Shown: positions 1 through 64,000 of the stretch, one piece after another | Numbering within the stretch: the first letter of the stretch is position 1 | Layout of the letters: the number at the start of each line of letters is the position of its first letter | Source: Escherichia coli | GTDB taxonomy: Bacteria > Pseudomonadota > Gammaproteobacteria > Enterobacterales > Enterobacteriaceae | DNA: 64,000 bases | Assembly (NCBI RefSeq): GCF_046105845.1 | Contig: NZ_CP151004.1 | Reading direction: 5' to 3' (one strand) | The notes under the pieces: generated by a model | The model's database searches: none | Told to the model about the DNA's origin: nothing | What the model saw: only the letters and a program-made list of their open reading frames with translations | Translations under genes and position numbers: made by a program

Positions 1-1496
1 CGTAAGTCGATATGTTTATTCTTCAGCCAGCTTTGCTGACGCTTCAGTTGCTCCAGCAGCGCACCGCCAACGCCACCGACGCCAATCACAAACACTTCGA
101 TAACCTGATCGGTATTGAACAGCATCTGATGAGTAACGCGCACGCCAGTGGTCGCATCATCGTTATTTACCACGACAGAGATTGAGCGTTCAGAAGATCC
201 CTGAGCAATGGCGACAATGTTGATATTGGCGCGGGCCAGCGCGGCAAAGAATTTCGCCGAGATCCCACGCAAGGTGCGCATACCATCACCTACCACCGAG
301 ATAATGGCCAGCCGTTCCGTCACTGCCAGCGGCTCCAGTAAGCCTTCTTTCAGTTCCAGGTAGAACTCTTCCTGCATTGCCCGTTCAGCTCGCACACAGT
401 CGCTTTGTGGAACGCAGAAACTGATACTGTATTCGGAAGATGATTGCGTAATCAGCACCACGGAAATACGGGCGCGTGACATCGCTGCAAAGACGCGCGC
501 CGCCATGCCAACCATTCCTTTCATCCCCGGGCCGGAAACGCTGAACATTGCCATGTTATTCAGATTGGAAATGCCCTTGACCGGTAATTCGTCTTCATCA
601 CGGCTGGCACCAATGAGCGTACCTGGTGCTTGAGGATTTCCGGTATTTTTAATCAGGCAAGGGATCTGGAACTGGGCGATGGGGGTAATGGTGCGGGGGT
701 GAAGAACTTTAGCGCCGAAGTAGGAAAGCTCCATCGCTTCCTGGTAGGACATCGACTTCAACAACCTCGCATCGGGCACCTGACGCGGGTCGCAGGTATA
801 GACCCCGTCAACGTCCGTCCAAATCTCGCAACAATCGGCGCGTAAACAGGCAGCCAGCACCGCCGCGGAGTAGTCGGAACCGTTGCGTCCAAGTACCACC
901 AGTTCGCCTTTTTCATTACCGGCGGTGAAACCTGCCATCAGCACCATGTGATCAGCCGGAATACGACTTGCCGCAATACGGCGGGTGGACTCAGCAATAT
1001 CGACGGTAGATTCGAGGTAATGCCCCACTGCCAGCAGTTTTTCGACCGGATCGATAACGGTAACGTTGTGACCGCGCGCTTCTAATACGCCGGCCATAAT
1101 GGCGATCGACATTTTCTCGCCACGGCAAATCAGCGCAGCGTTGATGCTATCCGGGCACTGCCCTAACAAACTAATGCCATGCAGGACATGTTTTATTTGG
1201 GCAAATTCCTGGTCGACGAAAGTTTTCAGTTGCGCCAGCGGGAATCCCGGCTGGGCGGCGGCGAGTCCCGTCAGAAGTTCGGCAAAAATACGTTCGGCAT
1301 CGCTGATATTGGGTAAAGCATCCTGGCCGCTAATGGTTTTTTCAATCATCGCCACCAGGTGGTTGGTTATTTTGGCGGGGGCAGAGAGGACGGTGGCCAC
1401 CTGCCCCTGCCTGGCATTGCTTTCCAGAATATCGGCAACCCGCAGAAAACGTTCTGCATTTGCCACTGATGTACCGCCGAACTTCAACACTCGCAT
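1..1496 (-). CDS. thrA: Bifunctional aspartokinase I / homoserine dehydrogenase I, 5' part (gene runs off window start)
   Basis: Minus-strand translation begins [17 protein letters not shown], immediately downstream of the thr leader; start codon rc at 1494-1496. Confidence 0.93.
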
Positions 1497-1522
1497 GGTT
1501 GTTACCTCGTTACCTTTGGTCG

Positions 1523-1558
1523 AAAAAAAAGCCCGCACTGTCAGGTGCGGGCTTTTTT
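1523..1558 (-). terminator. thr operon attenuator hairpin (GC stem followed by T-run on minus strand)
   Basis: aaaaaaaagcccgcactgtcaggtgcgggctttttt palindrome between thrL and thrA. Confidence 0.8.
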
Positions 1559-1576
1559 CTGTGTTTCCTGTACGCG

Positions 1577-1645
<69 letters not shown>

Positions 1646-1855
1646 TGTTGTGTACTCTGTAATTTTTATCTGTCTGTGCGCTATGCCTATATTGGTTAAA
1701 GTATTTAGTGACCTAAGTCAATAAAATTTTAATTTACTCACGGCAGGTAACCAGTTCAGAAGCTGCTATCAGACACTCTTTTTTTAATCCACACAGAGAC
1801 ATATTGCCCGTTGCAGTCAGAATGAAAAGCTGAAAAATACTTACTAAGGCGTTTT

Positions 1856-2542
1856 TTATTTGGTGATATTTTTTTCAATATCATGCAGCAAACGGTGCAA
1901 CATTGCCGTGTCTCGTTGCTCTAAAAGCCCCAGGCGTTGTTGTAACCAGTCGACCAGTTTTGTGTCATCTGCCACTGCCAGAGTCGTCAGCAGTGCCATG
2001 GCTCGTTCGCGTAAAGCTTGCAGTTGATGTTGGTCTGCCGTTGTGTCACTTTTCGCCGGTTGTTGTATTAATGTTGCTAATTGATAGCAATAGACCATCA
2101 CCGCCTGCCCCAGATTGAGCGAAGGATAATCCGCCACCATCGGCACACCAGTAAGAACGTCAGCCAACGCTAACTCTTCGTTAGTCAGCCCGGAATCTTC
2201 GCGACCAAACACCAGCGCGGCATGGCTCATCCATGAAGATTTTTCCTCTAACAGCGGCACCAGTTCTACTGGCGTAGCGTAGTAATGATATTTCGCCCGA
2301 CTGCGCGCAGTGGTGGCGACAGTGAAATCGACATCGTGTAACGATTCAGCCAGTGTCGGGAAAACTTTAATATTATCAATAATATCACCAGATCCATGTG
2401 CGACCCAGCGGGTGGCTGGCTCCAGGTGCGCCTGACTATCGACAATCCGCAGTTCGCTAAACCCCATCGTTTTCATTGCCCGCGCCGCTGCCCCAATATT
2501 TTCTGCTCTGGCGGGTGCGACCAGAATAATCGTTATACGCAT
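1856..2542 (-). CDS. lasT: SpoU/TrmH-family RNA methyltransferase LasT (YjtD)
   Basis: ORF track 1856..2563; start set at internal Met (MRITIILV...) to give 228 aa as I recall for K-12. Confidence 0.8.
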   Translation of the reverse strand: MRITIILVAPARAENIGAAARAMKTMGFSELRIVDSQAHLEPATRWVAHGSGDIIDNIKVFPTLAESLHDVDFTVATTARSRAKYHYYATPVELVPLLEEKSSWMSHAALVFGREDSGLTNEELALADVLTGVPMVADYPSLNLGQAVMVYCYQLATLIQQPAKSDTTADQHQLQALRERAMALLTTLAVADDTKLVDWLQQRLGLLEQRDTAMLHRLLHDIEKNITK

Positions 2543-2941
2543 ATTGCCACTCTTCTTGCTCAAATAACCGCGAACCGGGTGACCACTGTCAACTTATTAC
2601 GCGGTGCGAATTTACAAATTCTTAACGTAAGTCGCAGAAAAAGCCCTTTACTTAGCTTAAAAAAAGCTAAACTATTTCCTGACTGTACTAACGGTTGAAT
2701 TGTTAAAAAATGCTACATATCCTTCTGTTTACTTAGGATAATTTTATAAAAAATAAATCTCGACAATTGGATTCACCACGTTTATTAGTTGTATGATGCA
2801 ACTAGTTGGATTATTAAAATAATGTGACGAAAGCTAGCATTTAGATACGATGATTTCATCAAACTGTTAACGTGCTACAATTGAACTTGATATATGTCAA
2901 CGAAGCGTAGTTTTATTGGGTGTCCGGCCCCTCTTAGCCTG

Positions 2942-3082
2942 TTATGTTGCTGTTAAAATGGTTAGGATGACAGCCGTTTTTGACACTGTCGGGTCCTGAG
3001 GGAAAGTACCCACGACCAAGCTAATGATGTTGTTGACGTTGATGGAAAGTGCATCAAGAACGCAATTACGTACTTTAGTCAT
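2942..3082 (-). CDS. yjjY: Small protein YjjY (46 aa)
   Basis: Manual minus-strand translation MTKVRNCVLDALSINVNNIISLVVGTFPQDPTVSKTAVILTILTAT in the arcA upstream region; below the ORF track length cutoff. Confidence 0.6.
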   Translation of the reverse strand: MTKVRNCVLDALSINVNNIISLVVGTFPQDPTVSKTAVILTILTAT

Positions 3083-3177
3083 GTTACGCCGATCATGTTA
3101 ATTTGCAGCATGCATCAGGCAGGTCAGGGACTTTTGTACTTCCTGTTTCGATTTAGTTGGCAATTTAGGTAGCAAAC

Positions 3178-3894
3178 ATGCAGACCCCGCACATTCTTAT
3201 CGTTGAAGACGAGTTGGTAACACGCAACACGTTGAAAAGTATTTTCGAAGCGGAAGGCTATGATGTTTTCGAAGCGACAGATGGCGCGGAAATGCATCAG
3301 ATCCTCTCTGAATATGACATCAACCTGGTGATCATGGATATCAATCTGCCGGGTAAGAACGGTCTTCTGTTAGCGCGTGAACTGCGCGAGCAGGCGAATG
3401 TTGCGTTGATGTTCCTGACTGGCCGTGACAACGAAGTCGATAAAATTCTCGGCCTCGAAATCGGTGCAGATGACTACATCACCAAACCGTTCAACCCGCG
3501 TGAACTGACTATTCGTGCACGCAACCTGCTGTCCCGTACCATGAATCTGGGTACTGTCAGCGAAGAACGTCGTAGCGTTGAAAGCTACAAGTTCAATGGT
3601 TGGGAACTGGACATCAACAGCCGTTCGTTGATCGGCCCTGATGGCGAGCAGTACAAGCTGCCGCGCAGCGAGTTCCGCGCCATGCTTCACTTCTGTGAAA
3701 ACCCTGGCAAAATTCAGTCCCGTGCTGAACTGCTGAAGAAAATGACCGGCCGTGAGCTGAAACCGCACGACCGTACTGTAGACGTGACGATCCGCCGTAT
3801 TCGTAAACATTTCGAATCTACGCCGGATACGCCGGAAATCATCGCCACCATTCACGGTGAAGGTTATCGCTTCTGCGGTGATCTGGAAGATTAA
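3178..3894 (+). CDS. arcA: Aerobic respiration control response regulator ArcA (238 aa)
   Basis: ORF track; [20 protein letters not shown]... receiver domain plus winged-helix output domain. Confidence 0.97.
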
Positions 3895-3915
3895 TCGGCT
3901 TTACCACCGTCAAAA

Positions 3916-3941
3916 AAAACGGCGCTTTTTAGCGCCGTTTT
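3916..3941. terminator. Bidirectional rho-independent terminator between arcA and creD
   Basis: aaaacggcgctttttagcgccgtttt hairpin flanked by A and T runs. Confidence 0.6.
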
Positions 3942-3953
3942 TATTTTTCAACC

Positions 3954-5306
3954 TTATTTCCAGATACGTAATTCATCGTCCGTTGTAACTTCTTTACTGG
4001 CTTTCATTTTCGGCAGTGAAAACGCATACCAGTCGATATTACGGGTCACAAACATCATGCCGGCCAGCGCCACCACCAGCACACTGGTTCCCAACAACAG
4101 CGCGCTATCGGCAGAGTTGAGCAGTCCCCACATCACACCATCCAGCAACAACAGCGCGAGGGTAAACAACATGCTGTTGCGCCAGCCTTTCAATACCGCC
4201 TGCAAATAAATACCGTTCATTAACGCCCCAATCAGACTGGCGATTATCCATGCCACGGTAAAACCGATATGTTCAGAAAGCGCCAGCAAGAGCAAATAAA
4301 ACATCACCAATGAAAGCCCCACCAGCAAATATTGCATTGGGTGTAAACGTTGCGCGGTGAGCGTTTCAAAAACAAAGAACGCCATAAAAGTCAGTGCAAT
4401 CAGCAGAATGGCGTACTTAGTCGCCCGGTCAGTTAATTGGTATTGATCGGCTGGCGTCGTTACTGCGACGCTAAACGCCGGGAAGTTTTCCCAGCCGGTA
4501 TCATTGCCTGAAGCAAAACGCTCACCGAGATTATTAGCAAACCAGCTGCTTTGCCAGTGCGCCTGAAAACCTGACTCGCTAACTTCCCGTTTGGCTGGTA
4601 GAAAATCACCTAAAAAACTGGGATGCGGCCAGTTGCTGGTTAAGGTCATTTCGCTATTACGCCCGCCAGGCACCACAGAAAGATCGCCGGTACCGCTTAA
4701 ATTCAGGGCCATATTCAGCTTCAGGTTCTGCTTCCGCCAGTCCCCTTCAGGTAAAGGGATATGCACGCCCTGCCCGCCTTGCTCTAACCCGGTGCCGGGT
4801 TCAATGGTCAGCGCCGTTCCGTTAACTTCAGGCGCTTTCACCACACCAATACCACGCGCATCCCCGACGCTAATCACAATAAATGGCTTGCCTAAGGTGA
4901 TATTTGGCGCGTTGAGTTCGCTAAGACGCGAAACATCGAAATCGGCTTTTAGCGTTAAATCACTGTGCCAGACCTGACCGGTATAAATCCCTATCTTGCG
5001 TTCTTCCACGTTCTGATTGCCATCAACCATCAATGACTCAGGTAACCAAAAATGGATAAAACTTCGTTTCCGCTCCACGGTTTTATCCTCTTCCTGCACC
5101 GTATAAAGCTCGGTCACAGGAATAGCGATGAGCGGCCCAACGAGTTTTTGCGGCCCGCTGGTACTTTGGCGAATCGCATCTTCCACATCGCTACGGTAAT
5201 CAGCACGTTCGACAATCACCTGCCGAATCAGCATTATCGGAATCAACAACAGCAATACTGCACCAAACAGGGTGGTCATTTTCCAGAACAGGGGGGATTT
5301 CAACAT
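3954..5306 (-). CDS. creD: Inner membrane protein CreD (450 aa)
   Basis: ORF track; position downstream of creC; multi-TM hydrophobic C-terminal half. Confidence 0.88.
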   Translation of the reverse strand: MLKSPLFWKMTTLFGAVLLLLIPIMLIRQVIVERADYRSDVEDAIRQSTSGPQKLVGPLIAIPVTELYTVQEEDKTVERKRSFIHFWLPESLMVDGNQNVEERKIGIYTGQVWHSDLTLKADFDVSRLSELNAPNITLGKPFIVISVGDARGIGVVKAPEVNGTALTIEPGTGLEQGGQGVHIPLPEGDWRKQNLKLNMALNLSGTGDLSVVPGGRNSEMTLTSNWPHPSFLGDFLPAKREVSESGFQAHWQSSWFANNLGERFASGNDTGWENFPAFSVAVTTPADQYQLTDRATKYAILLIALTFMAFFVFETLTAQRLHPMQYLLVGLSLVMFYLLLLALSEHIGFTVAWIIASLIGALMNGIYLQAVLKGWRNSMLFTLALLLLDGVMWGLLNSADSALLLGTSVLVVALAGMMFVTRNIDWYAFSLPKMKASKEVTTDDELRIWK

Positions 5307-5363
5307 AGTCTTCTCCTTTGCAATGGCAGCAGGATACGAAGGCTATGTGGGAAGAATTTGAAG

Positions 5364-6788
5364 CTATGTGAAGTGACGGTGAAGTCGAAGCGAAGCCAGC
5401 ACGCCACCTTCCTGCACGTTGCGCAGCGTGACTTCGCCGTTAAACAAACGGGCGACCTCACTGACGAACGCCAACCCCAGACCGCTGCTTTTTTGCCCAT
5501 TTGCACGCGGCAAAGAGTAAAAGCGTTCAAAAATACGTGAAAGCGCGTAGTCAGGAATACCACTACCGGTATCCAGCACCTTAAGCGTGACGTGTTCCTG
5601 ATCCACTTCGGCGCTTAGCGTGATGCAACCGCTCTCGGGGGTAAAATCGATGGCGTTATCCAGTAAATTCCCCAGCGCCTGATCCAGTAACGCCGGTTCA
5701 GCAGCAACATTAACCTCGGTGGGCATAACATGCAAAGTGATGTTTTTTTCTGCCAACTGCACGGTACGCGCTTCGCTGACGCGGCGAAATAATGCCGCCA
5801 CATCAACAGCAGTCAGAACGACTTCCTGACGATTCTCCAGTCTTGCCTGGCATAGTAACGTTTCCACCAGCGCCTGCATTCGCGCATTTTGCGTCAGAAT
5901 GTTGTCAGTAAAACGAGCCACCACTTCCGGCGGCGGACCTTCGCGTAAAATTTCCGCCGCTCCACGAATCGCCGCCAGTGGGCTTTTTAGCTCATGAGTT
6001 AATGCGTAAACATACTGCTCAATATAGTTTTTCCCTTCCAGCTTCACGCGCATACTTTCCAGCGCCTGCGCGAGTTTACGCAGCTCGCTACTACCGAGAT
6101 CGGGGAGAGGAACGGGCTTATTGTCAGTGACGGAATCAGCATAGCGAGTGAGCCGGGCAATGGAGCGGTTGATCCACCAAACCATGCCTGCGCCAATCAC
6201 CAGTGCAATCCCCAACAAAATGGCGCTGGCCCATAAAATTCGCCGCTCGCTGCGCTTAATGACCGGAGCCATCGCCGCGTTCGATTTGCCTACGCTCAAA
6301 ACGCCAATAAGCCGCGAGCCGTCCATAATCGGCGCGGCAACATACATCACCGAACTTTCGGGATCGACAGGATTTTGCAACGTGCTGCGCGCACCATACT
6401 GACCACGCAACGTTAGCCAGACGTCATTCCAGCGCGAATAATCCTGTCCAACGGCTTTATTTGCCGAATCGAACAATACTTTGCCCTGCGCATCGGTCAT
6501 ATAGACATGATATTCATTGCGCACTTTGTTAATGCCACCGATATTGGCGCGAAACGGGCGATGTTGTAGCTGATTAAACGCCTGCGCCAGTTGCCCATGC
6601 GTTGGGTCCCCAGAGAGCAAATCGGGACGCGCCAGCTCCGCCAGCAACGTTGCGGTGTCGATCAACGTCCCCTCCGTTGCTCTTCGCACGCCCGGTTTAA
6701 CTTCTTTGACAAAAATAGCCAGTACGAACCAGGCCGCCACCGCCACCAGTAAAAAATAGCCCAGCAGCAACCGCATGCCGATACGCAT
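5364..6788 (-). CDS. creC: Sensor histidine kinase CreC (474 aa)
   Basis: ORF track; HisKA/HATPase motifs, overlaps creB stop. Confidence 0.9.
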   Translation of the reverse strand: MRIGMRLLLGYFLLVAVAAWFVLAIFVKEVKPGVRRATEGTLIDTATLLAELARPDLLSGDPTHGQLAQAFNQLQHRPFRANIGGINKVRNEYHVYMTDAQGKVLFDSANKAVGQDYSRWNDVWLTLRGQYGARSTLQNPVDPESSVMYVAAPIMDGSRLIGVLSVGKSNAAMAPVIKRSERRILWASAILLGIALVIGAGMVWWINRSIARLTRYADSVTDNKPVPLPDLGSSELRKLAQALESMRVKLEGKNYIEQYVYALTHELKSPLAAIRGAAEILREGPPPEVVARFTDNILTQNARMQALVETLLCQARLENRQEVVLTAVDVAALFRRVSEARTVQLAEKNITLHVMPTEVNVAAEPALLDQALGNLLDNAIDFTPESGCITLSAEVDQEHVTLKVLDTGSGIPDYALSRIFERFYSLPRANGQKSSGLGLAFVSEVARLFNGEVTLRNVQEGGVLASLRLHRHFT

Positions 6789-7477
6789 TACAGGCCCCTC
6801 AGGCTATATCCCATGCCGCGATGAGTATTAATCGGTGAAAGATCGGGGTTGATGGCGCGCAGCTTGGCACGCAGCGTTTTAATGTGGGTATCGACGGTGC
6901 GATCGTAGGTGTCCTGCGCATCTTCCCACACGCTATCCATCAGTTGCTGGCGGGACCAGACTCGGCCCGGTGACTTGAGTAACGTCTTCAACAATAAAAA
7001 CTCATACCGCGTCAGCGCTAATGGCGTGTCAAACCAGCTGATCTGCGCCGCGGGTTCATTCAATTCAAAATGTCCAATACGGATGACGGGAGACGGCGTC
7101 GAGAACTTCTTCACCCGACGCAGTAAGGTGCGCACCCTGGCGCACACTTCGCGGGGTGAAAACGGTTTAGCCACGTAGTCGTCAGCGCCAATTTCCAGCC
7201 CAAGCAGGCGATCGACCTCTTCACTTCGGGCCGTCAGGAACAGTACAGGTAACGCCGGATGGAGCGCCAGTAACTGGCGGCACAATTCAAAGCCACTGAT
7301 ATCAGGCAAACCAACGTCGAGAATCATGACATCGGGAACCTGCTGGCGAGCTTTATCCAGCACCGGCAAGCCTCGCTCAAAGACCTCGACGGCAAAACCT
7401 TCCTGCTGCAACATGTAGACCAGAGTGTCGGCTATCCCTTGCTCATCTTCCACTAACCAGACCGTTTCCCGTTGCAT
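6788..7477 (-). CDS. creB: Response regulator CreB (229 aa)
   Basis: ORF track; OmpR-family receiver plus winged helix. Confidence 0.9.
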   Translation of the reverse strand: MQRETVWLVEDEQGIADTLVYMLQQEGFAVEVFERGLPVLDKARQQVPDVMILDVGLPDISGFELCRQLLALHPALPVLFLTARSEEVDRLLGLEIGADDYVAKPFSPREVCARVRTLLRRVKKFSTPSPVIRIGHFELNEPAAQISWFDTPLALTRYEFLLLKTLLKSPGRVWSRQQLMDSVWEDAQDTYDRTVDTHIKTLRAKLRAINPDLSPINTHRGMGYSLRGL

Positions 7478-7489
7478 AAATCGCCTCTG

Positions 7490-7963
7490 TTATTGCCGCC
7501 ACGGCATGACAGGAACCGCGCTAATCGCGTTTTTCGGCGAACCTTCTACAACTTTGTCGGAGTAAGCCAGATAAGCGAGCGCGTTGCGTTTGGCGTCATA
7601 AAAGCGCACGACCTGTAACGACTTAAAGACCAGGGACGTGCGTTTTTTGAATACTACCTCGCCCTGAGCTTTGCCGTTTTTAATACGATCCGACAGTTCA
7701 ATCGGCCCGACTTGCTGACAAGAAATGGCCGCATCGGAGGTATCTTCCGCCAGACCCAATCCCCCTTTAATACCACCGGTTTTCGCCCGGCTCACATAAC
7801 AGGTGACATTTTTCACATCGGGATCGTCAAAGGCTTCCACAACAATTTTGTGATCCGGGCCGATCATTTTAAATACGGTGTCGACCGAACCAATCTCTTC
7901 TGCATGAGCCAATGGCCCCAGCATTATCAGGCTTAAAGACAGGATCAAATGCTTGTATTTCAT
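7490..7963 (-). CDS. creA: Periplasmic protein CreA (157 aa, signal peptide)
   Basis: ORF track; N-terminal signal sequence [21 protein letters not shown]. Confidence 0.85.
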
Positions 7964-8173
7964 ATTGTTACCATTTTTATCTATTACACGAGCAATTAGT
8001 TCGTCACGGTAAATAACATATTGATTAAGAACAAAATCTCAATACTTTTATTTCCGTCAAGCCCTAAAACATACTCTACTAAGAAAAAAACACTGAATGC
8101 TAAAACAGCAAAAAATGCTATTATCCAATTACCTGATGTCAGGTGCTCGTTGTTGAAAGGATGAGGATATTTT

Positions 8174-9043
8174 ATGGATCAGGCCGGCATTATTCGCGAC
8201 CTTTTAATCTGGCTGGAAGGTCATCTGGATCAGCCCCTGTCGCTCGACAATGTAGCGGCGAAAGCAGGTTATTCCAAGTGGCACTTACAGAGAATGTTTA
8301 AAGATGTCACTGGCCATGCTATTGGCGCGTATATTCGTGCTCGTCGTTTGTCGAAATCGGCGGTCGCACTACGCCTGACTGCGCGTCCGATTCTGGACAT
8401 CGCGCTGCAATACCGCTTCGACTCTCAACAGACATTTACCCGCGCATTCAAGAAGCAGTTTGCCCAGACTCCTGCACTTTACCGCCGTTCTCCTGAATGG
8501 AGCGCCTTTGGTATTCGCCCGCCGCTACGCCTGGGTGAATTCACTATGCCAGAGCACAAATTTGTCACCCTGGAAGATACGCCGCTGATTGGTGTTACCC
8601 AGAGCTACTCCTGTTCGCTGGAGCAAATCTCTGATTTCCGCCATGAAATGCGTTATCAGTTCTGGCACGATTTTCTCGGCAACGCGCCGACCATTCCGCC
8701 GGTGCTCTACGGCCTGAATGAAACGCGTCCGAGTCAGGATAAAGATGACGAACAAGAGGTATTCTATACCACTGCGTTAGCCCAGGATCAGGCAGATGGC
8801 TATGTACTGACGGGGCATCCGGTGATGCTGCAGGGCGGCGAATATGTGATGTTTACCTATGAAGGTCTGGGAACCGGCGTGCAGGAGTTTATCCTGACGG
8901 TATACGGGACGTGCATGCCAATGCTCAACCTGACGCGCCGTAAAGGTCAGGATATTGAGCGATACTACCCGGCAGAAGATGCCAAAGCGGGAGATCGCCC
9001 AATTAATCTACGCTGTGAACTGCTGATTCCGATCCGTCGTTAA
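8174..9043 (+). CDS. rob: AraC-family right-origin-binding transcription factor Rob (289 aa)
   Basis: ORF track; N-terminal AraC HTH and C-terminal GyrI-like domain. Confidence 0.9.
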   Translation: MDQAGIIRDLLIWLEGHLDQPLSLDNVAAKAGYSKWHLQRMFKDVTGHAIGAYIRARRLSKSAVALRLTARPILDIALQYRFDSQQTFTRAFKKQFAQTPALYRRSPEWSAFGIRPPLRLGEFTMPEHKFVTLEDTPLIGVTQSYSCSLEQISDFRHEMRYQFWHDFLGNAPTIPPVLYGLNETRPSQDKDDEQEVFYTTALAQDQADGYVLTGHPVMLQGGEYVMFTYEGLGTGVQEFILTVYGTCMPMLNLTRRKGQDIERYYPAEDAKAGDRPINLRCELLIPIRR

Positions 9044-9687
9044 CGCTGCAGCTCATCTAATGCAGGGGCGTCCAGATGCGAGATGTCCCCTGCGGTTTCA
9101 ACGACCCAGCCAGACGCCAGCCACAGGCTTTCCTGATAATCCACGCGCGAAATAGAACAGTTACGCAGACGTAAGCGGCGCTCTGCCCATGCTGGTAATC
9201 CGAGAATCGTACTCACCAGGCATCCCAGTGCAATACCGTGGCTCACCAGCAGCGGTCGGCTTCCCTGCGGTAAGTCCCGGCAAGATTCCAGTGCCGCATT
9301 GACGCGATCGCTGAGCTCCTGCATTGACTCGCCTTCAGGAATACGCCCGTCAACGGTGCCATTGACCAGCTGCCGACGCCAGTTCTCTTCTTCTTCGGTC
9401 AGAGAATCGATATGTCTTTTTTCCAGCACACCCATGTTTAATTCACGCAGGCGAGAATCAAAGATGATGTCACAGCCGCAGGCCTGGGCGATGATTTCCG
9501 CCGTACGCCGGGTGCGTCCTAAATCGCTACTGATGATATGCGTAATGCCAAGCTCTTTGGCACGGGTTGCCACCTGCATCGCCTGTTGCTCACCTTTGGC
9601 GGTCAGCGGGCTGTCAGACTGGCCCTGAATACGTCGCTCGGCGTTCCACTGCGTTTCACCGTGGCGGACTAGGTATACCTGTAACAT
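9040..9687 (-). CDS. gpmB: Phosphoglycerate mutase-family protein GpmB (215 aa)
   Basis: ORF track; MLQVYLVRHGETQWN histidine phosphatase motif. Confidence 0.9.
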   Translation of the reverse strand: MLQVYLVRHGETQWNAERRIQGQSDSPLTAKGEQQAMQVATRAKELGITHIISSDLGRTRRTAEIIAQACGCDIIFDSRLRELNMGVLEKRHIDSLTEEEENWRRQLVNGTVDGRIPEGESMQELSDRVNAALESCRDLPQGSRPLLVSHGIALGCLVSTILGLPAWAERRLRLRNCSISRVDYQESLWLASGWVVETAGDISHLDAPALDELQR

Positions 9688-9726
9688 GCTTTTTTTCCGT
9701 ATACTGCTGTAACGTTAATTTTCTGA

Positions 9727-10589
<863 letters not shown>

Positions 10590-10621
10590 TTAGCGGGGGA
10601 AGCAAAATGCCTCCCCCGGTT

Positions 10622-10639
10622 GTACTCGCTAAAGAGTAC
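10622..10639. promoter_or_regulatory. Candidate TrpR autoregulatory operator (GTACTC-N6-GAGTAC inverted repeat) in trpR promoter
   Basis: gtactcgctaaagagtac about 50 bp upstream of trpR start; resembles the TrpR box as I recall it. Confidence 0.5.
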
Positions 10640-10663
10640 GATAGCATATCATAAACGTGCGGA

Positions 10664-12601
10664 TCAGTAACGACGTCCCCATTCCGTGGCGCTCATCAAT
10701 GTCGGTTTATCCCCCATGAAATAGCGGTAGTAAGCGTCATAAGCCAGCACGTTCTTCACATAACCGCGCGTCTCGGAGAACGGAATACTCTCGACAAATG
10801 CCACTGCGTCGATACGCCCGGCGCTGTTGCCAAGCCAGGTTCGCACCCGTCCTGGTCCGGCGTTATAAGCTGCTGAGGAGAAAATACGGTTATTACCAAA
10901 CTGCTGATAAACATATTGCAGGTAACTGGTGCCAATGTTGATGTTTGTTTCCGGATCCAGCAATTGCCCAGGGCTGCTATAACCGGGAATAGAGAACATC
11001 TTCACCGTATGGGTCGCTGTACCCGGCATAATCTGCATCAGGCCGCTGGCCCCTACCGGTGATTTCACTTTCGGATTCCAGGCGCTCTCCTGACGGGCAA
11101 TCGCCATCGCATAGCTTTGCGGGATCTCCTTCCCACTGGTGTAACGTTTGAAAAGATCGTTGTAAGCCAGCGGGAATCGCTCTTCCAGATGATCCCATAG
11201 CTTCCCGGCGATCGTTGCCTGAACGCTAAGATCCCACCATTGGTTATTGAAAGCATACCGAGCCAGTTGAGCCTGCTCTGTTTTTGACTTGCTCTTCACC
11301 AGATTGGCCCACTCGCTACGCGCGGTATTATCGAGATTCCAGTACATCAACTCGCGCACGCGCGCCATCTCCGGCCCCTGAGTCAGGGCGCTGTCAACAT
11401 TCTGCGGCGCTTTATCAATCTTCAGCTCATACTCTTCGCCGATGCGTTGTGCTGCAACCATCGGGTAGAAACCACGCTGTTGCATGAGTTGATGCAAAAT
11501 CTCTTTTGCTTCAGCTTCACGTCCGCGTTCCAGCAGTAAATCCGCCTGCCAGTAACGCCATTCATCTTTCTCTTTCGCCTCCATCGGCAAACGCGCCAGC
11601 CAGGTATTCAGGCCGCGACGATCGCCGGTGCCAAGCGCCATTCGCACACGGCGTTCAATAAGCGAAGTAGATTGCGAACGCATAATGGCGTCATCACGCC
11701 ATTTCGCCTGTTCGTCGGTGACATCGTTGCCCATCAAACGCCAGGCGACGATATCGCGCAGCTCCTGAATCTGATCTTCATTAAGCTGCTGCGCCTGGGC
11801 AAGCGACGGGATCATCAGCCGTGCATTTTCAGCATCCTGCCGAGCCACACTGGCAAACGCCACCGCCGCCATTTGACGGGTAAAATCGGTCGCTCCGGTT
11901 GTACGCGCGAAGGTCAGTACCGTATTAGGGTTGTTCGCCAGTGAAATGATTGCCGAGGCGATAGTCTGGTAATCGGCAGGCATCTGCCCTGCCAGCACTG
12001 TTACCAGGCCAGTGTTACCCGCTTTCATCGCCAGACGGATACGCTCTAAATACGCCAGCGGATCTTGTTTACCTGACGCACGCCAGACGCTAAATAACTT
12101 GTCACAGGCGTTAGGCTGGCTCTTGCCGGTTAGCCACAGCTCTTTCGCCCCTTGCCAGGCTTCTTCACTCTGCCCGGTATTCCATTTCGCATAGTAGTAA
12201 TTACATTGCGCTTCGGTAGTTCCGGGCTTTTCCGGGCTAAAGGCTAACAAGCCACGCCAGTCTTCACGCCGCGCCAGTTCATTGACGAAACGAGATTGCA
12301 GCGTGCGAGCGGGAGGAAGCGTGGGGTTAGCGCGAACAAAGTTAGTGACCGTCACCGCCGGTTGATTCATCAGGTCATCGGTGATCTGACGGTATTCCAG
12401 GTAGGGATAAAGTGGATAATCCTTCAGTCCAGGCATCATTTGTTCGACCACATCCATTTGTCGATTATCCCAGGCCTGCTTGATTTGGGCGTAGCGGCTA
12501 CGCTGCTCATCCAGTGAGTCGGCTCGCGCCACGCTGCTGACCGTCAGCAGACAGACACCGGCAGCCAACAGCCGCCAGGTAACGTGTTTGGCTTTTTCCA
12601 C
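10664..12601 (-). CDS. slt: Soluble lytic murein transglycosylase Slt70 (645 aa, GTG start)
   Basis: ORF track 10664..12631; start set at GTG giving ...EKAKHVTWRLL signal peptide and 645 aa. Confidence 0.88.
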   Translation of the reverse strand: MEKAKHVTWRLLAAGVCLLTVSSVARADSLDEQRSRYAQIKQAWDNRQMDVVEQMMPGLKDYPLYPYLEYRQITDDLMNQPAVTVTNFVRANPTLPPARTLQSRFVNELARREDWRGLLAFSPEKPGTTEAQCNYYYAKWNTGQSEEAWQGAKELWLTGKSQPNACDKLFSVWRASGKQDPLAYLERIRLAMKAGNTGLVTVLAGQMPADYQTIASAIISLANNPNTVLTFARTTGATDFTRQMAAVAFASVARQDAENARLMIPSLAQAQQLNEDQIQELRDIVAWRLMGNDVTDEQAKWRDDAIMRSQSTSLIERRVRMALGTGDRRGLNTWLARLPMEAKEKDEWRYWQADLLLERGREAEAKEILHQLMQQRGFYPMVAAQRIGEEYELKIDKAPQNVDSALTQGPEMARVRELMYWNLDNTARSEWANLVKSKSKTEQAQLARYAFNNQWWDLSVQATIAGKLWDHLEERFPLAYNDLFKRYTSGKEIPQSYAMAIARQESAWNPKVKSPVGASGLMQIMPGTATHTVKMFSIPGYSSPGQLLDPETNINIGTSYLQYVYQQFGNNRIFSSAAYNAGPGRVRTWLGNSAGRIDAVAFVESIPFSETRGYVKNVLAYDAYYRYFMGDKPTLMSATEWGRRY

Positions 12602-12811
12602 AAGCGCATCCTCTAAGTGTAAATACATCAATGCAGCGTCTTGCCGCGTAATAGATTTATGCTAACCAGTCATTGCCGTTTACGCCACGTTACGGACACT
12701 TTTTTACTTTTATCGGGAGGGTGATCGACCGGCTGGGATTAGATAAGGAAACAGGCTACACTTCGCCTTTGAAAACTCATTATCACGATAAACATAGAGG
12801 CGAAGTCCAAC

Positions 12812-14479
12812 GTGGCTCAATTCGTTTATACCATGCATCGTGTCGGCAAGGTTGTTCCGCCGAAACGTCATATTTTGAAAAACATCTCTCTGAGTTTCTT
12901 CCCTGGGGCAAAAATTGGTGTCCTGGGTCTGAACGGCGCGGGTAAGTCCACCCTGCTGCGCATTATGGCGGGCATTGATAAAGACATCGAAGGCGAAGCG
13001 CGTCCGCAACCGGATATCAAGATTGGTTATCTGCCGCAGGAACCGCAGCTGAACCCGGAACACACCGTGCGTGAGTCCATTGAAGAAGCGGTTTCTGAAG
13101 TGGTTAACGCCCTGAAACGCCTGGATGAAGTGTATGCGCTGTACGCCGATCCGGATGCCGATTTTGACAAGCTGGCCGCTGAACAAGGCCGTCTGGAAGA
13201 GATCATTCAGGCTCACGACGGTCACAACCTGAACGTTCAGCTGGAGCGTGCGGCGGATGCGCTGCGTCTGCCGGACTGGGACGCGAAAATCGCTAACCTC
13301 TCCGGTGGTGAGCGTCGTCGCGTGGCGTTGTGCCGCCTGCTGCTGGAAAAACCAGACATGCTGCTGCTCGACGAACCGACCAACCACCTGGATGCCGAAT
13401 CCGTGGCCTGGTTGGAACGCTTCCTCCACGACTTCGAAGGCACCGTGGTGGCGATTACCCACGACCGTTACTTCCTTGATAACGTTGCAGGCTGGATCCT
13501 CGAACTGGACCGCGGTGAAGGTATTCCGTGGGAAGGCAACTACTCCTCCTGGCTGGAGCAGAAAGATCAACGGCTGGCGCAGGAAGCTTCACAAGAAGCT
13601 GCGCGTCGTAAGTCGATTGAGAAAGAGCTGGAGTGGGTACGTCAGGGAACTAAAGGCCGCCAGTCGAAAGGTAAAGCCCGTCTGGCGCGCTTTGAAGAGC
13701 TGAACAGCACCGAATATCAGAAACGTAACGAAACCAACGAACTGTTTATTCCACCTGGACCGCGTCTGGGCGACAAAGTGCTGGAAGTCAGCAATCTGCG
13801 TAAATCCTATGGCGATCGTCTGCTGATTGATGATCTGAGTTTCTCGATCCCGAAAGGGGCGATCGTCGGGATCATCGGTCCGAACGGTGCGGGTAAATCG
13901 ACGCTGTTCCGTATGATCTCTGGTCAGGAACAGCCGGACAGCGGCACCATCACTTTGGGTGAAACGGTGAAACTGGCATCGGTTGATCAGTTCCGTGACT
14001 CAATGGATAACAGCAAAACCGTTTGGGAAGAAGTTTCCGGCGGGCTGGATATCATGAAAATCGGCAACACCGAGATGCCAAGCCGTGCCTACGTAGGCCG
14101 CTTTAACTTTAAAGGGGTTGATCAGGGTAAACGCGTTGGCGAACTTTCCGGCGGTGAGCGCGGTCGTCTGCATCTGGCGAAGCTGCTGCAGGTTGGCGGC
14201 AACATGCTGCTGCTCGACGAACCAACCAACGACCTGGATATCGAAACCCTGCGCGCGCTGGAAAACGCCCTGCTGGAGTTCCCGGGCTGCGCGATGGTTA
14301 TCTCGCACGACCGTTGGTTCCTCGACCGTATCGCCACGCACATCCTGGACTACCAGGATGAAGGTAAAGTTGAGTTCTTCGAAGGTAACTTTACCGAGTA
14401 CGAAGAGTACAAGAAACGCACGCTGGGCGCAGACGCGCTGGAGCCGAAGCGTATCAAGTACAAGCGTATTGCGAAGTAA
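12812..14479 (+). CDS. ettA: ABC-F translation factor EttA (YjjK), 555 aa, GTG start
   Basis: ORF track; two ABC ATPase domains with Walker A GLNGAGKST and GPNGAGKST. Confidence 0.95.
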   Translation: MAQFVYTMHRVGKVVPPKRHILKNISLSFFPGAKIGVLGLNGAGKSTLLRIMAGIDKDIEGEARPQPDIKIGYLPQEPQLNPEHTVRESIEEAVSEVVNALKRLDEVYALYADPDADFDKLAAEQGRLEEIIQAHDGHNLNVQLERAADALRLPDWDAKIANLSGGERRRVALCRLLLEKPDMLLLDEPTNHLDAESVAWLERFLHDFEGTVVAITHDRYFLDNVAGWILELDRGEGIPWEGNYSSWLEQKDQRLAQEASQEAARRKSIEKELEWVRQGTKGRQSKGKARLARFEELNSTEYQKRNETNELFIPPGPRLGDKVLEVSNLRKSYGDRLLIDDLSFSIPKGAIVGIIGPNGAGKSTLFRMISGQEQPDSGTITLGETVKLASVDQFRDSMDNSKTVWEEVSGGLDIMKIGNTEMPSRAYVGRFNFKGVDQGKRVGELSGGERGRLHLAKLLQVGGNMLLLDEPTNDLDIETLRALENALLEFPGCAMVISHDRWFLDRIATHILDYQDEGKVEFFEGNFTEYEEYKKRTLGADALEPKRIKYKRIAK

Positions 14480-14489
14480 TGCGTAAAAT

Positions 14490-14521
14490 GCCGGATGCGG
14501 CGCGCCAGCATCGCATCCGGT
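14490..14521. repeat. REP-like palindromic unit downstream of ettA
   Basis: gccggatgcg ... cgcatccggt inverted repeat typical of REP consensus. Confidence 0.5.
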
Positions 14522-14634
14522 ATTAGTTAAATGATGAGTCCCCGGAAAAAAGCAAAATTTTCTTTAAGCGTATTAGCTCAGATGCGGACTGACACCTCAA
14601 ATCAAGCGGGAACTCATGGTTCCCGCTTAACGTT

Positions 14635-15522
14635 TTATTCACCGCGCAGGATCTGGCGGAAATGGGAAACCAGCGGACGTTGGTTGGCTTTATGCCAGGC
14701 TGCCCATAATTGCGTTGAATAATTCATCCACGGCAATTCACGTAATACCACCCCTTCCGGCGCATTATGACGCAGACTATGTTGAATTAAGGCCAGACCT
14801 AATCCCGCAGCGACCAGACCTAATGCCGTGAGTGGTTCACCCGCTTCCAGGCGAATATCAGGATTAAACCCGGCATTAACACAGGCGGCGACAAAATGAT
14901 CGCGAGAATGCGCATCGTCGTTATGAATCACCGCAATCCACTGCTCATCGCCAAGTTGTGACGCGACAAGGTTTTCCTCCTGCGCCAGAGGATGATTTTG
15001 CGGTAAGGCCAACAACATTCGATCATCCAGAACCTGAATATATTCCAGACCCTGCTCGCTGTCGGTGGGCGGCGTATCGACCAGAGAAAAATCGAGACTG
15101 CGCTGGCGAAGGCCTTCAATCTGGGTCGCCGGTGGTTGGCTGTAAAGTGCGATATGCACATTCGGACGCGATACACGTAACGTACGTAGCGCCGTAGAAA
15201 GCACACCGGAATGCATGGCGTTTTCGATATAGCCAATACACAAGCCACCATCTTCCCCCCGTCCCAGGCGTTTGCCTAACGACTCCAGACGGTTGGCGTG
15301 TGTCAGCAATGAACGTGTTTCGGCAAGGAATGTCTGTCCATCAGCGGTCAGGCGAATGCGCTGCTGATTACGCTCAAACAGCGTCAGCCCCAGCCGTTCT
15401 TCCAGTTGTGCAATCTGGCGGCTCAGCGGTGATTGCGAGATATGTAATCGCTCGGCTGCGCGTCCCACGTGCTCTTCTTCTGCGACCACCACGAAGTACT
15501 TCAGTTGGCGTAAATCAATCAT
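14635..15522 (-). CDS. LysR-family transcriptional regulator (296 aa)
   Basis: ORF track 14635..15615; start at MIDLRQLKYFVVVAEE (LysR HTH signature); divergent from the oxidoreductase genes. Confidence 0.8.
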   Translation of the reverse strand: MIDLRQLKYFVVVAEEEHVGRAAERLHISQSPLSRQIAQLEERLGLTLFERNQQRIRLTADGQTFLAETRSLLTHANRLESLGKRLGRGEDGGLCIGYIENAMHSGVLSTALRTLRVSRPNVHIALYSQPPATQIEGLRQRSLDFSLVDTPPTDSEQGLEYIQVLDDRMLLALPQNHPLAQEENLVASQLGDEQWIAVIHNDDAHSRDHFVAACVNAGFNPDIRLEAGEPLTALGLVAAGLGLALIQHSLRHNAPEGVVLRELPWMNYSTQLWAAWHKANQRPLVSHFRQILRGE

Positions 15523-15655
15523 GTTAGACCTCAAAGGACTTAAGTCAGACGAATTATGTCCTATCAAGTCACAACCTCGCAAGGTATTGTGATCCACGTC
15601 ACAGGGCGATAGCAAAAAAACGCCCTAACCCAAACCGAATAATTGAGGACATCTT

Positions 15656-16666
15656 ATGAGCATCAAAAATTTACTTCCCGGCAAAATTGGCTTAGGCGGC
15701 GCACCACTCGGCAACATGTTCCGTGCCATTCCAGAAGAAGAGGCCCACGCCACCGTGAGCGAAGCCTGGAACCTGGGCGTGCGTTACTTTGATACCGCGC
15801 CGCTGTACGGCTCTGGCCTTTCTGAAATCCGCATGGGCGAAGCGCTGTCTCAGTATCCACGCGATGAATACGTTCTGAGCAGCAAAGTCGGCCGCATCAT
15901 GCTGGACGAAATGGAAGATCCGGCAAAACGTGATTTCGGTGAAAAAGGTGGCCTGTTCGAACACGGCCTGAAAAACAAAATTCTGAATGACTACTCTGCT
16001 GACGCCACGCTGCGCTCAATTGAAGACAGCCTGAAACGCCTGCAAACAGATCGTCTGGATATTGTCTGGATCCACGACCCGGCGCAGGACTTCTACGGTG
16101 ACAGCTGGCTGGAACAGTTCAACATAGCCCGTACCGGTGCGTTTCGTGCGCTGACGCGTTTGCGTGACGAAGGTGTGATTAAAGCCTGGGGACTGGGAGT
16201 GAATCGCGTCGAACCTTGCGAACTGACGCTGGCGCTGGACGAACCGAAGCCAGATGCTTTCCTGCTGGCGGGGCGTTATTCCCTGCTGGATCACGAACGT
16301 GCGCTGCAACGCCTGATGCCAGAAGCACTGGAACAGAACGTGGATATTGTTGTGGGCGGTCCGTACAGCTCTGGCGTACTGGCAGGCGGCGAGCACTTTG
16401 AATATCAGAAAGCTTCTGCGGCCATCCAGCAGAAAGTGGCGCAAATTAACACCATTGCCACACGTTTCAATGTGAACGTTAAAGCAGCTGCGCTGCAGTT
16501 CGCGCTGGCAAACCCGGCCGTTGCGGCGGTTATTCCTGGCTCCAGCCGTCCTGGCCGTATGGCAGAAGATCTGGCCGCACTGAATGCGCCTGTTCCGGCT
16601 GAATTCTGGGCAGAAATGCGCCGTCAAAATCTGGTTGCGGAAAACGCTCCGCTGCCGACCCGTTAA
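15656..16666 (+). CDS. Aldo/keto reductase family oxidoreductase (336 aa)
   Basis: ORF track; AKR fold hallmarks (FDTAPLYG, IVWIHDP). Confidence 0.8.
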   Translation: MSIKNLLPGKIGLGGAPLGNMFRAIPEEEAHATVSEAWNLGVRYFDTAPLYGSGLSEIRMGEALSQYPRDEYVLSSKVGRIMLDEMEDPAKRDFGEKGGLFEHGLKNKILNDYSADATLRSIEDSLKRLQTDRLDIVWIHDPAQDFYGDSWLEQFNIARTGAFRALTRLRDEGVIKAWGLGVNRVEPCELTLALDEPKPDAFLLAGRYSLLDHERALQRLMPEALEQNVDIVVGGPYSSGVLAGGEHFEYQKASAAIQQKVAQINTIATRFNVNVKAAALQFALANPAVAAVIPGSSRPGRMAEDLAALNAPVPAEFWAEMRRQNLVAENAPLPTR

Positions 16667-16685
16667 TCAACCTGGTGAGAAAACG

Positions 16686-17483
16686 ATGAAACTGGATCTG
16701 ACAGGTAAAGTCGCGGTGGTCAGCGGCTCAACCTCCGGCATTGGGCAGGGTATCGCCGCCGGACTGGCAAAAGCAGGCGCAACGGTGGTTGTCGTCGGCC
16801 GTAAACAGCGCGGCGTTGATGATGCCATGGCTGCGATTGCGGCACAAACTCCCACGGCGTCACTGCGCGGCGTGGTGGCCGATCTCAGCACCGAAGACGG
16901 CGTGGCTGCGCTGATCGCTGCAGTCCCAACGGCTGATGTGCTGGTCAATAATCTGGGCATTTTTAACGATAAAGATTTCTTTAGCGTTCCGGATGATGAG
17001 TGGATGCACTTCTATAACGTCAACGTCCTCTCCGGCGTTCGTCTGGCGCGTCACTATGCGCCAGGCATGACGGAACAGGGCTGGGGGCGGATTATCTTTG
17101 TCTCGTCTGAATCCGGCGTGGCAATTCCTGGCGACATGATCAACTACGGCGTCACCAAAGCCGCGAATCTGGCGGTTTCTCATGGTCTGGCGAAACGACT
17201 GGCGGGGACCGGTGTGACTGTCAACGCCATTCTGCCAGGGCCAACCTTTACCGATGGCCTGAAAGAGATGCTGGCGGATGCCGCTGCACAGTCGGGACGC
17301 AGTGCGCGTGAACAGGCCGATGAGTTTGTTAAAACCTCGCGTCCGAGCTCCATCATCCAGCGTGCGGCAGATGTGGAAGAAGTGGCGAATCTGGCGGTTT
17401 ATCTCGCGTCACCGCTTTCCTCGGCAACCACAGGGGCAGCCCTGCGCGTCGATGGCGGCGTCGTCGACACCCTGACAATGTAA
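16686..17483 (+). CDS. Short-chain dehydrogenase/reductase (SDR) family oxidoreductase
   Basis: ORF track 16584..17483; start at MKLDLTGKVAVVSGSTSGIGQ (Rossmann TGxxxGIG motif). Confidence 0.8.
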   Translation: MKLDLTGKVAVVSGSTSGIGQGIAAGLAKAGATVVVVGRKQRGVDDAMAAIAAQTPTASLRGVVADLSTEDGVAALIAAVPTADVLVNNLGIFNDKDFFSVPDDEWMHFYNVNVLSGVRLARHYAPGMTEQGWGRIIFVSSESGVAIPGDMINYGVTKAANLAVSHGLAKRLAGTGVTVNAILPGPTFTDGLKEMLADAAAQSGRSAREQADEFVKTSRPSSIIQRAADVEEVANLAVYLASPLSSATTGAALRVDGGVVDTLTM

Positions 17484-17508
17484 CCCTATAAATTAAGAGA
17501 AAATTATC

Positions 17509-17925
17509 ATGGCTAAAACAACTGTATCGATCGAAATTCCGGCTTCTGCCGACGCCGTATGGCAATTGATGGGCGGCTTTGATGCGCTGCCAGACTGGCT
17601 GCCGTTCATCCCGAAAAGCGTAGTGACAGAAGGCGGTCGCGTTCGTTCGCTGACAACCTCTGACGGCGGCACTGTGGTTGAACGTCTGGAAGCGTTTGAT
17701 AACCGTCAACGCAGTTATACCTATTCCATTATTCAGGCACCGTTCCCGGTGGTGGATTACCTCTCCACCATTACCGTTCATGAAACCACCGACAGCCAGG
17801 TTTCCCGTGTGGAATGGTTCGGTGAATTCACCCCGGTGAATGTGACGAACGAAGAGGCCGAGGCGCTGTTTACCGGCATCTATCGGGATGGTCTCAAGGC
17901 GCTGAAGGACAACTTTGTTGCCTGA
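17509..17925 (+). CDS. SRPBCC (Bet v1 / polyketide cyclase-like) small protein, 138 aa
   Basis: ORF track; size and composition typical of SRPBCC ligand-binding proteins; family assignment by recognition only. Confidence 0.55.
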   Translation: MAKTTVSIEIPASADAVWQLMGGFDALPDWLPFIPKSVVTEGGRVRSLTTSDGGTVVERLEAFDNRQRSYTYSIIQAPFPVVDYLSTITVHETTDSQVSRVEWFGEFTPVNVTNEEAEALFTGIYRDGLKALKDNFVA

Positions 17926-18082
17926 TGCAATCGACAGGCGTCGGAACGTCCGGCGTCTGATTATTAACAAAAGCAGAATAGTCTATTGTCATTTGTATCA
18001 TTTATGTTATCAGGCAGCAGGCGTATTCTCTCCCCATCGCGTTAATAAACGCCAAACAATTAAGACACTCTGGAATATAAAC

Positions 18083-18295
18083 ATGAAAACGATCATCGCA
18101 ATTTTTACAGCTTCTCTTTTCTCTGTCGCGGCGTTTAACGCATCGGCGCAAAGCGTGACAGCAACCGGTACAACACTGGATTCTGCGGAAGCAGTTATTG
18201 CGCAGAAAGCGAAAGAGATGAACGCCTCTGAATATAAAATTACCAGCGCTCGCATGGGCAATACCGTCACCATGAGTGCCGAACTGTATAAATAA
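18083..18295 (+). CDS. Small secreted DUF1471 (YdgH/BhsA/McbA-like) protein, 70 aa with signal peptide
   Basis: ORF track 17915..18295; start at MKTIIAIFTASLFSVAAFNASA signal peptide. Confidence 0.55.
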   Translation: MKTIIAIFTASLFSVAAFNASAQSVTATGTTLDSAEAVIAQKAKEMNASEYKITSARMGNTVTMSAELYK

Positions 18296-18343
18296 TCGCG
18301 CGAGGGACCCATTACGTAATTTGCTAAATATGCGCTGAATGCG

Positions 18344-18568
18344 TTGCCATTAATAAACCGTATTGTAATGCCACCGATGACGCGTTCCCGCGCGGGTGAC
18401 GTTGCGACTGACATGATGGCGGACTATTACGCGCAGCGCGCCAGTGCAGGACTATCATCAGCGAAGGTACGCAAATCAGCAGAAGCGCTGCGCATAATTT
18501 TCCACGGCACGCTGATTTACTCCGGTAAATACACCAAAGCGCGCGCCGAAGCGGACTGTCAGATTTGA
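18344..18568 (+). pseudogene. Remnant of an Old-Yellow-Enzyme / NemA-like FMN oxidoreductase gene (N-terminal about 45 codons, then frameshift and stop)
   Basis: VMPPMTRSRAGDVATDMMADYYAQRASAGL resembles the NemA N-terminus (..FMAPLTR...LMAEYYRQRASAGL) as I recall it; the next residues continue in another frame (LIISEGTQIS). Confidence 0.4.
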
Positions 18569-18754
18569 TTGCATTTTGGCTACGCAACCGGTCAGTTGGA
18601 GTATGAAGTTGCTCACGAATAGCCTTAGCATCCGCAATTTCGTAGTGGGTCACCCGTGCAGGTTCTTTCTAATCTCAACAGCCTCTTCCAGAGAGGTTTT
18701 CAACTCATCAAAAAAACTCAATTTATACCTCGCCTTTGAGCCGTTTCGTCACGG

Positions 18755-19987
18755 TTATCTTTGCTCCCCCATCATCTCCCGCACAAGTTCCACGCAGCGC
18801 AGGAAACGGCTGTCGTAATCGTCCTCTTCAACACGCACAAATTCGATATTGTTCTCTTCCAGCATCTCCACCAGCAAGTTCTGGAACTCTTTGCGATCCA
18901 CCGAACTACCGAGGCTGCGTAAACCATCCGCCACCCACGGGGTGTTGTTCTCCAGCAAGATAACCAGATCAAAACGGTATTCATCAATCAGCGCCTGCAC
19001 GAACGGATGCTCACGCCCTTCGTACTTTTTGCAGAACGCCTGGGTAGTGACAAAATCAGTGTCGATAAACGCCACTTTATTGGCGTATTTCACTGCAAAA
19101 TCAATATATTGCGCGTGTCCTAGCGCGATTTTATCGTAGTCGGAATACTGCAATGCGATCTCATCACCGCCGAGGTGTGAAAAGACATAATCGCGACCAT
19201 ATTCCCACGCACTGGTAGTGTTGAAGATATTAGCAAGCTTGTTTACCAGGGTGGATTTACCGCTCGACTCGCCGCCAAGGATCGCCACGGTACGCACAAA
19301 AAACGGCTTCACTTCAGTGGGGATATATTCCCAGTAGCGGAACGGGTTTTCGCGGATCTGCGCACCGCTGATACTCATAAAGGTACGCTTCGGATCGACC
19401 AGCACCGTCTCGATCCCCAGATGTTCCATATACTGTGGCGCATCGGCTTCTTCCGAGGTGTAGATCAGGTCCGGCTGGATCCCCTTTTCAGCCATAAACT
19501 TTTTGATGCCGTTGCTCCACACATCCCAGCCGTGCGGATATGGCTCCATGCCCTCTTCGTTGAAAGCATGAATACGGATATTTTTCTGATATTTAAAGGT
19601 TTGCAATAACCAGCGCAGACGATCCGGCACCGTGGGCTGCTGCGACATGGCGCTGTCTTCAAACAACGCACGGTCACGGGTATCGTCAAAGCCCATAATG
19701 ATATGCAACTCGTCAACCTGGCTACAGGCGCGCTGGATAAGGTAGATATGTCCGGTATGCAACGGGTAGAACTTACCGAATACCACGCCAATGGTTTTCT
19801 TTTGGCGGGGAAACTCAAGCCCCAAAAAACGGTGCAATGCCTCCAGTTTTTGCGCGCTGGGGCTTTTAATTTTGGCATTCAGTAACTGGCTTAAATACCC
19901 TTTGGTCATACCGCTGGCATCAGCTACCTGCTGTAGCGTGCAGCCCTGTTGCTTAATGGCAGTTTTCAGGTAATCAAATGACGACAT
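18755..19987 (-). CDS. nadR: Trifunctional NAD biosynthesis regulator NadR (410 aa)
   Basis: ORF track 18755..20008; start at MSSFDYLKTAIK; HTH plus NMN adenylyltransferase plus RNK domains. Confidence 0.9.
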   Translation of the reverse strand: MSSFDYLKTAIKQQGCTLQQVADASGMTKGYLSQLLNAKIKSPSAQKLEALHRFLGLEFPRQKKTIGVVFGKFYPLHTGHIYLIQRACSQVDELHIIMGFDDTRDRALFEDSAMSQQPTVPDRLRWLLQTFKYQKNIRIHAFNEEGMEPYPHGWDVWSNGIKKFMAEKGIQPDLIYTSEEADAPQYMEHLGIETVLVDPKRTFMSISGAQIRENPFRYWEYIPTEVKPFFVRTVAILGGESSGKSTLVNKLANIFNTTSAWEYGRDYVFSHLGGDEIALQYSDYDKIALGHAQYIDFAVKYANKVAFIDTDFVTTQAFCKKYEGREHPFVQALIDEYRFDLVILLENNTPWVADGLRSLGSSVDRKEFQNLLVEMLEENNIEFVRVEEDDYDSRFLRCVELVREMMGEQR

Positions 19988-20007
19988 ATCTCCCTCCGTA
20001 TCTCTCA

Positions 20008-21390
20008 TTATAAGTCGTCGAACACGCTAAGCGCGTCGGAGAGTTTTTTAACGCCAAAAATCTGCATCCCTTCCGGCGCTTTTTTCGGCACGTTAGCCGC
20101 CGGAACAATCGCCCGCCGAAAACCATGTTTCGCCGCTTCTGAGATACGTTCCTGGCCGCTGGGCACCGGGCGGATCTCCCCTGCCAGCCCGACTTCACCA
20201 AACACCACCAGATCCTGCGGCAGCGGTCTGTCGCGCAGGCTGGAAACCATCGCCAGCAGTAACGCTAAGTCGGCGCTGGTTTCGGTTACCTTCACGCCGC
20301 CGACCACGTTAACAAATACATCCTGATCGGCCATTTGCAAGCCACCGTGACGGTGCAGCACCGCCAGCAGGATTGCCAGACGGTTTTGCTCCAGCCCCAC
20401 TGCCACGCGGCGTGGGTTCGCCATCATCGAGTGATCGACCAATGCCTGAATCTCCACCAGCAGCGGACGCGTTCCTTCCCACACTACCATCACTGAGCTA
20501 CCGGAGGTCACTTCATCACCGCGGCTTAAAAAGATGGCGGAAGGGTTGCTAACTTCACGCAGCCCCTGTTCGGTCATCGCGAAGACGCCCAGCTCATTCA
20601 CCGCGCCGAAGCGGTTTTTATGGCTGCGCAAGGTGCGAAAACGGGAGTCGGCATCGCCATCCAGAAGCACCGAACAGTCGATACAGTGTTCCAGCACTTT
20701 AGGGCCAGCCAGCGAGCCATCTTTGGTTACGTGCCCAACCATGACAATCGCCACGCCGCGCGTTTTGGCGAAGCGCGTCAGATAAGCCGCCGTTTCACGC
20801 ACCTGCGCCACGCTGCCAGGCGATGACTGAACATCCGCCATATGCATCACCTGGATGGAGTCAATTACCATCAGCTTCGGTTGCTCTTCTTCGGCAATCA
20901 GGCAGATCTGCTCGATGCTGGTTTCCGACAACATATTGAGATTGTCAGTCGGCAGGCCAAGGCGATGAGCGCGCATTGCCACCTGTTGCAGCGACTCTTC
21001 GCCAGTGACATACAGCGTTTTCATCTGCTGCGCCAGTTTGCACAGCGTTTGCAGCAACAGCGTGGATTTCCCCGCACCTGGGTTACCGCCAATCAGAATG
21101 GCGCTTCCCGGCACCACCCCGCCGCCTAATACGCGGTCGAACTCTTTAAATCCGGTGGAAAAACGCGGCAGCTCTTCAAGGCTGATATCGGAGAGTTTCT
21201 GGACTTTTGCCACCCCGGCGCTACCGGCATAGCCACTGAGACGCTCGTTACGCGCCACCGTTGGCGACGCTGCAAGACGCACCTCGGTGATGGTGTTCCA
21301 GGCATGACAGGCACTGCACTGCCCCTGCCAGCGCGGATAATCGGCCCCGCATTCATTACAAACAAAGGCGCGTTTTGGAGCTTTTGCCAC
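20008..21390 (-). CDS. radA: DNA repair protein RadA/Sms (460 aa, GTG start)
   Basis: ORF track 20008..21438; zinc finger CNECGADY, RecA-like Walker A GGNPGAGKST, Lon-like C-terminus. Confidence 0.9.
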   Translation of the reverse strand: MAKAPKRAFVCNECGADYPRWQGQCSACHAWNTITEVRLAASPTVARNERLSGYAGSAGVAKVQKLSDISLEELPRFSTGFKEFDRVLGGGVVPGSAILIGGNPGAGKSTLLLQTLCKLAQQMKTLYVTGEESLQQVAMRAHRLGLPTDNLNMLSETSIEQICLIAEEEQPKLMVIDSIQVMHMADVQSSPGSVAQVRETAAYLTRFAKTRGVAIVMVGHVTKDGSLAGPKVLEHCIDCSVLLDGDADSRFRTLRSHKNRFGAVNELGVFAMTEQGLREVSNPSAIFLSRGDEVTSGSSVMVVWEGTRPLLVEIQALVDHSMMANPRRVAVGLEQNRLAILLAVLHRHGGLQMADQDVFVNVVGGVKVTETSADLALLLAMVSSLRDRPLPQDLVVFGEVGLAGEIRPVPSGQERISEAAKHGFRRAIVPAANVPKKAPEGMQIFGVKKLSDALSVFDDL

Positions 21391-21438
21391 GGTGTACCTC
21401 GTTAATGCTGTGCCGCCCGCAGGATGACGGGCAGGCAA

Positions 21439-22407
21439 TTACTTCTGATTCAGGCTGCCTGAGAGGATGCAGAATACCCCCATCAGGTCAGCGTGACGGA
21501 TGGTGACTTCCGTCTTTTCATTCACTTTTGGCTTGGCATGGTAGGCAATCCCCAGCCCTGCCGCTTTGATCATCGGCAGGTCATTGGCTCCATCACCAAT
21601 CGCCACGGTCTGCGCCAGCGGGATTTCATACTCCTGCGCGAGGCGAGTCAGAGTTTTCGCTTTGTACTGCGCGTCTACGATGTCGCCGATCACATTGCCG
21701 GTAAATTTACCGTCCATGATCTCCAGTTCATTGGCTACCACGGTTGTCAGGCGCAGCTTGTCGCGCAGGTATTCAGCAAAGAAAGTAAAGCCACCGGAGG
21801 CAATCGCCACTTTCCAGCCCAGCGTTTCCAACTTGAGCACCAGTTGCGTTAAGCCTGGCATCAGCGGCAGATTTTCACGCACCTGTTGCAAAATGTTCGC
21901 GTCAGCGCCTTTCAGCGTCGCCACACGGCTGCGCAGGCTGGCGGTAAAATCGAGTTCGCCACGCATCGCCCGTTCGGTTACCTCCGCCACCATCTCGCCC
22001 GTTCCGGCCAGTTTGGCAATTTCATCAATACATTCAATCTGGATGGCGGTGGAGTCCATGTCCATCACCAGCAAACCCGGCGTGCGCAGGTGCGGGATTT
22101 TCCCCAGCGGGGCGACATCCAGTTGCGCTTCATGGGCCAGGCGCGTAGCCCGCGCGGTGAGTGAACCTGCCAGACGAATCACCTGATAATCTTCCACGCA
22201 CCAGGCGGCAACAATCACCATCGCCGCGCCCAGTTTGCTCTGGTATTGGGTCAGACGTTGTTTATCCAGCCCACGACCATACAGCAGCCAGCCGCTACGA
22301 CCTGCGTGGTAATCCAGTGGCATCACTTCATCACCACTTAATGAAAGAGGCAGACCCGGCCATAAAGAGACATCTTCAGGCAGGTCGCACCAGGTAATGT
22401 TAGGCAT
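21439..22407 (-). CDS. serB: Phosphoserine phosphatase SerB (322 aa)
   Basis: ORF track 21439..22545; start at MPNITWCDLPEDVSL; HAD motif DMDST. Confidence 0.9.
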   Translation of the reverse strand: MPNITWCDLPEDVSLWPGLPLSLSGDEVMPLDYHAGRSGWLLYGRGLDKQRLTQYQSKLGAAMVIVAAWCVEDYQVIRLAGSLTARATRLAHEAQLDVAPLGKIPHLRTPGLLVMDMDSTAIQIECIDEIAKLAGTGEMVAEVTERAMRGELDFTASLRSRVATLKGADANILQQVRENLPLMPGLTQLVLKLETLGWKVAIASGGFTFFAEYLRDKLRLTTVVANELEIMDGKFTGNVIGDIVDAQYKAKTLTRLAQEYEIPLAQTVAIGDGANDLPMIKAAGLGIAYHAKPKVNEKTEVTIRHADLMGVFCILSGSLNQK

Positions 22408-22512
22408 TAAGGCTCCTGTAAAATCGTTCGAAGCAGGGAAAATAACGCATGAGGCTACCTTGTATCCATTGCTTCTGGCAACATTAAGTCTCAAATTTTC
22501 AAAGGGTGGAAG

Positions 22513-23157
22513 ATGGCTCGCACAAAACTGAAATTCCGGCTGCATCGGGCAGTGATTGTCCTGTTCTGTCTTGCCTTGTTAGTGGCGCTGATGCAGGGGG
22601 CGTCATGGTTTAGTCAAAACCACCAGCGACAGCGTAATCCACAGCTGGAAGAACTGGCCCGCACCCTGGCGCGTCAGGTAACCCTGAACGTTGCACCGTT
22701 GATGCGTACCGACTCACCGGATGAAAAACGCATTCAGGCGATCCTTGATCAGTTAACGGATGAAAGCCGTATCCTCGACGCGGGCGTGTATGACGAACAA
22801 GGCGATCTTATCGCCCGTTCTGGCGAAAGCGTCGAAGTGCGCGACCGGTTGGCGCTCGACGGCAAAAAAGCGGGCGGCTATTTTAACCAGCAGATTGTCG
22901 AACCTATTGCCGGGAAAAACGGACCGCTCGGCTATCTGCGCCTGACGCTCGACACCCATACGCTCGCCACCGAAGCCCAACAGGTGGATAACACCACTAA
23001 CATTTTACGCCTGATGTTGCTGCTCTCACTGGCAATCGGCGTTGTGCTGACCCGCACGCTGCTACAGGGTAAACGCACCCGCTGGCAGCAATCGCCCTTC
23101 CTGTTAACCGCCAGCAAACCGGTGCCGGAAGAGGAAGAAAGCGAGAAAAAAGAGTGA
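22513..23157 (+). CDS. ytjB: Membrane protein YtjB (Smp), 214 aa
   Basis: ORF track; conserved position between serB and lplA. Confidence 0.85.
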   Translation: MARTKLKFRLHRAVIVLFCLALLVALMQGASWFSQNHQRQRNPQLEELARTLARQVTLNVAPLMRTDSPDEKRIQAILDQLTDESRILDAGVYDEQGDLIARSGESVEVRDRLALDGKKAGGYFNQQIVEPIAGKNGPLGYLRLTLDTHTLATEAQQVDNTTNILRLMLLLSLAIGVVLTRTLLQGKRTRWQQSPFLLTASKPVPEEEESEKKE

Positions 23158-23184
23158 CCCATTACTACAAGAAAGGAAATCGTT

Positions 23185-24201
23185 ATGTCCACATTACGCC
23201 TGCTCATCTCTGACTCTTACGATCCGTGGTTTAACCTGGCGGTGGAGGAGTGTATTTTTCGCCAGATGCCCGCCACGCAGCGCGTTCTGTTTCTCTGGCG
23301 CAATGCCGACACGGTAGTGATTGGTCGCGCACAGAACCCGTGGAAAGAGTGTAATACCCGGCGGATGGAAGAAGATAACGTCCGCCTGGCGCGGCGCAGT
23401 AGCGGTGGCGGCGCGGTGTTCCACGATCTCGGTAATACCTGCTTTACCTTTATGGCTGGCAAGCCGGAGTACGATAAAACTATCTCCACGTCGATTGTGC
23501 TTAATGCGCTGAACGCGCTCGGCGTCAGCGCCGAAGCGTCCGGACGTAACGATCTGGTGGTGAAAACCGCCGAAGGCGACCGCAAAGTCTCAGGCTCGGC
23601 CTATCGCGAAACCAAAGATCGCGGCTTCCACCACGGCACCTTGCTGCTCAATGCCGACCTTAGCCGCCTGGCAAACTATCTCAATCCGGATAAAAAGAAA
23701 CTGGCGGCGAAAGGCATTACGTCGGTACGTTCCCGAGTGACCAACCTCACCGAGCTGCTGCCGGGGATCACCCATGAGCAGGTTTGCGAGGCCATAACCG
23801 AGGCCTTTTTCGCCCATTATGGCGAGCGCGTGGAAGCAGAAATCATCTCCCCGGACAAAACGCCAGACTTGCCAAACTTCGCCGAAACCTTTGCCCGCCA
23901 GAGTAGCTGGGAATGGAACTTCGGTCAGGCTCCGGCATTCTCGCATCTGCTGGATGAACGCTTTACCTGGGGCGGTGTGGAACTGCATTTCGACGTTGAA
24001 AAAGGCCATATCACCCGCGCCCAGGTGTTTACCGACAGCCTCAACCCCGCGCCGCTGGAAGCCCTCGCCGGGCGACTGCAAGGCTGCCTGTACCGCGCGG
24101 ATATGCTGCAACAGGAGTGCGAAGCGCTGTTGGTTGACTTCCCGGAACAGGAAAAAGAGCTACGGGAGTTGTCTGCGTGGATAGCGGGGGCGGTAAGGTA
24201 A
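23185..24201 (+). CDS. lplA: Lipoate-protein ligase A (338 aa)
   Basis: ORF track; [22 protein letters not shown]... Confidence 0.92.
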
Positions 24202-24232
24202 CTCGCTGATTTAAATATCCAGGGAAGGAAAT

Positions 24233-24496
24233 ATGAGCGATCTGGAAAACCAGGAACGGGAGATTATCAATTTAATGTTCAGCCAGGGTATATCCTGGCT
24301 AACCGCCGTGCGTATCAGGCATAAACTATCACTTGCTGAAGTAAGTAAAATGTTAGGTATCTCCATTAATTCTCTAAAACAGATCGAAAAGACGGAACGG
24401 CTTAGTTCAAACATCAAAAGCAAAATGGCAGGAATTTATGGTTGTCCACCAGAGTTGCTGATATGCCCTTCCTGGATGACGGCTGAACATAAATGA
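24233..24496 (+). CDS. 87-aa XRE-like HTH protein; likely the N-terminal HTH remnant of yjjJ (hipH-like kinase gene), with the kinase domain absent
   Basis: ORF track; ...LSLAEVSKMLGISINSLKQIEK... HTH; occupies the slot where I recall K-12 carrying yjjJ between lplA and deoD. Confidence 0.45.
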   Translation: MSDLENQEREIINLMFSQGISWLTAVRIRHKLSLAEVSKMLGISINSLKQIEKTERLSSNIKSKMAGIYGCPPELLICPSWMTAEHK

Positions 24497-24595
24497 ATAG
24501 ATTCGTGAATAGATACTTGAATGGATTTTATTTTCTATCCATATGAAAAATAATAGTGAATCTATAAATCAGTTGCTATTGATGAATAGATACTA

Positions 24596-24626
24596 AAAAG
24601 CCGGAGCAGTCTCCCGCTCCGGCTTC
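24596..24626 (-). terminator. deoD rho-independent terminator
   Basis: aaaaagccggagcagtctcccgctccggctt hairpin just downstream of deoD stop on minus strand. Confidence 0.6.
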
Positions 24627-24656
24627 ACAAGGCAATCGCCTTTCAGCAAAACACAA

Positions 24657-25376
24657 TTACTCTTTATCGCCCAGCAGAACGGATTCCAGTGCGATTTTGA
24701 TCATGTCGTTGAAGGTGGTCTGACGCTCAGCGGCAGTGGTCTGCTCGTGAGTGCGGATGTGGTCAGACACGGTACAGATGGTCAGGGCTTTCGCGCCAAA
24801 TTCTGCAGCGACGCCGTAGATACCAGCCGCTTCCATTTCCACGCCGAGGATGCCGTATTTTTCCATCACGTCGAACATTTCGCCGTCCGGAGAGTAGAAC
24901 AGGTCAGCGGAGAACAGGTTACCAACGCGAGCATCAACGCCCAGTGCTTTAGCCGCGTCTACCGCGTTACGCACCATGTCAAAGTCAGCGATAGCGGCAA
25001 AGTCATGGTCTTTAAAACGGATACGGTTAACTTTGGAATCGGTGCAGGCACCCATACCGATAACGACGTCGCGCAGTTTTACGTGCGGCAGAACAGCGCC
25101 ACAGGAGCCTACGCGGATAATTTTCTTCACGCCGAAATCGGTGATCAGTTCTTTGGTGTAGATGGAGCAGGACGGGATACCCATACCGTGCCCCATTACG
25201 GAAATTTTGCGGCCTTTGTAAGTACCAGTGAAGCCCAGCATACCGCGAACGTTGTTCACTTCACGGGCATCTTCAAGGAAAGTTTCAGCAATATACTTCG
25301 CACGCAGCGGGTCGCCTGGCATCAAAACTACGTCAGCGAAATCGCCCATTTCTGCATTAATGTGTGGGGTAGCCAT
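24657..25376 (-). CDS. deoD: Purine nucleoside phosphorylase DeoD (239 aa)
   Basis: ORF track 24657..25433; start at [31 protein letters not shown]. Confidence 0.95.
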
Positions 25377-25432
25377 TGTTTTATCCTTTTTGTGACATAA
25401 CAAAGGCGGAGTCAACGCTCCGCCCAAATCCA

Positions 25433-26677
<1,245 letters not shown>

Positions 26678-26707
26678 TCAAATTTAAATGATCAGATCAG
26701 TATACCG

Positions 26708-28030
26708 TTATTCGCTGATACGGCGATAGACAGTTGGTGTGCTTTCCGGTGCTTTATCGGCAAGTTTAATTGCCGCTTTCACCGCTTTAGCCGCTTCCTG
26801 CCAGCTGTTTTCGTCTTTCGCGTGGATAACCGCCAGCGGACGCTGACCGTCTACCTGGTCGCCCAGACGCGCCATATCAGTAAAGCCGACGCTGTAATCG
26901 ATGGTGTCAGATGCCTGACGGCGTCCGCCGCCCATTGCAACCACTGCCATCCCCAGCGCACGGGTATCCATTTCACTGACAAAACCTTCGGTATCAGCAT
27001 AGACTGCTTTCGTCAGCATCGCTGTCGGCAGATACTTCGCGTAGTTCTCAACGAAGTCGGTTGGGCCTTTTTGTGCCGCTACCATACGACCAAAGACTTC
27101 TGCCGCTTTACCGTTGTCCAGCACCGCCTGCAATTTCGCGCGTGCTTCGGCGTCATCTTTCGCCAGCTTGCCGGAGATCAGCATCTCCACGCACAGCGCC
27201 ATCGTGACATCAAACAGACGCGGGTTACGATATTCTCCCGTCAGGAACTGCACTGCTTCACGAACCTCAACCGCGTTACCTGCACTGGAGGCCAGTACCT
27301 GATTCATATCGGTGAGCAGCGCGGTGGTGCGCACGCCCGCGCCGTTAGCTACGCCAACAATCGCTTCGGCAAGGGCTTCAGAGAGTTCGTAGGTCGGCAT
27401 AAACGCGCCGCTACCCACTTTCACGTCCATCACCAGCGCGTCCAGACCTTCCGCAAGTTTCTTCGCCAGAATAGAGGCGGTGATCAGCGGGATGGAGTCC
27501 ACGGTTGCGGTAATATCGCGGGTCGCGTAGAAACGTTTATCCGCCGGAGCCAGTGAGCTGGTCTGGCCGATAATTGCCACGCCGACGTCTTTAATAATTT
27601 CGCGGAAACGGTTGTCATCCGGGAAAATGTCGAAGCCAGGGATGGATTCCAGTTTGTCGAGCGTACCGCCAGTATGACCGAGGCCGCGACCGGAGATCAT
27701 CGGAATATAGCCGCCGCAGGCTGCGACCATCGGCCCCAACATCAGCGAAGTCACATCGCCGACGCCGCCGGTCGAGTGTTTATCAACAATCGGGCCATTC
27801 AGATGCAGGCTTTTCCAGTCGAGAACGGTTCCTGAATCTCGCATCGCCATGGTCAGCGAGACACGCTCAGGCATTGTCATATCGTGGAAGAAAATGGTCA
27901 TCGCGAGGGCGGCAATCTGCCCTTCGGAGATAGTGTTGTCGCGAATACCGTTGATAAAGAAACGAATTTCTTCATCGCTCAGCGCATGACCATCACGTTT
28001 TTTACGAATAATTTCTTGTGCGAGAAACAA
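26708..28030 (-). CDS. deoA: Thymidine phosphorylase DeoA (440 aa, TTG start)
   Basis: ORF track 26708..28099; start codon TTG giving (M)[20 protein letters not shown]. Confidence 0.9.
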
Positions 28031-28107
28031 GGTAACCTCCCGTGGAAAAGAGACGAGGTAATCGGGGAACCGGATGAGCATCGCTGCGTCATCCGGCAAA
28101 TCAAGCC

Positions 28108-28887
28108 TTAGTAGCTGCTGGCGCTCTTACCGTCGCCGTGGCCCAGCGCTTTCAGCAGGCTTGCCAGCAGGCTGGAAGCACCAAAGCGGTAGTGACGCGC
28201 ATCAGCCCAGTCAGCACCGAACAGTTCATCTGCGATGGCGAGATATTTCTGCGCATCTTCCGCAGTACGCACGCCGCCCGCCGGTTTGAAACCAACGGTT
28301 TTTTCTACGCCCATATCACGGATCACTTCCATCATGATGCGCGCGCTTTCCGGCGTCGCGTTCACAGCCACTTTACCGGTAGAGGTTTTGATGAAGTCCG
28401 CACCCGCTTTGATGGAGATTTCAGACGCTTTACGGATCAGCGCTTCGTCTTTTAGTTCGCCGGTTTCGATGATCACTTTCAGCAGTACATTCGCTGCCGC
28501 GCAAGCCTCTTTACAGGCTTTCACCAGGTCAAAACCAACCTGCTCGTTACCCGCCATCAGCGCGCGGTACGGGAACACAACGTCAACTTCATCAGCACCG
28601 TAGGCGATTGCCGCACGGGTTTCTGCCAGCGCGATTTCGATGTCGTCGTTACCGTGTGGGAAGTTGGTTACCGTAGCGATACGGATTTCCGGGGTACCCT
28701 GCTCTTTCAGCGTTTTGCGAGCAATTGGGATAAAGCGAGGATAGATACAGATAGCGGCGGTATTGCCGACCGGAGTTTTGGCCTGATGACACAGAGCAAT
28801 TACTTTCTCGTCGGTGTCGTCGTCATTCAGGGTGGTCAGGTCCATCAATTTCAGTGCACGCAGGCTGCTTGCTTTCAGATCAGTCAT
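28108..28887 (-). CDS. deoC: Deoxyribose-phosphate aldolase DeoC (259 aa)
   Basis: ORF track 28108..28911; start at [29 protein letters not shown]. Confidence 0.95.
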
Positions 28888-28931
28888 TTCATTCTCCTGG
28901 CTTGTCGCCAATAAAATTCACCTTGCGAGTT

Positions 28932-28947
28932 TGTTAGTATTCTAACA
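28932..28947. promoter_or_regulatory. DeoR operator-like palindrome TGTTAGTATTCTAACA, 45 bp upstream of deoC (promoter-proximal site)
   Basis: 15 of 16 palindromic positions; matches the TGTTAGAA-TTCTAACA operator type as I recall it. Confidence 0.6.
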
Positions 28948-29144
28948 TCTACTCCGCAACACACTTCGATATACATCACAATTAAGGAAATCTACTTACA
29001 AGTTTGCATCACTGTAATGCGATCTGGTTCAAATAATTCACTTTCAAATGAATGCGTCAGTGGTGGCAAACGCATCAGGATCAAAGTGAACATCACGAAA
29101 CTTCTTACAATGGCGCATCACCTTCGGCATAAAAGGAAAAGAAG

Positions 29145-30695
29145 ATGCCCACTTCTCATGAAAATGCACTGCAACAACGTTGCCAGCAAATTGTCACCAG
29201 CCCAGTGCTTAGCCCGGAGCAGAAGCGCCATTTTCTGGCACTGGAAGCAGAAAACAATCTGCCTTACCCACAGCTTCCTGCCGAAGCCCGCCGCGCGCTG
29301 GATGAAGGTGTAATCTGCGATATGTTTGAAGGTCATGCGCCGTACAAACCGCGCTATGTCTTACCCGATTACGCCCGTTTTCTGGCGAACGGTTCCGAAT
29401 GGCTGGAGCTGGAAGGCGCGAAAGATCTTGATGATGCACTCTCTCTGCTGACCATTCTTTACCACCACGTACCGTCGGTCACATCGATGCCGGTCTACCT
29501 GGGGCAACTGGATGCGTTGTTGCAACCGTATGTTAGAATTCTAACACAAGACGAGATCGATATTCGAATAAAACGTTTCTGGCGTTACCTCGACAGAACC
29601 CTGCCAGACGCCTTTATGCACGCCAATATCGGCCCGTCTGATTCGCCCATCACCCGTGCAATCTTACGTGCAGATGCAGAGCTGAAGCAGGTTTCACCGA
29701 ACCTGACCTTTATCTACGATCCTGAAATCACCCCTGATGACCTGCTGCTGGAAGTGGCGAAGAACATCTGTGAATGTAGCAAACCGCACATCGCCAACGG
29801 TCCGGTGCATGATAAAATTTTCACAAAAGGGGGCTACGGGATTGTGAGCTGTTACAACTCACTGCCGCTGGCGGGTGGTGGCAGCACGCTGGTACGCCTT
29901 AACCTGAAAGCCATTGCCGAGCGCAGCGAATCGCTGGATGACTTCTTTACGCGCACTCTACCGCACTACTGCCAGCAGCAGATCGCCATCATCGATGCGC
30001 GGTGTGAATTCCTCTATCAACAATCACACTTCTTTGAGAATAGCTTCCTGGTGAAAGAAGGGCTGATTAACCCTGAACGTTTTGTGCCAATGTTTGGCAT
30101 GTATGGGCTGGCGGAAGCAGTTAACTTACTGTGTGAGAAAGAAGGGATTGCCGCGCGCTACGGTAAAGAAGCCGCCGCAAATGAAGTGGGTTATCGCATC
30201 AGCGCGCAACTGGCGGAGTTTGTCGCCAATACCCCCGTGAAATATGGCTGGCAAAAACGCGCCATGTTACACGCACAGTCGGGGATCAGTTCCGATATCG
30301 GCACCACGCCGGGCGCGCGTTTGCCGTATGGCGATGAGCCAGATCCGATCACCCATCTGCAAACTGTCGCCCCGCATCATGCTTATTATTATTCCGGCAT
30401 CAGCGACATTCTGACGCTCGACGAAACCATCAAACGTAATCCGCAGGCGCTGGTACAGCTTTGCCTCGGTGCCTTTAAAGCCGGAATGCGTGAATTTACC
30501 GCCAATGTCAGCGGTAACGATCTGGTTCGCGTTACTGGTTATATGGTGCGTTTGTCGGATCTGGAAAAATATCGTGCCGAAGGCTCACGTACCAACACCA
30601 CCTGGCTGGGCGAAGAGGCCGCACGTAACACTCGTATTCTGGAACGCCAGCCGCGCGTGATAAGCCATGAACAGCAGATGCGCTTTAGTCAGTAA
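29145..30695 (+). CDS. yjjI: Glycine-radical-enzyme-like protein YjjI (516 aa)
   Basis: ORF track; divergent from deoC, followed by its activase-like partner. Confidence 0.85.
29531..29546. promoter_or_regulatory. DeoR operator-like perfect palindrome TGTTAGAATTCTAACA, 599 bp from the proximal site and inside the predicted yjjI ORF
   Basis: Perfect 16-bp palindrome; centre-to-centre spacing 599 bp matches the deoP1-deoP2 operator spacing I recall. Confidence 0.6.
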
Positions 30696-31530
30696 GATTA
30701 TCCCCTTCTCCTGCGTTGACGGGCCAGGCAGTCGTCTGGCTCTGTTTTTGCAGGGCTGCAATCTGCGCTGCAAAAACTGTCACAATCCGTGGACGATGGG
30801 ACGTTGCAATGATTGCGGGGAGTGCGTGCCACAGTGTCCGCATCAGGCGTTGCAGATTGTTGACGGCAAAGTGGTGTGGAACGCTGTGGTCTGCGAGCAG
30901 TGTGATACCTGCCTGAAGAGGTGTCCGCAACATGCCACGCCAATGGCGCAATCCATGAGCGTGGATGAGGTGCTTAGCCATATCCACAAAGCGGTGCTGT
31001 TTATCGAAGGGATAACGGTAAGCGGCGGCGAAGCCACGACCCAACTGCCGTTTGTAGTGGCGCTGTTTACTGCTATCAAAAACGATCCGCAATTGTGCCA
31101 TCTCACCTGTCTGGTGGACAGTAATGGCATGTTGAGCGAAACCGGCTGGGAAAAATTACTCCCGGTGTGCGACGGCGCAATGCTCGATCTCAAAGCGTGG
31201 GGTAGCGAATGTCATCAACAGTTAACCGGACGCGATAATCAGCAGATTAAGCGCAGCATCTGTTTGCTGGCAGAGCGCGGTAAGCTGGCGGAACTGCGTT
31301 TGCTGGTAATCCCTGGCCAGGTGGATTATTTGCAACACATCGAAGAACTGGCGGCGTTTATCAAGGGAGTCGGCGATGTTCCGGTACGCCTGAACGCGTT
31401 TCATGCCCACGGCGTGTATGGCGAGGCGCAAAGCTGGGCGAGCGCCACGCCGGAGGATGTGGAACAACTGGCTGATGCGTTACGGGAGCGCGGGGTGAGT
31501 CGGTTAATATTTCCGGCGCTATATTTGTGA
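30667..31530 (+). CDS. yjjW: Radical SAM glycyl-radical-enzyme activase-like protein YjjW (287 aa)
   Basis: ORF track; CxxxCxxC cluster CKNCHNPW plus ferredoxin-like cysteine motifs. Confidence 0.85.
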
Positions 31531-31559
31531 CATGCCGGATGTGGCCTACGAAGGGCAAA

Positions 31560-32342
31560 CTACCCACGCATGTTAAACACCTCATTCGTATTATTAAGCA
31601 ACACTTCGGCAATCTCATCCGCGGGTTCCGGACGCAACTCGCAAAGCACGTCAAACACCCGCGCAGCCTGTTCCGGGCGGTTAGGCTGCCCCTGAAAGCC
31701 GTTGAGCGGCATATCCGGCGCGTCGGTTTCCAGCAACAACGATGCCAGCGGTAATTTTGCGATGACATCGCGGGTTTTACTGGCGCGTGGATAGGTGATA
31801 GTACCGCCTACGCCGATTTTGTAGCCCAGCAGTACAAACCGTTCGGCCTGTTGCAGGCTGCCGGAAAAACCGTGAACCACGCCAGTGCGCGATAAATCGT
31901 GGCGTTTAAGATGCATCGCCAGTTTGTCGTGTGTGCGCCGTGAATGCAGGATCACCGGCAGATCGTAGCGTTTCGCCAGTTTCAGTTGTTCGTCGAGTAA
32001 CCACTGCTGCCTCTCAAATTGCGGAGCTTCGCCGAAGAGATCCAGACCGATCTCCCCCACCGCCACCACCTTCGCCGGACGCCTTTCCAGCGCCTGCTGT
32101 AGCTGATCAAGAGACACATCGCTATGTTTTTCCAACATACCAGGATGCAAGCCCAATGCGGCATACAGCGGTTGATATTTTTCCGCTAACGCCTGCACGC
32201 GGGCAAAATTTTCCGCCTCGGTTGCCGGAACAATGATCTTGCCTACGCCCGCTTGTGCCGCGCGTTGCAGGCTGGCCTCTTCATCGCCACTAAACGGCGG
32301 GAAATCAAAATGGCAGTGGGTGTCGATAAAACGGCAAATCAA
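31560..32342 (-). CDS. yjjV: TatD-family metal-dependent hydrolase YjjV (260 aa)
   Basis: ORF track; MICRFIDTHCHFDF TatD signature. Confidence 0.85.
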   Translation of the reverse strand: MICRFIDTHCHFDFPPFSGDEEASLQRAAQAGVGKIIVPATEAENFARVQALAEKYQPLYAALGLHPGMLEKHSDVSLDQLQQALERRPAKVVAVGEIGLDLFGEAPQFERQQWLLDEQLKLAKRYDLPVILHSRRTHDKLAMHLKRHDLSRTGVVHGFSGSLQQAERFVLLGYKIGVGGTITYPRASKTRDVIAKLPLASLLLETDAPDMPLNGFQGQPNRPEQAARVFDVLCELRPEPADEIAEVLLNNTNEVFNMRG

Positions 32343-33412
32343 GCCAGATCCTCATTGTTAAATGTCGGGTCGTTCGCCTGCGGAGCATCGCTCACTTCGG
32401 CAACCAGCGTATCGTTGGCGACTGGCGCAGGCGGAATAACGATCGATTCCGGCGTCACCACTGGCACCAGATGGCGGGTAAGCGGCGCTTTTTCAGTCAA
32501 TAATTTACCGACCGTGGCGAGGAAATAACGACCGCATAAACGCCCAAGTTTATAGTCTTCACGCAGCGCCGGAATCCGACTGCCAAGCGCGATACTATGT
32601 AATGGCTTCGGCGGATAAATTTCGAATATCCGCAGCTTGCCCGGTGGTTTCTCAATAAATTGCTGAATGTCACGATAGCTGGTTTCATGATGCTGCACCA
32701 GATTGACCAGCGGCTGCAGGCTACTGTCACCCAGCCAGCGTTCCATGCGTTTGAACCACTGCGGCGTGTAGTACATTTGTGACGGCACAGTGCGGATGAC
32801 GACCAACGTTTTAGCGCCCTGCCTTGCCGCCTCTTTAACCGGAATCGCATCACTGATCCCGCCATCCAGGTAGTTAATGCCTTCCAGCGACACTCCGCTA
32901 CGATAAAAGCCAGGTATCGCACTGGAGGCGCGAATCACATCCAGCCAGTTTTGTTTGGTTGGTAAAAAGTAATTCGGCGCGTAGTCATCCTGACGACAGG
33001 CGCACATATAAAACGATTTGCCGCTGTCAAACAACCGCGCAGCGGTATCCATTTGCAACGGCATCTGGCTTGCAGTGGCCTCCACCAGCCAGTCGAGATC
33101 GATAAGATTTCCTCCACGGACAAAGCGCAATGGATCGAAAAATTCGCGTTTTGTGGTATAGCGCATGATGACTTTGCGCGCGTAACCGGGCTGATTGCAG
33201 ATATACGCCGAGAGGTTCTGCGCCCCGGCAGATGTGCCAAGATAAAGATCGAAAGGATTAAACTGCGCGCGCATAAACTCATCCAGCACGCCAGCCGTGA
33301 AAATTCCACGCTGTCCGCCGCCTTCGCACACCAGAGCTATTCGTCCAGGCTGGAACGGCCTTAGCGACAACGGCGCAATATTACCAAGCGTTACAGGTAT
33401 TCGCTGCCCCAC
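32339..33412 (-). CDS. yjjU: Patatin-like phospholipase YjjU (about 357 aa, GTG start)
   Basis: ORF track 32339..33448; patatin motifs GGGQRG and GTSAG; start position approximate. Confidence 0.78.
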   Translation of the reverse strand: MGQRIPVTLGNIAPLSLRPFQPGRIALVCEGGGQRGIFTAGVLDEFMRAQFNPFDLYLGTSAGAQNLSAYICNQPGYARKVIMRYTTKREFFDPLRFVRGGNLIDLDWLVEATASQMPLQMDTAARLFDSGKSFYMCACRQDDYAPNYFLPTKQNWLDVIRASSAIPGFYRSGVSLEGINYLDGGISDAIPVKEAARQGAKTLVVIRTVPSQMYYTPQWFKRMERWLGDSSLQPLVNLVQHHETSYRDIQQFIEKPPGKLRIFEIYPPKPLHSIALGSRIPALREDYKLGRLCGRYFLATVGKLLTEKAPLTRHLVPVVTPESIVIPPAPVANDTLVAEVSDAPQANDPTFNNEDLA

Positions 33413-33533
33413 CTCTGCCTTCCTGTTTTTGTTGTGAAAGAATGACAAAGTAACGCAATTTATTATTCGCTAAAACCGCAAAAGCCAGTCCGCTGGACTG
33501 GCTTTGGATAAAATTTTCTTAATGGTCTGAAAT

Positions 33534-33695
33534 CTAGGGTCGTTTTCGGCCCATGAACAAACTCACCAGGAACAGAATAATCCCGACGACAAAGACAATT
33601 TTAGCTGCGCCTGCAGCGGTACCGGCCAGACCACCAAACCCAAGTGCGGCGGCGATTAACGCGATAACCAGAAATATGATGCCCCAACGAAACAT
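33534..33695 (-). CDS. ytjA: Small membrane protein YtjA (DUF1328), 53 aa
   Basis: ORF track 33534..33725; start at [20 protein letters not shown]. Confidence 0.7.
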
Positions 33696-33821
33696 AAGCG
33701 TCTCCTTTACCATAGTTAATGTCACCGCTTGATATGAGCGTGAAAATCACTCAATGCGATATTTTTAGTGTGGTGCACATCGCGCCTCCCGACAAAGTTC
33801 GGGAGGACGAATTACGACGAA

Positions 33822-34427
33822 TTACTTAGTTTTCAGATCATTTTTAACGCTTTTCACACCATCTACCGCTTTGGCGATACTTTCAGCACGGTCGCTCTGT
33901 ACCTGGGAATCGACGGTACCGGAGAGCTGAACCACGCCGTCGGTGGTTTCAACTTTCACATGACGGGAAGGGACGATATCGTCCGCCAGCAGTTTGGCTT
34001 TGATTTCACTGGTGGTGGCGGTGTCACCCGCGTAGCCCTTCACAGAGCCTTCTTTAGCGTCGCGAACGTGCAGTTTGTCGCTGACAGAGGTCACGCCTTC
34101 AACGCCTTTGGCCACTTTCACTGCCTCTTCGGCCTGGGCCTGGCTTTCAACGAAACCGCTCAGGGTCACGACTTTTTGATCGGTTTTGACAGAGATATCG
34201 GTGCTCTTGATGTTGTCATGATCCACCAGGGCCGCCTTCACTTTCGCGGTGATGGCGCTGTCATCCATGAAATTACCGACTTTATTCATAGAGCTATCGA
34301 CTTTTTGCCCTGCGCTTTCATTGGTAGTCTGCGCGTTGTTTTCCGCGTAGGCAGAGCCGGTCGCGACGGCAGAGGTCAACATTACAGCCAGCAGAGTTTT
34401 CGAAATCTTCAGTCTTGTCATAGTCAT
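33822..34427 (-). CDS. osmY: Osmotically inducible periplasmic protein OsmY (201 aa, two BON domains)
   Basis: ORF track 33822..34505; start at [28 protein letters not shown] signal peptide. Confidence 0.9.
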
Positions 34428-34819
34428 CGATTTATTCCTGTATGTTTGCTCGTAATTTGAGCCTGGCAACACGAGGTTGCATTGCTGAATAGGGAGAGAC
34501 TTCACCCTCTACAGAAGTCAATGGTCGCCATCACAAAAGCGATGGGTGATGAATAACGACCATTACAGCCTCTGAATCAGTTATTAATATCGGTAGAATG
34601 ACAATCGACGGCTTTAGATACTGATATCTACGCATTGAACGATATTTAACGCCGTCAGAAATGTCATTACTTTGTTAAATATAGATCACAATTTTGAAAC
34701 CGCTCGGGATATCAGCTAAAACATAAGCAAAAGTGAATGTTTTAAGAACATTCCGTAAGCGGCTAATAAGGAAGGGAAATTGACAGGGCGCAGCGGCTAC
34801 CGCGCCCTGGAGGCAAGAA

Positions 34820-36406
34820 TTAATGCTCGCGGGTCTGGTGGAACTGAACGTCCGGATAACGTTCCTGCGCCAGGCGCAGGTTTACCATGCTGGTAGCGAT
34901 GTAAGCGAGGTTATCGCCGCCATCAAGCGCCAGTTGGCTTTCGTTCTTACGCTTGAACTCTTCGAATTTCTTCGCGTCCGCACATTCTACCCAGCGGGCA
35001 GTGGCAACGTTGACTGACTCATACACTGCTTCAACGTTGTATTCGCTCTTCAGGCGCGCTACCACCACATCAAACTGCAGCACACCAACCGCGCCAACGA
35101 TCAGATCGTTGTTGGAGATCGGACGGAACACCTGCACCGCGCCCTCTTCGGAAAGCTGTACCAGCCCTTTAAGCAGCTGTTTTTGCTTCAGCGGATCTTT
35201 CAGGCGGATACGACGGAACAGTTCTGGCGCGAAGTTCGGAATACCGGTGAACTTCATCATCTCACCCTGGGTAAAGGTGTCGCCGATCTGAATGGTGCCG
35301 TGGTTGTGCAGACCAAGGATATCGCCAGGATATGCTTCTTCAACGTGCGAACGGTCACCCGCCATAAAGGTCAGCGCGTCGGAGATCACCACATCTTTCG
35401 CAGTACGCACCTGGCGCAGCTTCATGCCTTTTTCATATTTACCGGACACCACACGCATAAACGCCACGCGGTCGCGGTGTTTCGGGTCCATGTTGGCCTG
35501 AATTTTAAATACGAAGCCGGTAAATTTGTCTTCGCTCGCCTCTACGGTACGGGTATCAGTCTGACGCGGCATCGGCGCAGGGGCCCACTCCACCAGGCCA
35601 TCCAGCATATGATCGACGCCGAAGTTACCCAGCGCAGTACCAAAGAATACCGGGGTGATTTCGCCCGCAAGGAACAATTCTTTGTCGAACTCGTTAGACG
35701 CGCCTTTCACCAGCTCCAGTTCATCACGCAGCTGCTGCGCCAGATCTTCACCAACCGCAGCGTCGAGATCCGGGTTATTCAGCCCTTTAACAATGCGGAC
35801 TTCCTGAATGGTGTGGCCTTTACCACTCTGATAAAGATAGGTTTCATCTTTATAAAGGTGATAAACGCCTTTAAACAGCTTGCCGCAGCCAATCGGCCAG
35901 GTGATCGGTGCACAGCCGATTTTCAGCTCGTTCTCAACTTCATCGAGCAGCTCCATCGGGTCGCGGATATCACGGTCAAGTTTGTTCATAAAGGTGAGGA
36001 TCGGCGTGTCGCGCAGACGGGTAACTTCCATCAGCTTACGGGTACGATCTTCAACACCTTTTGCGGCGTCGATAACCATCAGGCAGCAGTCCACCGCCGT
36101 CAGGGTACGATAGGTATCTTCCGAGAAGTCTTCGTGCCCCGGGGTGTCGAGCAGGTTAACCAGGCAATCGTGATACGGAAACTGCATCACAGACGTGGTA
36201 ATGGAGATCCCACGCTGCTTTTCCATCTCCATCCAGTCCGACTTAGCGTGCTGGTTGGAACCACGGCCTTTTACTGTACCGGCGGTCTGAATGGCCTGTC
36301 CGAACAGCAGCACCTTCTCGGTGATGGTAGTCTTACCGGCGTCCGGGTGAGAAATAATTGCAAAGGTTCTTCTTTTCGCTACCTCTGCGGCCAAAAGGCT
36401 TGTCAT
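34820..36406 (-). CDS. prfC: Peptide chain release factor 3 (RF3); first about 9 codons differ from the K-12 N-terminus I recall
   Basis: ORF track 34820..36433; start at [27 protein letters not shown]; rest of the protein matches E. coli RF3. Confidence 0.9.
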
Positions 36407-36560
36407 AATTGTTGTCTCTTTGATTATGTACAATCATATGTACAAAGAAAAATTCATGCCGCTGATTGTACATTTTGGAGGTATCAGAGCATAGCAGAAC
36501 ATGATCAGTAGGTGTATTTGTAGCCAAAGAACATTTGTACATGCAGCAATCTTTGTTCTA

Positions 36561-36610
36561 TTGACACTGTTTATTCATACAGTTAAAAATAACACTGTAT
36601 ACAAACACAG
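36561..36610 (+). promoter_or_regulatory. Promoter with two LexA (SOS) boxes upstream of the dinI-like gene
   Basis: -35 ttgaca at 36561-36566; CTGT-N8-ACAG boxes ctgtttattcatacag (36567-36582) and ctgtatacaaacacag (36595-36610). Confidence 0.65.
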
Positions 36611-36625
36611 TGTAGAGGGATTTTT

Positions 36626-36874
36626 ATGCGTATTGAGATCTGCATAGCCAAAGAGAAAATGACTAAAATGCCAAACGGTGCTGTGGATGCGTTAAAGGAA
36701 GAATTAACTCGACGCATCAGTAAGCGTTATGACGATGTAGAGGTGATCGTAAAAGCCACCAGCAACGATGGCCTTTCTGTTACGCGCACCGCCGATAAAG
36801 ATTCAGCTAAAACTTTTGTTCAGGAAACTCTGAAAGATACCTGGGAGTCTGCTGACGAGTGGTTTGTTCACTAA
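36626..36874 (+). CDS. DinI-family SOS-response protein (prophage-borne), 82 aa
   Basis: ORF track; [11 protein letters not shown]...[11 protein letters not shown] closely resembles DinI (MRIEVTIAKT...TWESADDWFV). Confidence 0.8.
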
Positions 36875-37300
36875 TTAACACGTAAAATCGGTAACGGCTG
36901 GAAATCATTCAATACTCGCACTATCGGAAGTTCACCAGCCAACCGCAGCACGTTCTTGCATACGACGTGTCTGCGGTTTTTCAACCATTCAGATACAGCA
37001 CTCTCATAACATTCATTCTTCCGCATTAAAGTATATATGACCATATCACCTTAATATTTTTCTTCTTCAGATAAAAATTGTTATCTATGTATACTTTTAA
37101 ACCGAATCCGTGTAGAGTCTCTACCTAAGTTAGTTCGCAGCTCCCCCTTCAGTTTGCGCCATTAACCTCCTGACTTTTGCCGCTATCTGTAAGCATTCCT
37201 GTATACCTGAAACTACAGGGTTCATCTACGAACTTTAAGAACACCCAGGATAAAAATTGTCAACTATATTATATATAACACCATACTAATTCGAGGCTAT

Positions 37301-37414
37301 ATGAACAGCATACTGATAATCACTTCACTACTTATCATATTCAGCATTTTTGGTCATGCTCTAATAAAATTAGGGATTGGCATATCCAATAACCCGGACA
37401 AAACAGATGTATAA
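37301..37414 (+). CDS. Candidate 37-aa hydrophobic peptide ([37 protein letters not shown]) with GAGG ribosome-binding site
   Basis: Manual ORF in AT-rich region; single predicted TM helix; below ORF track cutoff; coding status unproven. Confidence 0.3.
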
Positions 37415-37482
37415 GTCAACATATCCTGAATCAGACATACAATATTGCAATGAAAACCAATAATATTTTAAGGAATATCTTC

Positions 37483-37716
37483 ATGAAATCAAAAGACACC
37501 CTAAAGTGGTTCCCTGCGCAGCTTCCTGAAGTCAGAATTATCCTGGGAGATGCTGTCGTGGAAGTAGCAAAACAGGGAAGACCTATCAATACCAGAACAT
37601 TGCTTGATTACATTGAAGGAAACATAAAGAAAAAGTCATGGCTGGATAACAAAGAATTATTACAAACAGCGATATCAGTTCTTAAAGACAACCAAAATTT
37701 AAATGGTAAAGTGTAA
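37483..37716 (+). CDS. YnaE/YdfK-like small prophage protein (about 77 aa)
   Basis: ORF track 37450..37716; start at MKSKDTLKWFPAQLPEV; resembles Rac/Qin ynaE/ydfK as I recall them, located next to the pin-like gene as in those prophages. Confidence 0.5.
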   Translation: MKSKDTLKWFPAQLPEVRIILGDAVVEVAKQGRPINTRTLLDYIEGNIKKKSWLDNKELLQTAISVLKDNQNLNGKV

Positions 37717-38095
37717 TACCCCCCCTGAAAAATAATTTTTCAATGCATTAAAAAAATATCAACAACTACGTTATTCCGCAACAACCTACTTTTTTTACCA
37801 TTTTTCCACTTTAACAACATTTTGCTCCACTTTTCCACGACCAAACAACTTAAAATCTGGTTGAAATAACATACAACACTATTATTCGTCTTCCTCGAGT
37901 CCGCCCGGAGTTCGAAAAACAAACCGAGTTAAAGCCATTTTTCAAAAAATCGATTTTTGGTTACACCAAAATTACGGGACTGCATCCGAATTCGTTTATT
38001 TTCGAACGTATACATACAAATATGTACAATAATAAGCGAAATAATTTTTGGATATGCATTATGATATGTACACCAATTTCGTATAGAGTCTCACT

Positions 38096-38686
38096 ATGTC
38101 TCGAATTTTTGCTTACTGTCGGATATCAACGCTGGATCAGACCACCGAAAATCAACGCCGGGAAATCGAAAGTGCAGGTTTTAAAATCAAACCTCAGCAA
38201 ATAATCGAAGAACACATTAGCGGCTCAGCAGCAACCAGTGAGCGTCCTGGTTTTAACCGGTTGCTTGCTCGCCTGAAATGTGGTGATCAATTGATTGTGA
38301 CAAAACTGGATCGCCTTGGTTGTAATGCAATGGATATCAGGAAAACAGTGGAACAACTGACCGAAACAGGTATCAGAGTGCATTGCTTAGCATTGGGGGG
38401 CATTGACCTGACCAGTCCAACAGGAAAAATGATGATGCAAGTAATTTCAGCAGTCGCTGAATTTGAACGAGACCTTTTACTTGAACGCACTCATTCCGGG
38501 ATAGTAAGAGCCCGGGGCGCAGGGAAACGTTTTGGTCGACCACCTGTGTTAAATGAAGAACAGAAACAGGTGGTATTCGAACGGATTAAGTCAGGTGTAA
38601 GTATAAGTGCCATTGCCCGGGAATTCAAAACCTCGCGGCAAACCATTTTAAGAGCCAAAGCAAAACTTCAGACACCTGACATATAA
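38096..38686 (+). CDS. Serine recombinase / DNA invertase of the PinR/PinQ type (196 aa)
   Basis: ORF track; catalytic-Ser N-terminus [17 protein letters not shown] motif, C-terminal HTH; adjacent to tail-fibre genes. Confidence 0.85.
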
Positions 38687-38783
38687 AAAATAATCTTGGT
38701 GTGAGATGCTTTACGTCTTCCAAGCCCCCTTCCTTGCCGTAAATGGAAAGATACATCTAATTATAGAATTTATATGTTTTACC

Positions 38784-39359
38784 CTACGGCAGTGCTGGCC
38801 ATTCAATATCCTGTGCAGTTGACGTATCAACACGGTTCAGCAATACCCGATACTTTTTCCATGCTTCCAGCAACGAGATTTCTTCCTCCGTTGCAATTTC
38901 CAGATCTGCAGCATCCTGAAGCGGCGCAATATGCTCACTGGCTACCTGCATCAGGCTGTTTTTTGTTTCTTCCGCCTCCCGGATCCGGAACAGTTTTTCT
39001 GCTTCTGCATCTTTCACCCAGGCTGTGCCGTTCCACTTCTGAAACTCCCCTTCCGGCGATAACCAGGTAACATTTTCCGGTAACGGACCGAGTTCAGAAA
39101 TAAATAACGCGTCCCCTGACGCTACGTCATAAACCGTTTTACCCCGATGGTCTTCAACGAGATGCCACGATGCCTCATCACTGTTGAAAACAGCCACGAA
39201 GCCTGCCGGAATATCTGGCGGTGCAATATCGGTACTGTTTGCTGGCAGACCTGTATGAGGCGGAATATATGCGTCACCTTCACCAATAAATTCATTAGTT
39301 CCGGCCAGCAGATTATAAATTTTTATGGTCCGTGGTTGTTCACTCATTCTGAATGCCAT
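38784..39359 (-). CDS. Tail fibre assembly protein (Tfa), 191 aa
   Basis: ORF track; immediately downstream of side tail fibre gene; Tfa-like size. Confidence 0.8.
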
Positions 39360-42300
39360 TATGCAAGCCTCACAATGTAGTTAAATGCGATGTTTTTGAC
39401 GGTGTTTTCCGCGTTACCAGCAGCGTTAACGGTGATAGTGTGTCCATGTGAGCCAATCGCAACAGAGTGCGTATGAGCACCAATACCGACAGTATGTGCG
39501 TGAGCACCTGCAGATGCGGCTGTGCCGCTAACACTATGAGTGTGCGCTCCTGCAGCACTTGTATTCACACTGGCCGCAGACACTACCTTATGTACTGACC
39601 CATTTTGTGACCACTGGCTGACTGCTGATGCGCCTGTGACACTATGAGTATGGTTTCCGGCACTTGCGGCTGTACCGCTCACACTGTGCGTATGCGCCCC
39701 GGTGTTATTCGTGGATTTAGTGCCGTAATCAAACGACGATGTGGTTTTCGTCCCCAAATCCGTACTGGATGCGCTGGCGCTGTGGGTGTGCGATTTAATG
39801 CCGTCCTGTTCCTGAGACAATACGGCCCGACCACTGGCAGGTTTGCCCTTAATCGTCCAGCTACGCATATCAGGGATCACGCCTGACGGATAAGCGGCTG
39901 CAAGTTTCGGGTATGCAGATTTGTCAAAAGTCTGCCCCTGCATCAGGGCATAACCAGACGGAACGGTATCTGATGGCCACGGGATTGGTGCGCCGACTGG
40001 GTAGCTTTCTGGTGGAAGATTTTTCGAGGTATAAACTTCTGCCCAGTCTTCCTCAAAACCATAGCCATCTCTTGAGGAACGGTAGAACAGACCTCCATTT
40101 CTGTAATGCGCCTTCATCTGCAGGGTCCGGCAACTTCCGACTCCGGTATAGAAGTTAACCAGAATATAGCTGTCGCCAGAGCGGGTGACATTGTAAGCGC
40201 CTGATTCGGCATTCCATGGAACGCCCCCATCCGCATCGGCATACGTATCCGTTGCTCTTCTGGCAAAAGCAGCCACATGCGCGGCGGTTAAAGTAATATC
40301 TTTGGAACCATCAAACTCAACACCAGAAACCCGTCTTGGCGTTTGCAGCTTTGTTGCTGTTAATGCATTACCGTTCAGACTTGCGGACAGTTTGGTTCCA
40401 ATAACCAGCTCGCCGGTTGCGTTATCAATAGCAAACGGTCTTAATGTATTCCAGCCACCATAAACATCACCTTGATTGGTAAGCAGCAGGTAAGTTTTAG
40501 CGCCATCATTACGCCATAATGCACCATACTCCCCACCTATCATTCGAATCTGATTACCACCACGCGCTACAATTTCGTCTGTGGCAAAAAGTTTTTTGCA
40601 CGACAAGTTATCGTTAACGATTAACGAATGAGACTCATAAAAACCACGCCCACTCTTAAAATCAAGGATAACGTCCGCCGCGATACATTCAGTCGCTGGA
40701 TTTGTTGCCCCAAACTTATAGGTCGTATCATTAACAACGAGATCAGCACCAGGTGCGGATATTGACAGGCCATCTTCGATAAACGCAAAAACAGGGAAAG
40801 CAGCGCCATCAACATAGAACACAGAGCGCAAATCATCGCCCTTATTACTCATCATTATTGAGTGGATGGCTCGTTCATTGTTTTGATATTGCCAGAACAT
40901 TCCATAAGCATAACGCCCCCTGTCAGTCCAGCCACCAGGCATAACAAATCCGTTAAACTCGCAGTTATTCATCGGATCGCCTGCGGTTCGCGTTGCCGTG
41001 GTGATAATGACCCTTGATGCCAGTTCGCTTACTGAGCCAGCAGAACGCATAACAACAACAGGGTAATATTTTCCAGATGTTGCACCTGCAGGAGCGTTAA
41101 CCCGCACATAACGCATACCACGCTTATCAGCAAAGTCTGTTTTACTGACCGCGTTAATGTTGTTCAGGAAGCGTCCCTTATCGGGTATATCAGCGCCGTT
41201 CTGGTCTTTCTGCAGACGTTTCTCTGCATTGTCATAGGCTGATTTTACTGCCTTTGGCGTTGCCGCCAGCGTTTCAGACGTACTGTTGGTCGCACTGCTG
41301 AGCTGTACTATCCCCTTTTTCGTCGTGCTCGCATCCTCAAGCGCCACGGCGGATGCAATATCCTCTGCCCGTTTTGCCGCTGTCTCAGCGCGCGTTGCTG
41401 CAGATTCCGCCGTACTTTTGCTCTGAGCTGCTGCCGTCGCACTACCAGCAGCCTCTGTCGCCTTCGTGGATGCCGTCGTGGCGCTGCCCTTCGCTGCTGA
41501 CGCCTGTCTGGTCGCCTCATCTTTTGAAGCAGACGCCGATGAGGCCGATGACGCCGCCGAACTGGCGGACGATGCCGCTGCCGTTTTTGAGGATTCTGCA
41601 CGGGTTTCCGACGCTTTCGCGTTCGTTTCGGATGTCTTCGCTGCGGAAGCTGACCTCGCTGCTGCCGTGGCCTGCTCAGTGGCTTCGCCAGCCTTCGTTG
41701 TGGCTGTTGAAGCGGATGATGCGGCGCTTTCTGCCGATTTTCCGGCGGCGGTGGCACTGACTGAGGCCTGCCCGGCACTTGTTGACGCGGCACTGGCAGA
41801 CGACGCAGCCGCTGTTTTTGAGCCTGCCGCAGCTGAGGCGCTCTGTCCCGCTGCCGTCTCAGAAGACCTGGCGTTCGTCTCGGACGTTTTTGCCGCCTTC
41901 GCGGAATTTCCTGCCGCCGTTGCCGAGGAAGCTGCGCTGCTGGCGCTCGAGGCTGCGTTCGTTTCTGATGATTTTGCCGCCTCTTTTGAAGCCGACGCAT
42001 CCCGTGCTGAAGTGGCTGCTTCTGACGCTTTCGTGGTCGCGGTGGATGCAGAAGTGGCTGCTGATTGTTGTGACGCTGCCGCATTCGTTTCTGACGTTTT
42101 CGCCGCACCGGCACTGGTAGCCGCCGCGCTTTTTGAGGACTCTGCAGCGGCAGCACTTTTTGATGCTTCAGTGGCCTTTGCTGATGCCGTTCCTGCGCTG
42201 GAAGACGCTGACTGAGCCGACGACGCGGCCTGTCCGGCTGACGTGCTGGCTGCGCGTGCTGAGCCTGCAGCATCAGTCGCATGGGTTGCCGCCTCACGGG

Positions 42301-42718
42301 CTGATGTGCTGGCATTGCTGGCTGACTTCTTCGCGGCTGCTGTGTTCTGTGCCACCGCGGACGCGTTACGCGCCACCTCTTCCACCATCAGTTCAAAACG
42401 TCGCAGTGCCTCCGGACGGGTATCATCCTCCGTCATGGCACCGAGAAAATCATTCAGCGTACCGGGTTGAGAATCTTCATACACGGTGATGGTCCCGGCA
42501 TGTGACGGCGGGAATCCCTCCACCAACAGAATAACGCTGTACTGACCGTACTCAACGTCCATACTGTAACGCCCGGCTTCATCCGGATTTTCTGAGGCCA
42601 GCGTGTTCACCACCACAGTGGTACTGTTACGTTTTGCTTTCAGCTGGATTGTGCAGTTCTGTACCGGTTTTCCTGTGCCGTCTTTCAGTACACCTGAAAT
42701 CTTTACTGCCATATTCAC
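39359..42718 (-). CDS. Lambdoid side tail fibre protein (Stf-like), 1119 aa with long Ala/Ser/Thr-rich low-complexity region
   Basis: ORF track; N-terminus [17 protein letters not shown] typical of Stf; StfR-like length. Confidence 0.8.
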
Positions 42719-42728
42719 CCCACAAAAA

Positions 42729-42750
42729 AGCCCGCCTGAACCGGCGGGCT
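42729..42750 (-). terminator. Rho-independent terminator downstream of lom
   Basis: aagcccgcctgaaccggcgggct hairpin. Confidence 0.5.
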
Positions 42751-42776
42751 GTCATAACACTGTGTTACCTGGCTAA

Positions 42777-43376
42777 TCAGAATTTATAACCGACACCCAC
42801 GATGAAACCGTCAGTGCGCCAGTCACCACTGCCGGAGCCTTCATAAGCAATATCAATGGCCACGGATTCGGTCGGGTTAAACTGCACGCCAGCCCCCCAC
42901 GCCAGAGACGTGTTGCTGTGGCGACCGTCATCACTTCCGGTCAGCACATCGTGCGTTTTCCCCTTGTTGTCAGTTACGCGGAGATAATCCCCGGAGAAAG
43001 TCGACACACGGCTGTAAGCCACACCCGCCATCGCATACGCGCTGAACCATTCATTCACGCGTACAGACGGCCCCGCCATCACGCTGAACCAGCGGTTACG
43101 CACTGAATCTTCATGCCAGCGGGTATCGCTGTAACGGGTAAGCTGGCGATTCTTGTCTCCTGCATAGCTGAATGACGTCACCAGCCCCAGTGTGTCCGTA
43201 AACTCATAACGGTATTTCACGTTAATCCCGTTCAGATCATCGCTGCCGGAAACGTTCGTCGAGGCATGAAGATAGCCCGCGCTCAGCGTGGACTGATGTT
43301 CAGACGCCCATGCAGGCGCACCGGATACGGCCAGACAGATGGCTGCGGACAAAATGGTGGCATAAAGTTTACGCAT
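42777..43376 (-). CDS. Lom/Ail-family outer membrane beta-barrel protein (199 aa)
   Basis: ORF track; signal peptide, C-terminal ...VGVGYKF beta-barrel terminus; lambda lom position between J and stf. Confidence 0.8.
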
Positions 43377-43442
43377 AATTACCTCTCGCTTTTCTGCAAT
43401 AAAAAAGGCGTCATTTCTGACGCCCGTTATGGGTTATAAAAT

Positions 43443-44948
<1,506 letters not shown>

Positions 44949-47232
44949 GTTGCTGGTTTTTCTGGCGAAGACTCAGTTGTACCTGATATCGCTGCCGCTG
45001 CTGATCACCCATACCCACCGTGGCGATATCCAGGTCATGTTGCTGACGCTGAGCGCGCTCTTCTTCAGCCAGTTGACTGGTCAGCTGAATTGTTTTTTTC
45101 TTCAGATCGTTGAGTGCCGTCTGTTTCTGAAGCTCCTGCTGTTTTACATCCAGCAGCATCAGTGCCTGAATCAGTTCATCTTTACGGGCCAGCACACTCT
45201 TTTCATCTGTCGTCAGTTTTTTCCCGTCCAGATCGCTGATGCGCTGCTGCAGAGCCAGAAGCTGTTTATGCGCTTCTGTCATCTTTTCAGTGGCAATGCC
45301 TGCTGACTGTCTTGCAGCAGCAATCTGTCCTTCCACCTGTGCCTGTTGCTGACTGTACTGCAGCAATAACCGGGTGGCCTCATCATTACGGGTTTCGCGT
45401 GTTTTTTTCTTACCGGATGCCAGGGCTTTCTCGTAACGTTCATTTTCACGTTGTATCGCTGCATCCCTGACAGCCTGATCGGCGTACTGCATGGAATTAA
45501 TACGCGCAATTTCACGCTGATGTCGTGCTGCTTCCGATTCATTCATCCGGTTCAGTGCAGCATTTTCAGCATTACGTCGTTTCTGTTGCTCCTGATAATT
45601 CCGCTCTGCCTGCTCTTTTGCATCCTGCAAATCCTTCTGGCGTTTTTTCTCCTGAAGATCGTTAAGACGCTGCTGATCGTATTCAACCTGAGAAGATGAT
45701 GCCGTCCAGGGGAGTCTTTTCGCCCGCGACACTTTCTCCTGTAAAGCGGCAATCTGTTCATCCAGCGAGTCTTCACGACCAATATTCATGGCCGCATCCC
45801 AGAAACGACTCCACAAATCAGACAGATACTTCAGCGTACTGCCAAGCGCATTGAGGTTATTATCAATATCCGCAGTACGCCGACCGGTTTCCTCTGCCAG
45901 TGCAGACATGGCTATCCGTGCAGCATCACTGGACCGTCCCTGATCCCCAAGGACACGTATCTGCTCAAGCTGAGTGGCAGTAAGAAAATGCAGCTCATTG
46001 TCCAGAGCCTTCGCGGCATTTACAGGATCATCCTTCAGCCGCTTAAACTGACTTATGGTATCGCTGACCGACTGGCCAACCGATCGCTCCATCTGTGCGG
46101 CAGCTCTCGCCACCATACCGATATCGTTTCCACGAAATGCGCCACTCCCCACCACCTGAGCCAGCGCACCGGCTGCAGCATGTTGCGTGATACCATTCCC
46201 GGAAATAGCACGACTGAGCGTCCACAGCTGCCCGGCAGTGACTCCGGCATAATGCCCCGTCAGCGACAACTGGCGGTTAAATTCTTCCCCCTCCTTCTGA
46301 CCATCATACCAGGCTTTACCCAGACCATAGACGGCCGCGGCAATACCGCCAATAACCCCGCCCAGCATCATGCCTTTCGGTGACATCAGTGTGTCTATCC
46401 ATCCGGCACGGTTAGCCAGCGTTATCCCGGATCCCCTCAGCGCACCTAAATTGCCGCGAACCAGTTCACCTATCAGAACGCCTATCTCCTGGCGGGCCGC
46501 TGCACTTTTCAGCCCCAGCGAATGCGTGGCTTTTCCTGCCTGCTCCATTTTGCGGATATACACTTCTGCAGCACTGCTTACCCCCAGCTGGGCAGCCTTA
46601 GCACGAAGCAACTCAGAAGAAGAAAGATTCTGGCGGGTTGCCTGCTCTTTAAGCTGACGGATAAACGCCACTTTCTGTCGGGTAGCCTCTGCCTCAGCCT
46701 GCGTAAGAACACGGGTTTTCGCCGTAACCTCAGAAATCAGCGCCAGATAATCCTGCTGACCAATCCCGCCACTGTTTCTGGCCTGTCGGATCTGCTGCTG
46801 AATACGCTGTAATTCCTGCAGCCCCGCACTGGCCTGTTTCACACTGTCAATCTGACGATAAAACGCGGCAGCCGCTTTATCCTGAGCCTCCGCCAGAGCC
46901 ATGGCCTGCGCCTGTTCCTCACGCATTTTCTGGCTCAGTGCCTCCATACGCTGGCGGGTTTGCTCCACCTCGCGGGCCATGCGTTCATGAGCCTGTGCGC
47001 TCTTCTCCACCGTCTGCGCATGGACGGATGCGGCTGTTGCAGCCGAAGAAGCCGCCTGCATTGTCTGCCGGGCGGCCTGAGTCTGACGCTCCATAAAACG
47101 CTGCATACGGGCAGAAGACCGTTCTGCATCGCTGGCTGCACCATTCAGAAGGTTTTTGATACGGGGAATTTCATTTTTAAACTCTGCCGCATCAATCCCC
47201 AAATCAATGACCAGGTTGGCTATCTGGTCCAT
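44949..47232 (-). pseudogene. Lambda H-like tail tape-measure gene, 3' end truncated by the IS insertion
   Basis: ORF track 44944..47262; reading frame continues to the IS boundary and stops 1-2 codons inside the IS; coiled-coil rich, overlaps gpT end. Confidence 0.7.
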
Positions 47233-47533
47233 AACGCACACCTCCGGAAATACCTTCCCCAAGATGCATCAGTTCTTCGTCCGTTCGCTCCGGTATCCCG
47301 TTCTCTTCCGGTAAAAGGCTGAAATCAGCCACCGCAGCATCACTGCTACCGGACACCATTCTCACGATCAATGCCTTCAGCGAGGCAAACTGCGCATCCA
47401 TCCACACATCACTGAAGCTCTGCATCCGGAAATAATCGCCCCACTCACCAAGCTCAGTGGCCGACATTTCCGACAGCATCCGCCGCCAGTCTGCCCGTCG
47501 GAACTCCCGGGCAAGCCGCATGACAAACTGCAT
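47204..47533 (-). CDS. Tail assembly chaperone T portion (expressed as G-T fusion by -1 frameshift)
   Basis: ORF track; -1 frame relative to G, open from within the last codons of G; candidate slippery GGAAAAG (plus-strand 47548-47554). Confidence 0.6.
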   Translation of the reverse strand: MQFVMRLAREFRRADWRRMLSEMSATELGEWGDYFRMQSFSDVWMDAQFASLKALIVRMVSGSSDAAVADFSLLPEENGIPERTDEELMHLGEGISGGVRYGPDSQPGH

Positions 47534-47541
47534 TTCCCGCG

Positions 47542-47928
47542 TCAGGACTTTTCCGGCGTCAGCGCCTCATGCTCATCATCCCCGGCATTATCAATGGTCC
47601 CCATACCGCTCAGCGACAGAACCATCTCCGCCCCCGCACCCAGGGCATCATACGACCATGTTGTAATAACGGATGCGCAAAGCGTCTCTACATCCTTAGA
47701 CTGATCCGCATTCCACAGTGAGCGGGAAACCAGCCAGGCATTGATATCCATCCCCATCCGCAGAAAAGCAATCTGTCGTTCAGCCTCCGGCAGTTCTCCC
47801 TCTTCGGCATCAAACTTTGCCGTTCGCTGCTGAACAAACGCCAGATATTCAATTCTCTGCAGCCCGGACAGCTCACTGAGCACCACGGACTGCTTTTCAT
47901 AATTAAACGTGCCCTGTTTCAGAAACAT
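47542..47928 (-). CDS. Tail assembly chaperone G (lambda gpG-like)
   Basis: ORF track 47542..47970; start at MFLKQGTF resembles lambda G MFLKTESF. Confidence 0.7.
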   Translation of the reverse strand: MFLKQGTFNYEKQSVVLSELSGLQRIEYLAFVQQRTAKFDAEEGELPEAERQIAFLRMGMDINAWLVSRSLWNADQSKDVETLCASVITTWSYDALGAGAEMVLSLSGMGTIDNAGDDEHEALTPEKS

Positions 47929-47988
47929 CATGTTCTCCACCTGCAAAAAAGCCCCGGATAATCGGGGCAAATGATGAGTATCGTCCTG

Positions 47989-48732
47989 TTAACCTGCGGC
48001 GCTGACAGCCACCGTAGCCACTGCCACAAAATCGCCGTCAGAAGTCATGCCCACAATGCTGACACTGCCCTGCTTCACGCCTTTCACCGTGGCCACAAGC
48101 CCGTTCAGGGTCACCGTGGCAGTCTGTGGATCTGTCGAATGCACACTGATCGCTTTGTCACTGGCTCCGTCAGGTTTTACTGTAAAGGTCAGCGTGGTGG
48201 TTGCTCCCACTTTTACACTGGCAGATGCCGGTGCCACCGTCAGCCCGGTAACGCCCACGGTTTCAGTGCCTTCTTCTGCCAGATACGGACGCCCCACACC
48301 GCTGATTTTCACTGTGCGGGTCATCACGTCTTTTGAGGCAATGGTTTTACCCAGTGAACTCAGCCAGCCACGGAAAACATCAACAGTACCGTTGGGATAT
48401 TTGATACGAAACGCGCAGACTTCACCGGAGTCGAACAACTGAACCAGTTTTTTCTGCCCGCTGTCACCCGGACGCCAGGCCAGCGTCGCCGAAGTATCAC
48501 CGACGGATTTCTGCCCCTGGGTTGTCGTTTTCCAGTCTGCATCTTCATCATCGAGATAAGTGTCATCTTCTGCATCAGCGGTCATTTCGCCAGGTTGCAG
48601 ATCCTTCACCATCGCAAGACGCAGCCAGTCAGTGTCCGACAAAGGGTTCGCAAACGCATCGCCGTTGCCGGTATACATCCAGAACGTCGTCCCCGCACCT
48701 TTCGTCTTTGCCAGTGGATTTGGTGTGGTCAT
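47989..48732 (-). CDS. Major tail protein V-like with C-terminal Ig-like domain
   Basis: ORF track 47989..48807; start at MTTPNPLAKTKGAGTTFWMY; about 247 aa. Confidence 0.8.
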   Translation of the reverse strand: MTTPNPLAKTKGAGTTFWMYTGNGDAFANPLSDTDWLRLAMVKDLQPGEMTADAEDDTYLDDEDADWKTTTQGQKSVGDTSATLAWRPGDSGQKKLVQLFDSGEVCAFRIKYPNGTVDVFRGWLSSLGKTIASKDVMTRTVKISGVGRPYLAEEGTETVGVTGLTVAPASASVKVGATTTLTFTVKPDGASDKAISVHSTDPQTATVTLNGLVATVKGVKQGSVSIVGMTSDGDFVAVATVAVSAAG

Positions 48733-48742
48733 TACCACCTCC

Positions 48743-49144
48743 TTAATTCGTGTACGTGATCTGGTACGTGATTTCCGCCATCGCCCAGGTGGCCATCTCA
48801 TTATCACGTTGATAGTTAAAACCGAGTGGGATCAGGGTGTCGATGAGTCCGGAAAGTGCCGGTACATCATTCAGGGCAGGGAAAATGGTGCTCTCCATCC
48901 ACATATCCAGCTCTGAATCCGGTGCCTGTGCCCGGATGAAGACGGCAATATGCAGAACAGCCTGCCAGTCATCTTCATCCGTCATTTTTCCGGTGTACTG
49001 AGCATCACTCAGCCACACCGCCACGGCAGGCAGTTCCTGCGCATCAATAAATGCCGGAAGCCCGTCAAAAAACGTGGCGCTGTCTCCACACTGTTCCCGA
49101 AGGCGTGCCAGTACGGCCTGGCGGATTTGTGTATGTCGGTTCAT
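48743..49144 (-). CDS. Minor tail protein U-like (tail terminator)
   Basis: ORF track 48743..49156; resembles lambda U (..ATFFDG..PAVAV...ITY..). Confidence 0.7.
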   Translation of the reverse strand: MNRHTQIRQAVLARLREQCGDSATFFDGLPAFIDAQELPAVAVWLSDAQYTGKMTDEDDWQAVLHIAVFIRAQAPDSELDMWMESTIFPALNDVPALSGLIDTLIPLGFNYQRDNEMATWAMAEITYQITYTN

Positions 49145-49719
49145 CGGGTCAGCCATAACCTCAGTTGTTGTTTCAGTGCATACCCCAGCTGTTTCGGCAT
49201 TTCCGCAGCAATGATGTGGTCACGGGCATCTTCAAATGCCTGTGTCAGCGGTCCGGACAGCGGGATTTTCACCACATCAATGGGGTAACGATTTTTGCCA
49301 TCAATACGTCGCATCACATGCCAGCGACCATTCGCCAGTTGCTGAATAAACGCATCCCGGAAAAGATATTTACCCACCTTCAGCACACTGCCACGGTACT
49401 GCAGTTTTCCACCACGCCGGGCCAGTCTGACCCGGGCTGTCCCCAGCTTAATGGCGGGCAGATTGCCTCGGTTAACGCGGATCCTGGCCGTCATTTTTCC
49501 TGACGGACTGGCTTTAAACACCCGGACACGCTGACGTACCAGTTTCAGGGGGATCCCTTTCACCTGGTTATCTCCCGCAACGGTATTCCCGGCAACCTGC
49601 CGGGTGGCAACCGAGACCGCTTTCTGTGCCACACGGTTTATCGCCCATGCGCTGGCCTGTGGCACCATACGGGTATCAAGGCTGTTCAGATTGCGGATGG
49701 CATTCTCAAGCCCCTTCAT
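49141..49719 (-). CDS. Tail completion protein Z-like (192 aa)
   Basis: ORF track; position and size as lambda Z. Confidence 0.65.
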   Translation of the reverse strand: MKGLENAIRNLNSLDTRMVPQASAWAINRVAQKAVSVATRQVAGNTVAGDNQVKGIPLKLVRQRVRVFKASPSGKMTARIRVNRGNLPAIKLGTARVRLARRGGKLQYRGSVLKVGKYLFRDAFIQQLANGRWHVMRRIDGKNRYPIDVVKIPLSGPLTQAFEDARDHIIAAEMPKQLGYALKQQLRLWLTR

Positions 49720-49730
49720 CCCACACCTCT

Positions 49731-50006
49731 TTACTCAATAAAGATCATTGGCTTACCGTTAAAGCGTTCATGCCGTGTGACCGTCCATTGTTGTCCGTCA
49801 TAAACAACGCGATCCCCGCGCCGTGGGCGGTATCCCGAAGAAAACACCACCAGAGAGACCGCAGGTCCGGACAGAGCATTCAGCTCTGCCAGTGTTTCTC
49901 CCGGGATCACAGTCATATCGACATCATTAATCGAGGCTGTCTTTCCCATCTTTCTGACCGTGATCGCATCCATACGCGCTGCCAGCCGGGAAAAGGGATC
50001 AGACAT
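49731..50006 (-). CDS. Head-tail joining protein (gpFII-like), 91 aa
   Basis: ORF track; position between head genes and Z; assignment by synteny. Confidence 0.45.
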   Translation of the reverse strand: MSDPFSRLAARMDAITVRKMGKTASINDVDMTVIPGETLAELNALSGPAVSLVVFSSGYRPRRGDRVVYDGQQWTVTRHERFNGKPMIFIE

Positions 50007-50322
50007 TGAGTTTTACCGGCACTTCTTCTGCACTGGTTCCGGCATCTGCCCAGACAACCCCGACCAGCGGATCAGAGCCACTGTTAGTCAGCTGAACTTT
50101 TCCTGACTTCATATAAACCTTCTTACCCGTTTTCATGTCATCCGTTTTCAGCTTAGGCAGCATAAACACACCTTCGGTTATGCCGTCGCCTGTTTCTCCC
50201 TGTGGAATATCGGTCAGCGCCACCGCAAAAACATCACCCACCTGCACCAGATCTCCGCTGCTGATGGCTGCACTGGCAACAATCGCCACCGTTTTTCCTT
50301 CTTCTACAAAATTCTTTGCCAT
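49999..50322 (-). CDS. DUF2190-family small head protein (possible decoration/stabilisation protein)
   Basis: ORF track 49999..50367; start at MAKNFVEEGK; follows capsid gene. Confidence 0.45.
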   Translation of the reverse strand: MAKNFVEEGKTVAIVASAAISSGDLVQVGDVFAVALTDIPQGETGDGITEGVFMLPKLKTDDMKTGKKVYMKSGKVQLTNSGSDPLVGVVWADAGTSAEEVPVKLNV

Positions 50323-50408
50323 AACTGTCTCCGCACAGCCCCGTTCAGGGGCTGATTTCAGGTACAAAAAAAGCCCTTACGGGCCATCAGAGTTGTTGTC
50401 TGCGACGT

Positions 50409-52367
50409 TTACGCCGTACATTTCACCAGGCCGCGGTGATCAACTGGCGCAACACCAGCGTCAATACGTACTTTCGTTGTCACGCCATCCACACTGAAGC
50501 CCTCCATCTGATCAATATATGGCGTATCCACACCGTTGAGATAAGCCACTTCAATCGTATCGGAGCCTTTGGACGCAGCCAGGTAGAAGGTGGTCTGGCT
50601 GTTATCATCAAGACGAGGCTCTGCAATAACGGTCGCAAAATCTTTCACCGGGTTAATAATACCGGCGTTAATGTCAGCCCCCTTGACACTTGAGGAGCGA
50701 ATGACCTGGTTAGCAACAGACTCCATCGCCGTCGGTACCAGTACGAACGCAGGACGAATATTCAGATGACGCTCACCCTCTTTCTGAACGCGCATCAACT
50801 GGCGGGCTTTATCCAGCGATGCCACGTCCATTGCCGCGCTCTCCAGTACGTTTGCATGTTTCGCTTTATCGAACAGACTTACATTATCTGTGGAGATTTT
50901 CGGGTTAGACGTCAGAATGGCATAAACCAGATCGGCAATAGTGGATTTCGCCGCACGGCCCAGCTTCATCGGGACATCGGTCAGCATATTCAGATCATCA
51001 TTGATAATGGCCTGACGGGTGATACTGAACAGCTCGCCATAGGTCGCCAGTGCAATAGTGGCCTGTTTATCTCCGGTGGTGACGTATTTATATTCTGCCC
51101 CTTCACGCACCTGACGCAGAGCACTGAAGCCCCCCATACCCACACGATGGGCAATTTTAAAATCAGACAACTGACCTTTCCGCGTCCACTGTTCATAGGT
51201 TTCAGGGGCATCTTCCCAGCCCTGCAGAATGGCTTTGTTCGCAACATCCAGCAGAATATTACCGAAGTCAGACGTACTGTGTGTGAACGCCGCACCGACC
51301 ATCTGCATCGGGTTATAACTGGAAACACCAATACCACGTTCAGTCAGTGACATACGGGCATATTCACGCAGGGTCATCCCGTTGTAGACATTATCACGTT
51401 CGGTTTTTTCAAACCCGGCGCGCGCCATCAGCGCCTGGCGGATCCCGTCCCCCACAAAATTACCGTTACCGGCATAAATATGAGCCGGGGTATTTTTATT
51501 GGATGGCGTGGACTCGCGCCCCATCTCGTTCAACAGCTTTTCGCGGGCCTGCTCCAGCGAACATTCAGGATCGGCAAGACACTGAGCCTGCAGCGACTGA
51601 TAACGCCCACCAAACATGGCAAACAGATCATTAATACCGTTTACACGCGCTTTTTGCTCTGCCAGGACCTGCGCACGGATGCTGTTTTCATCCACCACGG
51701 GTGCTGCTGCCTGCACTGGCGTCCGGGAGGCTGCAGGTCCATCATCCTGTACGCGTGGAGCACTGTTGCGTGGCGGAGTAATCATATTTCGAATGGATTC
51801 CGGCATCTTTTTAAATTCCTCTGTACGTTTTGACTGAATACATGCCATTGCCTTAATGGCTGGTGTCACCTGATCAGCAAATCCCTGTGCCAGACATTCG
51901 GCACCGGACATCCAGGTCTCATCCGCCAGCATGGCAGCAATTTCATCGGTGGTTTTCCCGGTTTTCTGTGCATAAGCGGGTAACAGAACCGCCTCAACTT
52001 TATCGAGCAGGTCGGCATAGGTGCGCATGTCCTCCGCATCACCGCCCGTAAAGCCAAATGGTTTATGAATCATCATGAAGGAGTTTTCCGGCATAATGAC
52101 CGGGTTTCCCACCATCGCAATGACCGACGCCATTGACGCCGCCACACCGTCGACATAAACGGTAATGGACGCACCATGTGTTTTCAGTGCATTAAAAATG
52201 GCGATGCCTTCAAAGACATCGCCACCCGGTGAATTAATATGGAGATTAATGTGGGTGATATCGCCCAGTGCATTCAGATCACTGATAAACTGCTTCGCCG
52301 TAACACCCCAGAAACCAATCTCGTCATAAATATAAATATCCGCGTCACTCTGGTGACCTGCCTGCAT
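50409..52367 (-). CDS. ClpP-like head maturation protease fused to major capsid protein
   Basis: ORF track 50409..52628; start set after the portal stop at MQAGHQSDADIYIYDEIGFWG; ClpP-like N-terminus and capsid C-terminus. Confidence 0.75.
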   Translation of the reverse strand: MQAGHQSDADIYIYDEIGFWGVTAKQFISDLNALGDITHINLHINSPGGDVFEGIAIFNALKTHGASITVYVDGVAASMASVIAMVGNPVIMPENSFMMIHKPFGFTGGDAEDMRTYADLLDKVEAVLLPAYAQKTGKTTDEIAAMLADETWMSGAECLAQGFADQVTPAIKAMACIQSKRTEEFKKMPESIRNMITPPRNSAPRVQDDGPAASRTPVQAAAPVVDENSIRAQVLAEQKARVNGINDLFAMFGGRYQSLQAQCLADPECSLEQAREKLLNEMGRESTPSNKNTPAHIYAGNGNFVGDGIRQALMARAGFEKTERDNVYNGMTLREYARMSLTERGIGVSSYNPMQMVGAAFTHSTSDFGNILLDVANKAILQGWEDAPETYEQWTRKGQLSDFKIAHRVGMGGFSALRQVREGAEYKYVTTGDKQATIALATYGELFSITRQAIINDDLNMLTDVPMKLGRAAKSTIADLVYAILTSNPKISTDNVSLFDKAKHANVLESAAMDVASLDKARQLMRVQKEGERHLNIRPAFVLVPTAMESVANQVIRSSSVKGADINAGIINPVKDFATVIAEPRLDDNSQTTFYLAASKGSDTIEVAYLNGVDTPYIDQMEGFSVDGVTTKVRIDAGVAPVDHRGLVKCTA

Positions 52368-52380
52368 CCTGAACCAGGAA

Positions 52381-53889
52381 TTATTCTTCGGACTGGTCGT
52401 CGGTGTGCTGCGGCTCCTGTCGTTTCGTTGCGGCACTGCTGCCTCCTTTATCACTGGCCGGATCGGTATCAAATACCAGATCCAGCTTGCGGTTTTCATC
52501 AATTTCGGCCTTGCGCCGACGTTTGACATCATCCGGATTACGACCACCTGCACGTACCCAGTCTGATTCTGTCGCCGCTCCACCACGAATCTGAATTTTC
52601 CAGGCCTCAGCCTCCTTAACAGGGTCAATCCACGGCATCACCGGTCCGGAATACACCGCGGTATACAGTGAAGAACGATCAAGATCGCGGGGTAGCCTGA
52701 TAACACCGGATGCCACAGCCTGTTTCAGCCAGGCACGATACATCGGGCGGGTGACGGCACCAATAAACCAGTCCTGCAGGATCAGGTAGCCATCAGTGGA
52801 TTCAACCAGCTCCTGACGCTGGGCGCTGTAAGTGCCGTTATAGTTGCGCGCTGTACTGGAAAAACTCAGACGACTGCCCGCCGCCACGGCACGCAACTGA
52901 CCATTACGAAAAGTTTCAAGATTAGGATTGGGGCGATCCGACTTCACCATTCCGATTTCTTCGCCGGGTTTCAGATCGTCGTAAATAATGCCTGGCTGAA
53001 TGGTAAGCTCGCGTTCCTTATCCTTGCTGCCATTACCATCCGGTTCATAGCTCTGCCCGTCGCCTTTCCGGATGTACATCCCCAGAGCAGCGGCGATCCT
53101 TGCTGCAGTCAGCTCAGAATCTTCATACTCTTTCAGGGCACTGAGGCGGATCAGCACACCGGACAACAAAGACGTCCCGCGCATCTGGTGCAGACGGCGA
53201 ACAAATTTAAGATGCAGCATTCGCTCTGCATCCACTTCTTTGGTTTCCATCTGCCGTCCGGATACGGGACGGCTTTTATACACCAGATATTTTTCGGGAC
53301 GCCCCCAGTCATCAACAAACACGCCCTGATTCAGCCTGTTGCTCTCATCACTGGTCATGGGAATAAAGTCCGGCTCGAGCGCCTCCAGCCAGAAATGAAC
53401 ACCGGCAGAAGGCGTCAGGCTGTTTATGCGCCCGGAAACCATCTGGGCAAACACCTCACCATCGCGCAGCCAGGTACGCAACATCAGACGTTCCAGCATC
53501 GGACGGGTAAACTGCCCGGTGACTTCCGGACTGACAGACCATTCACTCCATCGGGTGCGTATCTCCGCTGCCAGATCACGGGCAATGGCCCCATTGCGTA
53601 ATACCGGATGTGGCTCGACAATAATCCCGTTTTTCCCCACCACCCGTTCTTCCAGCTTGTCAAATACACCAATGACCAGATCGTGGTTGTTATCAAGGTA
53701 ACGGGCCTGCTCACGTAACGACACGGCCCCGTACTGGCTTAACTGGTCGGCAGTTCGGTTTTCCCGCCGGGCTTTGTGTGTCCGCGTCGTTTTTACGGCC
53801 TCATAAGCCTGGATCACCGCACGGGAACGCAGCCTTGCCGCTTTCCATCCTGGTGAAAAAACGCCAATCACATCATCAAGAATTGCCAT
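52381..53889 (-). CDS. Portal protein (lambda B-like)
   Basis: ORF track 52381..53961; start set at MAILDDVIGVF overlapping the W stop. Confidence 0.8.
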   Translation of the reverse strand: MAILDDVIGVFSPGWKAARLRSRAVIQAYEAVKTTRTHKARRENRTADQLSQYGAVSLREQARYLDNNHDLVIGVFDKLEERVVGKNGIIVEPHPVLRNGAIARDLAAEIRTRWSEWSVSPEVTGQFTRPMLERLMLRTWLRDGEVFAQMVSGRINSLTPSAGVHFWLEALEPDFIPMTSDESNRLNQGVFVDDWGRPEKYLVYKSRPVSGRQMETKEVDAERMLHLKFVRRLHQMRGTSLLSGVLIRLSALKEYEDSELTAARIAAALGMYIRKGDGQSYEPDGNGSKDKERELTIQPGIIYDDLKPGEEIGMVKSDRPNPNLETFRNGQLRAVAAGSRLSFSSTARNYNGTYSAQRQELVESTDGYLILQDWFIGAVTRPMYRAWLKQAVASGVIRLPRDLDRSSLYTAVYSGPVMPWIDPVKEAEAWKIQIRGGAATESDWVRAGGRNPDDVKRRRKAEIDENRKLDLVFDTDPASDKGGSSAATKRQEPQHTDDQSEE

Positions 53890-54107
53890 CAGAACCTCGC
53901 AAGCCGGTACCCGGGATGCCCCCGTCGTCGTGTAATCAGAGCCGCAAGGCGGCGCTCCCACTCCTGCCGTCCCTGCCGGATCTCAGATAAGTTTTCCATG
54001 GTCATCTGCTGACCATTAAAGGTGACGGATTTTCCGTCCAGCACCGCCATTTCAGCTTCCGTATAACGCTGAATCATGGCTTCGATATCATTCTGGTTCA
54101 TAACCAT
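53889..54107 (-). CDS. Head-tail joining protein W-like (72 aa)
   Basis: ORF track; between terminase large subunit and portal. Confidence 0.6.
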   Translation of the reverse strand: MVMNQNDIEAMIQRYTEAEMAVLDGKSVTFNGQQMTMENLSEIRQGRQEWERRLAALITRRRGHPGYRLARF

Positions 54108-56200
54108 CCTCCGGAAGTCAGCCAGGGGTTAACATCGTCAGTTACTGTTTTCTTCCGTTTTTGTTTTTTAACAGGCGTGGATACCGGTTCCGGTGTGGGT
54201 GACGGTTCGGTACTGTCCGGGACACACTCCAGCCAGGTTTCCCGGCTCGCCCACTCCGGTGCATCCGGCCAGCGGATCTTTTCGTATCCATGCAGAATGA
54301 CCAGAGCCTCGGCATACACCATCAGGTCAAAAGCTTCGTTGGCACCGCGACCCGGCTTACTCCATTTCCCGTCACTGCTCCGCTCTTCATACGTCAGTTC
54401 GTCGTAAAACCAGCTCCCCAGCCAGTCAGGGAAATGCACATAGCCGGGACCTGGCGAGTCACGCCATAACGCGTTATTCACCCGGTCTTTCAGGGCATCC
54501 GTCTGAAGAAGCCAGAGCGGTACATCACCTGCGGCCTGCGCCCGTCGGCCCGTTCGTCCGGTGTTATCAGGGAATGTACGGGTGATCAGTTTTGCGCGCC
54601 GGATGCTGTCGCCCTTAAACAGGTAAATACGTTTACCAAGGCCATCACGACGGCAACGACGCCAGAATTTATAGGCATTATCAGTGACTCCGTCTTCACC
54701 GCCGGAGTCCACCGCCATTGCCATCAGTCGCATTTGTTGAGAAGGATCGGAGGCCAGCGGCCAGCTTTTATGAAAAACATCCGTCAGCAGGACATCCCAG
54801 TCTTCCGGATAGCTGGCCGGATCAATTCGCTGGCTCTCCCCGTCGCTGTCACCGCGCAATGACTGCGTGATGTTGTAACGATCAATAATCCAGCGTTCGC
54901 CACGGCTGCCATAGCCCGTTACCTGAACCACAAAACGGCGATGACGTCCCGCCTGCACATCAACTGTCGCCACCAGGAAATTAACGCCATCCGGCACACT
55001 GCGGGAAGGAACTGGCTCTGCCCGCTGCTCAAGCAGTTCACTTTTTCGTTGCTCCATGCTGGCACGGGGAAGATAAGGTAATCCCCAGTCGGTATTGATA
55101 ACCGTCTTGAGTGTTTCTTCACTTCCGGTTGTCTCGTATTCCTGTTCTGCAGCAAGCAGTTTGTAAACGAGTTGCGAGAGTGTCTGGTAAGCAGCTGCCG
55201 GACCCTCCATCCAGAATGACGCAATACGTGAGCGTCGGGGATCACCATAACGACTGCCATCCGCATTGATGGATTCACCATCCCGCAACCAGACCCCACG
55301 TCCGTTCAGCTCACGTTTTTGTTCAGGCATAATCCGTCCTGAACAGGAAGGACACTGAATATAAGCCGCCTCACTTGCCAGCACGGGATCGGCAATATCA
55401 CGGAAACCAGCAACCACATCGCCGCAGGGCTGAAAATACTCACCACAGTGTGGACAGGGCCAGTACCAGCGACGGCGATCGCCACGGTTATAGAGCGACA
55501 GTATCCCCGTGGTTGGTGGAGCCTCATGCGGTGAAGTCCGTCGCCATTTCACATCCTTCACATCCCTGCCGGGGGAACTCTCCACCAGCGTCATACCACT
55601 GGACATAAATGTGGTGGTACGTTTTGAGGCAAGAGAGAAGGCATCCCCCTCGCCATCAATATCTTCCGGAAAACGGTCATAATCCGTCAGCGCCACGCAT
55701 TTATAATCTGATGAGGACATGATATTGACTGACGGCCAGCCGATTTTCAGGTAGTTGCCAGCAAGGAATGTTCTGTCATAAACGTTGTTGTCATTTTTGT
55801 TCGGACTCAGGCGACTGACCACTTCCGGGCTGACGCGAAACGTTCTGGCAAGTCGTTTTTTGGAGTGTTCGCGGGCTTTTTCCTCCGTCATCTGAATGAT
55901 CAGCATATCAGCAGGATCGCAAATCACGTTGTAAATCACCCAGCCGTCAATCAGGCCGATAGTCTTGCCAGTTCGTGCCGGGCCAACAAATATCACTGCG
56001 TCGTATTCACGCGAGGCCAGGCAGTTCATCGGCTCAATAACATACGGTGCCACCAGCGGATCCCACGGGACTGAGTTCCCGGCCCCCATGGGCACCCGCA
56101 TATACTGAGCAACGGCATCAGCAACCCGCATTCGTCTCGGTGCGCGAAGGATATAACCTGAATCGGTTCGTGCTGCCTTTGCGGTTTCCTGATTCAGCAT
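54098..56200 (-). CDS. Terminase large subunit (lambda A-like), 700 aa
   Basis: ORF track; Walker A GPARTGKT, nuclease domain. Confidence 0.9.
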   Translation of the reverse strand: MLNQETAKAARTDSGYILRAPRRMRVADAVAQYMRVPMGAGNSVPWDPLVAPYVIEPMNCLASREYDAVIFVGPARTGKTIGLIDGWVIYNVICDPADMLIIQMTEEKAREHSKKRLARTFRVSPEVVSRLSPNKNDNNVYDRTFLAGNYLKIGWPSVNIMSSSDYKCVALTDYDRFPEDIDGEGDAFSLASKRTTTFMSSGMTLVESSPGRDVKDVKWRRTSPHEAPPTTGILSLYNRGDRRRWYWPCPHCGEYFQPCGDVVAGFRDIADPVLASEAAYIQCPSCSGRIMPEQKRELNGRGVWLRDGESINADGSRYGDPRRSRIASFWMEGPAAAYQTLSQLVYKLLAAEQEYETTGSEETLKTVINTDWGLPYLPRASMEQRKSELLEQRAEPVPSRSVPDGVNFLVATVDVQAGRHRRFVVQVTGYGSRGERWIIDRYNITQSLRGDSDGESQRIDPASYPEDWDVLLTDVFHKSWPLASDPSQQMRLMAMAVDSGGEDGVTDNAYKFWRRCRRDGLGKRIYLFKGDSIRRAKLITRTFPDNTGRTGRRAQAAGDVPLWLLQTDALKDRVNNALWRDSPGPGYVHFPDWLGSWFYDELTYEERSSDGKWSKPGRGANEAFDLMVYAEALVILHGYEKIRWPDAPEWASRETWLECVPDSTEPSPTPEPVSTPVKKQKRKKTVTDDVNPWLTSGGWL

Positions 56201-56691
56201 TACTCCTCCTGCTGTAATTCCTCCTCATCATCCGCACCTGCTTCGGTCACCCGCAGGGCTATCTGATCGCGCAGATCATCAATAATGGACTGAACACGGC
56301 TCACAGCGGCAGGCTGCAGGCCGCAGTCACGTTCCAGAATATCCGGTAATGTCTCCAGCACCTGCACGACCGCTTTTGCCCAGATGGCAAACTCCCGTCT
56401 GACATCACTGGCCGGAATGAGTTGTGCCGTTTCCTGTTCGAACTTAAGACGCTCACGTTCAGACTGATACCAGGCTTTGCGTTCATGTGGATCCATTTCG
56501 CCCTCAGCAACCGGCGGTGGTAACCCCATAAATTCAGTCAGAATATCGGTCAACCGGTATAGCTTGAGTTTGTCATGTCCACCAGCGGGACGAATGTTTT
56601 TCAGTCTTGCCACGACAGTCTGGCGGTGCAGACCAGATAAAGCCGCCAGTTGATTAATATTCAGCACCAGGTTTTTCAACTCATGATCCAT
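56200..56691 (-). CDS. Terminase small subunit (Nu1-like, N-terminal HTH)
   Basis: ORF track; directly upstream of terminase large subunit with overlapping stop/start. Confidence 0.7.
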   Translation of the reverse strand: MDHELKNLVLNINQLAALSGLHRQTVVARLKNIRPAGGHDKLKLYRLTDILTEFMGLPPPVAEGEMDPHERKAWYQSERERLKFEQETAQLIPASDVRREFAIWAKAVVQVLETLPDILERDCGLQPAAVSRVQSIIDDLRDQIALRVTEAGADDEEELQQEE

Positions 56692-56860
56692 ATTTCCTCC
56701 GGAGAGCTTTAAACATGCATCGTGCGAACAACTTTAAGAAAACGCGTTCGATGTCGAACAAAAAACACTCAATTCGACATACAAAAAACAAACAACCATT
56801 AATAATCAATAAGATGCAAAGATGATGGTGGCCGATAAGAATGCAAAAACTAGCCTTTTT

Positions 56861-56880
56861 CCGCGACGCTCCCGCCCCGT
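56861..56880 (-). other. Candidate cos site (cohesive-end cleavage region), about 186 bp upstream of the Nu1-like start
   Basis: Minus strand reads GGGCGGGAGCGTCGCGG, similar to the lambda left end GGGCGGCGACCTCGCGG as I recall it; spacing to Nu1 like lambda. Confidence 0.5.
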
Positions 56881-57244
56881 GGCAGGGCCCCCCCCCAGGG
56901 AGGACCCGACAGCCTGACAACCGTGACGAGCATCTGAAACAGAGCTTTACATAATGGCGTGGGGATAATTCAGAAGGACATCACAGCATGCCCACACAAA
57001 TTAGTGTGAGTGTCCTGTTTCTTACTACGCGCAGGACTGACGAGCATGAGGGGAAAATACGCGAACCGAAATGCCTTATCTTCAGAAATGCAGCCGGCAT
57101 CCGAACTGGACGATATTGTAAATTCACCTAAATACGAGGCATTGCTGTAGTTGAATTGCAGTACTGTATTAGCCTGACAGTGACAGAATACGATATTGAC
57201 TCTGTCACTTGTGAAATGGTCAGAATGGTTAGCAGTTATGGTGA

Positions 57245-57451
57245 TCAGTCAACCACCAGGGAATAATCCTTCGTATTCTTATCGTGCTTTACTAACGCGG
57301 CCTCAATTGCCCTGAATGCTTCCAGAGATACTTGATGTTCTATACATGCAATTACAACATCCGGGTAACCCATCGAAATGGTGCTATTAAGCATAGTTTT
57401 TACACGAACCTGCTCCTGGGAGGGGGCATCAGTGTATTGATCTTTATGCAT
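57245..57451 (-). CDS. Hypothetical 68-aa protein between P2-like ogr and the lambdoid cos region
   Basis: ORF track only; no recognised family. Confidence 0.35.
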
Positions 57452-57775
57452 TTTGTCGCTCCATGCGTTTGCTCTTCACTTGCGGCTAAAAATATAACGT
57501 CAAATCACTCAGCATGAAAGAGTGAAAGTTTCAGCGCGTTTCCCTTACATAATCTGTCGTTTGTATTCTCTTCAGGCATACCGGAAAGACTAGGTATTGT
57601 CACACAACCAATACCATCGACAATCGAGATTTATATCTATTCGGTAATGTTTAAATATAACAAAACCCCGTAAAAACGAGGTTTATGGGTATTTTGTTGT
57701 CTGAAATTTATGCCGTTTAAAATCATGACGTTAGAAGCACTGTTTTTTAACGATGGCGACAAAATGGCGGCAGCG

Positions 57776-57991
57776 TCAAAGAGAGAGCGCCACCTGTCCT
57801 GATTTCATTGGATGCGGCTGAACCGGATTTGACTCTTTTGGCGTTGCAATCGAACGAACAAAAGTTTCATGGGTTACAAAAGTATGGCTGCAGTTAATAT
57901 TCTGGCACTGGTTGTAACGCTCTTTGGTCAATGAAGATACCTGAAAACTGCTGCGAGTATGGGCGGCACTTCCACACAGTGGGCAAATCAT
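57776..57991 (-). CDS. ogr: P2 Ogr-type zinc-finger late-gene activator (about 71 aa)
   Basis: ORF track 57776..58027; CPLC...CQNINCSHTF zinc-binding pattern matches Ogr (CPLC...CQNVNCSATF). Confidence 0.8.
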   Translation of the reverse strand: MICPLCGSAAHTRSSFQVSSLTKERYNQCQNINCSHTFVTHETFVRSIATPKESNPVQPHPMKSGQVALSL

Positions 57992-58084
57992 CATTTTTCG
58001 AGTTCTCCCCATTTTTGCTAAATTCACAATAATGATACCGCATTATTCCATTTTGCAAACTTAAAAGTTCTCCATTGCGAAGAA

Positions 58085-59185
58085 TCATTCCATTTCGAAA
58101 TCATCAATCCTCACTTCAAGCTCCAAACTGGTCGTAAAACCGTTATCCGGGCTGACGGTATGCGTCAGAGTCGTAATGGTCCATTCCGCATCATCTATCG
58201 GCTGTTTAAAACCACTGACCTTCACAGGCATTTCCGTGTAGAGATCTGCCCGCCCTTCTGCCAGTTGTAGCGAAAATGACGCAACGCCGCGTTGCAGGCG
58301 TTCCCACTGCATTTTCGCCGCTCGTTCGGCGTTGCTTCGGTTGGCATAAGTGCGATTAAGTACCAGCACGTTTTCATCCGTACCCACCAGGTAATCGCCC
58401 TGCTTCGCTTCTGGCTCTTTCTTCTGCTTCTTAGTTCTGCGCTTACGCTTCACCGTGGTGCTTTCTTTCTTCGCAGGTTCGCGGGTATGCAACCAGCTGG
58501 CAATTACGCCCGTGTAGGCTCCGCGATCTGCCAGGGTAAATCGGTGACTGTCGCCGTCCTTGCGTGTGATAGTGATCACTGGCAGAGGTTTACCAGTGGC
58601 GCTTTTGCCCTGCCCCTGCCGGATGAATAACAGATTGCCATTTTTCACCGACGCGATGGCACCGTACTGTCGCGCCAGCCGCATCAGAAAACTGCCGTCA
58701 CTCTCATTAGTCTGGTCTATATGCTCCACGGGCTTATCCGACAGGTCTTTACCCAGTGCCATCTTCAGCTTGTGCCGCGCGGCTATTTCCTTCACCACTT
58801 CCCCGACGGTGGTCTTATGCCACGATTTTTCACGGCGGGTATTCAGCGTTTCCCGAAAATCAGCACTTCGCGCCCGGATAGTCAGGCGGTCCGGTGCGCC
58901 AGTGTGTTCAATCTCGTCCACTGTGAATGCCCCTTTCGGGAAAAGCGGCTGCCCCTTCCAGCCCAGCGCCAGCGTAATAACCGCACCACGGCGCGGCAGC
59001 ACGATTTTTCCGTCAGCGTCATCCAGCTCCAGATCAAGCTGGTCCGCTTCAAAGCCCCGGTTATCCGTCAGCGTCAAACTCATCAGGCGGTTATCCAGCA
59101 CAGTGGTGATATCCCTGCCCTCAATACTGATGCTGAATGCGGGAGTTTTGTTGCCTTTGTTAAGCAGTTCAGAGCTGAAATTCAC
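58085..59185 (-). CDS. P2 gpD-like late control / tail protein D (366 aa)
   Basis: ORF track; position between U and ogr. Confidence 0.85.
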   Translation of the reverse strand: MNFSSELLNKGNKTPAFSISIEGRDITTVLDNRLMSLTLTDNRGFEADQLDLELDDADGKIVLPRRGAVITLALGWKGQPLFPKGAFTVDEIEHTGAPDRLTIRARSADFRETLNTRREKSWHKTTVGEVVKEIAARHKLKMALGKDLSDKPVEHIDQTNESDGSFLMRLARQYGAIASVKNGNLLFIRQGQGKSATGKPLPVITITRKDGDSHRFTLADRGAYTGVIASWLHTREPAKKESTTVKRKRRTKKQKKEPEAKQGDYLVGTDENVLVLNRTYANRSNAERAAKMQWERLQRGVASFSLQLAEGRADLYTEMPVKVSGFKQPIDDAEWTITTLTHTVSPDNGFTTSLELEVRIDDFEME

Positions 59186-59667
59186 GACAGCAGCCCTCCC
59201 ACCGTTTTACTGATATCGCTTAAGGCAGACGTTGCCGTGTCCTGCAGATTATTCAGTTGCGCACTGAGATCACCGAACATATCGGACAGGGATTCATCCA
59301 CTCGTTTGAGCGACAGGGTGAACTCAATCCGGCGCGGCATACCGTCGCGGAAAAACTCCGTTTTAGTCTGATTCAGTCCCTCAATCACATACATGCCGTA
59401 AATCGTGCCGCTGCCTTCAATCAGGGGCCATGCTTTCCCCTGTTCTGCCATCTGCTCCAGTGCCAGCAACGACAGCCTGCCGCCTGTTATCTCCGGCATA
59501 AGAACACCGGAAAGCGTCAGCATGTCGTTGTCCGGTCCCAGAAACTGCGTGGACGGACGACGATTTACCCGGCTGTTAGCCACATGTCGCCAGCTGCGCT
59601 GATACTGCAGTTCCTGATACGGCACGGTGCGCAGCATAAACACGTACAATCCCAGCACCATCATCAT
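59182..59667 (-). CDS. P2 gpU-like tail protein (161 aa)
   Basis: ORF track; overlaps D start and T stop. Confidence 0.8.
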   Translation of the reverse strand: MMMVLGLYVFMLRTVPYQELQYQRSWRHVANSRVNRRPSTQFLGPDNDMLTLSGVLMPEITGGRLSLLALEQMAEQGKAWPLIEGSGTIYGMYVIEGLNQTKTEFFRDGMPRRIEFTLSLKRVDESLSDMFGDLSAQLNNLQDTATSALSDISKTVGGLLS

Positions 59668-62600
59668 GCGTCGTATCCCCCCTGATCGCTGTAGTTACTC
59701 CTGGCTTTTGCCTTCAGCCTGCGTTCACGTTCATCAAGCTGGCGGGCCACCTCCCGCGCAATATCCTGCGCACTTTGTCCTGGCTGTGTCTGGATGATGA
59801 TCTGCGTCGGTGCTTCAATCCGTTGAACGGGCGGCACAGTGGCTGCACGACTCACCATCGCTTCACCGCCTTTCGCGGGAAGTGCCAAAGGGTGCAACGG
59901 TGGAAGCTCTGCTGGCGTAGCAGCAACACCCATCATTCCGGCAACAACGGCAGCCAGTGCAGCTGTATTTCTCCGGCTGGTCACATTTGCCGGGCCGTTA
60001 ACAATTTCCGGCCCGTTTTCACCGACGATGCCAAACTGCCCGCGCGGGATATACCCGCCGCTGTCATACATCCCCGCAAAGCCATATCCCCATGACGGAA
60101 AACCACCCGATGGCATCATCACTTTACCGTCTGCATTCACCGTCGCAGGTTGCTGACGCGTCACGCTTTCCGGCAGTTTCGCCTTTGCGGCCTCTTTACT
60201 GACAATGCCAAGTTTCTCCAGCAACCAGGAAACGCCGGATTTCAGCGAGTCCAGCGGATGCATGACCATATTCAGCCCTTCCGCCAGAGCCTCCCCGAAT
60301 CGTCGCCCCATTGCCGCTGCACTCTGCAGTTCGGCAGAGGTCGACTTAACGGGCGTCAGCAGATCAGTAAACCAGCCCCACAGCGCCTGTACTTTGTCGC
60401 CAATCCACTGGAACACAGGCTTAAGCGGTTCGAACGCGGCACTGACAGGACCTGCCGCCGCTTTGAATCCTTCCACCACGCCACCGAGAAATGCGGTGAT
60501 GGGCTGCCAGTATTTCCAGACAACCAGCGCCACACCCGCCAGTGCAGTAACCACAAGACCTATCGGACTGAGCAGAGCACCTAACAGACCAGAGACGGCA
60601 TACAGGGCAACGCGCAGCATCGCCAGTGGACCGGATGCGAGCATACGCAGCACCGTGCCTGTGGCAGCCAGTCCGCCGCGTAGTACCGCCAGTGGATTCA
60701 TAAACATCACAGCAACCGCACGTAAACCGGATAATCCAGACCGCAAAAGTGCAACCGGCGCACCTGCTACAGTTTTCAGGATATTTCCCGTCAGTAATGC
60801 CGTGCGGCGCAAAGACGACAACGGCGCAGTAAGTAAACCTGCAGCGTTGCCCGATGAAGCAAGCCCGCGTCGCAGCAGTGCCAGTGGTGCGCCAGCCAGC
60901 CAGGACAACGCGTTGCTGGTTCGGGTTACTGCTGCCGTAACGGAAGGTAACGTTTTGATACCCAGCACAGAGAATCCCAGACGGATGACTGCCAGCGGCC
61001 CCAGCACTGCAGCCAGCGCCACCGCTAAGGTGCCGAGGCCCACGGTAACGGCAGCTACCACAGCGGCTACTTTCATCAGAGTGCCCGTCAGTTCCGGGTT
61101 AGCTTCCACCCAGCGACGCAACGCCCCCGTGACGCTTTTCACCGTGTACAGAATATCCATCAGCGGCTGGCGCAGCGTTTCCCCCAGGCTGCTGAAGGTG
61201 TTCTGTGCTCCGGTTTTGACCAGCAACCACTGAGCAGAAAGTGAATCCTTGTTGATGTCGGATTCTTTCTGCATGGAACCGAGCGCATCATTGCCCGCTG
61301 TCAGTTTTAACTGGCGCTGAAGTTCCGGCAGGTTGTTTGCCAGTTTCGCTGCGTCATCGCCAAACTCTTTACCAAACAACATGGTCATGGCAGACAGGCG
61401 CTTATCCTGTGGCAGCGCATTCACCTTCTCCAGCACGCGCTGGATAGTTCCCATCGCATCCTTCGTCATCTGCTTTTCAATCACTTCTGGATTGAGTTTC
61501 AGCAGATTCATCCCTTCAAAGAAACTCTTGCTTTGCATGGTGGCAATGGACAATTCACGCACCATCGCGTTTGCTGCACTGGCTGCAACCTCAGGCGCAG
61601 CGCCGAGTGTCAGGAAGGTGGAACCCAGCGCCGCCGCTTTACGATAATCCAGACGGTCAGCCACACCGCCCAGGCGTTGCATGACATCAATGATGTCCGC
61701 CCCTTTCGACATGGCGTTATCATCCAGATAGTTCAGCGCATCACCGAGCTGCTCAATATTGCGGGTAGGGATTTTGTAGAGCTGGGCGATTTTCCCCAGA
61801 CTTTCTGACAGTTCATCCGCTGGCAGTTCAAAGGCTGTTGCCGCCTTTGCCGCCGTGCTGGCGAAGGCCAGCAGGTCACGTTTCTGATCTTCCCAGCTGT
61901 CGTCAGGGTTTGCGACGTTCATGCGCGCACCACCTTCAACCAGTGCAGCGAAGTCCACCGCACCGTTTTCCATCGGCAACTGTTCGCTGGCAGCCTTGAT
62001 GGCATCCTGCATTTCATAAAAACGTGCAGTGCGGTTGCCATTATCGTCACGCAGACCATTGACCTGCTTTGCCACACCTTTCATGGCATCTTCCATGCTG
62101 GTATAGCTTTTTACTGCCGCCATCACTGGCGCACCCATTGCCAGCCCTGCAGCCGTGGTGGTAGCTCCGGCACCTGCAATACGATCACGCACCTCCAGCG
62201 AACGGGCATAACTGGCACGCGCTGCATTCATCCTGCGCTGAGCTTCCCCCAGTCGCTTCAGCCGCGCCTCCTGTTTCGAAAGTTCCTGGTTATAACGTGA
62301 TGTTTCACGGGCTAAACGGGCAGTTGCTCCCGCATCGTCTTTCGCAGAAATTCCCGCCCGGTACAGTTCAGCACGCACAAGCGCCGTCTGCTGCTGCAGC
62401 TTTTTCTGGCGTTCTTCTAGGCGCTGAACAGCCAGCCGTTGACGGCCCAGAGCAACAACCTGACGTTGCGAAGGCGGCCCCATCGCTCCCAGTTCCTGAC
62501 TGAGCAAATTTGCACGCTGGCGGGCATAGTTCAGCCTGTCGCCTAATTTCTGATTTTCTGCCTGCAGCTTTCGGAAGCTGTCCAGACTGCTCCCGGCCTG

Positions 62601-62741
62601 ATCAAGCTGCTTTATTGCATCGCGGGATTTTTTGACAGCAGCAGCCAGTTCTCTTGAACTGGCCTGCGCAGATCGAAATGGGCGGGTGAGCTTGTCAACC
62701 GCATTAAGAATGACCTGCAGACGCAGGTTGTTATCACTCAT
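59664..62741 (-). CDS. P2 gpT-like tail tape measure protein (1025 aa)
   Basis: ORF track; long coiled-coil plus hydrophobic repeat region, follows E/E+E'. Confidence 0.85.
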   Translation of the reverse strand: MSDNNLRLQVILNAVDKLTRPFRSAQASSRELAAAVKKSRDAIKQLDQAGSSLDSFRKLQAENQKLGDRLNYARQRANLLSQELGAMGPPSQRQVVALGRQRLAVQRLEERQKKLQQQTALVRAELYRAGISAKDDAGATARLARETSRYNQELSKQEARLKRLGEAQRRMNAARASYARSLEVRDRIAGAGATTTAAGLAMGAPVMAAVKSYTSMEDAMKGVAKQVNGLRDDNGNRTARFYEMQDAIKAASEQLPMENGAVDFAALVEGGARMNVANPDDSWEDQKRDLLAFASTAAKAATAFELPADELSESLGKIAQLYKIPTRNIEQLGDALNYLDDNAMSKGADIIDVMQRLGGVADRLDYRKAAALGSTFLTLGAAPEVAASAANAMVRELSIATMQSKSFFEGMNLLKLNPEVIEKQMTKDAMGTIQRVLEKVNALPQDKRLSAMTMLFGKEFGDDAAKLANNLPELQRQLKLTAGNDALGSMQKESDINKDSLSAQWLLVKTGAQNTFSSLGETLRQPLMDILYTVKSVTGALRRWVEANPELTGTLMKVAAVVAAVTVGLGTLAVALAAVLGPLAVIRLGFSVLGIKTLPSVTAAVTRTSNALSWLAGAPLALLRRGLASSGNAAGLLTAPLSSLRRTALLTGNILKTVAGAPVALLRSGLSGLRAVAVMFMNPLAVLRGGLAATGTVLRMLASGPLAMLRVALYAVSGLLGALLSPIGLVVTALAGVALVVWKYWQPITAFLGGVVEGFKAAAGPVSAAFEPLKPVFQWIGDKVQALWGWFTDLLTPVKSTSAELQSAAAMGRRFGEALAEGLNMVMHPLDSLKSGVSWLLEKLGIVSKEAAKAKLPESVTRQQPATVNADGKVMMPSGGFPSWGYGFAGMYDSGGYIPRGQFGIVGENGPEIVNGPANVTSRRNTAALAAVVAGMMGVAATPAELPPLHPLALPAKGGEAMVSRAATVPPVQRIEAPTQIIIQTQPGQSAQDIAREVARQLDERERRLKAKARSNYSDQGGYDA

Positions 62742-63170
62742 CGTTGGCCCCGCTTCTCTGAATCGCTTTATACCGCCATTCCAGCACTTCGGTCAGCGGC
62801 ATAACGTCAGTAACGGATGGCGGCCAGTGAAAAATGGTGGCGATATCTGCCACCAGATCGTCAACCGTCAGGCTGTCGGTAAACCGGCAAGCACCGACTT
62901 CTTCAACAAAAAAGTGACAACCTCAACCGACATGGCAGTGAGATCTGCCGGGTCCATCTCTGCAATTTCCTGTGCAGTCAGTGCCGGACTGGAGATGCGG
63001 GGGATCACGGTCATCATCGCGTTTACATCCATATCCATAATGGCCTGCAGGCGTGTACCGCGCAGCGCACCGGACTGCGGTTTACGCAGCACAATTTCGG
63101 TGATTTCTGTTTTACCGCGCTTGATGGGGGTATCCAGTTGAATGGTCTTTTCAGTCTGCTTATCGCTCAT
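62734..63170 (-). CDS. P2 gpE / gpE+E' tail assembly chaperones (E = 62868..63170; E+E' by -1 frameshift at T-TTT-TTG, plus-strand 62907-62913, ending 62734)
   Basis: ORF track for E; manual translation shows -1 frame open from the slippery site to a TGA overlapping the T start codon. Confidence 0.75.
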
Positions 63171-63195
63171 TTTGCTGTCCTGTCAATTGGGTTCT

Positions 63196-63213
63196 GGCGC
63201 GGTATCCCGCGCC
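63196..63213 (-). terminator. Hairpin downstream of FII (P2-type attenuating terminator between FII and E)
   Basis: ggcgcggtatcccgcgcc GC-rich stem-loop 12 bp after FII stop. Confidence 0.5.
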
Positions 63214-63224
63214 GTTCAGATATA

Positions 63225-63740
63225 TCAGAGGCCGAGGGCGTTGCGGTGCGCTTCCATCAGGTCCACACCGTCCACAATTTCCACCATGTTGATAAGGTCC
63301 ACTTCATAGAGCACCTCACCATTGATGGTCAGCTTCGCGTAGCTGTTGGTACTGGTCACTTTGGTGGTGTTGCTTTCGCCCGTCTTCCACTCGCCGGAAT
63401 CCACTTCTTTGTGACGTCCACGCACGACAAGCTCCACGGCCTGCACTTCCGCGGTATCGTCACGCTGAATAGAGCCGGTAAAGCGCAGCTGGATGCCATC
63501 CACCGTGGCTTTACCCATCTGTTTAAACAGCAGCAATTCAGTACCACCAATGGAAAATTCTGTGTCCAGCGCACTGTCATCAAGCCCCAGATCCACATCC
63601 ACCGCACCCGGCATTCCGCCGCCGCGATACTTCTCATATTTGCGGGTAAATTTCGGCAGCGTCAGCGACTCAACGATCCCCTGCCAGTTGTTCCCGTCGT
63701 TAAACAGGTTCAGGTGTTTTAATTTGCGTGGTAAAGCCAT
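63225..63740 (-). CDS. P2 FII-like major tail tube protein (171 aa)
   Basis: ORF track; downstream of tail sheath gene. Confidence 0.85.
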   Translation of the reverse strand: MALPRKLKHLNLFNDGNNWQGIVESLTLPKFTRKYEKYRGGGMPGAVDVDLGLDDSALDTEFSIGGTELLLFKQMGKATVDGIQLRFTGSIQRDDTAEVQAVELVVRGRHKEVDSGEWKTGESNTTKVTSTNSYAKLTINGEVLYEVDLINMVEIVDGVDLMEAHRNALGL

Positions 63741-63749
63741 GTTGTCCCC

Positions 63750-64000
63750 TTACGCGCTGACCTGGCTGGCGAAATTCACCAGGTACTGATCGGTGATGCG
63801 CTGACGCAGCATCAGGTTTTCAAGTGGCGGCACTGGCGTGTAGTCGTAGTCGATGGTGAGTTTTCCGGCTTTCAGCGTGTCTTTGTCGTTCACCGACTCA
63901 TCCAGCCAGCAATCACCACCAATGAGATAGCCCTGACAGACCAGGCTGCGCATTTTGGCGCGGATACCTTCGATAATGTCGCGGGCCAGCGACGGGTTAA
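63750..64000 (-). CDS. P2 FI-like tail sheath protein, C-terminal end (gene continues beyond window)
   Basis: ORF track 63750..63953 and open frame to window edge; position upstream of FII. Confidence 0.7.

Follow-up and report, generated by a model that had tools for sequence, protein, structure and literature searches.

What occupies the junction between ettA and nadR in this Escherichia coli sequence, what might its genes do, and how did they come to be there? In the window (the whole stretch of DNA analyzed here, 64,000 nucleotides), open reading frames and Pfam matches place six elements in this interval of about 4 kb: lysR, genes for an aldo/keto reductase (AKR), a short-chain dehydrogenase (SDR), an SRPBCC protein and a DUF1471 protein, and an old-yellow-enzyme (OYE) remnant. 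A preliminary description had listed the same six, and each lies where that description had placed it.

Gene content of the ettA-nadR interval

The features are as follows.

12812-14479, + strand: ettA, left core flank (ORF; annotated ettA in matching E. coli records)
14533-14567, - strand: remnant of the 3' end of nadS (HigA-like antitoxin), with an 11-bp deletion (alignment to the final codons of nadS in locus L002, where the gene is intact and encodes 94 aa)
14576-14594: left copy, GCTCAGATGCGGACTGACA, of an imperfect 19-bp direct repeat (repeat family D9)
14604-14628: GC-rich hairpin/terminator at the lysR 3' end (terminator scan)
14635-15522, - strand: LysR-type transcriptional regulator, 295 aa (Pfam HTH_1 E 2e-24, LysR_substrate E 5.5e-39)
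15523-15655: divergent regulatory region, with a conserved dyad GGACTTAA-N10-TTATGTCC at 15536-15561
15656-16666, + strand: AKR, 336 aa (Pfam Aldo_ket_red E 7.8e-45)
16686-17483, + strand: classical SDR oxidoreductase, 265 aa (Pfam adh_short_C2 E 2e-44)
17509-17925, + strand: SRPBCC (helix-grip) protein, 138 aa (Pfam Polyketide_cyc2 E 3.8e-30)
18083-18295, + strand: DUF1471 (YdgH/BhsA/McbA family) small protein, 70 aa (Pfam E 2.5e-11, 43.9 bits)
~18314-18548, + strand: OYE-family ene-reductase pseudogene (alignment with the intact 365-aa gene of locus L005)
18543-18561: right copy, GCGCCGAAGCGGACTGTCA, of the imperfect direct repeat (family D9)
18607-18721, - strand: 5' part of nadS, a pseudogene with a 10-bp deletion and start ATG changed to TTG (match to L002 and K-12 nadS)
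18755-19987, - strand: nadR, right core flank (ORF; annotation in near-identical records)

Near-identical E. coli records carry the same list of genes in their PGAP annotation, with OYE and the nadS fragment flagged as pseudogenes. The preliminary description had mentioned neither the two nadS ends nor that the OYE remnant is chiefly a product of deletion. As it had stated, lysR is transcribed divergently from the oxidoreductase genes. The gaps are 19 bp between AKR and SDR and 25 bp between SDR and SRPBCC, and these genes would form a three-gene operon, for which a promoter scan returned no convincing sigma-70 promoter. The DUF1471 gene is probably a separate transcription unit because a 157-bp gap precedes it. 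Its product has weak NCBIfam matches to BhsA, RclB and YhcN and, read directly from the sequence, an N-terminal signal-like sequence, MKTIIAIFTASLFSVAAFNASA; it is predicted to be a small secreted (periplasmic) protein.

The closest solved structures to the LysR protein are 7w06, BenM, CatM and CbnR. It shares with BenM/CatM/CbnR-type regulators the domain architecture, the divergent layout and an operator-like dyad near its own start, but falls below the family cut-offs (AlsR, 222 bits against 430; BenM, 108 against 600). The dyad at 15536-15561 is a candidate LysR box. It occurs once within the 64-kb window; 73 distinct intergenic sequences, spanning E. coli to Pseudomonas, retain the operator-like block, and in 72 of 79 loci ATTATGTC stands at a fixed spacing from the start of lysR.

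Relatives of the cassette and its possible function

Conservation of the lysR/AKR-SDR-SRPBCC core extends across Gammaproteobacteria, in 70+ loci from Enterobacterales, Acinetobacter and Pseudomonas that share no further conserved neighbour. Janthinobacterium and Paraburkholderia (Burkholderiales) and Streptomyces have LysR, AKR and SRPBCC at 53-75% identity; none of the Streptomyces, Burkholderiales or Bacillus versions includes SDR. In Bacilli an AKR-SRPBCC pair lies beside an HxlR-family regulator and OYE, or beside a second AKR and TetR, and association of OYE with the cassette recurs in both Enterobacterales and Bacilli. No experiment or paper on the cassette was found in the literature.

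The catalytic motifs are intact in AKR (DTAPLY, SKVG and WIHDP being present) and in SDR (GSTSGIG, NNLG, S140/Y154xxxK158), whose closest PDB entries are 8g9m (E 1.5e-137) and 3t4x (E 1.3e-70). Streptomyces, Bacilli and Burkholderiales have homologues of the AKR with 72-76% identity. The AlphaFold model of the SRPBCC protein (pLDDT 90) resembles ligand-binding helix-grip proteins. In Foldseek it matched Bacillus cereus XoxI (3cnw; 62% identity, TM 0.95) and then plant PYR/PYL abscisic-acid receptors (20-28% identity, TM ~0.8-0.87). By function, its closest analogues are receptors rather than enzymes. XoxI and B. thuringiensis Q6HG14 (3f08), which has the helix-grip fold as well, are structural-genomics entries without assigned function, and PYLs act via PP2C phosphatases, whereas the islet has no PP2C. 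Finally, the intact OYE relative is a classical SYE1/NemA/PETN-reductase-type ene-reductase. The remnant had earlier been called NemA-like, a label not supported as worded: the intact relative resembles Shewanella SYE1 more closely than it does NemA, to which it is 48% identical.

Our best guess is that the cassette specifies a pathway that is inducible, depends on NAD(P) and has a hydrophobic carbonyl or enone compound as its substrate. LysR would bind the candidate dyad adjoining its own start codon and, with a small organic inducer, activate the AKR-SDR-SRPBCC operon. AKR and SDR, both NAD(P)-dependent, might convert carbonyl groups in a hydrophobic small molecule to alcohol (or lactol) groups and back, and the helix-grip protein would bind, deliver or isomerise this molecule; the ancestral OYE would have reduced an activated C=C in the same enone or enal. 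The outcome might be the processing of an electrophilic natural product for protection, rather than a growth pathway. A role towards reactive carbonyls or electrophiles is plausible, because the Bacillus-type relatives adjoin HxlR and OYE genes. In E. coli, the NemR-NemA-GloA and YqhC-YqhD-DkgA units likewise place a dedicated regulator beside NAD(P)H-dependent OYE/AKR reductases and are small units without a transporter. They differ in having TetR and AraC regulators, in belonging to the core genome and in lacking an SRPBCC or SDR partner, and the islet AKR is in another branch than theirs (best NCBIfam match YdjG, 72 bits against a cut-off of 550).

In morphinan metabolism, an AKR, a Bet v 1-fold isomerase and an OYE cooperate on enones. 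In poppy, NISO (Bet v 1-fold) works with codeinone reductase (AKR), and in Pseudomonas putida M10 morphine dehydrogenase (AKR) works with morphinone reductase (OYE). The AKR, helix-grip and OYE folds are those of the islet, and the conversions run between allylic alcohol, enone and saturated ketone; the parallel is an analogy of folds only and implies no alkaloid link.

The AKR itself might point elsewhere. Its branch is L-galactose / D-threo-aldose dehydrogenase-like, and its best solved-structure matches are plant L-galactose and bacterial D-threo-aldose (L-fucose) 1-dehydrogenases, the plant L-galactose dehydrogenases being nearest in the PDB (E 1.9e-29). The nearest characterised relatives are aldose 1-dehydrogenases, which convert aldose hemiacetals to lactones, and not carbonyl reductases; JGI and some NCBI records automatically name the protein D-threo-aldose 1-dehydrogenase. 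This kinship and the JGI name therefore point in a direction away from carbonyl detoxification. The islet could then be a catabolic or salvage module. The AKR would work as an NAD(P)+-dependent lactol/aldose 1-dehydrogenase, in the manner of the enzymes for L-galactose, L-fucose or D-threo-aldose; SDR would carry out the second oxidation, LysR would sense the substrate and the products would enter metabolism. The place of LysR within the BenM/CatM/CbnR-like group of catabolic regulators would fit, as would the sorbose reductase and hydroxybutyrate dehydrogenases among the SDR relatives. However, the likeness to the L-galactose dehydrogenases is concentrated in the N-terminal GxAPLGN...FDT(A/S)PxYG region (~50% identity over the first 72 residues), with only ~30% identity beyond it and ~30-35% overall, and those dehydrogenases have no SRPBCC or LysR partner. 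Moreover, across 80 loci the cassette has no conserved transporter, lactonase, dehydratase, aldolase or kinase next to it; the partner is a helix-grip protein for hydrophobic ligands, and in Bacilli, Streptomyces and Enterobacterales the genes nearby encode HxlR-type regulators, OYE and additional AKRs. A catabolic module therefore seems rather unlikely.

Distribution and insertion site

The cassette is a real accessory element of E. coli. Its AKR-SDR-SRPBCC core was found in 482 of 5426 complete genomes (8.9%), each with one chromosomal copy, and the cassette is absent from K-12-type and toxin/nadS-type ettA-nadR junctions; the presence/absence check thus bore out the proposal that the islet is accessory. 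That ettA and nadR are adjacent in K-12, as the preliminary description had it, is essentially right: in the K-12 derivative XL1-Blue they are 307 bp apart, and a 55-aa nadS is the sole gene between them. The alternative junction, represented by L002, carries an intact HigB/HigA-like RelE/ParE toxin and nadS pair. The window has lost the toxin gene of this module through a deletion whose endpoints match those in K-12, and its nadS is both split and frameshifted; the module has no part in islet function.

Both ends of the disrupted nadS flank the islet. The 5' part, labelled by PGAP 'NadS family protein, frameshifted, incomplete', matches L002 nadS at 88% and, over a stretch including nadR, K-12 nadS at 92%. 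With nadS fragments present on either side, the insertion point lies inside this orphan antitoxin gene. The left copy of the direct repeat sits within a 36-bp segment (14568-14603), and homology to islet copies at other loci (L005, L006) starts at the adjoining hairpin, the left boundary of the transferable unit. An empty-site allele was looked for and none was found.

Alternatively, the islet might be ancestral to E. coli at ettA-nadR, with most lineages having deleted it, instead of having entered a single lineage. Among E. coli carriers the islet has diverged as deeply (dS 0.03-0.10 for LysR, AKR and SDR) as the flanks (0.05-0.15), no integrase, tRNA or IS was found associated with the islet in the window, and the suggested comparison of GC content showed no difference between the islet (0.539) and the flanks (0.536 and 0.542). 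But nadS is split with both ends left, while other strains have it intact with its toxin; carriers make up only 9% of genomes; and a near-identical unit with the same ends stands at two unrelated loci, after yhiN in a cryptic Escherichia clade and in the ghrB/bisC region of E. whittamii, with no accompanying mobility genes. These copies differ by dS of only 0.05-0.09 (LysR, AKR, SDR), against 91-93% identity of core DNA. Taken together, an ancestral islet is distinctly improbable.

Selection and distal decay

The LysR, AKR, SDR, SRPBCC and DUF1471 genes were intact in every copy examined or sampled as an annotated record. Within E. coli, dN/dS was ~0.03-0.1 for LysR (0.03-0.09), AKR and SDR; across genera, up to Pseudomonas, it was ~0.03-0.1 for all four core genes. 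The value for SRPBCC within E. coli (0.1-1.0) was noisy because it reflects 2-5 substitutions only, and the SRPBCC and DUF1471 comparisons there comprised only 1-6. These ratios show that the islet is kept by purifying selection, with only the last gene decayed, and its dS, comparable to that of the flanks, points to long residence in E. coli.

That last gene had been described as frameshifted. It is indeed dead, but not merely by a frameshift. Compared with the intact L005 gene, the start codon is lost (ATG to ACG), codon 2 has become a stop (TTA to TAA), and there are a 6-bp deletion, an internal deletion of 686 bp (L005 10833-11518) and a 3' truncation; a 1-bp deletion is private to this window. 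An N-terminal fragment (18314-18480) and a C-terminal fragment (18481-18548) are left, and the remnant scores 26.6 bits for Oxidored_FMN (cut-off 27) and E 4.7e-11 for the NCBIfam N-ethylmaleimide reductase. It is mainly a deletion product. Alignment with the GNAT-bearing locus L004 identifies the 18548/18549 junction as the scar of a deletion of ~740 bp, which took away a GNAT gene together with the 3' end of OYE. The GNAT-bearing variant persists in 20 genomes, the gene being deleted in ~96% of carriers. E. coli and E. whittamii each lost OYE independently, and most non-enteric versions lack it, so it is not an obligatory step. Decay is limited to the distal end, namely OYE, the GNAT gene in most carriers and the interrupted nadS; to this extent the earlier phrase 'undergoing decay' stands, but it does not extend to the five other genes.

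A functionless hitch-hiker in slow decay could explain the at least five OYE lesions, the loss of GNAT and nadS and an IS1397 inserted next to lysR in one strain, but it is very improbable, since neutral decay over the time implied by a dS matching the core flanks should have brought frameshifts and dN/dS near 1, as in the adjacent OYE, whereas the five remaining genes are intact and LysR, AKR and SDR constrained.

We lean, slightly beyond even, towards the explanation as a whole: a selected accessory islet inside nadS that serves the protective processing of an electrophilic natural product. The E. coli lineage lost the OYE step early and retained the remainder. As an element the islet is of an ordinary type; its core is uncharacterised and unusually conserved.

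Gene content of the ettA-nadR interval

The interval between ettA and nadR holds an islet made up of a LysR-type regulator gene, four intact genes transcribed divergently from it and a short remnant of an OYE gene. The gene list and coordinates of the preliminary description were borne out by ORF listing and Pfam.

Features of the ettA-nadR interval (window positions, strand, feature, basis)
12812-14479, +, ettA, left flank (ORF listing)
14635-15522, -, LysR-type regulator, 295 aa (ORF and Pfam)
15656-16666, +, aldo/keto reductase, AKR (ORF and Pfam)
16686-17483, +, classical SDR (ORF and Pfam)
17509-17925, +, SRPBCC/Polyketide_cyc2 protein (ORF and Pfam)
18083-18295, +, DUF1471 (YdgH/BhsA family) protein (ORF and Pfam)
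~18314-18548, +, short OYE-like remnant (ORF listing and Pfam)
18755-19987, -, nadR, right flank (ORF listing)

A LysR-type regulator is a protein of about 300 aa with an N-terminal HTH_1 and a C-terminal LysR substrate-binding domain, and both were found in the islet protein (PF00126, E 2e-24; PF03466, E 5.5e-39). It groups with BenM, CatM and CbnR. None of the named LysR equivalogs (AlsR, HcaR, BenM, CatM, OxyR and others) exceeded the NCBIfam cut-off, the best being AlsR with 222.5 bits vs 430; likewise, no named NCBIfam equivalog was assigned to any islet protein. The divergent region of 133 bp contains an intergenic block kept from E. coli to Pseudomonas, which includes, besides the lysR ribosome-binding site, the dyad GGACTTAA-N10-TTATGTCC. 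This dyad occurs only once within the 64-kb window and is the predicted operator. A promoter scan returned no operon promoter, scores not rising above the shuffled expectation.

The AKR and SDR genes are separated by 19 bp and the SDR and SRPBCC genes by 25 bp, and 157 bp lie ahead of the DUF1471 gene. Directly 3' of the SRPBCC stop codon, a hairpin with two G-U pairs, CAGGCGTCGG-AACGT-CCGGCGTCTG (17935-17959), was read from the sequence. It could form the end of an AKR-SDR-SRPBCC transcript, and was missed by the terminator scan because its T-tract is weak. An Rfam scan of 12500-20500 gave zero matches at E values up to 1.

Membership of the AKR superfamily was judged on the Aldo_ket_red domain (PF00248, E 7.8e-45) together with an Asp-Tyr-Lys-His catalytic tetrad; a motif search located D46 and Y51 (DTAPLY), K77 (SKVG) and H140 (WIHDP), which we take to be the tetrad, as in AKRs generally. 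Classical SDRs are defined by a TGxxxGxG cofactor motif, an NNAG motif and Ser-Tyr-Lys catalytic residues. The islet SDR has GSTSGIG at residue 14, NNLG at residue 88, S140 and Y154xxxK158, matches Pfam adh_short and adh_short_C2, is near-identical to the unannotated structure 8g9m and is related to 3t4x of B. anthracis.

The third protein belongs to the SRPBCC superfamily (PF10604, E 3.8e-30), whose helix-grip fold packs a long C-terminal helix against an antiparallel sheet. Its predicted model (pLDDT 90) has a beta-sheet and a C-terminal helix at 114-137, and reaches TM 0.95 to 3cnw. The model superposes on B. cereus XoxI and B. thuringiensis Q6HG14, both without assigned function, with abscisic-acid receptors next; a literature search on XoxI returned only unrelated matches. 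Among the invariant residues of the SRPBCC protein are the polar or aromatic S37, R44, R46, E58, Y70, Y72 and Y84. The DUF1471 protein falls within the YdgH-BhsA-McbA family of small secreted proteins (PF07338, 43.9 bits vs a cut-off of 27) and has a signal-like N-terminus, read directly from the sequence. Compared with the named equivalogs BhsA, RclB and YhcN, it reached none of the NCBIfam cut-offs.

Distribution in E. coli and decay of the OYE gene

The AKR-SDR-SRPBCC core was found in 482 of 5426 complete E. coli genomes (~9%), in one copy per genome and never on a plasmid; the whole ettA-nadR interval was likewise covered to at least 80% in 482 genomes. The best E. coli matches to the window had 98.8-99.1% identity, and carriers include O145:H28 STEC as well as human, animal and environmental strains. 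Other genomes have alternative junctions. The K-12 type has only the 55-aa nadS between ettA and nadR. A second type (L002, 2556-3174) has an intact toxin-first pair, comprising a 110-aa RelE/ParE-family toxin and a 94-aa NadS (HigA-like) antitoxin. Approximate frequencies, taken from identity bands, make the K-12-like junction the commonest by far and place the toxin/nadS type in several hundred genomes. The islet is therefore an accessory gene set, as the preliminary description had proposed, and not a set of genes present at this position in K-12 and all E. coli. In one carrier, E. coli strain 2900, a copy of the IS3-family element IS1397 lies between ettA and the islet lysR (L088, 1601-2949).

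The same description had the cluster undergoing decay. This holds for the OYE gene, which is heavily decayed, but not for the LysR, AKR, SDR, SRPBCC and DUF1471 genes. Across the six E. coli copies and the orthologues of eight further genera that were compared, the four core genes had no frameshift or stop, and PGAP gave all five genes as intact in every inspected record. By the Nei-Gojobori method, dN/dS was about 0.03-0.1 for LysR, AKR and SDR in every comparison, as it was for SRPBCC between genera; within E. coli, the values for SRPBCC and DUF1471 are noisy, with 1-6 substitutions only. Decay of the whole cluster was therefore rejected. Among E. coli carriers, dS of LysR, AKR and SDR (0.03-0.10) matched that of ettA, nadR and radA (0.05-0.15), which implies a long residence, and over the same residence time the neighbouring OYE gene gathered multiple lesions.

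A functional OYE gene would be an intact TIM-barrel ORF of ~365 aa. The remnant keeps about 55 N-terminal and 23 C-terminal codons and scores 26.6 bits in Pfam, below the cut-off of 27. The islet unit of a cryptic-clade Escherichia (L005), in which core DNA is ~92% identical to that of E. coli, has an intact 365-aa OYE gene. With this gene as reference, five lesions were common to all examined E. coli copies: the start ATG is changed to ACG, codon 2 is changed from TTA to the stop TAA, 6 bp are deleted, 686 bp are deleted internally, and the 3' end is truncated. A simple frameshift as the cause of the loss was rejected on these lesions; the window copy has one extra 1-bp deletion. Shewanella SYE1 was the best match of the intact protein (E 2.8e-138), with NemA behind it (~1e-101), so that NemA was rejected as its nearest relative. 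What had been described as a frameshifted NemA-like remnant is thus a multi-lesion deletion product of a gene nearer SYE1. The E. whittamii copy (L006) keeps its start codon and has a different internal deletion, of 638 bp, so OYE was lost twice independently.

A longer variant of the islet was found in 20 genomes. It has 55 more bp of genuine OYE 3' sequence and a gene for a GNAT acetyltransferase of 182 aa, placed between the OYE remnant and nadS (L004, 5727-6275) and missing from the cryptic-clade and E. whittamii copies. Alignment indicates that the window type derives from this variant by a deletion of ~740 bp at CGA(A) microhomology.

Insertion into nadS and relocation among Escherichia

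The islet splits nadS: the last codons of the gene lie at ~14533-14567, and the first ~38 at 18607-18721. K-12-type genomes and islet carriers have the same 395-bp deletion of the toxin gene, with identical endpoints (L002, 2870|3266), so toxin loss is older than insertion of the islet. The insertion is bracketed by an imperfect 19-bp direct repeat (14576-14594 and 18543-18561). The flanking segments 14568-14603 (36 bp) and 18549-18606 (58 bp) occur only in islet-bearing E. coli and have the imperfect repeat GC(T/G)C(A/C)GA(T/A)GCGGACTG(A/T)CA in common; they may derive from a donor, from a nadS allele that has diverged or from an att-like duplication. No empty site with the immediate flanks of the islet joined was found among complete E. 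coli genomes, and no intact ORF resulted when nadS was reassembled from these flanks with no, one or two copies of the repeat.

Repeats are also seen elsewhere at the junction. A REP-like palindrome, AATGCCGGATGCG...CGCATCCGGTATT, lies directly after the ettA stop codon (14487-14524) and is also present in the toxin/nadS-type junction. In the K-12 derivative XL1-Blue (L003, 2350-2500), the 3' half of the 55-aa nadS ORF enters REP/BIME-like elements, which stand in place of the antitoxin's original C-terminus; the tail of K-12 NadS (…VVDRKRCSRRIRHSVLNA) is thus repeat-encoded. Expression of nadS in K-12 was reported in a 2025 paper. The ettA-nadR junction is thus variable in content and has a degraded toxin-antitoxin locus as its basis.

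The shared unit is ~4.8 kb long; one end is the terminator hairpin of lysR, and the other lies a few bases beyond the OYE stop codon. Three sites are occupied: in E. coli the unit interrupts nadS, in the cryptic clade it follows yhiN, and in E. whittamii it lies in the ghrB/bisC/xylB region. Compared with E. coli, the islets of the other two have a dS of only 0.05-0.09 in LysR, AKR and SDR despite a core DNA identity of 91-93%, which indicates transfer between Escherichia species. A classical genomic island has an integrase or other mobility gene, a tRNA or att site and deviant composition, and the islet does not qualify as one. No integrase, transposase/IS or tRNA was found in or associated with the islet, whose flanks offer only the imperfect 19-bp repeat, and a compositional test for foreign origin found it no different from its flanks (GC 0.539 vs 0.536 and 0.542). 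Beside the cryptic-clade islet (L005, 12523-16971) lies an ORF of 1482 aa with DUF4011, AAA_11/AAA_12 helicase, MTES_1575 restriction-endonuclease-like and DUF3320 domains. The ORF resembles a defence gene and had no DNA match among complete E. coli genomes.

Relatives in other genera and possible function

A scan of one genome per species gave 571 loci with close AKR relatives. Judged on the 80 loci retrieved from these, lysR/AKR-SDR-SRPBCC is kept in E. whittamii, Trabulsiella, Yokenella, Yersinia, Klebsiella/Raoultella, Providencia, Serratia, Ewingella, Acinetobacter and many Pseudomonas, and identity across these gammaproteobacterial loci is 75-77% for AKR and ~70% for LysR. Xenorhabdus has lysR and AKR only. 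Clustering of flanking ORFs of the 80 loci revealed only Pseudomonas-specific synteny and no neighbour common across genera. The DUF1471 gene, alone or together with OYE, is an enterobacterial addition; the DUF1471/OYE pair of Trabulsiella odontotermitis lies on the opposite side of lysR.

Outside Gammaproteobacteria, AKR is 72-76% identical in Janthinobacterium, Duganella, Paraburkholderia, Streptomyces, Bacillaceae and Paenibacillaceae. LysR/AKR-SRPBCC without SDR was found in Streptomyces, Janthinobacterium and Paraburkholderia (LysR 63-67%, SRPBCC 53-63% identical), and AKR alone in Saccharopolyspora. One Gottfriedia genome has OYE, HxlR, AKR and SRPBCC genes in a row, and one Paenibacillaceae genome has AKR, SRPBCC and a second AKR with an adjoining TetR gene. 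The module also resides on large plasmids or chromids in Ewingella (full four-gene form), Burkholderia/Paraburkholderia, Cupriavidus, Streptomyces, Bacillus and many Rhizobium. At the Gottfriedia locus, a CAP12-PCTIR TIR-domain gene follows the AKR-SRPBCC pair (L091/L092, 6706-7740).

Literature searches on SRPBCC/polyketide cyclase with LysR, on D-threo-aldose 1-dehydrogenase and on NadS/nadR returned nothing on the cassette. The best-supported reading is that the islet is an inducible protective pathway, for which we infer a hydrophobic carbonyl or enone compound as substrate. It is favored because OYE, HxlR-family regulators and additional AKRs recur next to the module and no transporter or downstream catabolic enzyme accompanies it. 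The observation made in the preliminary description is confirmed and its interpretation supported in part. The main rival is a lactol- or aldose-dehydrogenase role for the AKR. Automatic annotation pipelines predict a "D-threo-aldose 1-dehydrogenase", and among characterised enzymes the AKR is nearest to plant L-galactose dehydrogenases (~50% identity in residues 1-72, ~30% in the rest); comparison with L-GalDH structures gave remote similarity only (E 1.9e-29).

It is also conceivable, although we consider it rather unlikely, that LysR, AKR and SRPBCC form an enzyme/binding-protein partnership spreading horizontally across phyla, with the helix-grip protein as the obligatory partner of the AKR (an isomerase, carrier or allosteric sensor) and the pair acting on one specific, widespread natural compound. 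The basis for this is the identity between E. coli, Burkholderiales and Streptomyces (AKR 72-76%, LysR 63-67%, SRPBCC 53-63%), the occurrence of the AKR-SRPBCC pair in Bacilli as well, and the presence of the trio on megaplasmids in many soil bacteria. If true, AKR-SRPBCC would be a new two-protein catalytic unit and not generic detoxification.

The islet is an ordinary kind of element, a LysR-controlled oxidoreductase islet, new only in being undescribed. Two aspects are mildly notable: the core trio is functionally uncharacterised and conserved across phyla to an unusual degree, and the islet has relocated among three chromosomal sites without mobility genes. For E. coli it is a small lineage-restricted trait, which could influence survival on particular plant- or host-derived chemicals, and the decayed OYE gene beside intact neighbours is a clean natural experiment on which parts of the cassette E. 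coli needs. More broadly, LysR, AKR and SRPBCC form a very strongly conserved and apparently unstudied trio common to Proteobacteria and Actinobacteria, with AKR-SRPBCC reaching Bacilli, and E. coli strains with the islet would be well suited to genetic searches for the inducer and substrate of this trio.

Follow-up and report, generated by a model that had tools for sequence, protein, structure and literature searches.

A known counterpart of the locus presented here is hipBA, in which the DNA-binding component is a separate XRE antitoxin recognising palindromic sites. Autoregulation of hipBA is exerted by HipB and HipA2B2 on operators in the hipBA promoter (PMC8262856). HipH, the product of yjjJ in Escherichia coli K-12, is a toxin kinase tied to persistence, cell division and genome stability, and its control matters since there is no antitoxin gene for HipH. 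DNA binding by the helix-turn-helix (HTH) domain of HipH has been postulated (PMC8262856). Moreover, toxicity was reported to require this domain, and c-di-GMP to act at the hipH promoter (PMC11452175). An operator sequence for HipH is given in none of three reports (PMC8262856, PMC9948734, PMC11452175), and no description of the tandem box sequence presented below was found in the literature searched. The HipH box array appears to be undescribed so far.

In this study, we analysed a 64-kb stretch of E. coli DNA (the window) with emphasis on the interval between lplA and deoD. We consider it quite probable, from comparison of sequences, that the locus has two alleles, the window carrying the one with p87, the gene of an 87-aa HTH protein, and that the repeats at the end of p87 are a hipH control region left without its gene and still under constraint. 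The array resembles hipBA in that a HipA-family toxin locus has repeated operator sites, putative ones for hipH, which overlap or flank its own promoter, presumably for the purpose of low toxin expression. It differs from hipBA in that the putative binder is a winged helix fused to the kinase and the sites are direct 9-bp repeats with a 12-bp period, reaching as far as the start codon; the window lacks the toxin gene entirely. Compared with the HipH/YjjJ locus of E. coli K-12, the window has the same chromosomal position, the upstream boxes, the distal box and the deoD terminator, but lacks hipH.

The gene order in this part of the window is radA, serB, ytjB, lplA, p87, deoD, deoB and deoA (Table 1). 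The 87-aa HTH ORF of the original prediction is real. The variable cassette is bounded on its left by lplA, and p87 is probably carried on the lplA transcript, the two genes being co-transcribed. p87 begins 31 nt past the lplA stop codon and is preceded, at a distance of 6 nt, by a Shine-Dalgarno-like GGAAGGA; no terminator-like site between the two genes was found in a consensus scan, which also missed the deoD hairpin. Repeat box 1 begins with the TGA stop codon of p87.

Table 1. Features of the lplA-deoD region (positions in the window) and loci at which p87 orthologs lie between lplA and deoD
Feature	Position or locus	Strand	Basis or remark
lplA (lipoate-protein ligase)	23185..24201	+	338-aa ORF; lplA in annotation of matching E. 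coli records
p87 (87-aa HTH protein gene)	24233..24496	+	ORF list; Pfam HTH_3
Proximal HipH-type box array	24494..24526	-	minus-strand reading ATCCATTCA-agt-ATCTATTCA-cga-ATCTATTCA; three boxes, 12-bp period
Distal/proximal spacer	24527..24582	-	anchored comparison of 70+ loci; allele alignment
Distal HipH-type box	24583..24591	-	ATCTATTCA on minus strand
deoD terminator hairpin	24598..24625	-	inverted repeat; same in K-12 allele
deoD (purine-nucleoside phosphorylase), right boundary of locus	24657..25376	-	ORF; annotation of matching records
p87 orthologs, Enterobacteriaceae	L123, L126/L127, L129, L213, L220/L222
p87 orthologs, two Salmonella enterica assemblies	L128, L218
p87 ortholog, divergent E. 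coli	L210
p87 ortholog, Klebsiella species	L223		truncated copy

Exactly three copies of TGAATAGAT exist in the 64 kb, at the three places first noticed (24494, 24506 and 24583). About 0.5 exact copies per 64 kb are expected on both strands, so three copies within 100 bp are not due to chance. A fourth copy with one mismatch, TGAATGGAT, is found at 24518 in phase with the 12-bp period. The distal box lies 65 bp upstream of the outermost proximal box (24583 versus 24518), directly after the T-tract of the deoD terminator, a hairpin with perfect 10-bp arms and an 8-nt loop followed by TTTTT on the minus strand. Within the spacer, the positions of the promoter-like hexamers of hipH alleles read TTATTT and AAATAA, and only a short TGAAAAATA block (24544-24552) is common to other lineages. 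The hipH ATG, which adjoins the proximal array in hipH alleles, corresponds to its reverse complement CAT at 24490-24492. No known RNA family was recognised: a search of 23900-24900 on both strands gave no Rfam match at E values up to 1.

The tandem 12-bp period and the 65-bp distal spacing of the HipH array are present in the window, but no hipH start codon follows the array. It had been considered that a full-length kinase gene might be present and missed on account of a frameshift. With 455 bp (24202-24656), the lplA-deoD interval is too short to conceal a frameshifted 1.3-kb kinase gene, and neither tblastn nor a HipH N-terminal profile detected hipH anywhere in the 64-kb window. Since hipH is found neither in the interval nor in the window, we term the array orphaned.

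Among complete E. coli genomes, the 571 bp around p87 could be aligned end to end in 4068 of 5426, and in these the gene is annotated as 'helix-turn-helix domain-containing protein'. In about 1300 genomes the match is confined to the right-hand 233 bp, and yjjJ is annotated at this place; a direct search with the K-12 yjjJ gene found the yjjJ allele in 1348 complete genomes. p87 and yjjJ (hipH) are essentially mutually exclusive alleles, and K-12 is of the minority type. For E. coli genetics this means that three quarters of the complete genomes have an uncharacterised small regulator and not a toxin at this locus. The annotation of a K-12-type record agrees with the statement of the original prediction that K-12 encodes yjjJ between lplA and deoD. 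There, yjjJ and deoD are on the minus strand and lplA is on the plus strand; yjjJ is convergent with lplA, its stop codon adjoins that of lplA, and its ATG adjoins the repeats. Homology between the two alleles starts at the CAT mentioned above. Conservation between the alleles extends to the four boxes and the deoD terminator, with the exception of the third box of the window: K-12 has three perfect proximal boxes, whereas the third of the window is the one-mismatch copy. The spacer of about 55 bp between proximal and distal repeats is barely alignable between the alleles. By blastn, the box region is single-copy in each E. coli genome.

The order lplA-hipH-deoD is also found in Escherichia albertii, two Citrobacter species, Pseudocitrobacter, Kluyvera, three Buttiauxella species, Siccibacter and several Cedecea. 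In Erwinia hipH adjoins deoD, and in other taxonomic orders hipH occurs in different contexts with the same boxes. This synteny, together with the same boxes in other contexts, indicates that the array belongs to hipH and that the p87 allele lost hipH. The lplA-deoD locus is a site of repeated change.

Two samples of loci were used to follow the boxes across the HipH family. One genome per species (100,044 species) was scanned with the pattern TGAATAGATNNNTGAATAGAT, which demands two exact boxes, so that box exactness in this set is given by construction. At least 120 loci were obtained, as compared to about 9 expected by chance. At 70 or more of these at least 120 loci, the boxes are followed within 0-110 bp by the start of a HipH homolog that is 30-95% identical to YjjJ, and in every case ATCTATTCA reads in the sense direction of this gene. 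Among the hosts are Enterobacteriaceae, Erwiniaceae, Morganellaceae, Xanthomonadales, Burkholderiales, Rhodocyclales and Geomonas. No other gene family recurs among the 50 listed pattern-selected loci without hipH, which are truncated loci, relics of hipH loss or unrelated repeats (a Verrucomicrobia MAG, archaeal MAGs). The second sample was a metagenome scan by kinase-domain peptide patterns only, and yielded 75 loci with upstream sequence. Sixty of the 75 have at least one box with no more than one mismatch, in sense orientation within 250 bp upstream, and 49 have two or more within this distance; the background rate in the same 75 loci is 0.04 boxes per 270 bp. The other 15 hipH loci of this sample have no box within one mismatch, so that not all members of the family have the motif.

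The layout of the HipH array is two to three boxes with a 12-bp period, which run up to the hipH start codon or stop a few bases short of it. Adjacent boxes are spaced by 12 bp in 64 of 71 pairs and by 11 bp in the other 7, and hardly any variation is seen in the box core ATTCA. A distal box 64-67 bp above the outermost proximal box is seen in the deoD-linked Enterobacteriaceae and in Xanthomonadales subfamilies, with distal and proximal boxes at -101 and -36 in E. albertii and at -113 and -48 in Dyella and Rhodanobacter. The putative recognition helix of HipH, SQ(A/P)T(F/L/V)SR, is nearly invariant as well, even at 35% overall identity. Judged by sequence, the TGAATAGAT repeats of the window are the upstream ATCTATTCA array of the HipH family of Gamma- and Betaproteobacteria, where these boxes stand before homologs with no more than 30-40% identity. 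The earlier suspicion that the repeats are not random was thus justified, while the idea that they were made for the 87-aa protein gives way to an upstream array of the HipH family. The consensus sequences of the TorR box, the ARG box, the DnaA box and the IHF site of E. coli were considered as identities of the box for their resemblance and were dropped, as the box tracks hipH in taxa without those regulons.

In Enterobacteriaceae hipH alleles, the spacer holds a sigma-70-like TTTACC-17-TATAAA whose -10 hexamer adjoins the outermost proximal box. Read from its hexamers only, this appears to be a plausible hipH promoter, which in Enterobacteriaceae would lie between the distal and the proximal boxes. 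The proximal boxes would then cover the region from the transcript start up to the hipH ATG, without a Shine-Dalgarno sequence. A consensus sigma-70 promoter was called neither in the window nor in the K-12 region; these promoter and terminator scans carry little weight, as they also missed the obvious deoD hairpin. Co-occurrence and co-conservation of boxes and hipH are most simply explained if the boxes are an operator array through which the winged helix of HipH would repress its own promoter. Conserved from Enterobacteriaceae to Burkholderiales and Xanthomonadales, the array would offer a concrete candidate target for the postulated DNA binding by the HipH HTH. The box array makes HipH autoregulation and the reported effect of c-di-GMP at the hipH promoter directly testable.

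Concerning p87 itself, the assignment as an XRE-like HTH protein was confirmed. Pfam HTH_3 (PF01381) scores 25.4 bits against a cutoff of 23 (E = 1.5e-5), and Sigma70_r4 scores 26.8 bits against a cutoff of 24.1. The AF2 model (pLDDT 89) consists of an N-terminal helix and a five-helix HTH bundle with a helix 2-turn-helix 3 arrangement, and Foldseek matches it to the PDB structures of dr_2454, CylR2, DdrO, C.BclI, SinR, 434 Cro and P22 c2. By its predicted fold, p87 is a Cro/CI (XRE)-type HTH protein. In the Foldseek comparison, CylR2, the C-proteins of restriction-modification systems and the SinR N-terminal domain share this predicted fold with probability 1.0 and an rmsd of 1.5-2.1 over 53-60 residues; the sequence similarity to CylR2 is weak (E = 0.007). 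p87 differs from these proteins by an extra N-terminal helix and a YGC..LL.CP.W tail and has neither a genomic context nor a known target in common with them.

Outside its own family, p87 is most closely related to phrog_7241 (E = 2e-9; 36% identity over 87% of p87). Phage regulators with 30-36% identity to p87 sit after RelE-like genes in Pasteurella phage Pmp14 and phage PPyecE_EH1910. These HigA-like phage XRE proteins, which are antitoxins by annotation only, have the same Cro/CI HTH fold. They are about 122 aa long and follow a RelE/HigB-type toxin gene, whereas p87 has 87 aa and a fixed position downstream of lplA. p87 has no adjacent toxin gene, its neighbours being lplA and deoD, and it does not form a type II antitoxin operon. 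The sequence similarity suggests descent of p87 from the HTH of a HigA-like antitoxin.

An HMMER search of 1.84 billion representative proteins with p87 gave only 33 matches at E values up to 1e-3, the strong ones being nearly all Escherichia sequences or fragments, and profile searches added a few full-length relatives with 43-51% identity. Beyond an E value of about 1e-6, the searches return only generic XRE matches. Every relative with a readable contig is located between lplA and deoD (Table 1), and three word-indexed searches and one exhaustive HMMER search found no homolog outside this position. According to the names given by the source databases, p87 is also present in Escherichia marmotae, Shigella and Escherichia sp. 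E1130. p87 is a small family confined to the lplA-deoD locus in several enterobacterial genera. The orthologs are colinear over 87 residues, with the conserved motifs SWLxAVR, L..IEK and YGC..LL.CP.W. Pairwise dN/dS is 0.2-0.4 for p87 as compared to 0.03 for lplA; on these ratios, p87 is a real gene under purifying selection which evolves quickly. The fallback offered in the original prediction, a distinct small regulator, is what the 87-aa ORF turned out to be. Between L126 and L129, p87 and the array are nearly identical (dS 0.18), whereas lplA is very different (dS 1.9), which implies that the p87 module, or lplA, moved between species. An apparent p87 relative with 70% identity, P0036, was discarded as an artefact: its contigs (L124/L125) consist of E. 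coli reads with C-to-T conversion of the bisulfite type.

In the window, L210, L126/L129, L213 and L220, the p87 stop codon lies within box 1 and the array is kept. The number of box positions kept is 35 of 36 in the window, 34 in L126, 33 in L129 and all 36 in L213, and the boxes in p87 alleles are as well kept as those in hipH alleles. Pairs of p87 lineages agree at 33-36 of 36 box positions versus 50-67% of the spacer (Fisher p 1e-3 to 2e-8 per pair), in a comparison of a handful of lineages by short alignments of AT-rich DNA. The synonymous divergence of both p87 and lplA between these lineages is saturated (dS 1.3 or more). As the boxes are kept despite saturated synonymous sites, we read this as purifying selection acting without a linked hipH. 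Operator-like boxes which are conserved after loss of the gene would point to a further binding partner. On the other side, L123 and the Salmonella locus L218 kept an intact p87 and lost the array, which in L218 has collapsed to one degenerate box; the array is therefore dispensable. After array loss, p87 has a dN/dS of about 0.8 (0.80) on the L123 branch and of 0.27 in L218, one lineage each way.

The original prediction favoured a deletion of the YjjJ/HipH kinase domain, with the 87-aa ORF as the surviving N-terminal HTH and the repeats as its cognate sites. The window locus is indeed the yjjJ locus, both p87 and YjjJ carry an HTH, and hipH truncations exist elsewhere (E. coli WB61, Buttiauxella noackiae). 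But p87 lies on the strand opposite to yjjJ, and its colinear 87-aa ORF is kept in other genera at 43-51% identity. Alignment with the YjjJ N-terminus, as originally proposed, revealed no similarity: BLASTP gives E = 0.2 over 6 residues, the HipH N-terminal profile built from more than 60 sequences scores p87 with -0.2 bits, the SQxTxSR motif is absent from p87, and blastn (word size 7) and tblastn detect no similarity between the p87 cassette and yjjJ on either strand. The predicted folds also differ, Cro/CI for p87 versus a winged helix for HipH, whose residues 1-105 are modelled (pLDDT 93) as H-H-H with a beta wing followed by a beta domain. The recognition helix of this model carries SQATFSR, and its nearest solved structures are of the ArsR/SmtB type; a PDB sequence search with YjjJ gave no match at E values up to 0.001. 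The lack of DNA, protein and profile similarity, the opposite strand and the different predicted folds imply that p87 is no remnant of the YjjJ/HipH N-terminus. p87 is unrelated to HipH, and the deletion has next to no probability. Instead, hipH was lost, and the unrelated p87 gene on the other strand stands in its place, ending in the first box. Alternatively, the array left behind would be a functionless relic of hipH which has yet to decay. Between their boxes, p87 alleles have seemingly degraded versions of the promoter-like hexamers, L123 and L218 deleted the array without visible harm to the p87 ORF, and other relics are known where hipH was lost or replaced (L053, L042, L070, L116). A relic is nevertheless hard to reconcile with 33-36 of 36 box positions kept against a dS of 1.3 or more and a spacer only about 50-67% identical, or with a box conservation equal to that in hipH alleles, and we hold it to be very unlikely.

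Given the purifying selection in p87 lineages, the orphan array of the p87 allele probably still binds some protein, the candidates being p87, HipH in trans (for example from a plasmid-borne hipH) or another factor. p87 and the array might form a working unit, in which a Cro/CI protein took over a winged-helix operator and binds ATCTATTCA; p87 could then silence the orphan hipH promoter pointing antisense into p87 and lplA, or block read-through into deoD. No gene other than p87 is always linked to the orphan array, five lineages with the stop codon in box 1 kept three to four boxes despite saturated synonymous divergence, and the array-less L123 shows the relaxed-looking branch value given above. 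The putative recognition helix of p87 varies, however (SINSLKQIEK, TPESLARIEK, TAEALKRIEK), while the boxes are unchanged from hipH alleles. XRE proteins usually bind inverted repeats and not direct repeats with a 12-bp period, the window has no boxes close to any likely p87 promoter, and p87 of Salmonella L218 has a dN/dS of 0.27 without an array. As p87 is constrained in at least one lineage without the array, its function does not rest only on the boxes, and we regard such a working unit as rather unlikely. The wider notion that the orphan array is a working element of the p87 allele, either by p87 takeover or as a binding site for a HipH from a plasmid or phage-plasmid with p87 as antagonist, seems to us equally doubtful. 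If it held, hipH and p87 would be ancient alternative alleles, toxin-regulator versus anti-toxin regulator, across Escherichia and related genera.

The array and its neighbourhood show further variants. In Enterobacteriaceae bacterium RIT691, a gene for a DUF2238 membrane protein occupies the place and orientation of hipH directly after the boxes. Genuine HTH-only truncations are found in E. coli WB61, where only the 5' 140 nt of yjjJ are kept, and in B. noackiae, which retains only hipH residues 13-67. Relics after loss or replacement of hipH are seen at loci L053, L042, L070 and L116. The same boxes also accompany a plasmid-borne hipH of 35% identity, which is present on about 30 E. coli plasmids of 92-98 kb; plasmids of this kind are rare.

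Cassette replacement between lplA and deoD extends beyond p87. At locus L053 (Enterobacteriaceae bacterium RIT691), a DUF2238 gene lies between these genes in the position and orientation of hipH, and the ATCTATTCA boxes directly abut its ATG with spacers as in Escherichia. The hipH control region thus has a third cassette placed under it, alternative to hipH and p87. In a comparison of L126 with L129, which are metagenome and Logan contigs, p87 and the array hardly differ (dS 0.18) whereas the adjoining lplA is saturated (dS 1.9), and this discordance in divergence indicates that either the p87 module or lplA has been exchanged across species. In Klebsiella sp. RHBSTW-00484 a rearrangement cuts p87 at residue 55, and a gene for a MerR-family regulator and cation-efflux genes are found downstream of lplA in deoD's stead.

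Genuine truncations of hipH do exist. Only the N-terminal HTH part is left in E. coli WB61, where PGAP gives the remnant as a pseudogene for a partial 'transcriptional regulator', and in Buttiauxella noackiae. The original prediction, that the YjjJ kinase domain had been lost and its HTH left behind, thus describes these two loci, where the remnant lies on the hipH strand; they are other genomes, and for the window it does not hold.

Coordinates of the features discussed
Feature	Locus	Accession	Position	Strand	Remark
hipH homolog	L215, E. coli plasmid pE2-2	NZ_CP048917.1	2440-3790		
DUF2238 (YjdF-like) membrane-protein gene	L053, Enterobacteriaceae bacterium RIT691	WJYM01000004.1	about 600-1275		216 aa
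Truncated hipH	L214, E. coli WB61	NZ_CP020025.1	1449-1640	hipH strand	
Truncated hipH	L116, Buttiauxella noackiae		about 10130-10440	hipH strand	
Truncated p87	L223, Klebsiella sp. RHBSTW-00484	CP056483.1	1501-1668		
26-codon ORF MFSRHPGRAYQQLWWTTINSCHFAFDV	Window		24490-24410	minus	begins at retained hipH start codon

The retained hipH start codon of the window (reverse complement of CAT, 24490-24492) opens a short reading frame antisense to the p87 C-terminus, which is probably meaningless, since it shows no conservation in the compared locus L213. In many lineages (e.g. L003, L018, L073, L105) only 0-3 nt separate the last box from the start codon of hipH, and a Shine-Dalgarno motif cannot be seen ahead of it; translation of the toxin mRNA may be poor or unusual.

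A hipH homolog with 35% identity to YjjJ is carried by the E. coli plasmid pE2-2, and about 30 similar hipH-carrying E. coli plasmids of 92-98 kb were found. Because lysozyme and SSB genes adjoin the homolog, the replicon may be a phage-plasmid. Judging from two exact ATCTATTCA boxes 17 bp upstream of its ATG, E. coli plasmids circulate hipH genes sharing the same predicted box specificity.

The two-box 21-mer also occurs at loci with no hipH nearby. One Verrucomicrobiaceae MAG has five copies (L005-L009), each followed after 19 nt by the same AAA-ATPase-like ORF, and these copies therefore belong to a repeated element. In two Acinetobacter towneri strains (L035, L122) the 21-mer precedes an ORF starting MTIQRCGWCSDDPLYIAYHDLEWG, which may resemble Tag, 3-methyladenine glycosylase I. 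Protein cluster P0036, '70% identical', was rejected as spurious: it derives from L124 and L125 (Logan SRR18740011 and SRR13921544), E. coli sequence with nearly every C converted to T in bisulfite fashion, and is one example of the spurious clusters that such contigs yield in the protein collection.

Follow-up and report, generated by a model that had tools for sequence, protein, structure and literature searches.

Repression of the Escherichia coli deo promoters by DeoR is relieved by deoxyribose-5-phosphate. DeoR binds two operators, O1 and O2, which lie ~600 bp apart at tandem promoters (PMC8053113). These promoters, deoP1 and deoP2, are both repressed by DeoR and have been described as '599 bp apart' and locked together by looping (PMC3334521). 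Loops among all deo operator sites were observed by electron microscopy, and O1-O2 looping was measured in vivo, with an estimate of ~72% at the natural spacing (PMC8053113). The DeoR looping work of Dandanell, Valentin-Hansen, Hammer and Amouyal dates from 1985-1989 (summarised in PMC8053113 and PMC3334521), and the deo operators are a founding example of bacterial long-range repression by DNA looping. At deoP2, tandem CRP sites flank the CytR operator (PMC3454398). The whole operon is expressed from one deoCABD promoter that is situated 'in an upstream gene, yjjI' (PMC6389913).

We compared this system with a locus in a 64-kb stretch of DNA from another E. coli genome (hereafter the window, to which all positions refer unless stated otherwise), in which a first-pass annotation made from the sequence alone had noticed two deo operator palindromes. 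We are highly confident that the locus is the control region of E. coli deoCABD, the operon for nucleoside and deoxynucleoside catabolism, with the DeoR operators O1, O2 and OE and with operator sequence embedded in the codons of yjjI.

The deoC-yjjI-yjjW locus and its DeoR operators

The region 28108-31530 comprises three genes:

28108-28887, minus strand: deoC, deoxyribose-phosphate aldolase (TIGR00126, E = 3e-88; annotated as such by RefSeq at the corresponding E. coli locus)
29145-30695, plus strand: yjjI, YjjI family glycyl radical enzyme of 516 aa (TIGR04040, 788 bits; K-12 b4380)
30667-31530, downstream of yjjI: yjjW, the activase gene (TIGR04041, E = 3e-119)

The first gene of deoCABD, deoC, starts with an ATG at 28887 on the minus strand. 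Divergent from it is yjjI, which houses O1, the deoP1 promoter and OE. Of 5426 complete E. coli genomes, 5423 contain a match to a 2.6-kb stretch of the locus, with identities of 95-99% or higher; deoC, yjjI and yjjW are annotated in all matching E. coli genomes, with deoA, deoB and deoD after deoC. Between 28850 and 29900 only a few bases distinguish the window from K-12 MG1655, and none of these falls within the sites discussed here. Downstream of these genes, the gap between yjjW and yjjV measures ~30 bp in the window (31531-31559) and in strain Res13-Lact-PER13-34, compared with ~420 bp in K-12 MG1655 (4614261-4614679), so either K-12 has extra DNA there or the lineage of the window has lost DNA.

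For the 16-bp DeoR operator consensus we used TGTTAGAATTCTAACA, which is also the sequence of the perfect O1 site. The operators are:

28932-28947, minus strand: deoO2, the proximal DeoR operator, TGTTAGTATTCTAACA (deo strand TGTTAGAATACTAACA), one mismatch to a perfect palindrome
29531-29546, minus strand: deoO1, the distal DeoR operator, the perfect palindrome TGTTAGAATTCTAACA with 0 mismatches
29810-29825, minus strand: deoOE, the third (upstream) DeoR operator, TGATAAAATTTTCACA (deo strand TGTGAAAATTTTATCA), 4 mismatches to the consensus

A near-perfect palindrome had been claimed 45 bp upstream of deoC; it is present as O2, but the gap to the deoC ATG is 44 bp. The perfect palindrome said to lie within the yjjI codons for PYVRILTQ was found there as O1, which reads TAT GTT AGA ATT CTA ACA in the yjjI frame (Y129-V130-R131-I132-L133-T134, codons 129-134) and includes the rare codons AGA and CTA, each used only twice in yjjI. 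From start to start, O2 and O1 are 599 bp apart, the very figure given in PMC3334521, and the proposed fit to classical DeoR looping holds. In 64 kb of the same composition ~0.0005 sites with at most one mismatch are expected by chance, while two were observed; shuffled sequences contained a mean of 0.16 sites at up to three mismatches. Sequence, position and context upstream of deoC support the identification of the two palindromes as the textbook DeoR operators O2 and O1 of deoCABD.

Besides O1 and O2, OE is the single further site with up to four mismatches across the 64-kb window, where ~1.8 such sites are expected by chance; we identified it as an operator because of its position and conservation, not its score. 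It starts 279 bp beyond O1 (29531 to 29810), in agreement with the OE described ~300 bp further upstream of O1 (PMC8053113). This operator was absent from the first-pass list. It too lies inside yjjI, at codons 222-227, where it reads (CA)T GAT AAA ATT TTC ACA and shares the codon phase of O1.

Promoter elements of deoP1 and deoP2

The following elements accompany the operators:

28939-28947, minus strand: extended -10-like element of deoP2, TGT TAGAAT, in the left half of O2 (motif read from the sequence, putative promoter assignment in line with the literature)
29538-29546, minus strand: extended -10-like element of deoP1, TGT TAGAAT, in the left half of O1 on the deo strand
28965-28980, minus strand: the proximal of two deoP2 CRP sites, deo-strand sequence TGTGATGTATATCGAA, 2 mismatches from the core motif
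29018-29033, minus strand: the distal of two deoP2 CRP sites, deo-strand sequence TTTGAACCAGATCGCA, likewise 2 mismatches from the core motif
29547-29582, minus strand: conserved block upstream of the deoP1 -10, containing the A/T-rich AAACGTTTTATTCGAATA and spanning roughly -16 to -51 for a start at ~29531; yjjI codons 135-146
28888-29531, minus strand: predicted leader of the deoP1 transcript (from O1/P1 geometry and PMC6389913)

In the left half of both O1 and O2 stands TGTTAGAAT, an extended -10-like motif, which at deoP2 lies ~40 bp downstream of the midpoint of the proximal CRP site. This fits the classical picture of the deo promoters, in which the operators lie over the -10 regions. 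DeoR at O1 and O2 would occlude RNA polymerase at deoP1 and deoP2, with an operator half doubling as a -10-like element. A simple -35/-10 consensus scan called neither P1 nor P2, as expected for promoters that both lack a good -35 hexamer and depend instead on an extended -10-like motif (P1) or CRP (P2). The two CRP sites of deoP2 are 53 bp apart, and the sequence under the yjjI/deoC CRP ChIP-seq peak of ETEC H10407 is identical to the 28965-28980 site (PMC4287617). In the mechanism established in the literature, the multimeric repressor DeoR binds O2, O1 and the weaker OE, and DNA looping shuts both tandem promoters together; deoP2 is also subject to activation by CRP and repression by CytR.

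A sigma-70 table entry at 4614642-4614709 (U00096.2), attributed to deoC and placed 704 bp from it (PMC6389913), converts to 29524-29591 of the window and covers O1 as well as the conserved block upstream of it. This region and the statement in the same paper that a promoter lies in yjjI bear out the first-pass claim that the distal deo promoter and operator are embedded in this gene. The block at 29547-29582 would represent the -35/UP region of deoP1. It follows from the O1/P1 geometry and from the published whole-operon expression that the deoP1 transcript would start at ~29531 on the minus strand, cross the first 129 codons of yjjI and its promoter region in antisense orientation, and continue through deoP2 into deoC. 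The supplements of PMC3415461 hold no start-site entries for deoC or yjjI.

Two further ChIP signals fall in this region. An FNR peak assigned to yjjI (U00096.2 4,615,181; PMC3688515) corresponds to ~29052 in the deoC-yjjI spacer, within the O1-O2 loop, so that the anaerobic yjjI promoter would be enclosed by the DeoR loop. A search of the spacer for FNR sites returned candidates with 2-3 mismatches only; the closest sequences near the peak, with 3 mismatches each, are TTGATCCTGATGCG (29071-29084) and TTGAACCAGATCGC (29019-29032), the latter overlapping the distal CRP site. In ETEC H10407 a second CRP ChIP-seq peak was mapped inside yjjI, 544 bp from the deoP2 CRP peak (PMC4287617), which converts to ~29516, ~22 bp from the centre of O1. 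The CRP site predicted for this intragenic peak (CGTACCGTCGGTCACA, 29468-29483) is unconstrained at synonymous positions, and O1 itself is just 2 mismatches away from the CRP core. The intragenic peak could be caused by direct binding at O1 or by cross-linking via the DeoR loop.

Conservation of the operators within yjjI

Scanning one genome per species, we found 80 yjjI loci. In 74 of them, each from a distinct species, deoC is divergent from yjjI and adjoins it (Escherichia, Salmonella, Citrobacter, Enterobacter, Lelliottia, Kosakonia, Kluyvera, Atlantibacter, Hafnia, Edwardsiella and others); two further loci were cut off before deoC, and four were from Proteus. In all 74 deoC-adjacent loci and in the two that were cut off, O1 had 0-2 mismatches and its position in yjjI was exactly +386. 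In the 74 loci OE was located at +665, at a constant 279 bp from O1, and its sequence was identical in 62. An O2-like site in the deoC-yjjI spacer had at most 3 mismatches in most of the 74 species and 4-5 in the rest. The O1-O2 spacing was most often 601 bp and varied between 567 and 675 bp; 599 bp is specific to Escherichia and a few others, so this value is not a conserved geometric requirement. Such variable spacing fits the distance tolerance of DeoR looping, for which repression is detectable at ~5 kb (PMC8053113). In four loci from Hafnia and Edwardsiella (L073, L074, L076 and L078) the spacer is ~460-475 bp long, compared with ~260 bp, and the best O2-like site, with 4-5 mismatches, lies 184-218 bp from deoC; O1 and OE are kept. 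Hafnia and Edwardsiella seem to have a different arrangement of the proximal promoter.

We then calculated a per-codon profile of synonymous diversity along yjjI from 77 sequences (gene mean 0.44). Its troughs include:

yjjI codons 222-228: OE, mean diversity 0.004, the deepest trough
yjjI codons 129-134: O1, mean diversity 0.02, the second deepest trough
yjjI codons 135-146: block just upstream of the P1 -10, diversity ~0.13-0.20 in 8-codon windows
yjjI codons 507-516: overlap with the yjjW start, diversity ~0.13-0.16 in 8-codon windows

None of 100,000 random codon sets was as low as O1 or OE, a count that is not a strict probability since the sequences are phylogenetically related. In the second-tier trough at 29547-29582, the codons CGA ATA AAA CGT TTC TGG are nearly invariant. 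The trough at codons 507-516 coincides with the overlap of yjjI and yjjW (30667-30695); the yjjW start lies 29 bp ahead of the yjjI stop, in a different frame. An additional trough was seen at 30030-30047 (codons 296-301), where TTC TTT GAG AAT AGC TTC is near-invariant in deoC-adjacent Enterobacteriaceae and variable in Proteus. We considered a fourth DeoR site there and rejected it, as a hand alignment gave 8 of 16 matches to the consensus.

The four Proteus species have no deoC in the 4 kb upstream of yjjI and no operator. In these species, synonymous sites vary freely in the codons homologous to O1 (Y-V-G-E/N/S-L-T) and OE (D-A-V-F-G). Judged from the aligned coding sequences, selection on O1, the P1 block and OE has frozen synonymous positions in yjjI and fixed the rare codons AGA and CTA. 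The operators have probably fixed amino acids as well in the lineages that carry them, namely I132 and D223-K224-I225-T227; residues 131-132, 224, 225 and 227 differ in the homologues of Proteus, Providencia and Moellerella.

The same conservation could in principle stem from constraint on the YjjI protein or from an RNA hairpin, formed either by the yjjI mRNA or by the deo leader, in which case the likeness to operators would be functionless. The palindrome is partly compatible with protein constraint, as Y129, V130, L133, T134 and F226 are conserved family-wide, including in Proteus, and O1 could form a 6-bp hairpin (-5.4 kcal/mol, z = -2.1). However, protein constraint does not freeze synonymous sites, and GTT, ATT, CTA and ACA are essentially invariant in the 77 sequences, while 4-6 codons each are in use at the flanking L126 and P128. 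Proteus keeps the residues and varies the codons, and O1 uses the rare AGA and CTA. OE is equally frozen yet free of a hairpin (z = -0.44, not better than shuffled sequences), and O2, which lies outside any gene, has the same motif. The hairpin, weak at O1 and absent at OE, was rejected, and an Rfam scan of 28000-31600 at E ≤ 1 found no RNA family. Taken as a whole, this explanation appears very improbable compared with selection on DeoR operators.

It could also be argued that yjjI is misannotated, with a true start downstream of O1 or no gene at all, and that the operators occupy a long non-coding region. Shorter YjjI entries do exist in databases, some of 402 aa starting at M115 (29487) and others of 391 aa. 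However, the M115 start is still upstream of O1, and OE (codons 222-227) is inside yjjI under any proposed start. YjjI is annotated at 516 aa in K-12 (b4380) and RefSeq, with its start 257 bp from deoC, and a Shine-Dalgarno-like AAGGA precedes the ATG at 29145. The protein gives a full-length match to the YjjI glycine radical enzyme family (TIGR04040/PF11230) above the curated cut-off, with residues 11-504 aligned to profile positions 1-497 of 497 (788 bits, cut-off 498). It carries the glycyl-radical motif RVTGY at residues 462-466, and the activase gene yjjW adjoins. Residues 11-128, which precede O1, are 78% identical to Proteus mirabilis, compared with 70.6% for the rest of the protein; across Proteus, Edwardsiella and Hafnia their identity is 78-81% with normal synonymous variation, which together indicate a translated sequence. 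This conservation, of residues 11-114 in particular, argues that the 402-aa and 391-aa annotations are truncated calls. The first-pass annotation had named a yjjI start downstream of 29546 as evidence against its reading; the annotation, the TIGR04040 match from residue 11 and the Proteus identity place the start upstream of that position. O1 and OE lie inside genuine yjjI coding sequence, and we find the misannotation scarcely credible. We likewise give almost no weight to the palindromes being a chance pair or a relic without present function, such as a duplicated fragment: nothing speaks for it beyond the shortness of the motif (16 bp), but the chance expectation is ~0.0005 sites at up to one mismatch, the positions are conserved in 74 species and the published looping and repression experiments concern exactly these operators (PMC8053113).

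Possible DeoR control of yjjI and comparison with known systems

The position of O1 (+386) and OE (+665) raises the question of DeoR control over yjjI itself, which would then be a hidden member of the DeoR regulon. We regard this as a tentative and rather unlikely idea. Three routes could lead to such control: the O1-O2 and OE-O2 loops would enclose the FNR-dependent yjjI promoter, bound DeoR would act as a roadblock to yjjI elongation, or convergent transcription from deoP1, running antisense through codons 1-129 and the yjjI promoter region before it reaches deoC, would interfere with yjjI transcription. If true, an anaerobic glycyl-radical enzyme would be under DeoR, and the regulatory overlap would lock the yjjI-deoC synteny across Enterobacteriaceae. 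It would also hint at a functional link of YjjI/YjjW with deoxyribose or nucleoside metabolism.

Finding the deo operators brings no new biology; the K-12 annotation already implies a distal promoter within yjjI, and PMC6389913 states it. The added value is modest and comparative: what is new here is the evidence that the operators constrain the YjjI sequence, with operators and P1 promoter leaving the two deepest synonymous troughs of the gene. Rare codons, and probably amino acids, have been fixed in this way in a glycyl radical enzyme. As a teaching example, the locus shows cleanly how regulatory and coding information can overlap.

The operators described here are already known, as this is the same system as in E. 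coli K-12. All three sites are identical to those of K-12 deoCABD, with the same 599-bp spacing, OE 279 bp beyond O1, the position upstream of deoC and the tandem CRP sites; we found no difference, and the window simply shows this element as it occurs in a different E. coli genome. In lac O2, which lies in lacZ, and in the internal operators of galS and deoR (PMC3334521), an auxiliary or looping operator within an open reading frame likewise cooperates with a promoter-proximal operator. In contrast to these cases, the open reading frame that hosts the deo operators belongs to a different, divergent gene, in which a complete promoter and two operators are embedded and from which transcription would proceed antisense. 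Finally, the locus resembles dual-use codons, a general phenomenon rather than a family, in that 6-18 codons are synonymously frozen, rare codons are fixed and a DNA site appears to shape amino acids. Among such cases deo/yjjI is unusually clean, with Proteus as a natural control without operators.

Follow-up and report, generated by a model that had tools for sequence, protein, structure and literature searches.

A prophage attR junction in the 5' part of Escherichia coli prfC, with TGTACA hexamers as proposed arm-type integrase sites

In the 64-kb stretch of Escherichia coli DNA analysed here (the window), a lambdoid prophage belonging to the cdtI/2H10/Ayreon/PhiR63_1 group sits in the 5' part of prfC, and positions 36345-36569 are its attR, or right junction. 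Strand exchange took place within a 14-bp core, ATTATTTCTCACCC. The promoter region, ribosome-binding site and first 16 codons of prfC are phage DNA that replaces the host 5' end, and the host's own prfC 5' end would survive as a stump next to the integrase at the far prophage end, as it does in E. coli O145 RM9872. The attR was formed by site-specific integration, and we consider it likely that the four TGTACA hexamers upstream of the hybrid gene are arm-type Int sites of the P arm. The features are listed in Table 1.

Table 1. Features of the prfC junction and of the adjoining prophage in the window.
Feature	Position	Strand	Basis or remark
Hybrid prfC (RF3, 528 aa)	34820..36406	-	ORF and translation; alignment to K-12; same gene annotated prfC at the identical RM9872 junction
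Whole attR: core, supplied 5' end and P arm	36345..36569	-	Block conserved in phages that diverge outside it
Common core of attR, ATTATTTCTCACCC, 14 bp, codons I-I-S-H-P	36345..36358	-	Common to attR, attL and phage attP
Phage-supplied replacement of the prfC 5' coding end (16 codons)	36359..36406	-	Alignment to K-12; also in packaged phage genomes
Lambdoid prophage part within the window, up to cos	36359..56716	.	mEp460/Ayreon identity; RM9872 annotation of the same block
Core-proximal pair TGTACA-N6-TGTACA (hexamers 36427 and 36439; -74 and -86 from the core)	36427..36444	-	Proposed arm-type integrase sites
Third TGTACA (-114)	36467..36472	-	May serve both as an arm site and in the prfC promoter
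Fourth, distal TGTACA (-183), near the outer limit of the conserved P arm	36536..36541	-	Homology limits
dinI-like gene, first prophage gene beside attR	36626..36874	+	NCBIfam NF007893 DNA damage-inducible protein I, E 3e-20; DinI-like in RM9872 and phages

The use of prfC as an attachment site is already known, and the junction is of an ordinary, known kind. SXT/R391 elements integrate into the prfC 5' end (PMC2791158), the integrases of phage cdtI and SXT form one cluster inserting at prfC (PMC8138268), and in STEC of the CC119 lineage prfC is the site of Stx1a and Stx2c phages (PMC10132054). The attB of SXT/R391 is attributed to the prfC 5' end by Hochhut and Waldor (1999), as cited in PMC8138268 and PMC2791158. 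In view of these published insertions by cdtI, Stx phages and SXT/R391, the attachment site is not new; what the present analysis adds is the exact core, evidence that the fusion protein is under selection, and comparative arguments for an arm-site motif across the integrase cluster to which SXT/R391 belongs.

Followed along the coding direction of prfC, K-12 and the window do not differ from ATTATTTCTCACCC on, and the break is at 36358/36359. The sequence-only reading had placed a probable attachment site across the prfC start, at 36370-36625. The site does lie in the 5' part of prfC, but alignment with prophage-free strains ends inside the gene and not upstream of its start: the core lies 48-61 nt into the coding sequence, just outside that range, and the crossover falls not at the start codon but within codons 17-21 of the hybrid gene. 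This core is the sole stretch common to attR (window), attL (RM9872, 37996-38009 of locus L003) and attP (cdtI, Ayreon), and it is as the only block common to both prophage ends that we identify it as the core. The two arms are found joined, as attP, in the sequenced phages cdtI, 2H10 and Ayreon; in cdtI the stretches matching the window arm and the integrase arm share precisely the 14 bp of the core (26974-26987). Over positions 36345-37000 the window is identical to PhiR63_1 (100%) and closely similar to 2H10 (99.7%) and cdtI (96.9%). The 401-bp junction is complete in 654 of 5,426 complete E. coli genomes, and nearly all of the rest match only 36300-36386, with 90.8% identity, which corresponds to the host part plus the recoded stretch described below. 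The junction thereby accounts for an RF3 N-terminal variant in about 12% of complete E. coli genomes, marks a locus used by Shiga-toxin and CDT phages, and provides an exact 14-bp breakpoint usable for prophage calling. H30, which was considered as a variant junction, was rejected, being an empty site with polymorphisms.

The start codon of prfC is the first ATG of the open reading frame, at 36406 on the minus strand; codons 1-16 of the gene are phage-derived and the remainder is host-derived. Alignment to MG1655 (L001:4415) bears out the sequence-only reading that RF3 here begins MTSLLAAEV, differently from K-12, and that the protein is otherwise that of K-12, the aligned 5' region past the core being identical. 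The proposal that the phage brings a replacement start for prfC also held, as both the first 16 codons and the upstream DNA are found in sequenced phages. The non-coding DNA upstream of the hybrid gene is unrelated to its K-12 counterpart, and the seven or eight codons ahead of the stretch EVAKRRTFA specify other residues than those of K-12. In the nine codons of EVAKRRTFA itself, immediately before the core, 8 of 27 nucleotides differ from K-12, affecting six codons, and all the changes are synonymous. The retention of these residues through synonymous codons only shows selection for a working RF3 fusion protein, and the same recoding confines the sequence identity to the core.

The prophage in the window carries dinI, ydfK-type genes, a serine invertase, and tail fibre, tail, head and terminase genes, and from 39001 to 56716 it is 97-98% identical to phages of the mEp460/Ayreon type. 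A cos site lies at about 56.7 kb, and P2-like DNA interrupts the prophage from about 57.7 kb. Neither a second core nor a native prfC start was found anywhere in the 64-kb window, and the far (integrase) end of the prophage is therefore outside it. That end can be read in E. coli O145 RM9872, where the junction is 100% identical to that of the window. The sequence-only reading had suggested looking for the same core at the distal prophage end and for the yjjG side, and both are present in this genome, in the order yjjG, native prfC start (annotated as a 69-bp pseudogene), ATTATTTCTCACCC, unrelated DNA and a tyrosine integrase of 407 aa. The RM9872 integrase contains the domains Arm-DNA-bind_3 (PF13356, residues 3-90, E 5e-16), Phage_int_M and Phage_integrase; it is P4-like, though its 25% identity to P4 Int denotes a distant kinship. 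The arm-binding domain is retained in every integrase of the family that we examined.

Among phages, the closest counterparts are the CDT-I-converting lambdoid phage cdtI (AB285204/NC_009514), 2H10, Ayreon and PhiR63_1, together with the Stx1a and Stx2c phages at prfC; integrase (96-98% identity) and core are the same. The prfC 5' end that they supply and their eight TGTACA sites are also the same as for the window prophage type. The group differs in cargo and neighbouring genes, with cdtABC beside dinI in cdtI and no dinI in Ayreon, and the copy in the window is followed by P2-like DNA.

The four hexamers, at 36427, 36439, 36467 and 36536, were confirmed at exactly the positions first noticed, between the prfC ATG and the dinI-like gene at 36626; contrary to what had been stated, they do not flank the prfC start, since all four are upstream of it. 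Over the whole window TGTACA shows no enrichment, with 8 copies where 10.8 ± 3.1 are expected, yet half of its copies fall within 115 bp, for which the Poisson probability is about 2e-9 per 115-bp stretch and about 1e-6 after window-wide correction. When the mononucleotides of the 219-bp intergenic region were shuffled 200,000 times, four or more copies never arose, and no other palindromic hexamer in the window attains four copies per 115 bp. Past the hexamer at 36536, homology with Ayreon and the IMG/VR contig L097 stops after 10-30 bp, and the third hexamer (-114) is kept in Pantoea stewartii.

The same motif is present on the other arm. In the attP of cdtI and Ayreon, TGTACA occurs at -183, -114, -86 and -74 and at +178, +190, +199 and +229 from the start of the core, the last copy of the P' arm ending 11 nt ahead of the integrase ATG, and seven of these eight hexamers read ATGTACAA or ATGTACAG in one orientation. 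Retrieval of viral contigs by their integrase gave only E. coli copies of 97-99% identity, which are uninformative on conservation, and the P' arm was compared at eight attL junctions from eight genera, namely E. coli, Salmonella, Xenorhabdus, Serratia, Erwinia, Alcanivorax, Shewanella and Pseudomonas. The integrases of the seven further genera are identical to that of E. coli at 85% (Salmonella), 65% (Xenorhabdus), 61% (Serratia), 55% (Erwinia), 53% (Alcanivorax), 52% (Pseudomonas) and 51% (Shewanella), and their genes all sit at attL junctions adjoining the native prfC start of the host. The P' arms, of 174-233 bp, cannot be aligned with one another, and each has two to four copies of (T)GTACA(A) in the last ~100 nt before int. 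Overall, the eight P' arms contain 26 GTACA sites, against one in the eight native prfC 5' regions (201 nt each). Small genes of the HTH_17 type adjoin int in the Serratia and Xenorhabdus relatives.

On the prfC side, we scanned one genome per species for TGTACA-N(3-15)-TGTACA-N(50-80)-core. The pair turned up ahead of the core in at least 120 species of gamma-, beta- and alpha-proteobacteria, a figure that, given that the scan demanded two TGTACA, shows placement constraint and spread and does not estimate the share of prfC-targeting elements using the motif. Among the matches listed, the spacer is N6 in 117 of 120 although 3-15 was allowed, and the distance from pair to core is 68-70 nt in 110 of 120 although 50-80 was allowed. 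The ATG lies 51 nt from the core in 95 of the 120 matches listed, which present at least 74 different N-termini. In 88 distinct 5' modules the unit has the consensus (T)G-TGTACA-W-A; the units recur in tandem every 12 bp, and their flanks are asymmetric. A scan of viral contigs for the core only, with no hexamers required, gave 23 loci, some of which have other repeats at the same core. Two of these, L096 and L110, carry repeats of TTTATGGCCCCC on both arms together with a different integrase. In the IMG/VR contig L096 the pair adjoins native-looking upstream DNA, a flank better explained, in our view, as an SXT-type arm that probably carries a copy of the enterobacterial prfC promoter region.

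The DNA upstream of the core behaves as a mobile module. In Acinetobacter the 150 nt before the core are up to 97-100% identical, against 74-87% over the next 600 nt of prfC, and upstream and downstream identities have a correlation of -0.18. A group of 26 species from unrelated genera shares the MANQDFLNEINKRRTFA N-terminus. Most species pairs of these two groups differ at 0-4 positions over the 150-250 nt that precede the core, against 24-45 mismatches in the 136 nt that follow it, the first at +14 to +26. Near-identity upstream with divergence from the core onward shows that the prfC 5' modules are mobile and break at the core. Motif-bearing modules are nearly identical between species whose prfC bodies differ by 16-26%, evidence that mobile elements routinely swap the promoter and start of this gene. 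The idea that TGTACA is a motif of native prfC leaders copied by the phage was rejected, the eight native leaders being without it and the 5' modules being mobile. Element-supplied prfC 5' ends (promoter, leader and first ~17 codons) may persist as scars after the element is lost, e.g. in Pectobacterium betavasculorum, and many seemingly native prfC starts in Proteobacteria could be of mobile origin.

The best reading of the hexamers, judged from their arrangement and by analogy with lambda, is that they are arm-type integrase-binding sites. The repeats are assigned to Int, in preference to an excisionase or a host factor, on account of their presence on both arms and of the lambda analogy. 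Lambda Int is heterobivalent and has arm-type sites on both P and P' arms. The layout here is lambda-like, with a short core, non-core repeats 70-230 bp away on both arms and a separate N-terminal arm-binding domain in Int. It is unlike lambda in its P4-like integrase subfamily (Arm-DNA-bind_3, 407 aa), in the sequence of the sites, and in a target inside a gene whose 5' end needs rebuilding; the arm sites here are predicted from sequence. In the mechanism that we propose, the four TGTACA of the window would be the P-arm sites for the N-terminal arm-binding domain of Int, matched by the four on the P' arm before the int start, and a single Int would contact arm and core simultaneously, as lambda Int does. 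Through such bridging attP, or attL together with attR, would be folded up in the recombination complex, and the proximal tandem pair, with its 12-bp period and fixed distance from the core, would be the most constrained and key element. The P' sites overlap the region of the int translation start and could allow Int to repress its own gene, and the -114 hexamer, with the sequence that follows it, may also act as -10 element and discriminator of the prfC promoter brought by the phage. Searches of the available literature for Int-arm binding data, for TGTACA with attP and for IntSXT binding sites returned nothing relevant.

Of the roles suggested at the outset for the hexamers, that of integrase sites is thus the best supported, that of prfC promoter elements is weaker and compatible with it, and that of repressor sites found no support. 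A reading in which the hexamers are transcription or translation control elements of the supplied prfC leader, such as promoter parts or a phage or host regulator's operator, and not recombination sites, has in its favour the position of all four, with the probable promoter on one side and the start of prfC on the other. The pair is in the hybrid leader about 20 nt ahead of the start codon, at a near-constant distance from it in most elements, as follows from the ATG-to-core spacing given above, and a role in prfC expression is conceivable. In prfC orientation the -114 hexamer reads TGTACAAT; it overlaps a -10-like TACAAT, after which comes a GC-rich stretch, CAGCGGCATGAATTTTT, a region that, compared by eye with the native E. 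coli upstream sequence TAAAATAGCCGCAATTTTT, resembles the native TAAAAT-AGCCGCAATTTTT. Against this, the motif also forms a cluster on the P' arm, before int, in eight genera, and there it can have no bearing on prfC; the eight native prfC leaders do without it, and a consensus scan called no sigma-70-type promoter on the prfC strand between 36300 and 36950. We hold such an exclusive control function to be unlikely, though control and arm-site roles could coexist. It also seems quite unlikely that the repeats bind an accessory recombination protein, excisionase or host bending protein, in place of the Int arm-binding domain. Excisionases too bind tandem repeats in att arms, and the HTH_17-type genes beside int in the Serratia and Xenorhabdus relatives would suit this possibility, but lambda excisionase sites are confined to one arm and the motif is on both arms here. 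The repeat moreover co-varies with the integrase lineage, being ATGGACAC with a lepA-type integrase and TTTATGGCCCCC with another, and the arm-binding domain has been kept by all family integrases.

TGTACA is self-complementary and copies 6 nt apart are able to pair, so that in single-stranded DNA, or in the leader of the prfC mRNA, the two adjacent palindromes might fold into a hairpin. We regard this as highly improbable: the leader folds with -9.2 kcal/mol (z = -1.07) and 30 of 200 shuffles fold equally well, some relatives have direct GTACAA repeats that are unable to pair, and it is the sequence itself that is conserved, with no compensatory changes. The asymmetric tandem flanks fit oriented protein sites, with two monomers in the same orientation, and not a hairpin. 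A chance product of AT-rich intergenic DNA, with which the lack of window-wide enrichment would agree, has a negligible probability; it is refuted by the shuffles and the Poisson estimate, by the recurrence of the cluster at the same positions in more than 100 species, and by the counts in P' arms against native leaders.

The reading as arm-type sites may extend to SXT/R391 ICEs, which use the same target codons as the prophage and also supply a replacement 5' end, MANQDFLNEINKRRTFA. In three of three loci checked, this module adjoins genes for a LexA/cI-type repressor (SetR-like) and an FlhC-like protein (SetC-like), neighbours that match the SetR/SetCD right end of SXT/R391 elements. Ends of the SXT/R391 type have the same TGTACA-N6-TGTACA pair at about -87/-75, but in the rest of their arms, and in the N-terminus that they supply, they cannot be aligned with the phages. 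SXT/R391 is also a conjugative element and not a phage, the related integrases that we retrieved are only about 50% identical, and in SXT int and xis are convergent and dependent on SetCD. The element in the window carries phage structural genes, and SetR- and SetC-like genes were found only beside MANQDFLNEINKRRTFA-type ends in other species. It is quite possible that the pair at about 87/75 nt from the core, together with (T)GTACAA on the P' arm, is an arm-site code shared by the whole cluster of prfC-targeting integrases. If true, this code would span the clinically important SXT/R391 elements, cdtI and Stx phages and Acinetobacter islands, and would give a simple, testable sequence rule for arm sites in an integrase family that is very widespread and to which the SXT/R391 resistance elements belong. 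No description of a shared arm-site code of prfC-targeting integrases was found in the searchable literature.

Other phages that rebuild their target gene, such as e14, phage 21 and Gifsy-1, likewise duplicate part of it to keep its function. Both e14 and phage 21 insert at icd and replace the 3' end of this gene, whereas the prfC prophage swaps the 5' end, including the promoter and start codon. The closest relative of the integrase outside prfC is that of Klebsiella phage 5 LV-2017 (46% identity), which integrates at the equivalent P-loop codons of a lepA-like sequence and whose different repeat, ATGGACAC, is at the same place as TGTACA. Gifsy-1 presumably integrates at lepA too, and may be linked to this lepA-site relative. 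A segment of the Gifsy-1 integrase also came up as a match.

In the phage collection, the closest integrase among those that do not target prfC, with 46% identity, was that of Klebsiella phage 5 LV-2017 (KY271399.1, L005 1-230), and a Gifsy-1 integrase segment was also among the matches. At the prophage end of the Klebsiella phage the encoded residues are F-S-I-I-A-H-I-D, which belong to the P-loop region of a lepA-type GTPase and are paralogous in position to the FAIISHP of prfC. Nine of the 14 core bases match. The place taken by TGTACA in the prfC phages is occupied by four ATGGACAC repeats. Related integrases thus appear to target equivalent codons of paralogous translational GTPase genes.

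The prfC core is also shared by elements with different arm repeats, namely those of IMG/VR 3300038708_000015 (L096/L110), with TTTATGGCCCCC on both arms, and of Acinetobacter kyonggiensis (L130), with two copies of TTTTTACACC. The prfC genes that carry these insertions already have a TGTACA-type 5' end, which suggests that the prfC site has been occupied successively or in tandem.

At prfC of Pectobacterium betavasculorum NCPPB 2795 (L122, 6200-8300) we found an SXT-type 5' module, made up of the TGTACA pair and MATQDFLNEINKRRTFA, which directly adjoins the host radA-serB-ytjB genes and a hipBA pair. No second core was present within 8 kb, and this module resembles the scar of an element that has since been lost. 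One stretch of the SXT-type arm (cagcgaaaatagcggccaatt...ggatttga) shows homology to the DNA natively found upstream of prfC in Xenorhabdus and Serratia, and this homology could permit a deletion of this kind through homologous recombination. Second core-like sequences were observed upstream of the prfC core in Budvicia aquatica (L140, at 2.9 kb) and in a Burkholderiales MAG (L155, at 5.1 kb). With the core directly repeated at their two ends, they would represent remnants or elements of very small size, and no match to a cdtI-type integrase was found in either.

In the window, the promoter region of the dinI-like gene contains two LexA-box matches (see table), and therefore an SOS-controlled gene immediately adjoins attR, the right prophage junction, divergent from prfC. 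A terminator-like match at 36592-36613 was rejected, as it corresponds to the palindrome of the second LexA box.

Prophage features located in the window
Feature	Position	Remarks
Sigma-70-type promoter of dinI-like gene	TTGACA 36561-36566; AAAAAT ending 36590	18-nt spacer
LexA-box matches (n=2)	36567-36582 and 36595-36610	CTGT-N8-ACAG
Serine invertase gene	38096-38686	
ogr-like zinc-finger gene	57776-58027	in P2-like DNA; followed by D, U and tape measure gene

Further into the prophage (56716-58100), the lambdoid homology stops at about 57697 and a P2-like homology starts at 57679, with a 19-bp overlap, AGGTTTATGGGTATTTTGT, that looks like an att core. On the basis of this switch and of the core-like overlap, the lambdoid prophage at prfC seems to contain an inserted P2-like prophage, located about 1 kb beyond cos. 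None of the complete E. coli genomes spans at least 80% of 56001-64000. The prfC prophage of E. coli O145 RM9872 (L003) is only about 30 kb long, and this copy is defective: at L003 38240-42955, an IS3-family element bordering a truncated small-terminase (DUF1441) gene either replaces or interrupts the early region.

Between 38096 and 42718, the serine invertase gene adjoins a tail-fibre assembly gene and a gene for a 1,119-aa tail fibre with long Ala/Ser-rich repeats, a gene order that is the usual layout of an invertible host-range segment. Two further TGTACA copies, at 38023 (ATGTACAAT, which fits the extended arm-site consensus) and 38067 (ATGTACACC), lie immediately upstream of the invertase gene, 1.6 kb from the core. 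Both are probably coincidental, given that a window should contain about 10 copies.

What the first reader, a model, noticed from the sequence alone, without database searches (positions are those of the whole stretch)
36561..36874. Prophage-borne dinI-like gene under a double LexA box
Two CTGT-N8-ACAG boxes overlap a consensus -35 element directly upstream of a DinI homologue at the prophage edge. A phage-encoded, SOS-induced DinI could modulate RecA activity (and thereby prophage induction or LexA/repressor cleavage) during DNA damage.
Basis: partly seen in the sequence, partly recalled or inferred. Interest (0 to 1): 0.35.

Follow-up and report, generated by a model that had tools for sequence, protein, structure and literature searches.

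The report
SOS-controlled DinI gene cassette in prophage

Summary
The only two CTGT-N8-ACAG motifs in the 64-kb window lie 28 bp apart on a sigma-70 promoter. One fills the spacer after a consensus TTGACA; the other covers the expected transcription start. They sit just upstream of an 82-aa ORF (36626-36874) that is a DinI-family protein by Pfam, sequence match to PDB 1GHH/7YWA, and predicted fold. All eight RecA-contact residues of DinI are kept or conservatively replaced.

The unit is prophage-borne. The phage/chromosome junction is a 14-bp core inside prfC, about 200 bp away.

- Homology among about 80 related loci runs from the -35 hexamer to an intrinsic terminator (36558-36982). This is a monocistronic moron cassette, not a Gifsy-type dinI-antirepressor operon.
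- The two operators sit at -61 and -33 from the ATG. Divergent Klebsiella/enterobacterial phage lineages have boxes in the same positions.

LexA-controlled prophage dinI homologues are documented experimentally in Salmonella Gifsy prophages, where deleting them did not change induction. The full cassette occurs in 1,512 of 5,426 complete E. coli genomes.

Verdict: real, correctly interpreted, ordinary. LexA binding and the effect on RecA are inferred, not shown.

The parts
36345..36358 (.). att core (GGGTGAGAAATAAT), the prophage/chromosome junction inside prfC codons ~17-21. It marks the prophage edge about 200 bp left of the cassette.
   Evidence: Three-way alignment of the window, the S88 yjjG-int side and the empty K-12 site; two-way alignment with K-12.
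36558..36982 (+). The whole dinI-like moron cassette: promoter, two operators, ORF and terminator.
   Evidence: blastn of the window against 80 IMG/VR loci. Alignments that cover the gene start at 36557-36565 unless the contig starts later, and most end at 36968-36982. Phage records with other integrases match from query position 119-122, which is window 36558-36561.
36561..36566 (+). -35 hexamer TTGACA (consensus).
   Evidence: Promoter scan, 10 of 12 matches. The same promoter is annotated in GenBank for phage mEp460.
36565..36584 (+). LexA box 1 (distal), CACTGTTTATTCATACAGTT. Core CTGT-N8-ACAG is 36567-36582. It fills the -35/-10 spacer and starts at -61 from the ATG.
   Evidence: HI 4.5, best 20-mer in the window. 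Half-site columns never vary. A box at -59 to -62 occurs in divergent lineages.
36585..36590 (+). -10 hexamer AAAAAT with an 18-nt spacer. The alternative is TAAAAA at 36584-36589 with a 17-nt spacer.
   Evidence: sequence.
36593..36612 (+). LexA box 2 (proximal), CACTGTATACAAACACAGTG. Core is 36595-36610. It covers the expected transcription start and starts at -33 from the ATG.
   Evidence: HI 7.3, second best in the window. It is kept in BP-4795, where box 1 has decayed. A box at -32 to -36 occurs in 12 of 13 intact divergent genes.
36614..36619 (+). Shine-Dalgarno AGAGGG, 6 nt before the ATG.
   Evidence: Sequence.
36626..36874 (+). dinI-like ORF, 82 aa plus stop.
   Evidence: Pfam DinI 1.2e-19. 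PDB 1GHH/7YWA E=7.9e-13 over the full length. PHROG 189 'RecA filament binding protein DinI' 4.4e-31. AlphaFold2 model matched to 1GHH and 7YWA with TM 0.74-0.78. dN/dS 0.02-0.20. RefSeq WP_001217539.1 'DinI-like family protein'.
36941..36981 (+). Intrinsic terminator: hairpin 36941-36978 and U run 36977-36981.
   Evidence: RNA fold -20 kcal/mol, z = -3.8, none of 200 shuffles folds as well. The homology of the cassette ends here. No + strand ORF of 20 aa or more starts between the stop codon and the hairpin.

Best explanation
This is a self-contained, SOS-regulated phage moron.

Proposed mechanism (regulation and RecA binding are inferred from sequence, position and conservation):
1. In an undamaged lysogen, host LexA dimers occupy two operators. 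One lies between the -35 and -10 and one lies over the start site of a strong-(-35) sigma-70 promoter, so the gene is silent.
2. DNA damage activates RecA and LexA cleaves itself.
3. The promoter fires and makes a short monocistronic mRNA that ends at the hairpin-U5 terminator about 100 nt after the stop codon.
4. The product is an 82-residue DinI paralogue. [quoted passage not shown] A hydrophobic pocket (M15, L23, W73, W79, F80) would receive RecA loop L2, and an acidic patch (E26, D71, E78) would face RecA K232/R243/K245.
5. The result is extra DinI dosage during SOS. This would stabilise RecA filaments and compete with the other groove clients (UmuD, LexA, lambda-type CI).

The net effect on the phage is the least certain step. 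I favour modest tuning of the timing or extent of RecA-dependent cleavage over an essential role in induction.
For: Identity of the protein:
- Pfam, PDB sequence match, PHROG and predicted fold all point to DinI.
- All eight experimentally validated RecA-contact residues of DinI (PMC9926225) are identical (5) or conservatively replaced (3).
- Purifying selection is strong, with dN/dS 0.02-0.20.

Operators:
- They are the two best LexA-like 20-mers in 64 kb and are placed on the core promoter.
- 0 of 16 half-site columns vary among 15 upstream variants, against 16 of 49 other columns. By my hand calculation the hypergeometric p is about 0.005.
- In lineages whose proteins share only 60-68% identity with this one, boxes sit at the same distances from the ATG: -32 to -36 in 12 of 13 intact genes, and also -59 to -62 in 6.

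Cassette and monocistronic nature:
- Terminator.
- Homology limits run from the -35 to the terminator.
- No downstream ORF.
- The cassette occurs behind different integrases.

Precedent:
- Gifsy dinI homologues carry a LexA box, and the tagged protein accumulates after mitomycin C (PMC3121763).
- They are induced 14-23-fold by nalidixic acid (PMC8072944).
Against: - No experiment on this cassette turned up in the searchable literature.
- The -10 element is weak (AAAAAT).
- My heterology matrix rests on operator sequences recalled from memory.
- The protein scores below NCBIfam's equivalog cut-off for chromosomal DinI (72.5 against 111 bits). It is therefore a paralogue whose affinity for RecA could differ.
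- In BP-4795 the W73 equivalent is R, so the pocket is not universally kept.
[quoted passage not shown] Any phenotype may be small or conditional.
Confidence: 0.8

Rival explanations
1. It is a Gifsy- or 186-type induction module. On this view the LexA-controlled promoter exists mainly to drive an antirepressor, either a small ORF downstream of dinI or a domain fused to it, which inactivates a non-cleavable prophage repressor.
For: [quoted passage not shown] In phage 186 the antirepressor Tum carries a DinI-like half (PMC3121763). Some IMG/VR relatives carry the DinI C-terminus behind a different N-terminal region, with a strong LexA-like box elsewhere in the locus (L198-L199 and L209).
Against: - A strong intrinsic terminator follows the gene.
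- No + strand ORF of 20 aa or more lies between the stop codon and the terminator.
- An in-frame TAA at 36590-36592 rules out an N-terminal extension (sequence).
- Homology among relatives stops at the terminator.
- The related prfC prophage of strain S88 has a lambda-type HTH + Peptidase_S24 repressor, which needs no antirepressor.
Confidence: 0.03
2. The two operators are also, or mainly, targets of a phage-encoded, non-cleavable LexA look-alike. A 108-aa protein made only of the LexA DNA-binding domain is encoded in the early operon of related prophages. It would re-silence the cassette and host SOS genes once lytic development starts.
For: The S88 prfC prophage encodes such a protein (L087:20687-21013). 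It matches Pfam LexA_DNA_bind at 3.4e-19 and is 51% identical to LexA residues 1-68, with S39, N41, A42 and E45 kept. That these are the base-contacting residues is from my own knowledge. The protein occurs in 61 phage records, including cdtI, mEp460, phiSTEC1575-Stx2k, PhiR47_1 and the Stx2c phages, all of which also carry the cassette.
Against: - The early region of the prophage in this window is not in the window, so the gene's presence here is unknown.
- No Stx1a-named phage that carries the cassette appears among the hits for this protein, and SfV, SfII and SfIV, which have the protein, do not appear among the listed cassette hits. The link is therefore not obligatory.
- The protein has none of the LexA C-terminal domain that mediates dimerisation, so tight operator binding is uncertain.
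- No literature on it was found.
Confidence: 0.1
3. The LexA boxes control the divergent prfC gene. Its native promoter and first 16 codons were replaced by phage DNA, so release factor 3 would become SOS-responsive in lysogens.
For: The prophage supplies everything upstream of prfC codon ~17. The boxes lie in the same 220-bp intergenic region as the new prfC upstream sequence.
Against: - The boxes are 160-200 bp from the prfC start codon and sit exactly on the + strand promoter.
- No - strand promoter-like site was found between 36406 and 36560.
- The identical promoter-operator unit travels with dinI-like in phages that integrate elsewhere.
Confidence: 0.03
4. The palindromes are chance matches, or the gene is a decaying remnant.
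For: Two CTGT-N8-ACAG hits per 64 kb are not rare in themselves: 19 of 100 shuffles reach that number. A 3' fragment of the cassette is scattered through nearly all E. coli genomes.
Against: - The boxes are clustered on a promoter.
- They are the top-ranking operator-like sites in the window.
- Their half-sites never vary and their positions recur in distant lineages.
- The ORF is intact and under purifying selection.
Confidence: 0.01

Closest known systems
Chromosomal DinI of E. coli K-12 (b1061; PDB 1GHH, and 7YWA in complex with RecA filament)
   Same: Same fold and size. The two are 49% identical. The RecA-contact pocket and acidic patch are kept. Both have a LexA-repressed sigma-70 promoter and a monocistronic transcript.
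   Different: This one is a paralogue: it scores below NCBIfam's equivalog cut-off. It is carried on a mobile cassette. It has two operators flanking the -10, where K-12 dinI has one operator across the -10. It also has a two-residue insertion after K9 and a different loop at residues 37-40.
[quoted passage not shown] 2011, PMC3121763; Merida-Floriano et al. 2021, PMC8072944)
   Same: All are prophage-borne DinI paralogues directly under LexA, with the proximal box about 15-19 bp from the ATG. The Gifsy genes are experimentally SOS-induced.
   Different: The Gifsy genes have one box, lie 1.3 kb downstream of the replication genes, and head an operon with an antirepressor and irsA. Here there are two boxes, the gene is monocistronic, and it sits next to the att site beyond the tail genes.
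Identical or near-identical annotated genes: RefSeq WP_001217539.1 'DinI-like family protein'; phage cdtI gp30; mEp460_021; dinI of CP-1639, YYZ-2008, BP-4795 and many Stx1/Stx2 phages
   Same: The same cassette at 90-100% nucleotide identity. The cdtI phage and the Stx1a/Stx2c phages also share the adjacent att arm, so they are prfC-integrating relatives.
   Different: Nothing essential. In mEp460 and 1720a-02 the cassette directly follows the integrase gene instead of facing the att site.
Tum of coliphage 186, and the split tum/dinI genes of PSP3 and Fels-2
   Same: A LexA-controlled phage gene with a DinI-like sequence.
   Different: Tum is 146 aa, with an antirepressor half fused to the DinI-like half. 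Here there is no extension and no antirepressor.

Membership tests
DinI family (Pfam PF06183; RecA-filament-binding protein) | Sequence match to the family model above the curated threshold over the whole ~80-aa protein | tested here: met
   PF06183 E=1.2e-19, 70.8 bits against a cut-off of 24.2, profile positions 1-63 of 63. PHROG 189 4.4e-31.
DinI family (Pfam PF06183; RecA-filament-binding protein) | DinI fold: a three-stranded sheet packed against two helices, with a long C-terminal helix | tested here: met
   AlphaFold2 model, mean pLDDT 76.7, with elements E2-8, H19-32, E39-45, E50-55 and H59-80. The Foldseek top two hits are 1GHH and 7YWA, TM 0.74-0.78, probability 1.00. The next hit has E=0.05.
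DinI family (Pfam PF06183; RecA-filament-binding protein) | RecA-contact residues: pocket L13, L21, W71, W77, F78 and acidic E24, E69, D76 (PMC9926225) | tested here: met
   They align to M15, L23, W73, W79, F80 and E26, D71, E78: five identical and three conservative.
DinI family (Pfam PF06183; RecA-filament-binding protein) | Orthology with chromosomal DinI (NCBIfam equivalog NF007893) | tested here: not met
   72.5 bits against a cut-off of 111. It is a paralogue ('DinI-like'), not the housekeeping gene.
DinI family (Pfam PF06183; RecA-filament-binding protein) | Physical binding to and stabilisation of RecA-ssDNA filaments | not testable with these tools
   Needs purified protein, with EM or ATPase/coprotease assays.
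LexA (SOS) regulon of Enterobacteria | Operator of the form TACTGT-(AT)4-ACAGTA with a heterology index in the range of proven sites | tested here: met
   HI 4.5 and 7.3 against a median of 6.5 for the training sites. These are ranks 1 and 2 in the window. The matrix comes from sites recalled from memory, and the K-12 dinI operator scores 4.7 as a control.
LexA (SOS) regulon of Enterobacteria | Operator overlaps the core promoter or the start site | tested here: met
   Box 1 lies in the -35/-10 spacer and box 2 begins 5 nt after the -10.
LexA (SOS) regulon of Enterobacteria | Operator conserved in orthologous promoters | tested here: met
   0 of 16 half-site columns vary. Boxes sit at the same distances from the ATG in divergent lineages.
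LexA (SOS) regulon of Enterobacteria | LexA binding in vitro or in vivo, and lexA-dependent induction by DNA damage | not testable with these tools
   No ChIP, EMSA or expression data for this cassette were found in the searchable literature. Only the Gifsy homologues have been tested.
Phage moron (autonomous cargo cassette) | Own promoter and own terminator flank a gene that is dispensable for the phage cycle, and the homology limits coincide with them | tested here: met
   Promoter, terminator, homology from 36558 to 36982, and different neighbours in different phages. That the gene is dispensable is inferred from its absence in many lambdoid phages, not tested.
Gifsy-type LexA-controlled dinI-antirepressor operon | A small antirepressor gene co-transcribed downstream of the dinI homologue | tested here: not met
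   A terminator follows at 36941-36981, and there is no + strand ORF of 20 aa or more before it.
Gifsy-type LexA-controlled dinI-antirepressor operon | A prophage repressor that lacks an autocleavage domain | tested here: inconclusive
   The immunity region is outside the window. The related S88 prfC prophage has an HTH + Peptidase_S24 repressor, but the window's prophage matches S88 only in parts.
186 Tum-type antirepressor-DinI fusion | An N-terminal antirepressor domain fused to the DinI-like half (about 146 aa) | tested here: not met
   The ORF is 82 aa, and an in-frame stop at 36590-36592 lies upstream of the ATG.

The most novel reading that the evidence does not exclude
The cassette may be more than spare DinI dosage. 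It could be a timing device by which a lambda-type prophage, whose repressor is cleaved in the same RecA groove, gates its own induction or that of co-resident prophages. Tight double-operator repression would delay expression until SOS is deep. The product would then compete with CI, UmuD and LexA for RecA filaments. In relatives that carry it, a phage-made non-cleavable LexA DNA-binding-domain protein would shut the cassette and the host SOS regulon down again once the lytic programme is running. A related possibility follows from the report that DinI expression enhanced Zorya II defence against T3 (preprint PMC13192584): the moron might change the lysogen's resistance to other phages.
Probability: 0.12. 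Interest if true: 0.5.

Novelty: new member of a known kind. Interest (0 to 1): 0.2.

Why it matters
It matters little as a discovery. The gene is already annotated as DinI-like in RefSeq and in many phage records, and LexA control of prophage dinI homologues has been shown in Salmonella.

Two points have modest value:
- The cassette is very common. The full version is in 28% of complete E. coli genomes, with up to 9 matching places per genome. It rides on Stx-, Cdt- and effector-carrying phages. If it shifts RecA activity even slightly, it would affect toxin-phage induction and SOS mutagenesis under quinolone treatment.
- The clean boundaries and the conserved two-operator positions make it an easy, well-defined test object.

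Tried and rejected
- tRNA scan of the window: none found, so the att site is not a tRNA.
- Rfam: nothing in 36000-37500. The only hits are IS009, isrC and the thr leader elsewhere in the window.
- S88 as a stand-in for the whole prophage: rejected. The window's backbone is 96-98% identical to S88 and its prophage matches S88 only in parts. No complete genome in the collection covers 80% or more of 39001-64000. S88's immunity region is therefore used only as a related example.
- A profile query (A4) to reach distant loci returned only 96-100% relatives, because the best 80 are kept. A divergent query worked instead.
- Literature searches for LexA-like phage proteins, for O157 DinI-like locus tags and for LexA ChIP-seq on prophage dinI gave nothing usable.
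- The '- strand terminator' called at 36613-36592 is just the palindromic box 2 followed by the A/T-rich -10. I do not count it as a feature.
- I looked for a - strand promoter for prfC in 36406-36560 and found none at the scan's threshold.
- I estimated S88 coordinates to annotate the third-best LexA-like site. The estimate was off because the window is not S88. A direct search placed the site between creA and robA.

Full report
**What is in the sequence.** The window is E. coli. The stretch 36400-37200 is 100% identical to S88, APEC O1, O145:H28 and other strains. RefSeq annotates prfC and a 'DinI-like family protein' there.

CTGT-N8-ACAG occurs exactly twice in 64 kb, at 36567-36582 and 36595-36610. 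A consensus TTGACA (36561-36566) precedes box 1, and AAAAAT (36585-36590) follows it after an 18-nt spacer. Box 2 begins 5 nt after the -10, over the expected start site.

An AGAGGG ribosome-binding site comes next, then an 82-codon ORF at 36626-36874. One detail needs correcting: only box 1 touches the -35.

**Is it more than chance?** Two matches per window are not rare in themselves, but their placement is. I scored every 20-mer with a Berg-von Hippel heterology index built from 30 K-12 LexA sites that I wrote from memory.
- The two boxes are the best and second-best sites in the window (4.5 and 7.3). The next best scores 10.4.
- The training sites have a median of 6.5.
- Twenty shuffled windows gave one hit at or below 7.3 in total.
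- The proven K-12 dinI operator scores 4.7 with the same matrix.

Among 15 indel-free variants of the 65 nt upstream of the ATG, taken from related viral contigs, none of the 16 half-site columns varies. Sixteen of the other 49 columns do. By hand calculation the hypergeometric p is about 0.005.

**The protein.**
- Pfam DinI E=1.2e-19.
- Full-length match to PDB 1GHH/7YWA, E=7.9e-13.
- PHROG 189 'RecA filament binding protein DinI'.
- An AlphaFold2 model (pLDDT 77) whose only significant PDB matches are DinI alone and DinI bound to RecA, TM 0.74-0.78.

The cryo-EM study of RecA-DinI names the contacts (PMC9926225). RecA loop L2 inserts into a pocket formed by L13, L21, W71, W77 and F78. E24, E69 and D76 face a basic patch on RecA. 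Here these positions are M15, L23, W73, W79, F80 and E26, D71, E78.

The protein scores below NCBIfam's cut-off for the chromosomal DinI equivalog, so it is a paralogue. Pairwise dN/dS against four relatives is 0.02-0.20, so the protein is under selection.

**Prophage edge.** Alignment with the empty K-12 site and with the far end of the S88 prophage places the junction at a 14-bp core (GGGTGAGAAATAAT, 36345-36358) inside prfC. Everything to the right is phage DNA.
- It begins with a substitute prfC 5' end: [16 protein letters not shown] replaces [17 protein letters not shown].
- Next comes a 200-bp arm with four TGTACA repeats. Four more lie on the integrase-side arm in S88.
- Then come the cassette, ynaM, ydfK, a Pin-type recombinase, and tail, head and terminase genes.

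prfC is a published phage insertion site (PMC8065619).

A hairpin with a U5 tail lies at 36941-36981 (-20 kcal/mol, z = -3.8). No + strand ORF of 20 aa or more lies between the stop codon and this hairpin.

Homology between the window and 80 related loci starts at 36557-36565 and mostly ends at 36968-36982. Phage records with unrelated integrases match from 36558-36561 onward. In mEp460 and 1720a-02 the unit sits directly behind the integrase gene, and GenBank annotates the same promoter for mEp460. The unit is therefore a mobile promoter-operators-gene-terminator cassette, which is a classic moron, and it is monocistronic.

**Family-wide regulation.** In BP-4795 the distal box has decayed while the proximal one is intact. 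A Klebsiella phage has one box.

I then collected loci related to the Klebsiella-phage protein. Their proteins are roughly 60-68% identical to the window's, and synonymous sites are saturated. Twelve of 13 intact genes have a LexA-like box starting at -32 to -36 from the ATG. Six also have a second box at -59 to -62. The window's boxes start at -33 and -61. Two operators at these positions are therefore a trait of the family, not of this copy. K-12 dinI itself has one operator across the -10.

**Comparison with what is known.** Lemire et al. showed that the Gifsy dinI homologues lie next to a LexA box, and that the tagged Gifsy-2 protein accumulates after mitomycin C. They also showed that the LexA-controlled operon is dinI-antirepressor-irsA, and that non-polar dinI deletions in Gifsy-1 and Gifsy-3 do not significantly change induction (PMC3121763). 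Merida-Floriano et al. measured 14-23-fold induction by nalidixic acid (PMC8072944).

The present locus differs in three ways: it has no antirepressor, it has two boxes, and it lies at the att end. The related S88 prophage has a lambda-type HTH + Peptidase_S24 repressor. The window's own immunity region is not in the window, and its prophage matches S88 only in parts.

I found no experiment on this E. coli cassette. There are only association hits: a 'DinI-like family protein' group linked to drug-susceptible ST95 (PMC10783064), and a 'viral region' gene linked to later quinolone-resistance mutations (bioRxiv 2023.06.20.545734).

**Distribution.** The full cassette (80% or more of its length) is in 1,512 of 5,426 complete E. 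coli genomes. Matching places per genome have a median of 2 and a maximum of 9. A 3' fragment (36817-36968) is in nearly all genomes, including K-12 C600 and BL21, and is unannotated.

**Mechanism and confidence.**
- Shown by computation: DinI identity, retention of the contact residues, operator quality, operator position and conservation, the terminator, cassette mobility, and prophage location.
- Inferred: LexA occupancy, SOS induction, RecA binding, and any effect on repressor, UmuD or LexA cleavage.

I put 0.8 on 'LexA-repressed monocistronic moron encoding a RecA-groove-binding DinI paralogue'. The physiological pay-off is open, and the Gifsy result argues that it is subtle.

**Verdict.** The finding is real and correctly read, but it is an ordinary, widespread and already annotated kind of phage cargo. 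Interest 0.2; new member of a known kind.

Noticed in passing
window 36345-36406 (with L087:9358-9426 and K-12 L002:2915-2975): The prophage integrates inside the prfC coding region at a 14-bp core. It replaces the first 16 codons ([16 protein letters not shown] for [17 protein letters not shown], one residue shorter), the ribosome-binding site and the whole upstream region. In lysogens prfC must therefore be expressed from phage-supplied DNA or by read-out from the prophage. No clear - strand promoter was found in 36406-36560.
   Followed up: partly
window 36427, 36439, 36467, 36536; L087 9587, 9599, 9608, 9638: There are four TGTACA repeats on each att arm, which makes 8 in about 440 bp. The whole 64-kb window has only 8. 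They are probably arm-type binding sites for the integrase, which has an Arm-DNA-bind_3 domain. The last repeat is 20 bp from the -35 of the dinI-like promoter.
   Followed up: partly
L087:20687-21013 (E. coli S88 prfC prophage; outside the window): A 108-aa early-operon protein consists only of the LexA DNA-binding domain, with no cleavage or dimerisation domain. It is 51% identical to LexA residues 1-68, with S39, N41, A42 and E45 kept. It belongs to PHROG 362 and occurs in 61 phage records, including cdtI, mEp460, SfV and Stx2c phages. It could act as a non-cleavable SOS repressor. I found no literature on it.
   Followed up: partly
L087:16882-16901 (S88 prophage, inside the cI-like repressor gene 16418-17110, - strand): A near-perfect LexA box (TACTGTATGTAAAAACAGTA on the coding strand, HI 3.6) lies in the linker codons (SNTVCKNSI) between the HTH and Peptidase_S24 domains of the repressor gene. 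Its 12 specified bases are expected about 0.003 times by chance in 26 kb (my estimate). It could be an internal SOS-controlled promoter or a roadblock.
   Followed up: no
window ~57679-57700, and 57776-64000: The lambdoid late region stops abruptly just beyond the terminase genes (the S88 match ends at 57697). A P2-like prophage tail end (late control D, tail tube, tape measure) starts at about 57679. One prophage is therefore nested in or abutting the other, and the two homologies overlap by about 18 bp, which may be an att core. No complete genome in the collection has this junction over 80% or more of 39001-64000.
   Followed up: partly
window 36817-36968: The last ~58 nt of the dinI-like ORF and its 3' flank match at 85-88% in nearly all E. 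coli genomes, including K-12 C600 and BL21. Nothing is annotated there. These are probably decayed cassette remnants in cryptic prophages.
   Followed up: no
window 8091-8110: The third-best LexA-like 20-mer in the window is CACTGAATGCTAAAACAGCA (HI about 10.4), in the creA-robA intergenic region. It is borderline and I do not know it as a LexA target.
   Followed up: no
window 38818-39016 (-) and 43759-43881 (+): There are Rfam hits to IS009 (221 bits) and to the Hfq-binding sRNA isrC (150 bits) inside the prophage tail-fibre and lom region.
   Followed up: no
window 36983-37716: After the terminator come a promoter-like site (37066-37095), the 37-aa YnaM-family ORF (37301-37414, Pfam 5e-27) and the cold-shock gene ydfK. 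The layout is the same as at the ends of the K-12 Rac and Qin prophages (from my own knowledge).
   Followed up: no
L198-L199 and L208-L212 (IMG/VR loci): In some relatives the DinI C-terminal half follows an unrelated upstream sequence. In some of them (L198, L199, L209) a strong LexA-like box (HI 2.4-3.6) lies elsewhere in the locus. These may be Tum-like fusions or recombinant genes.
   Followed up: no
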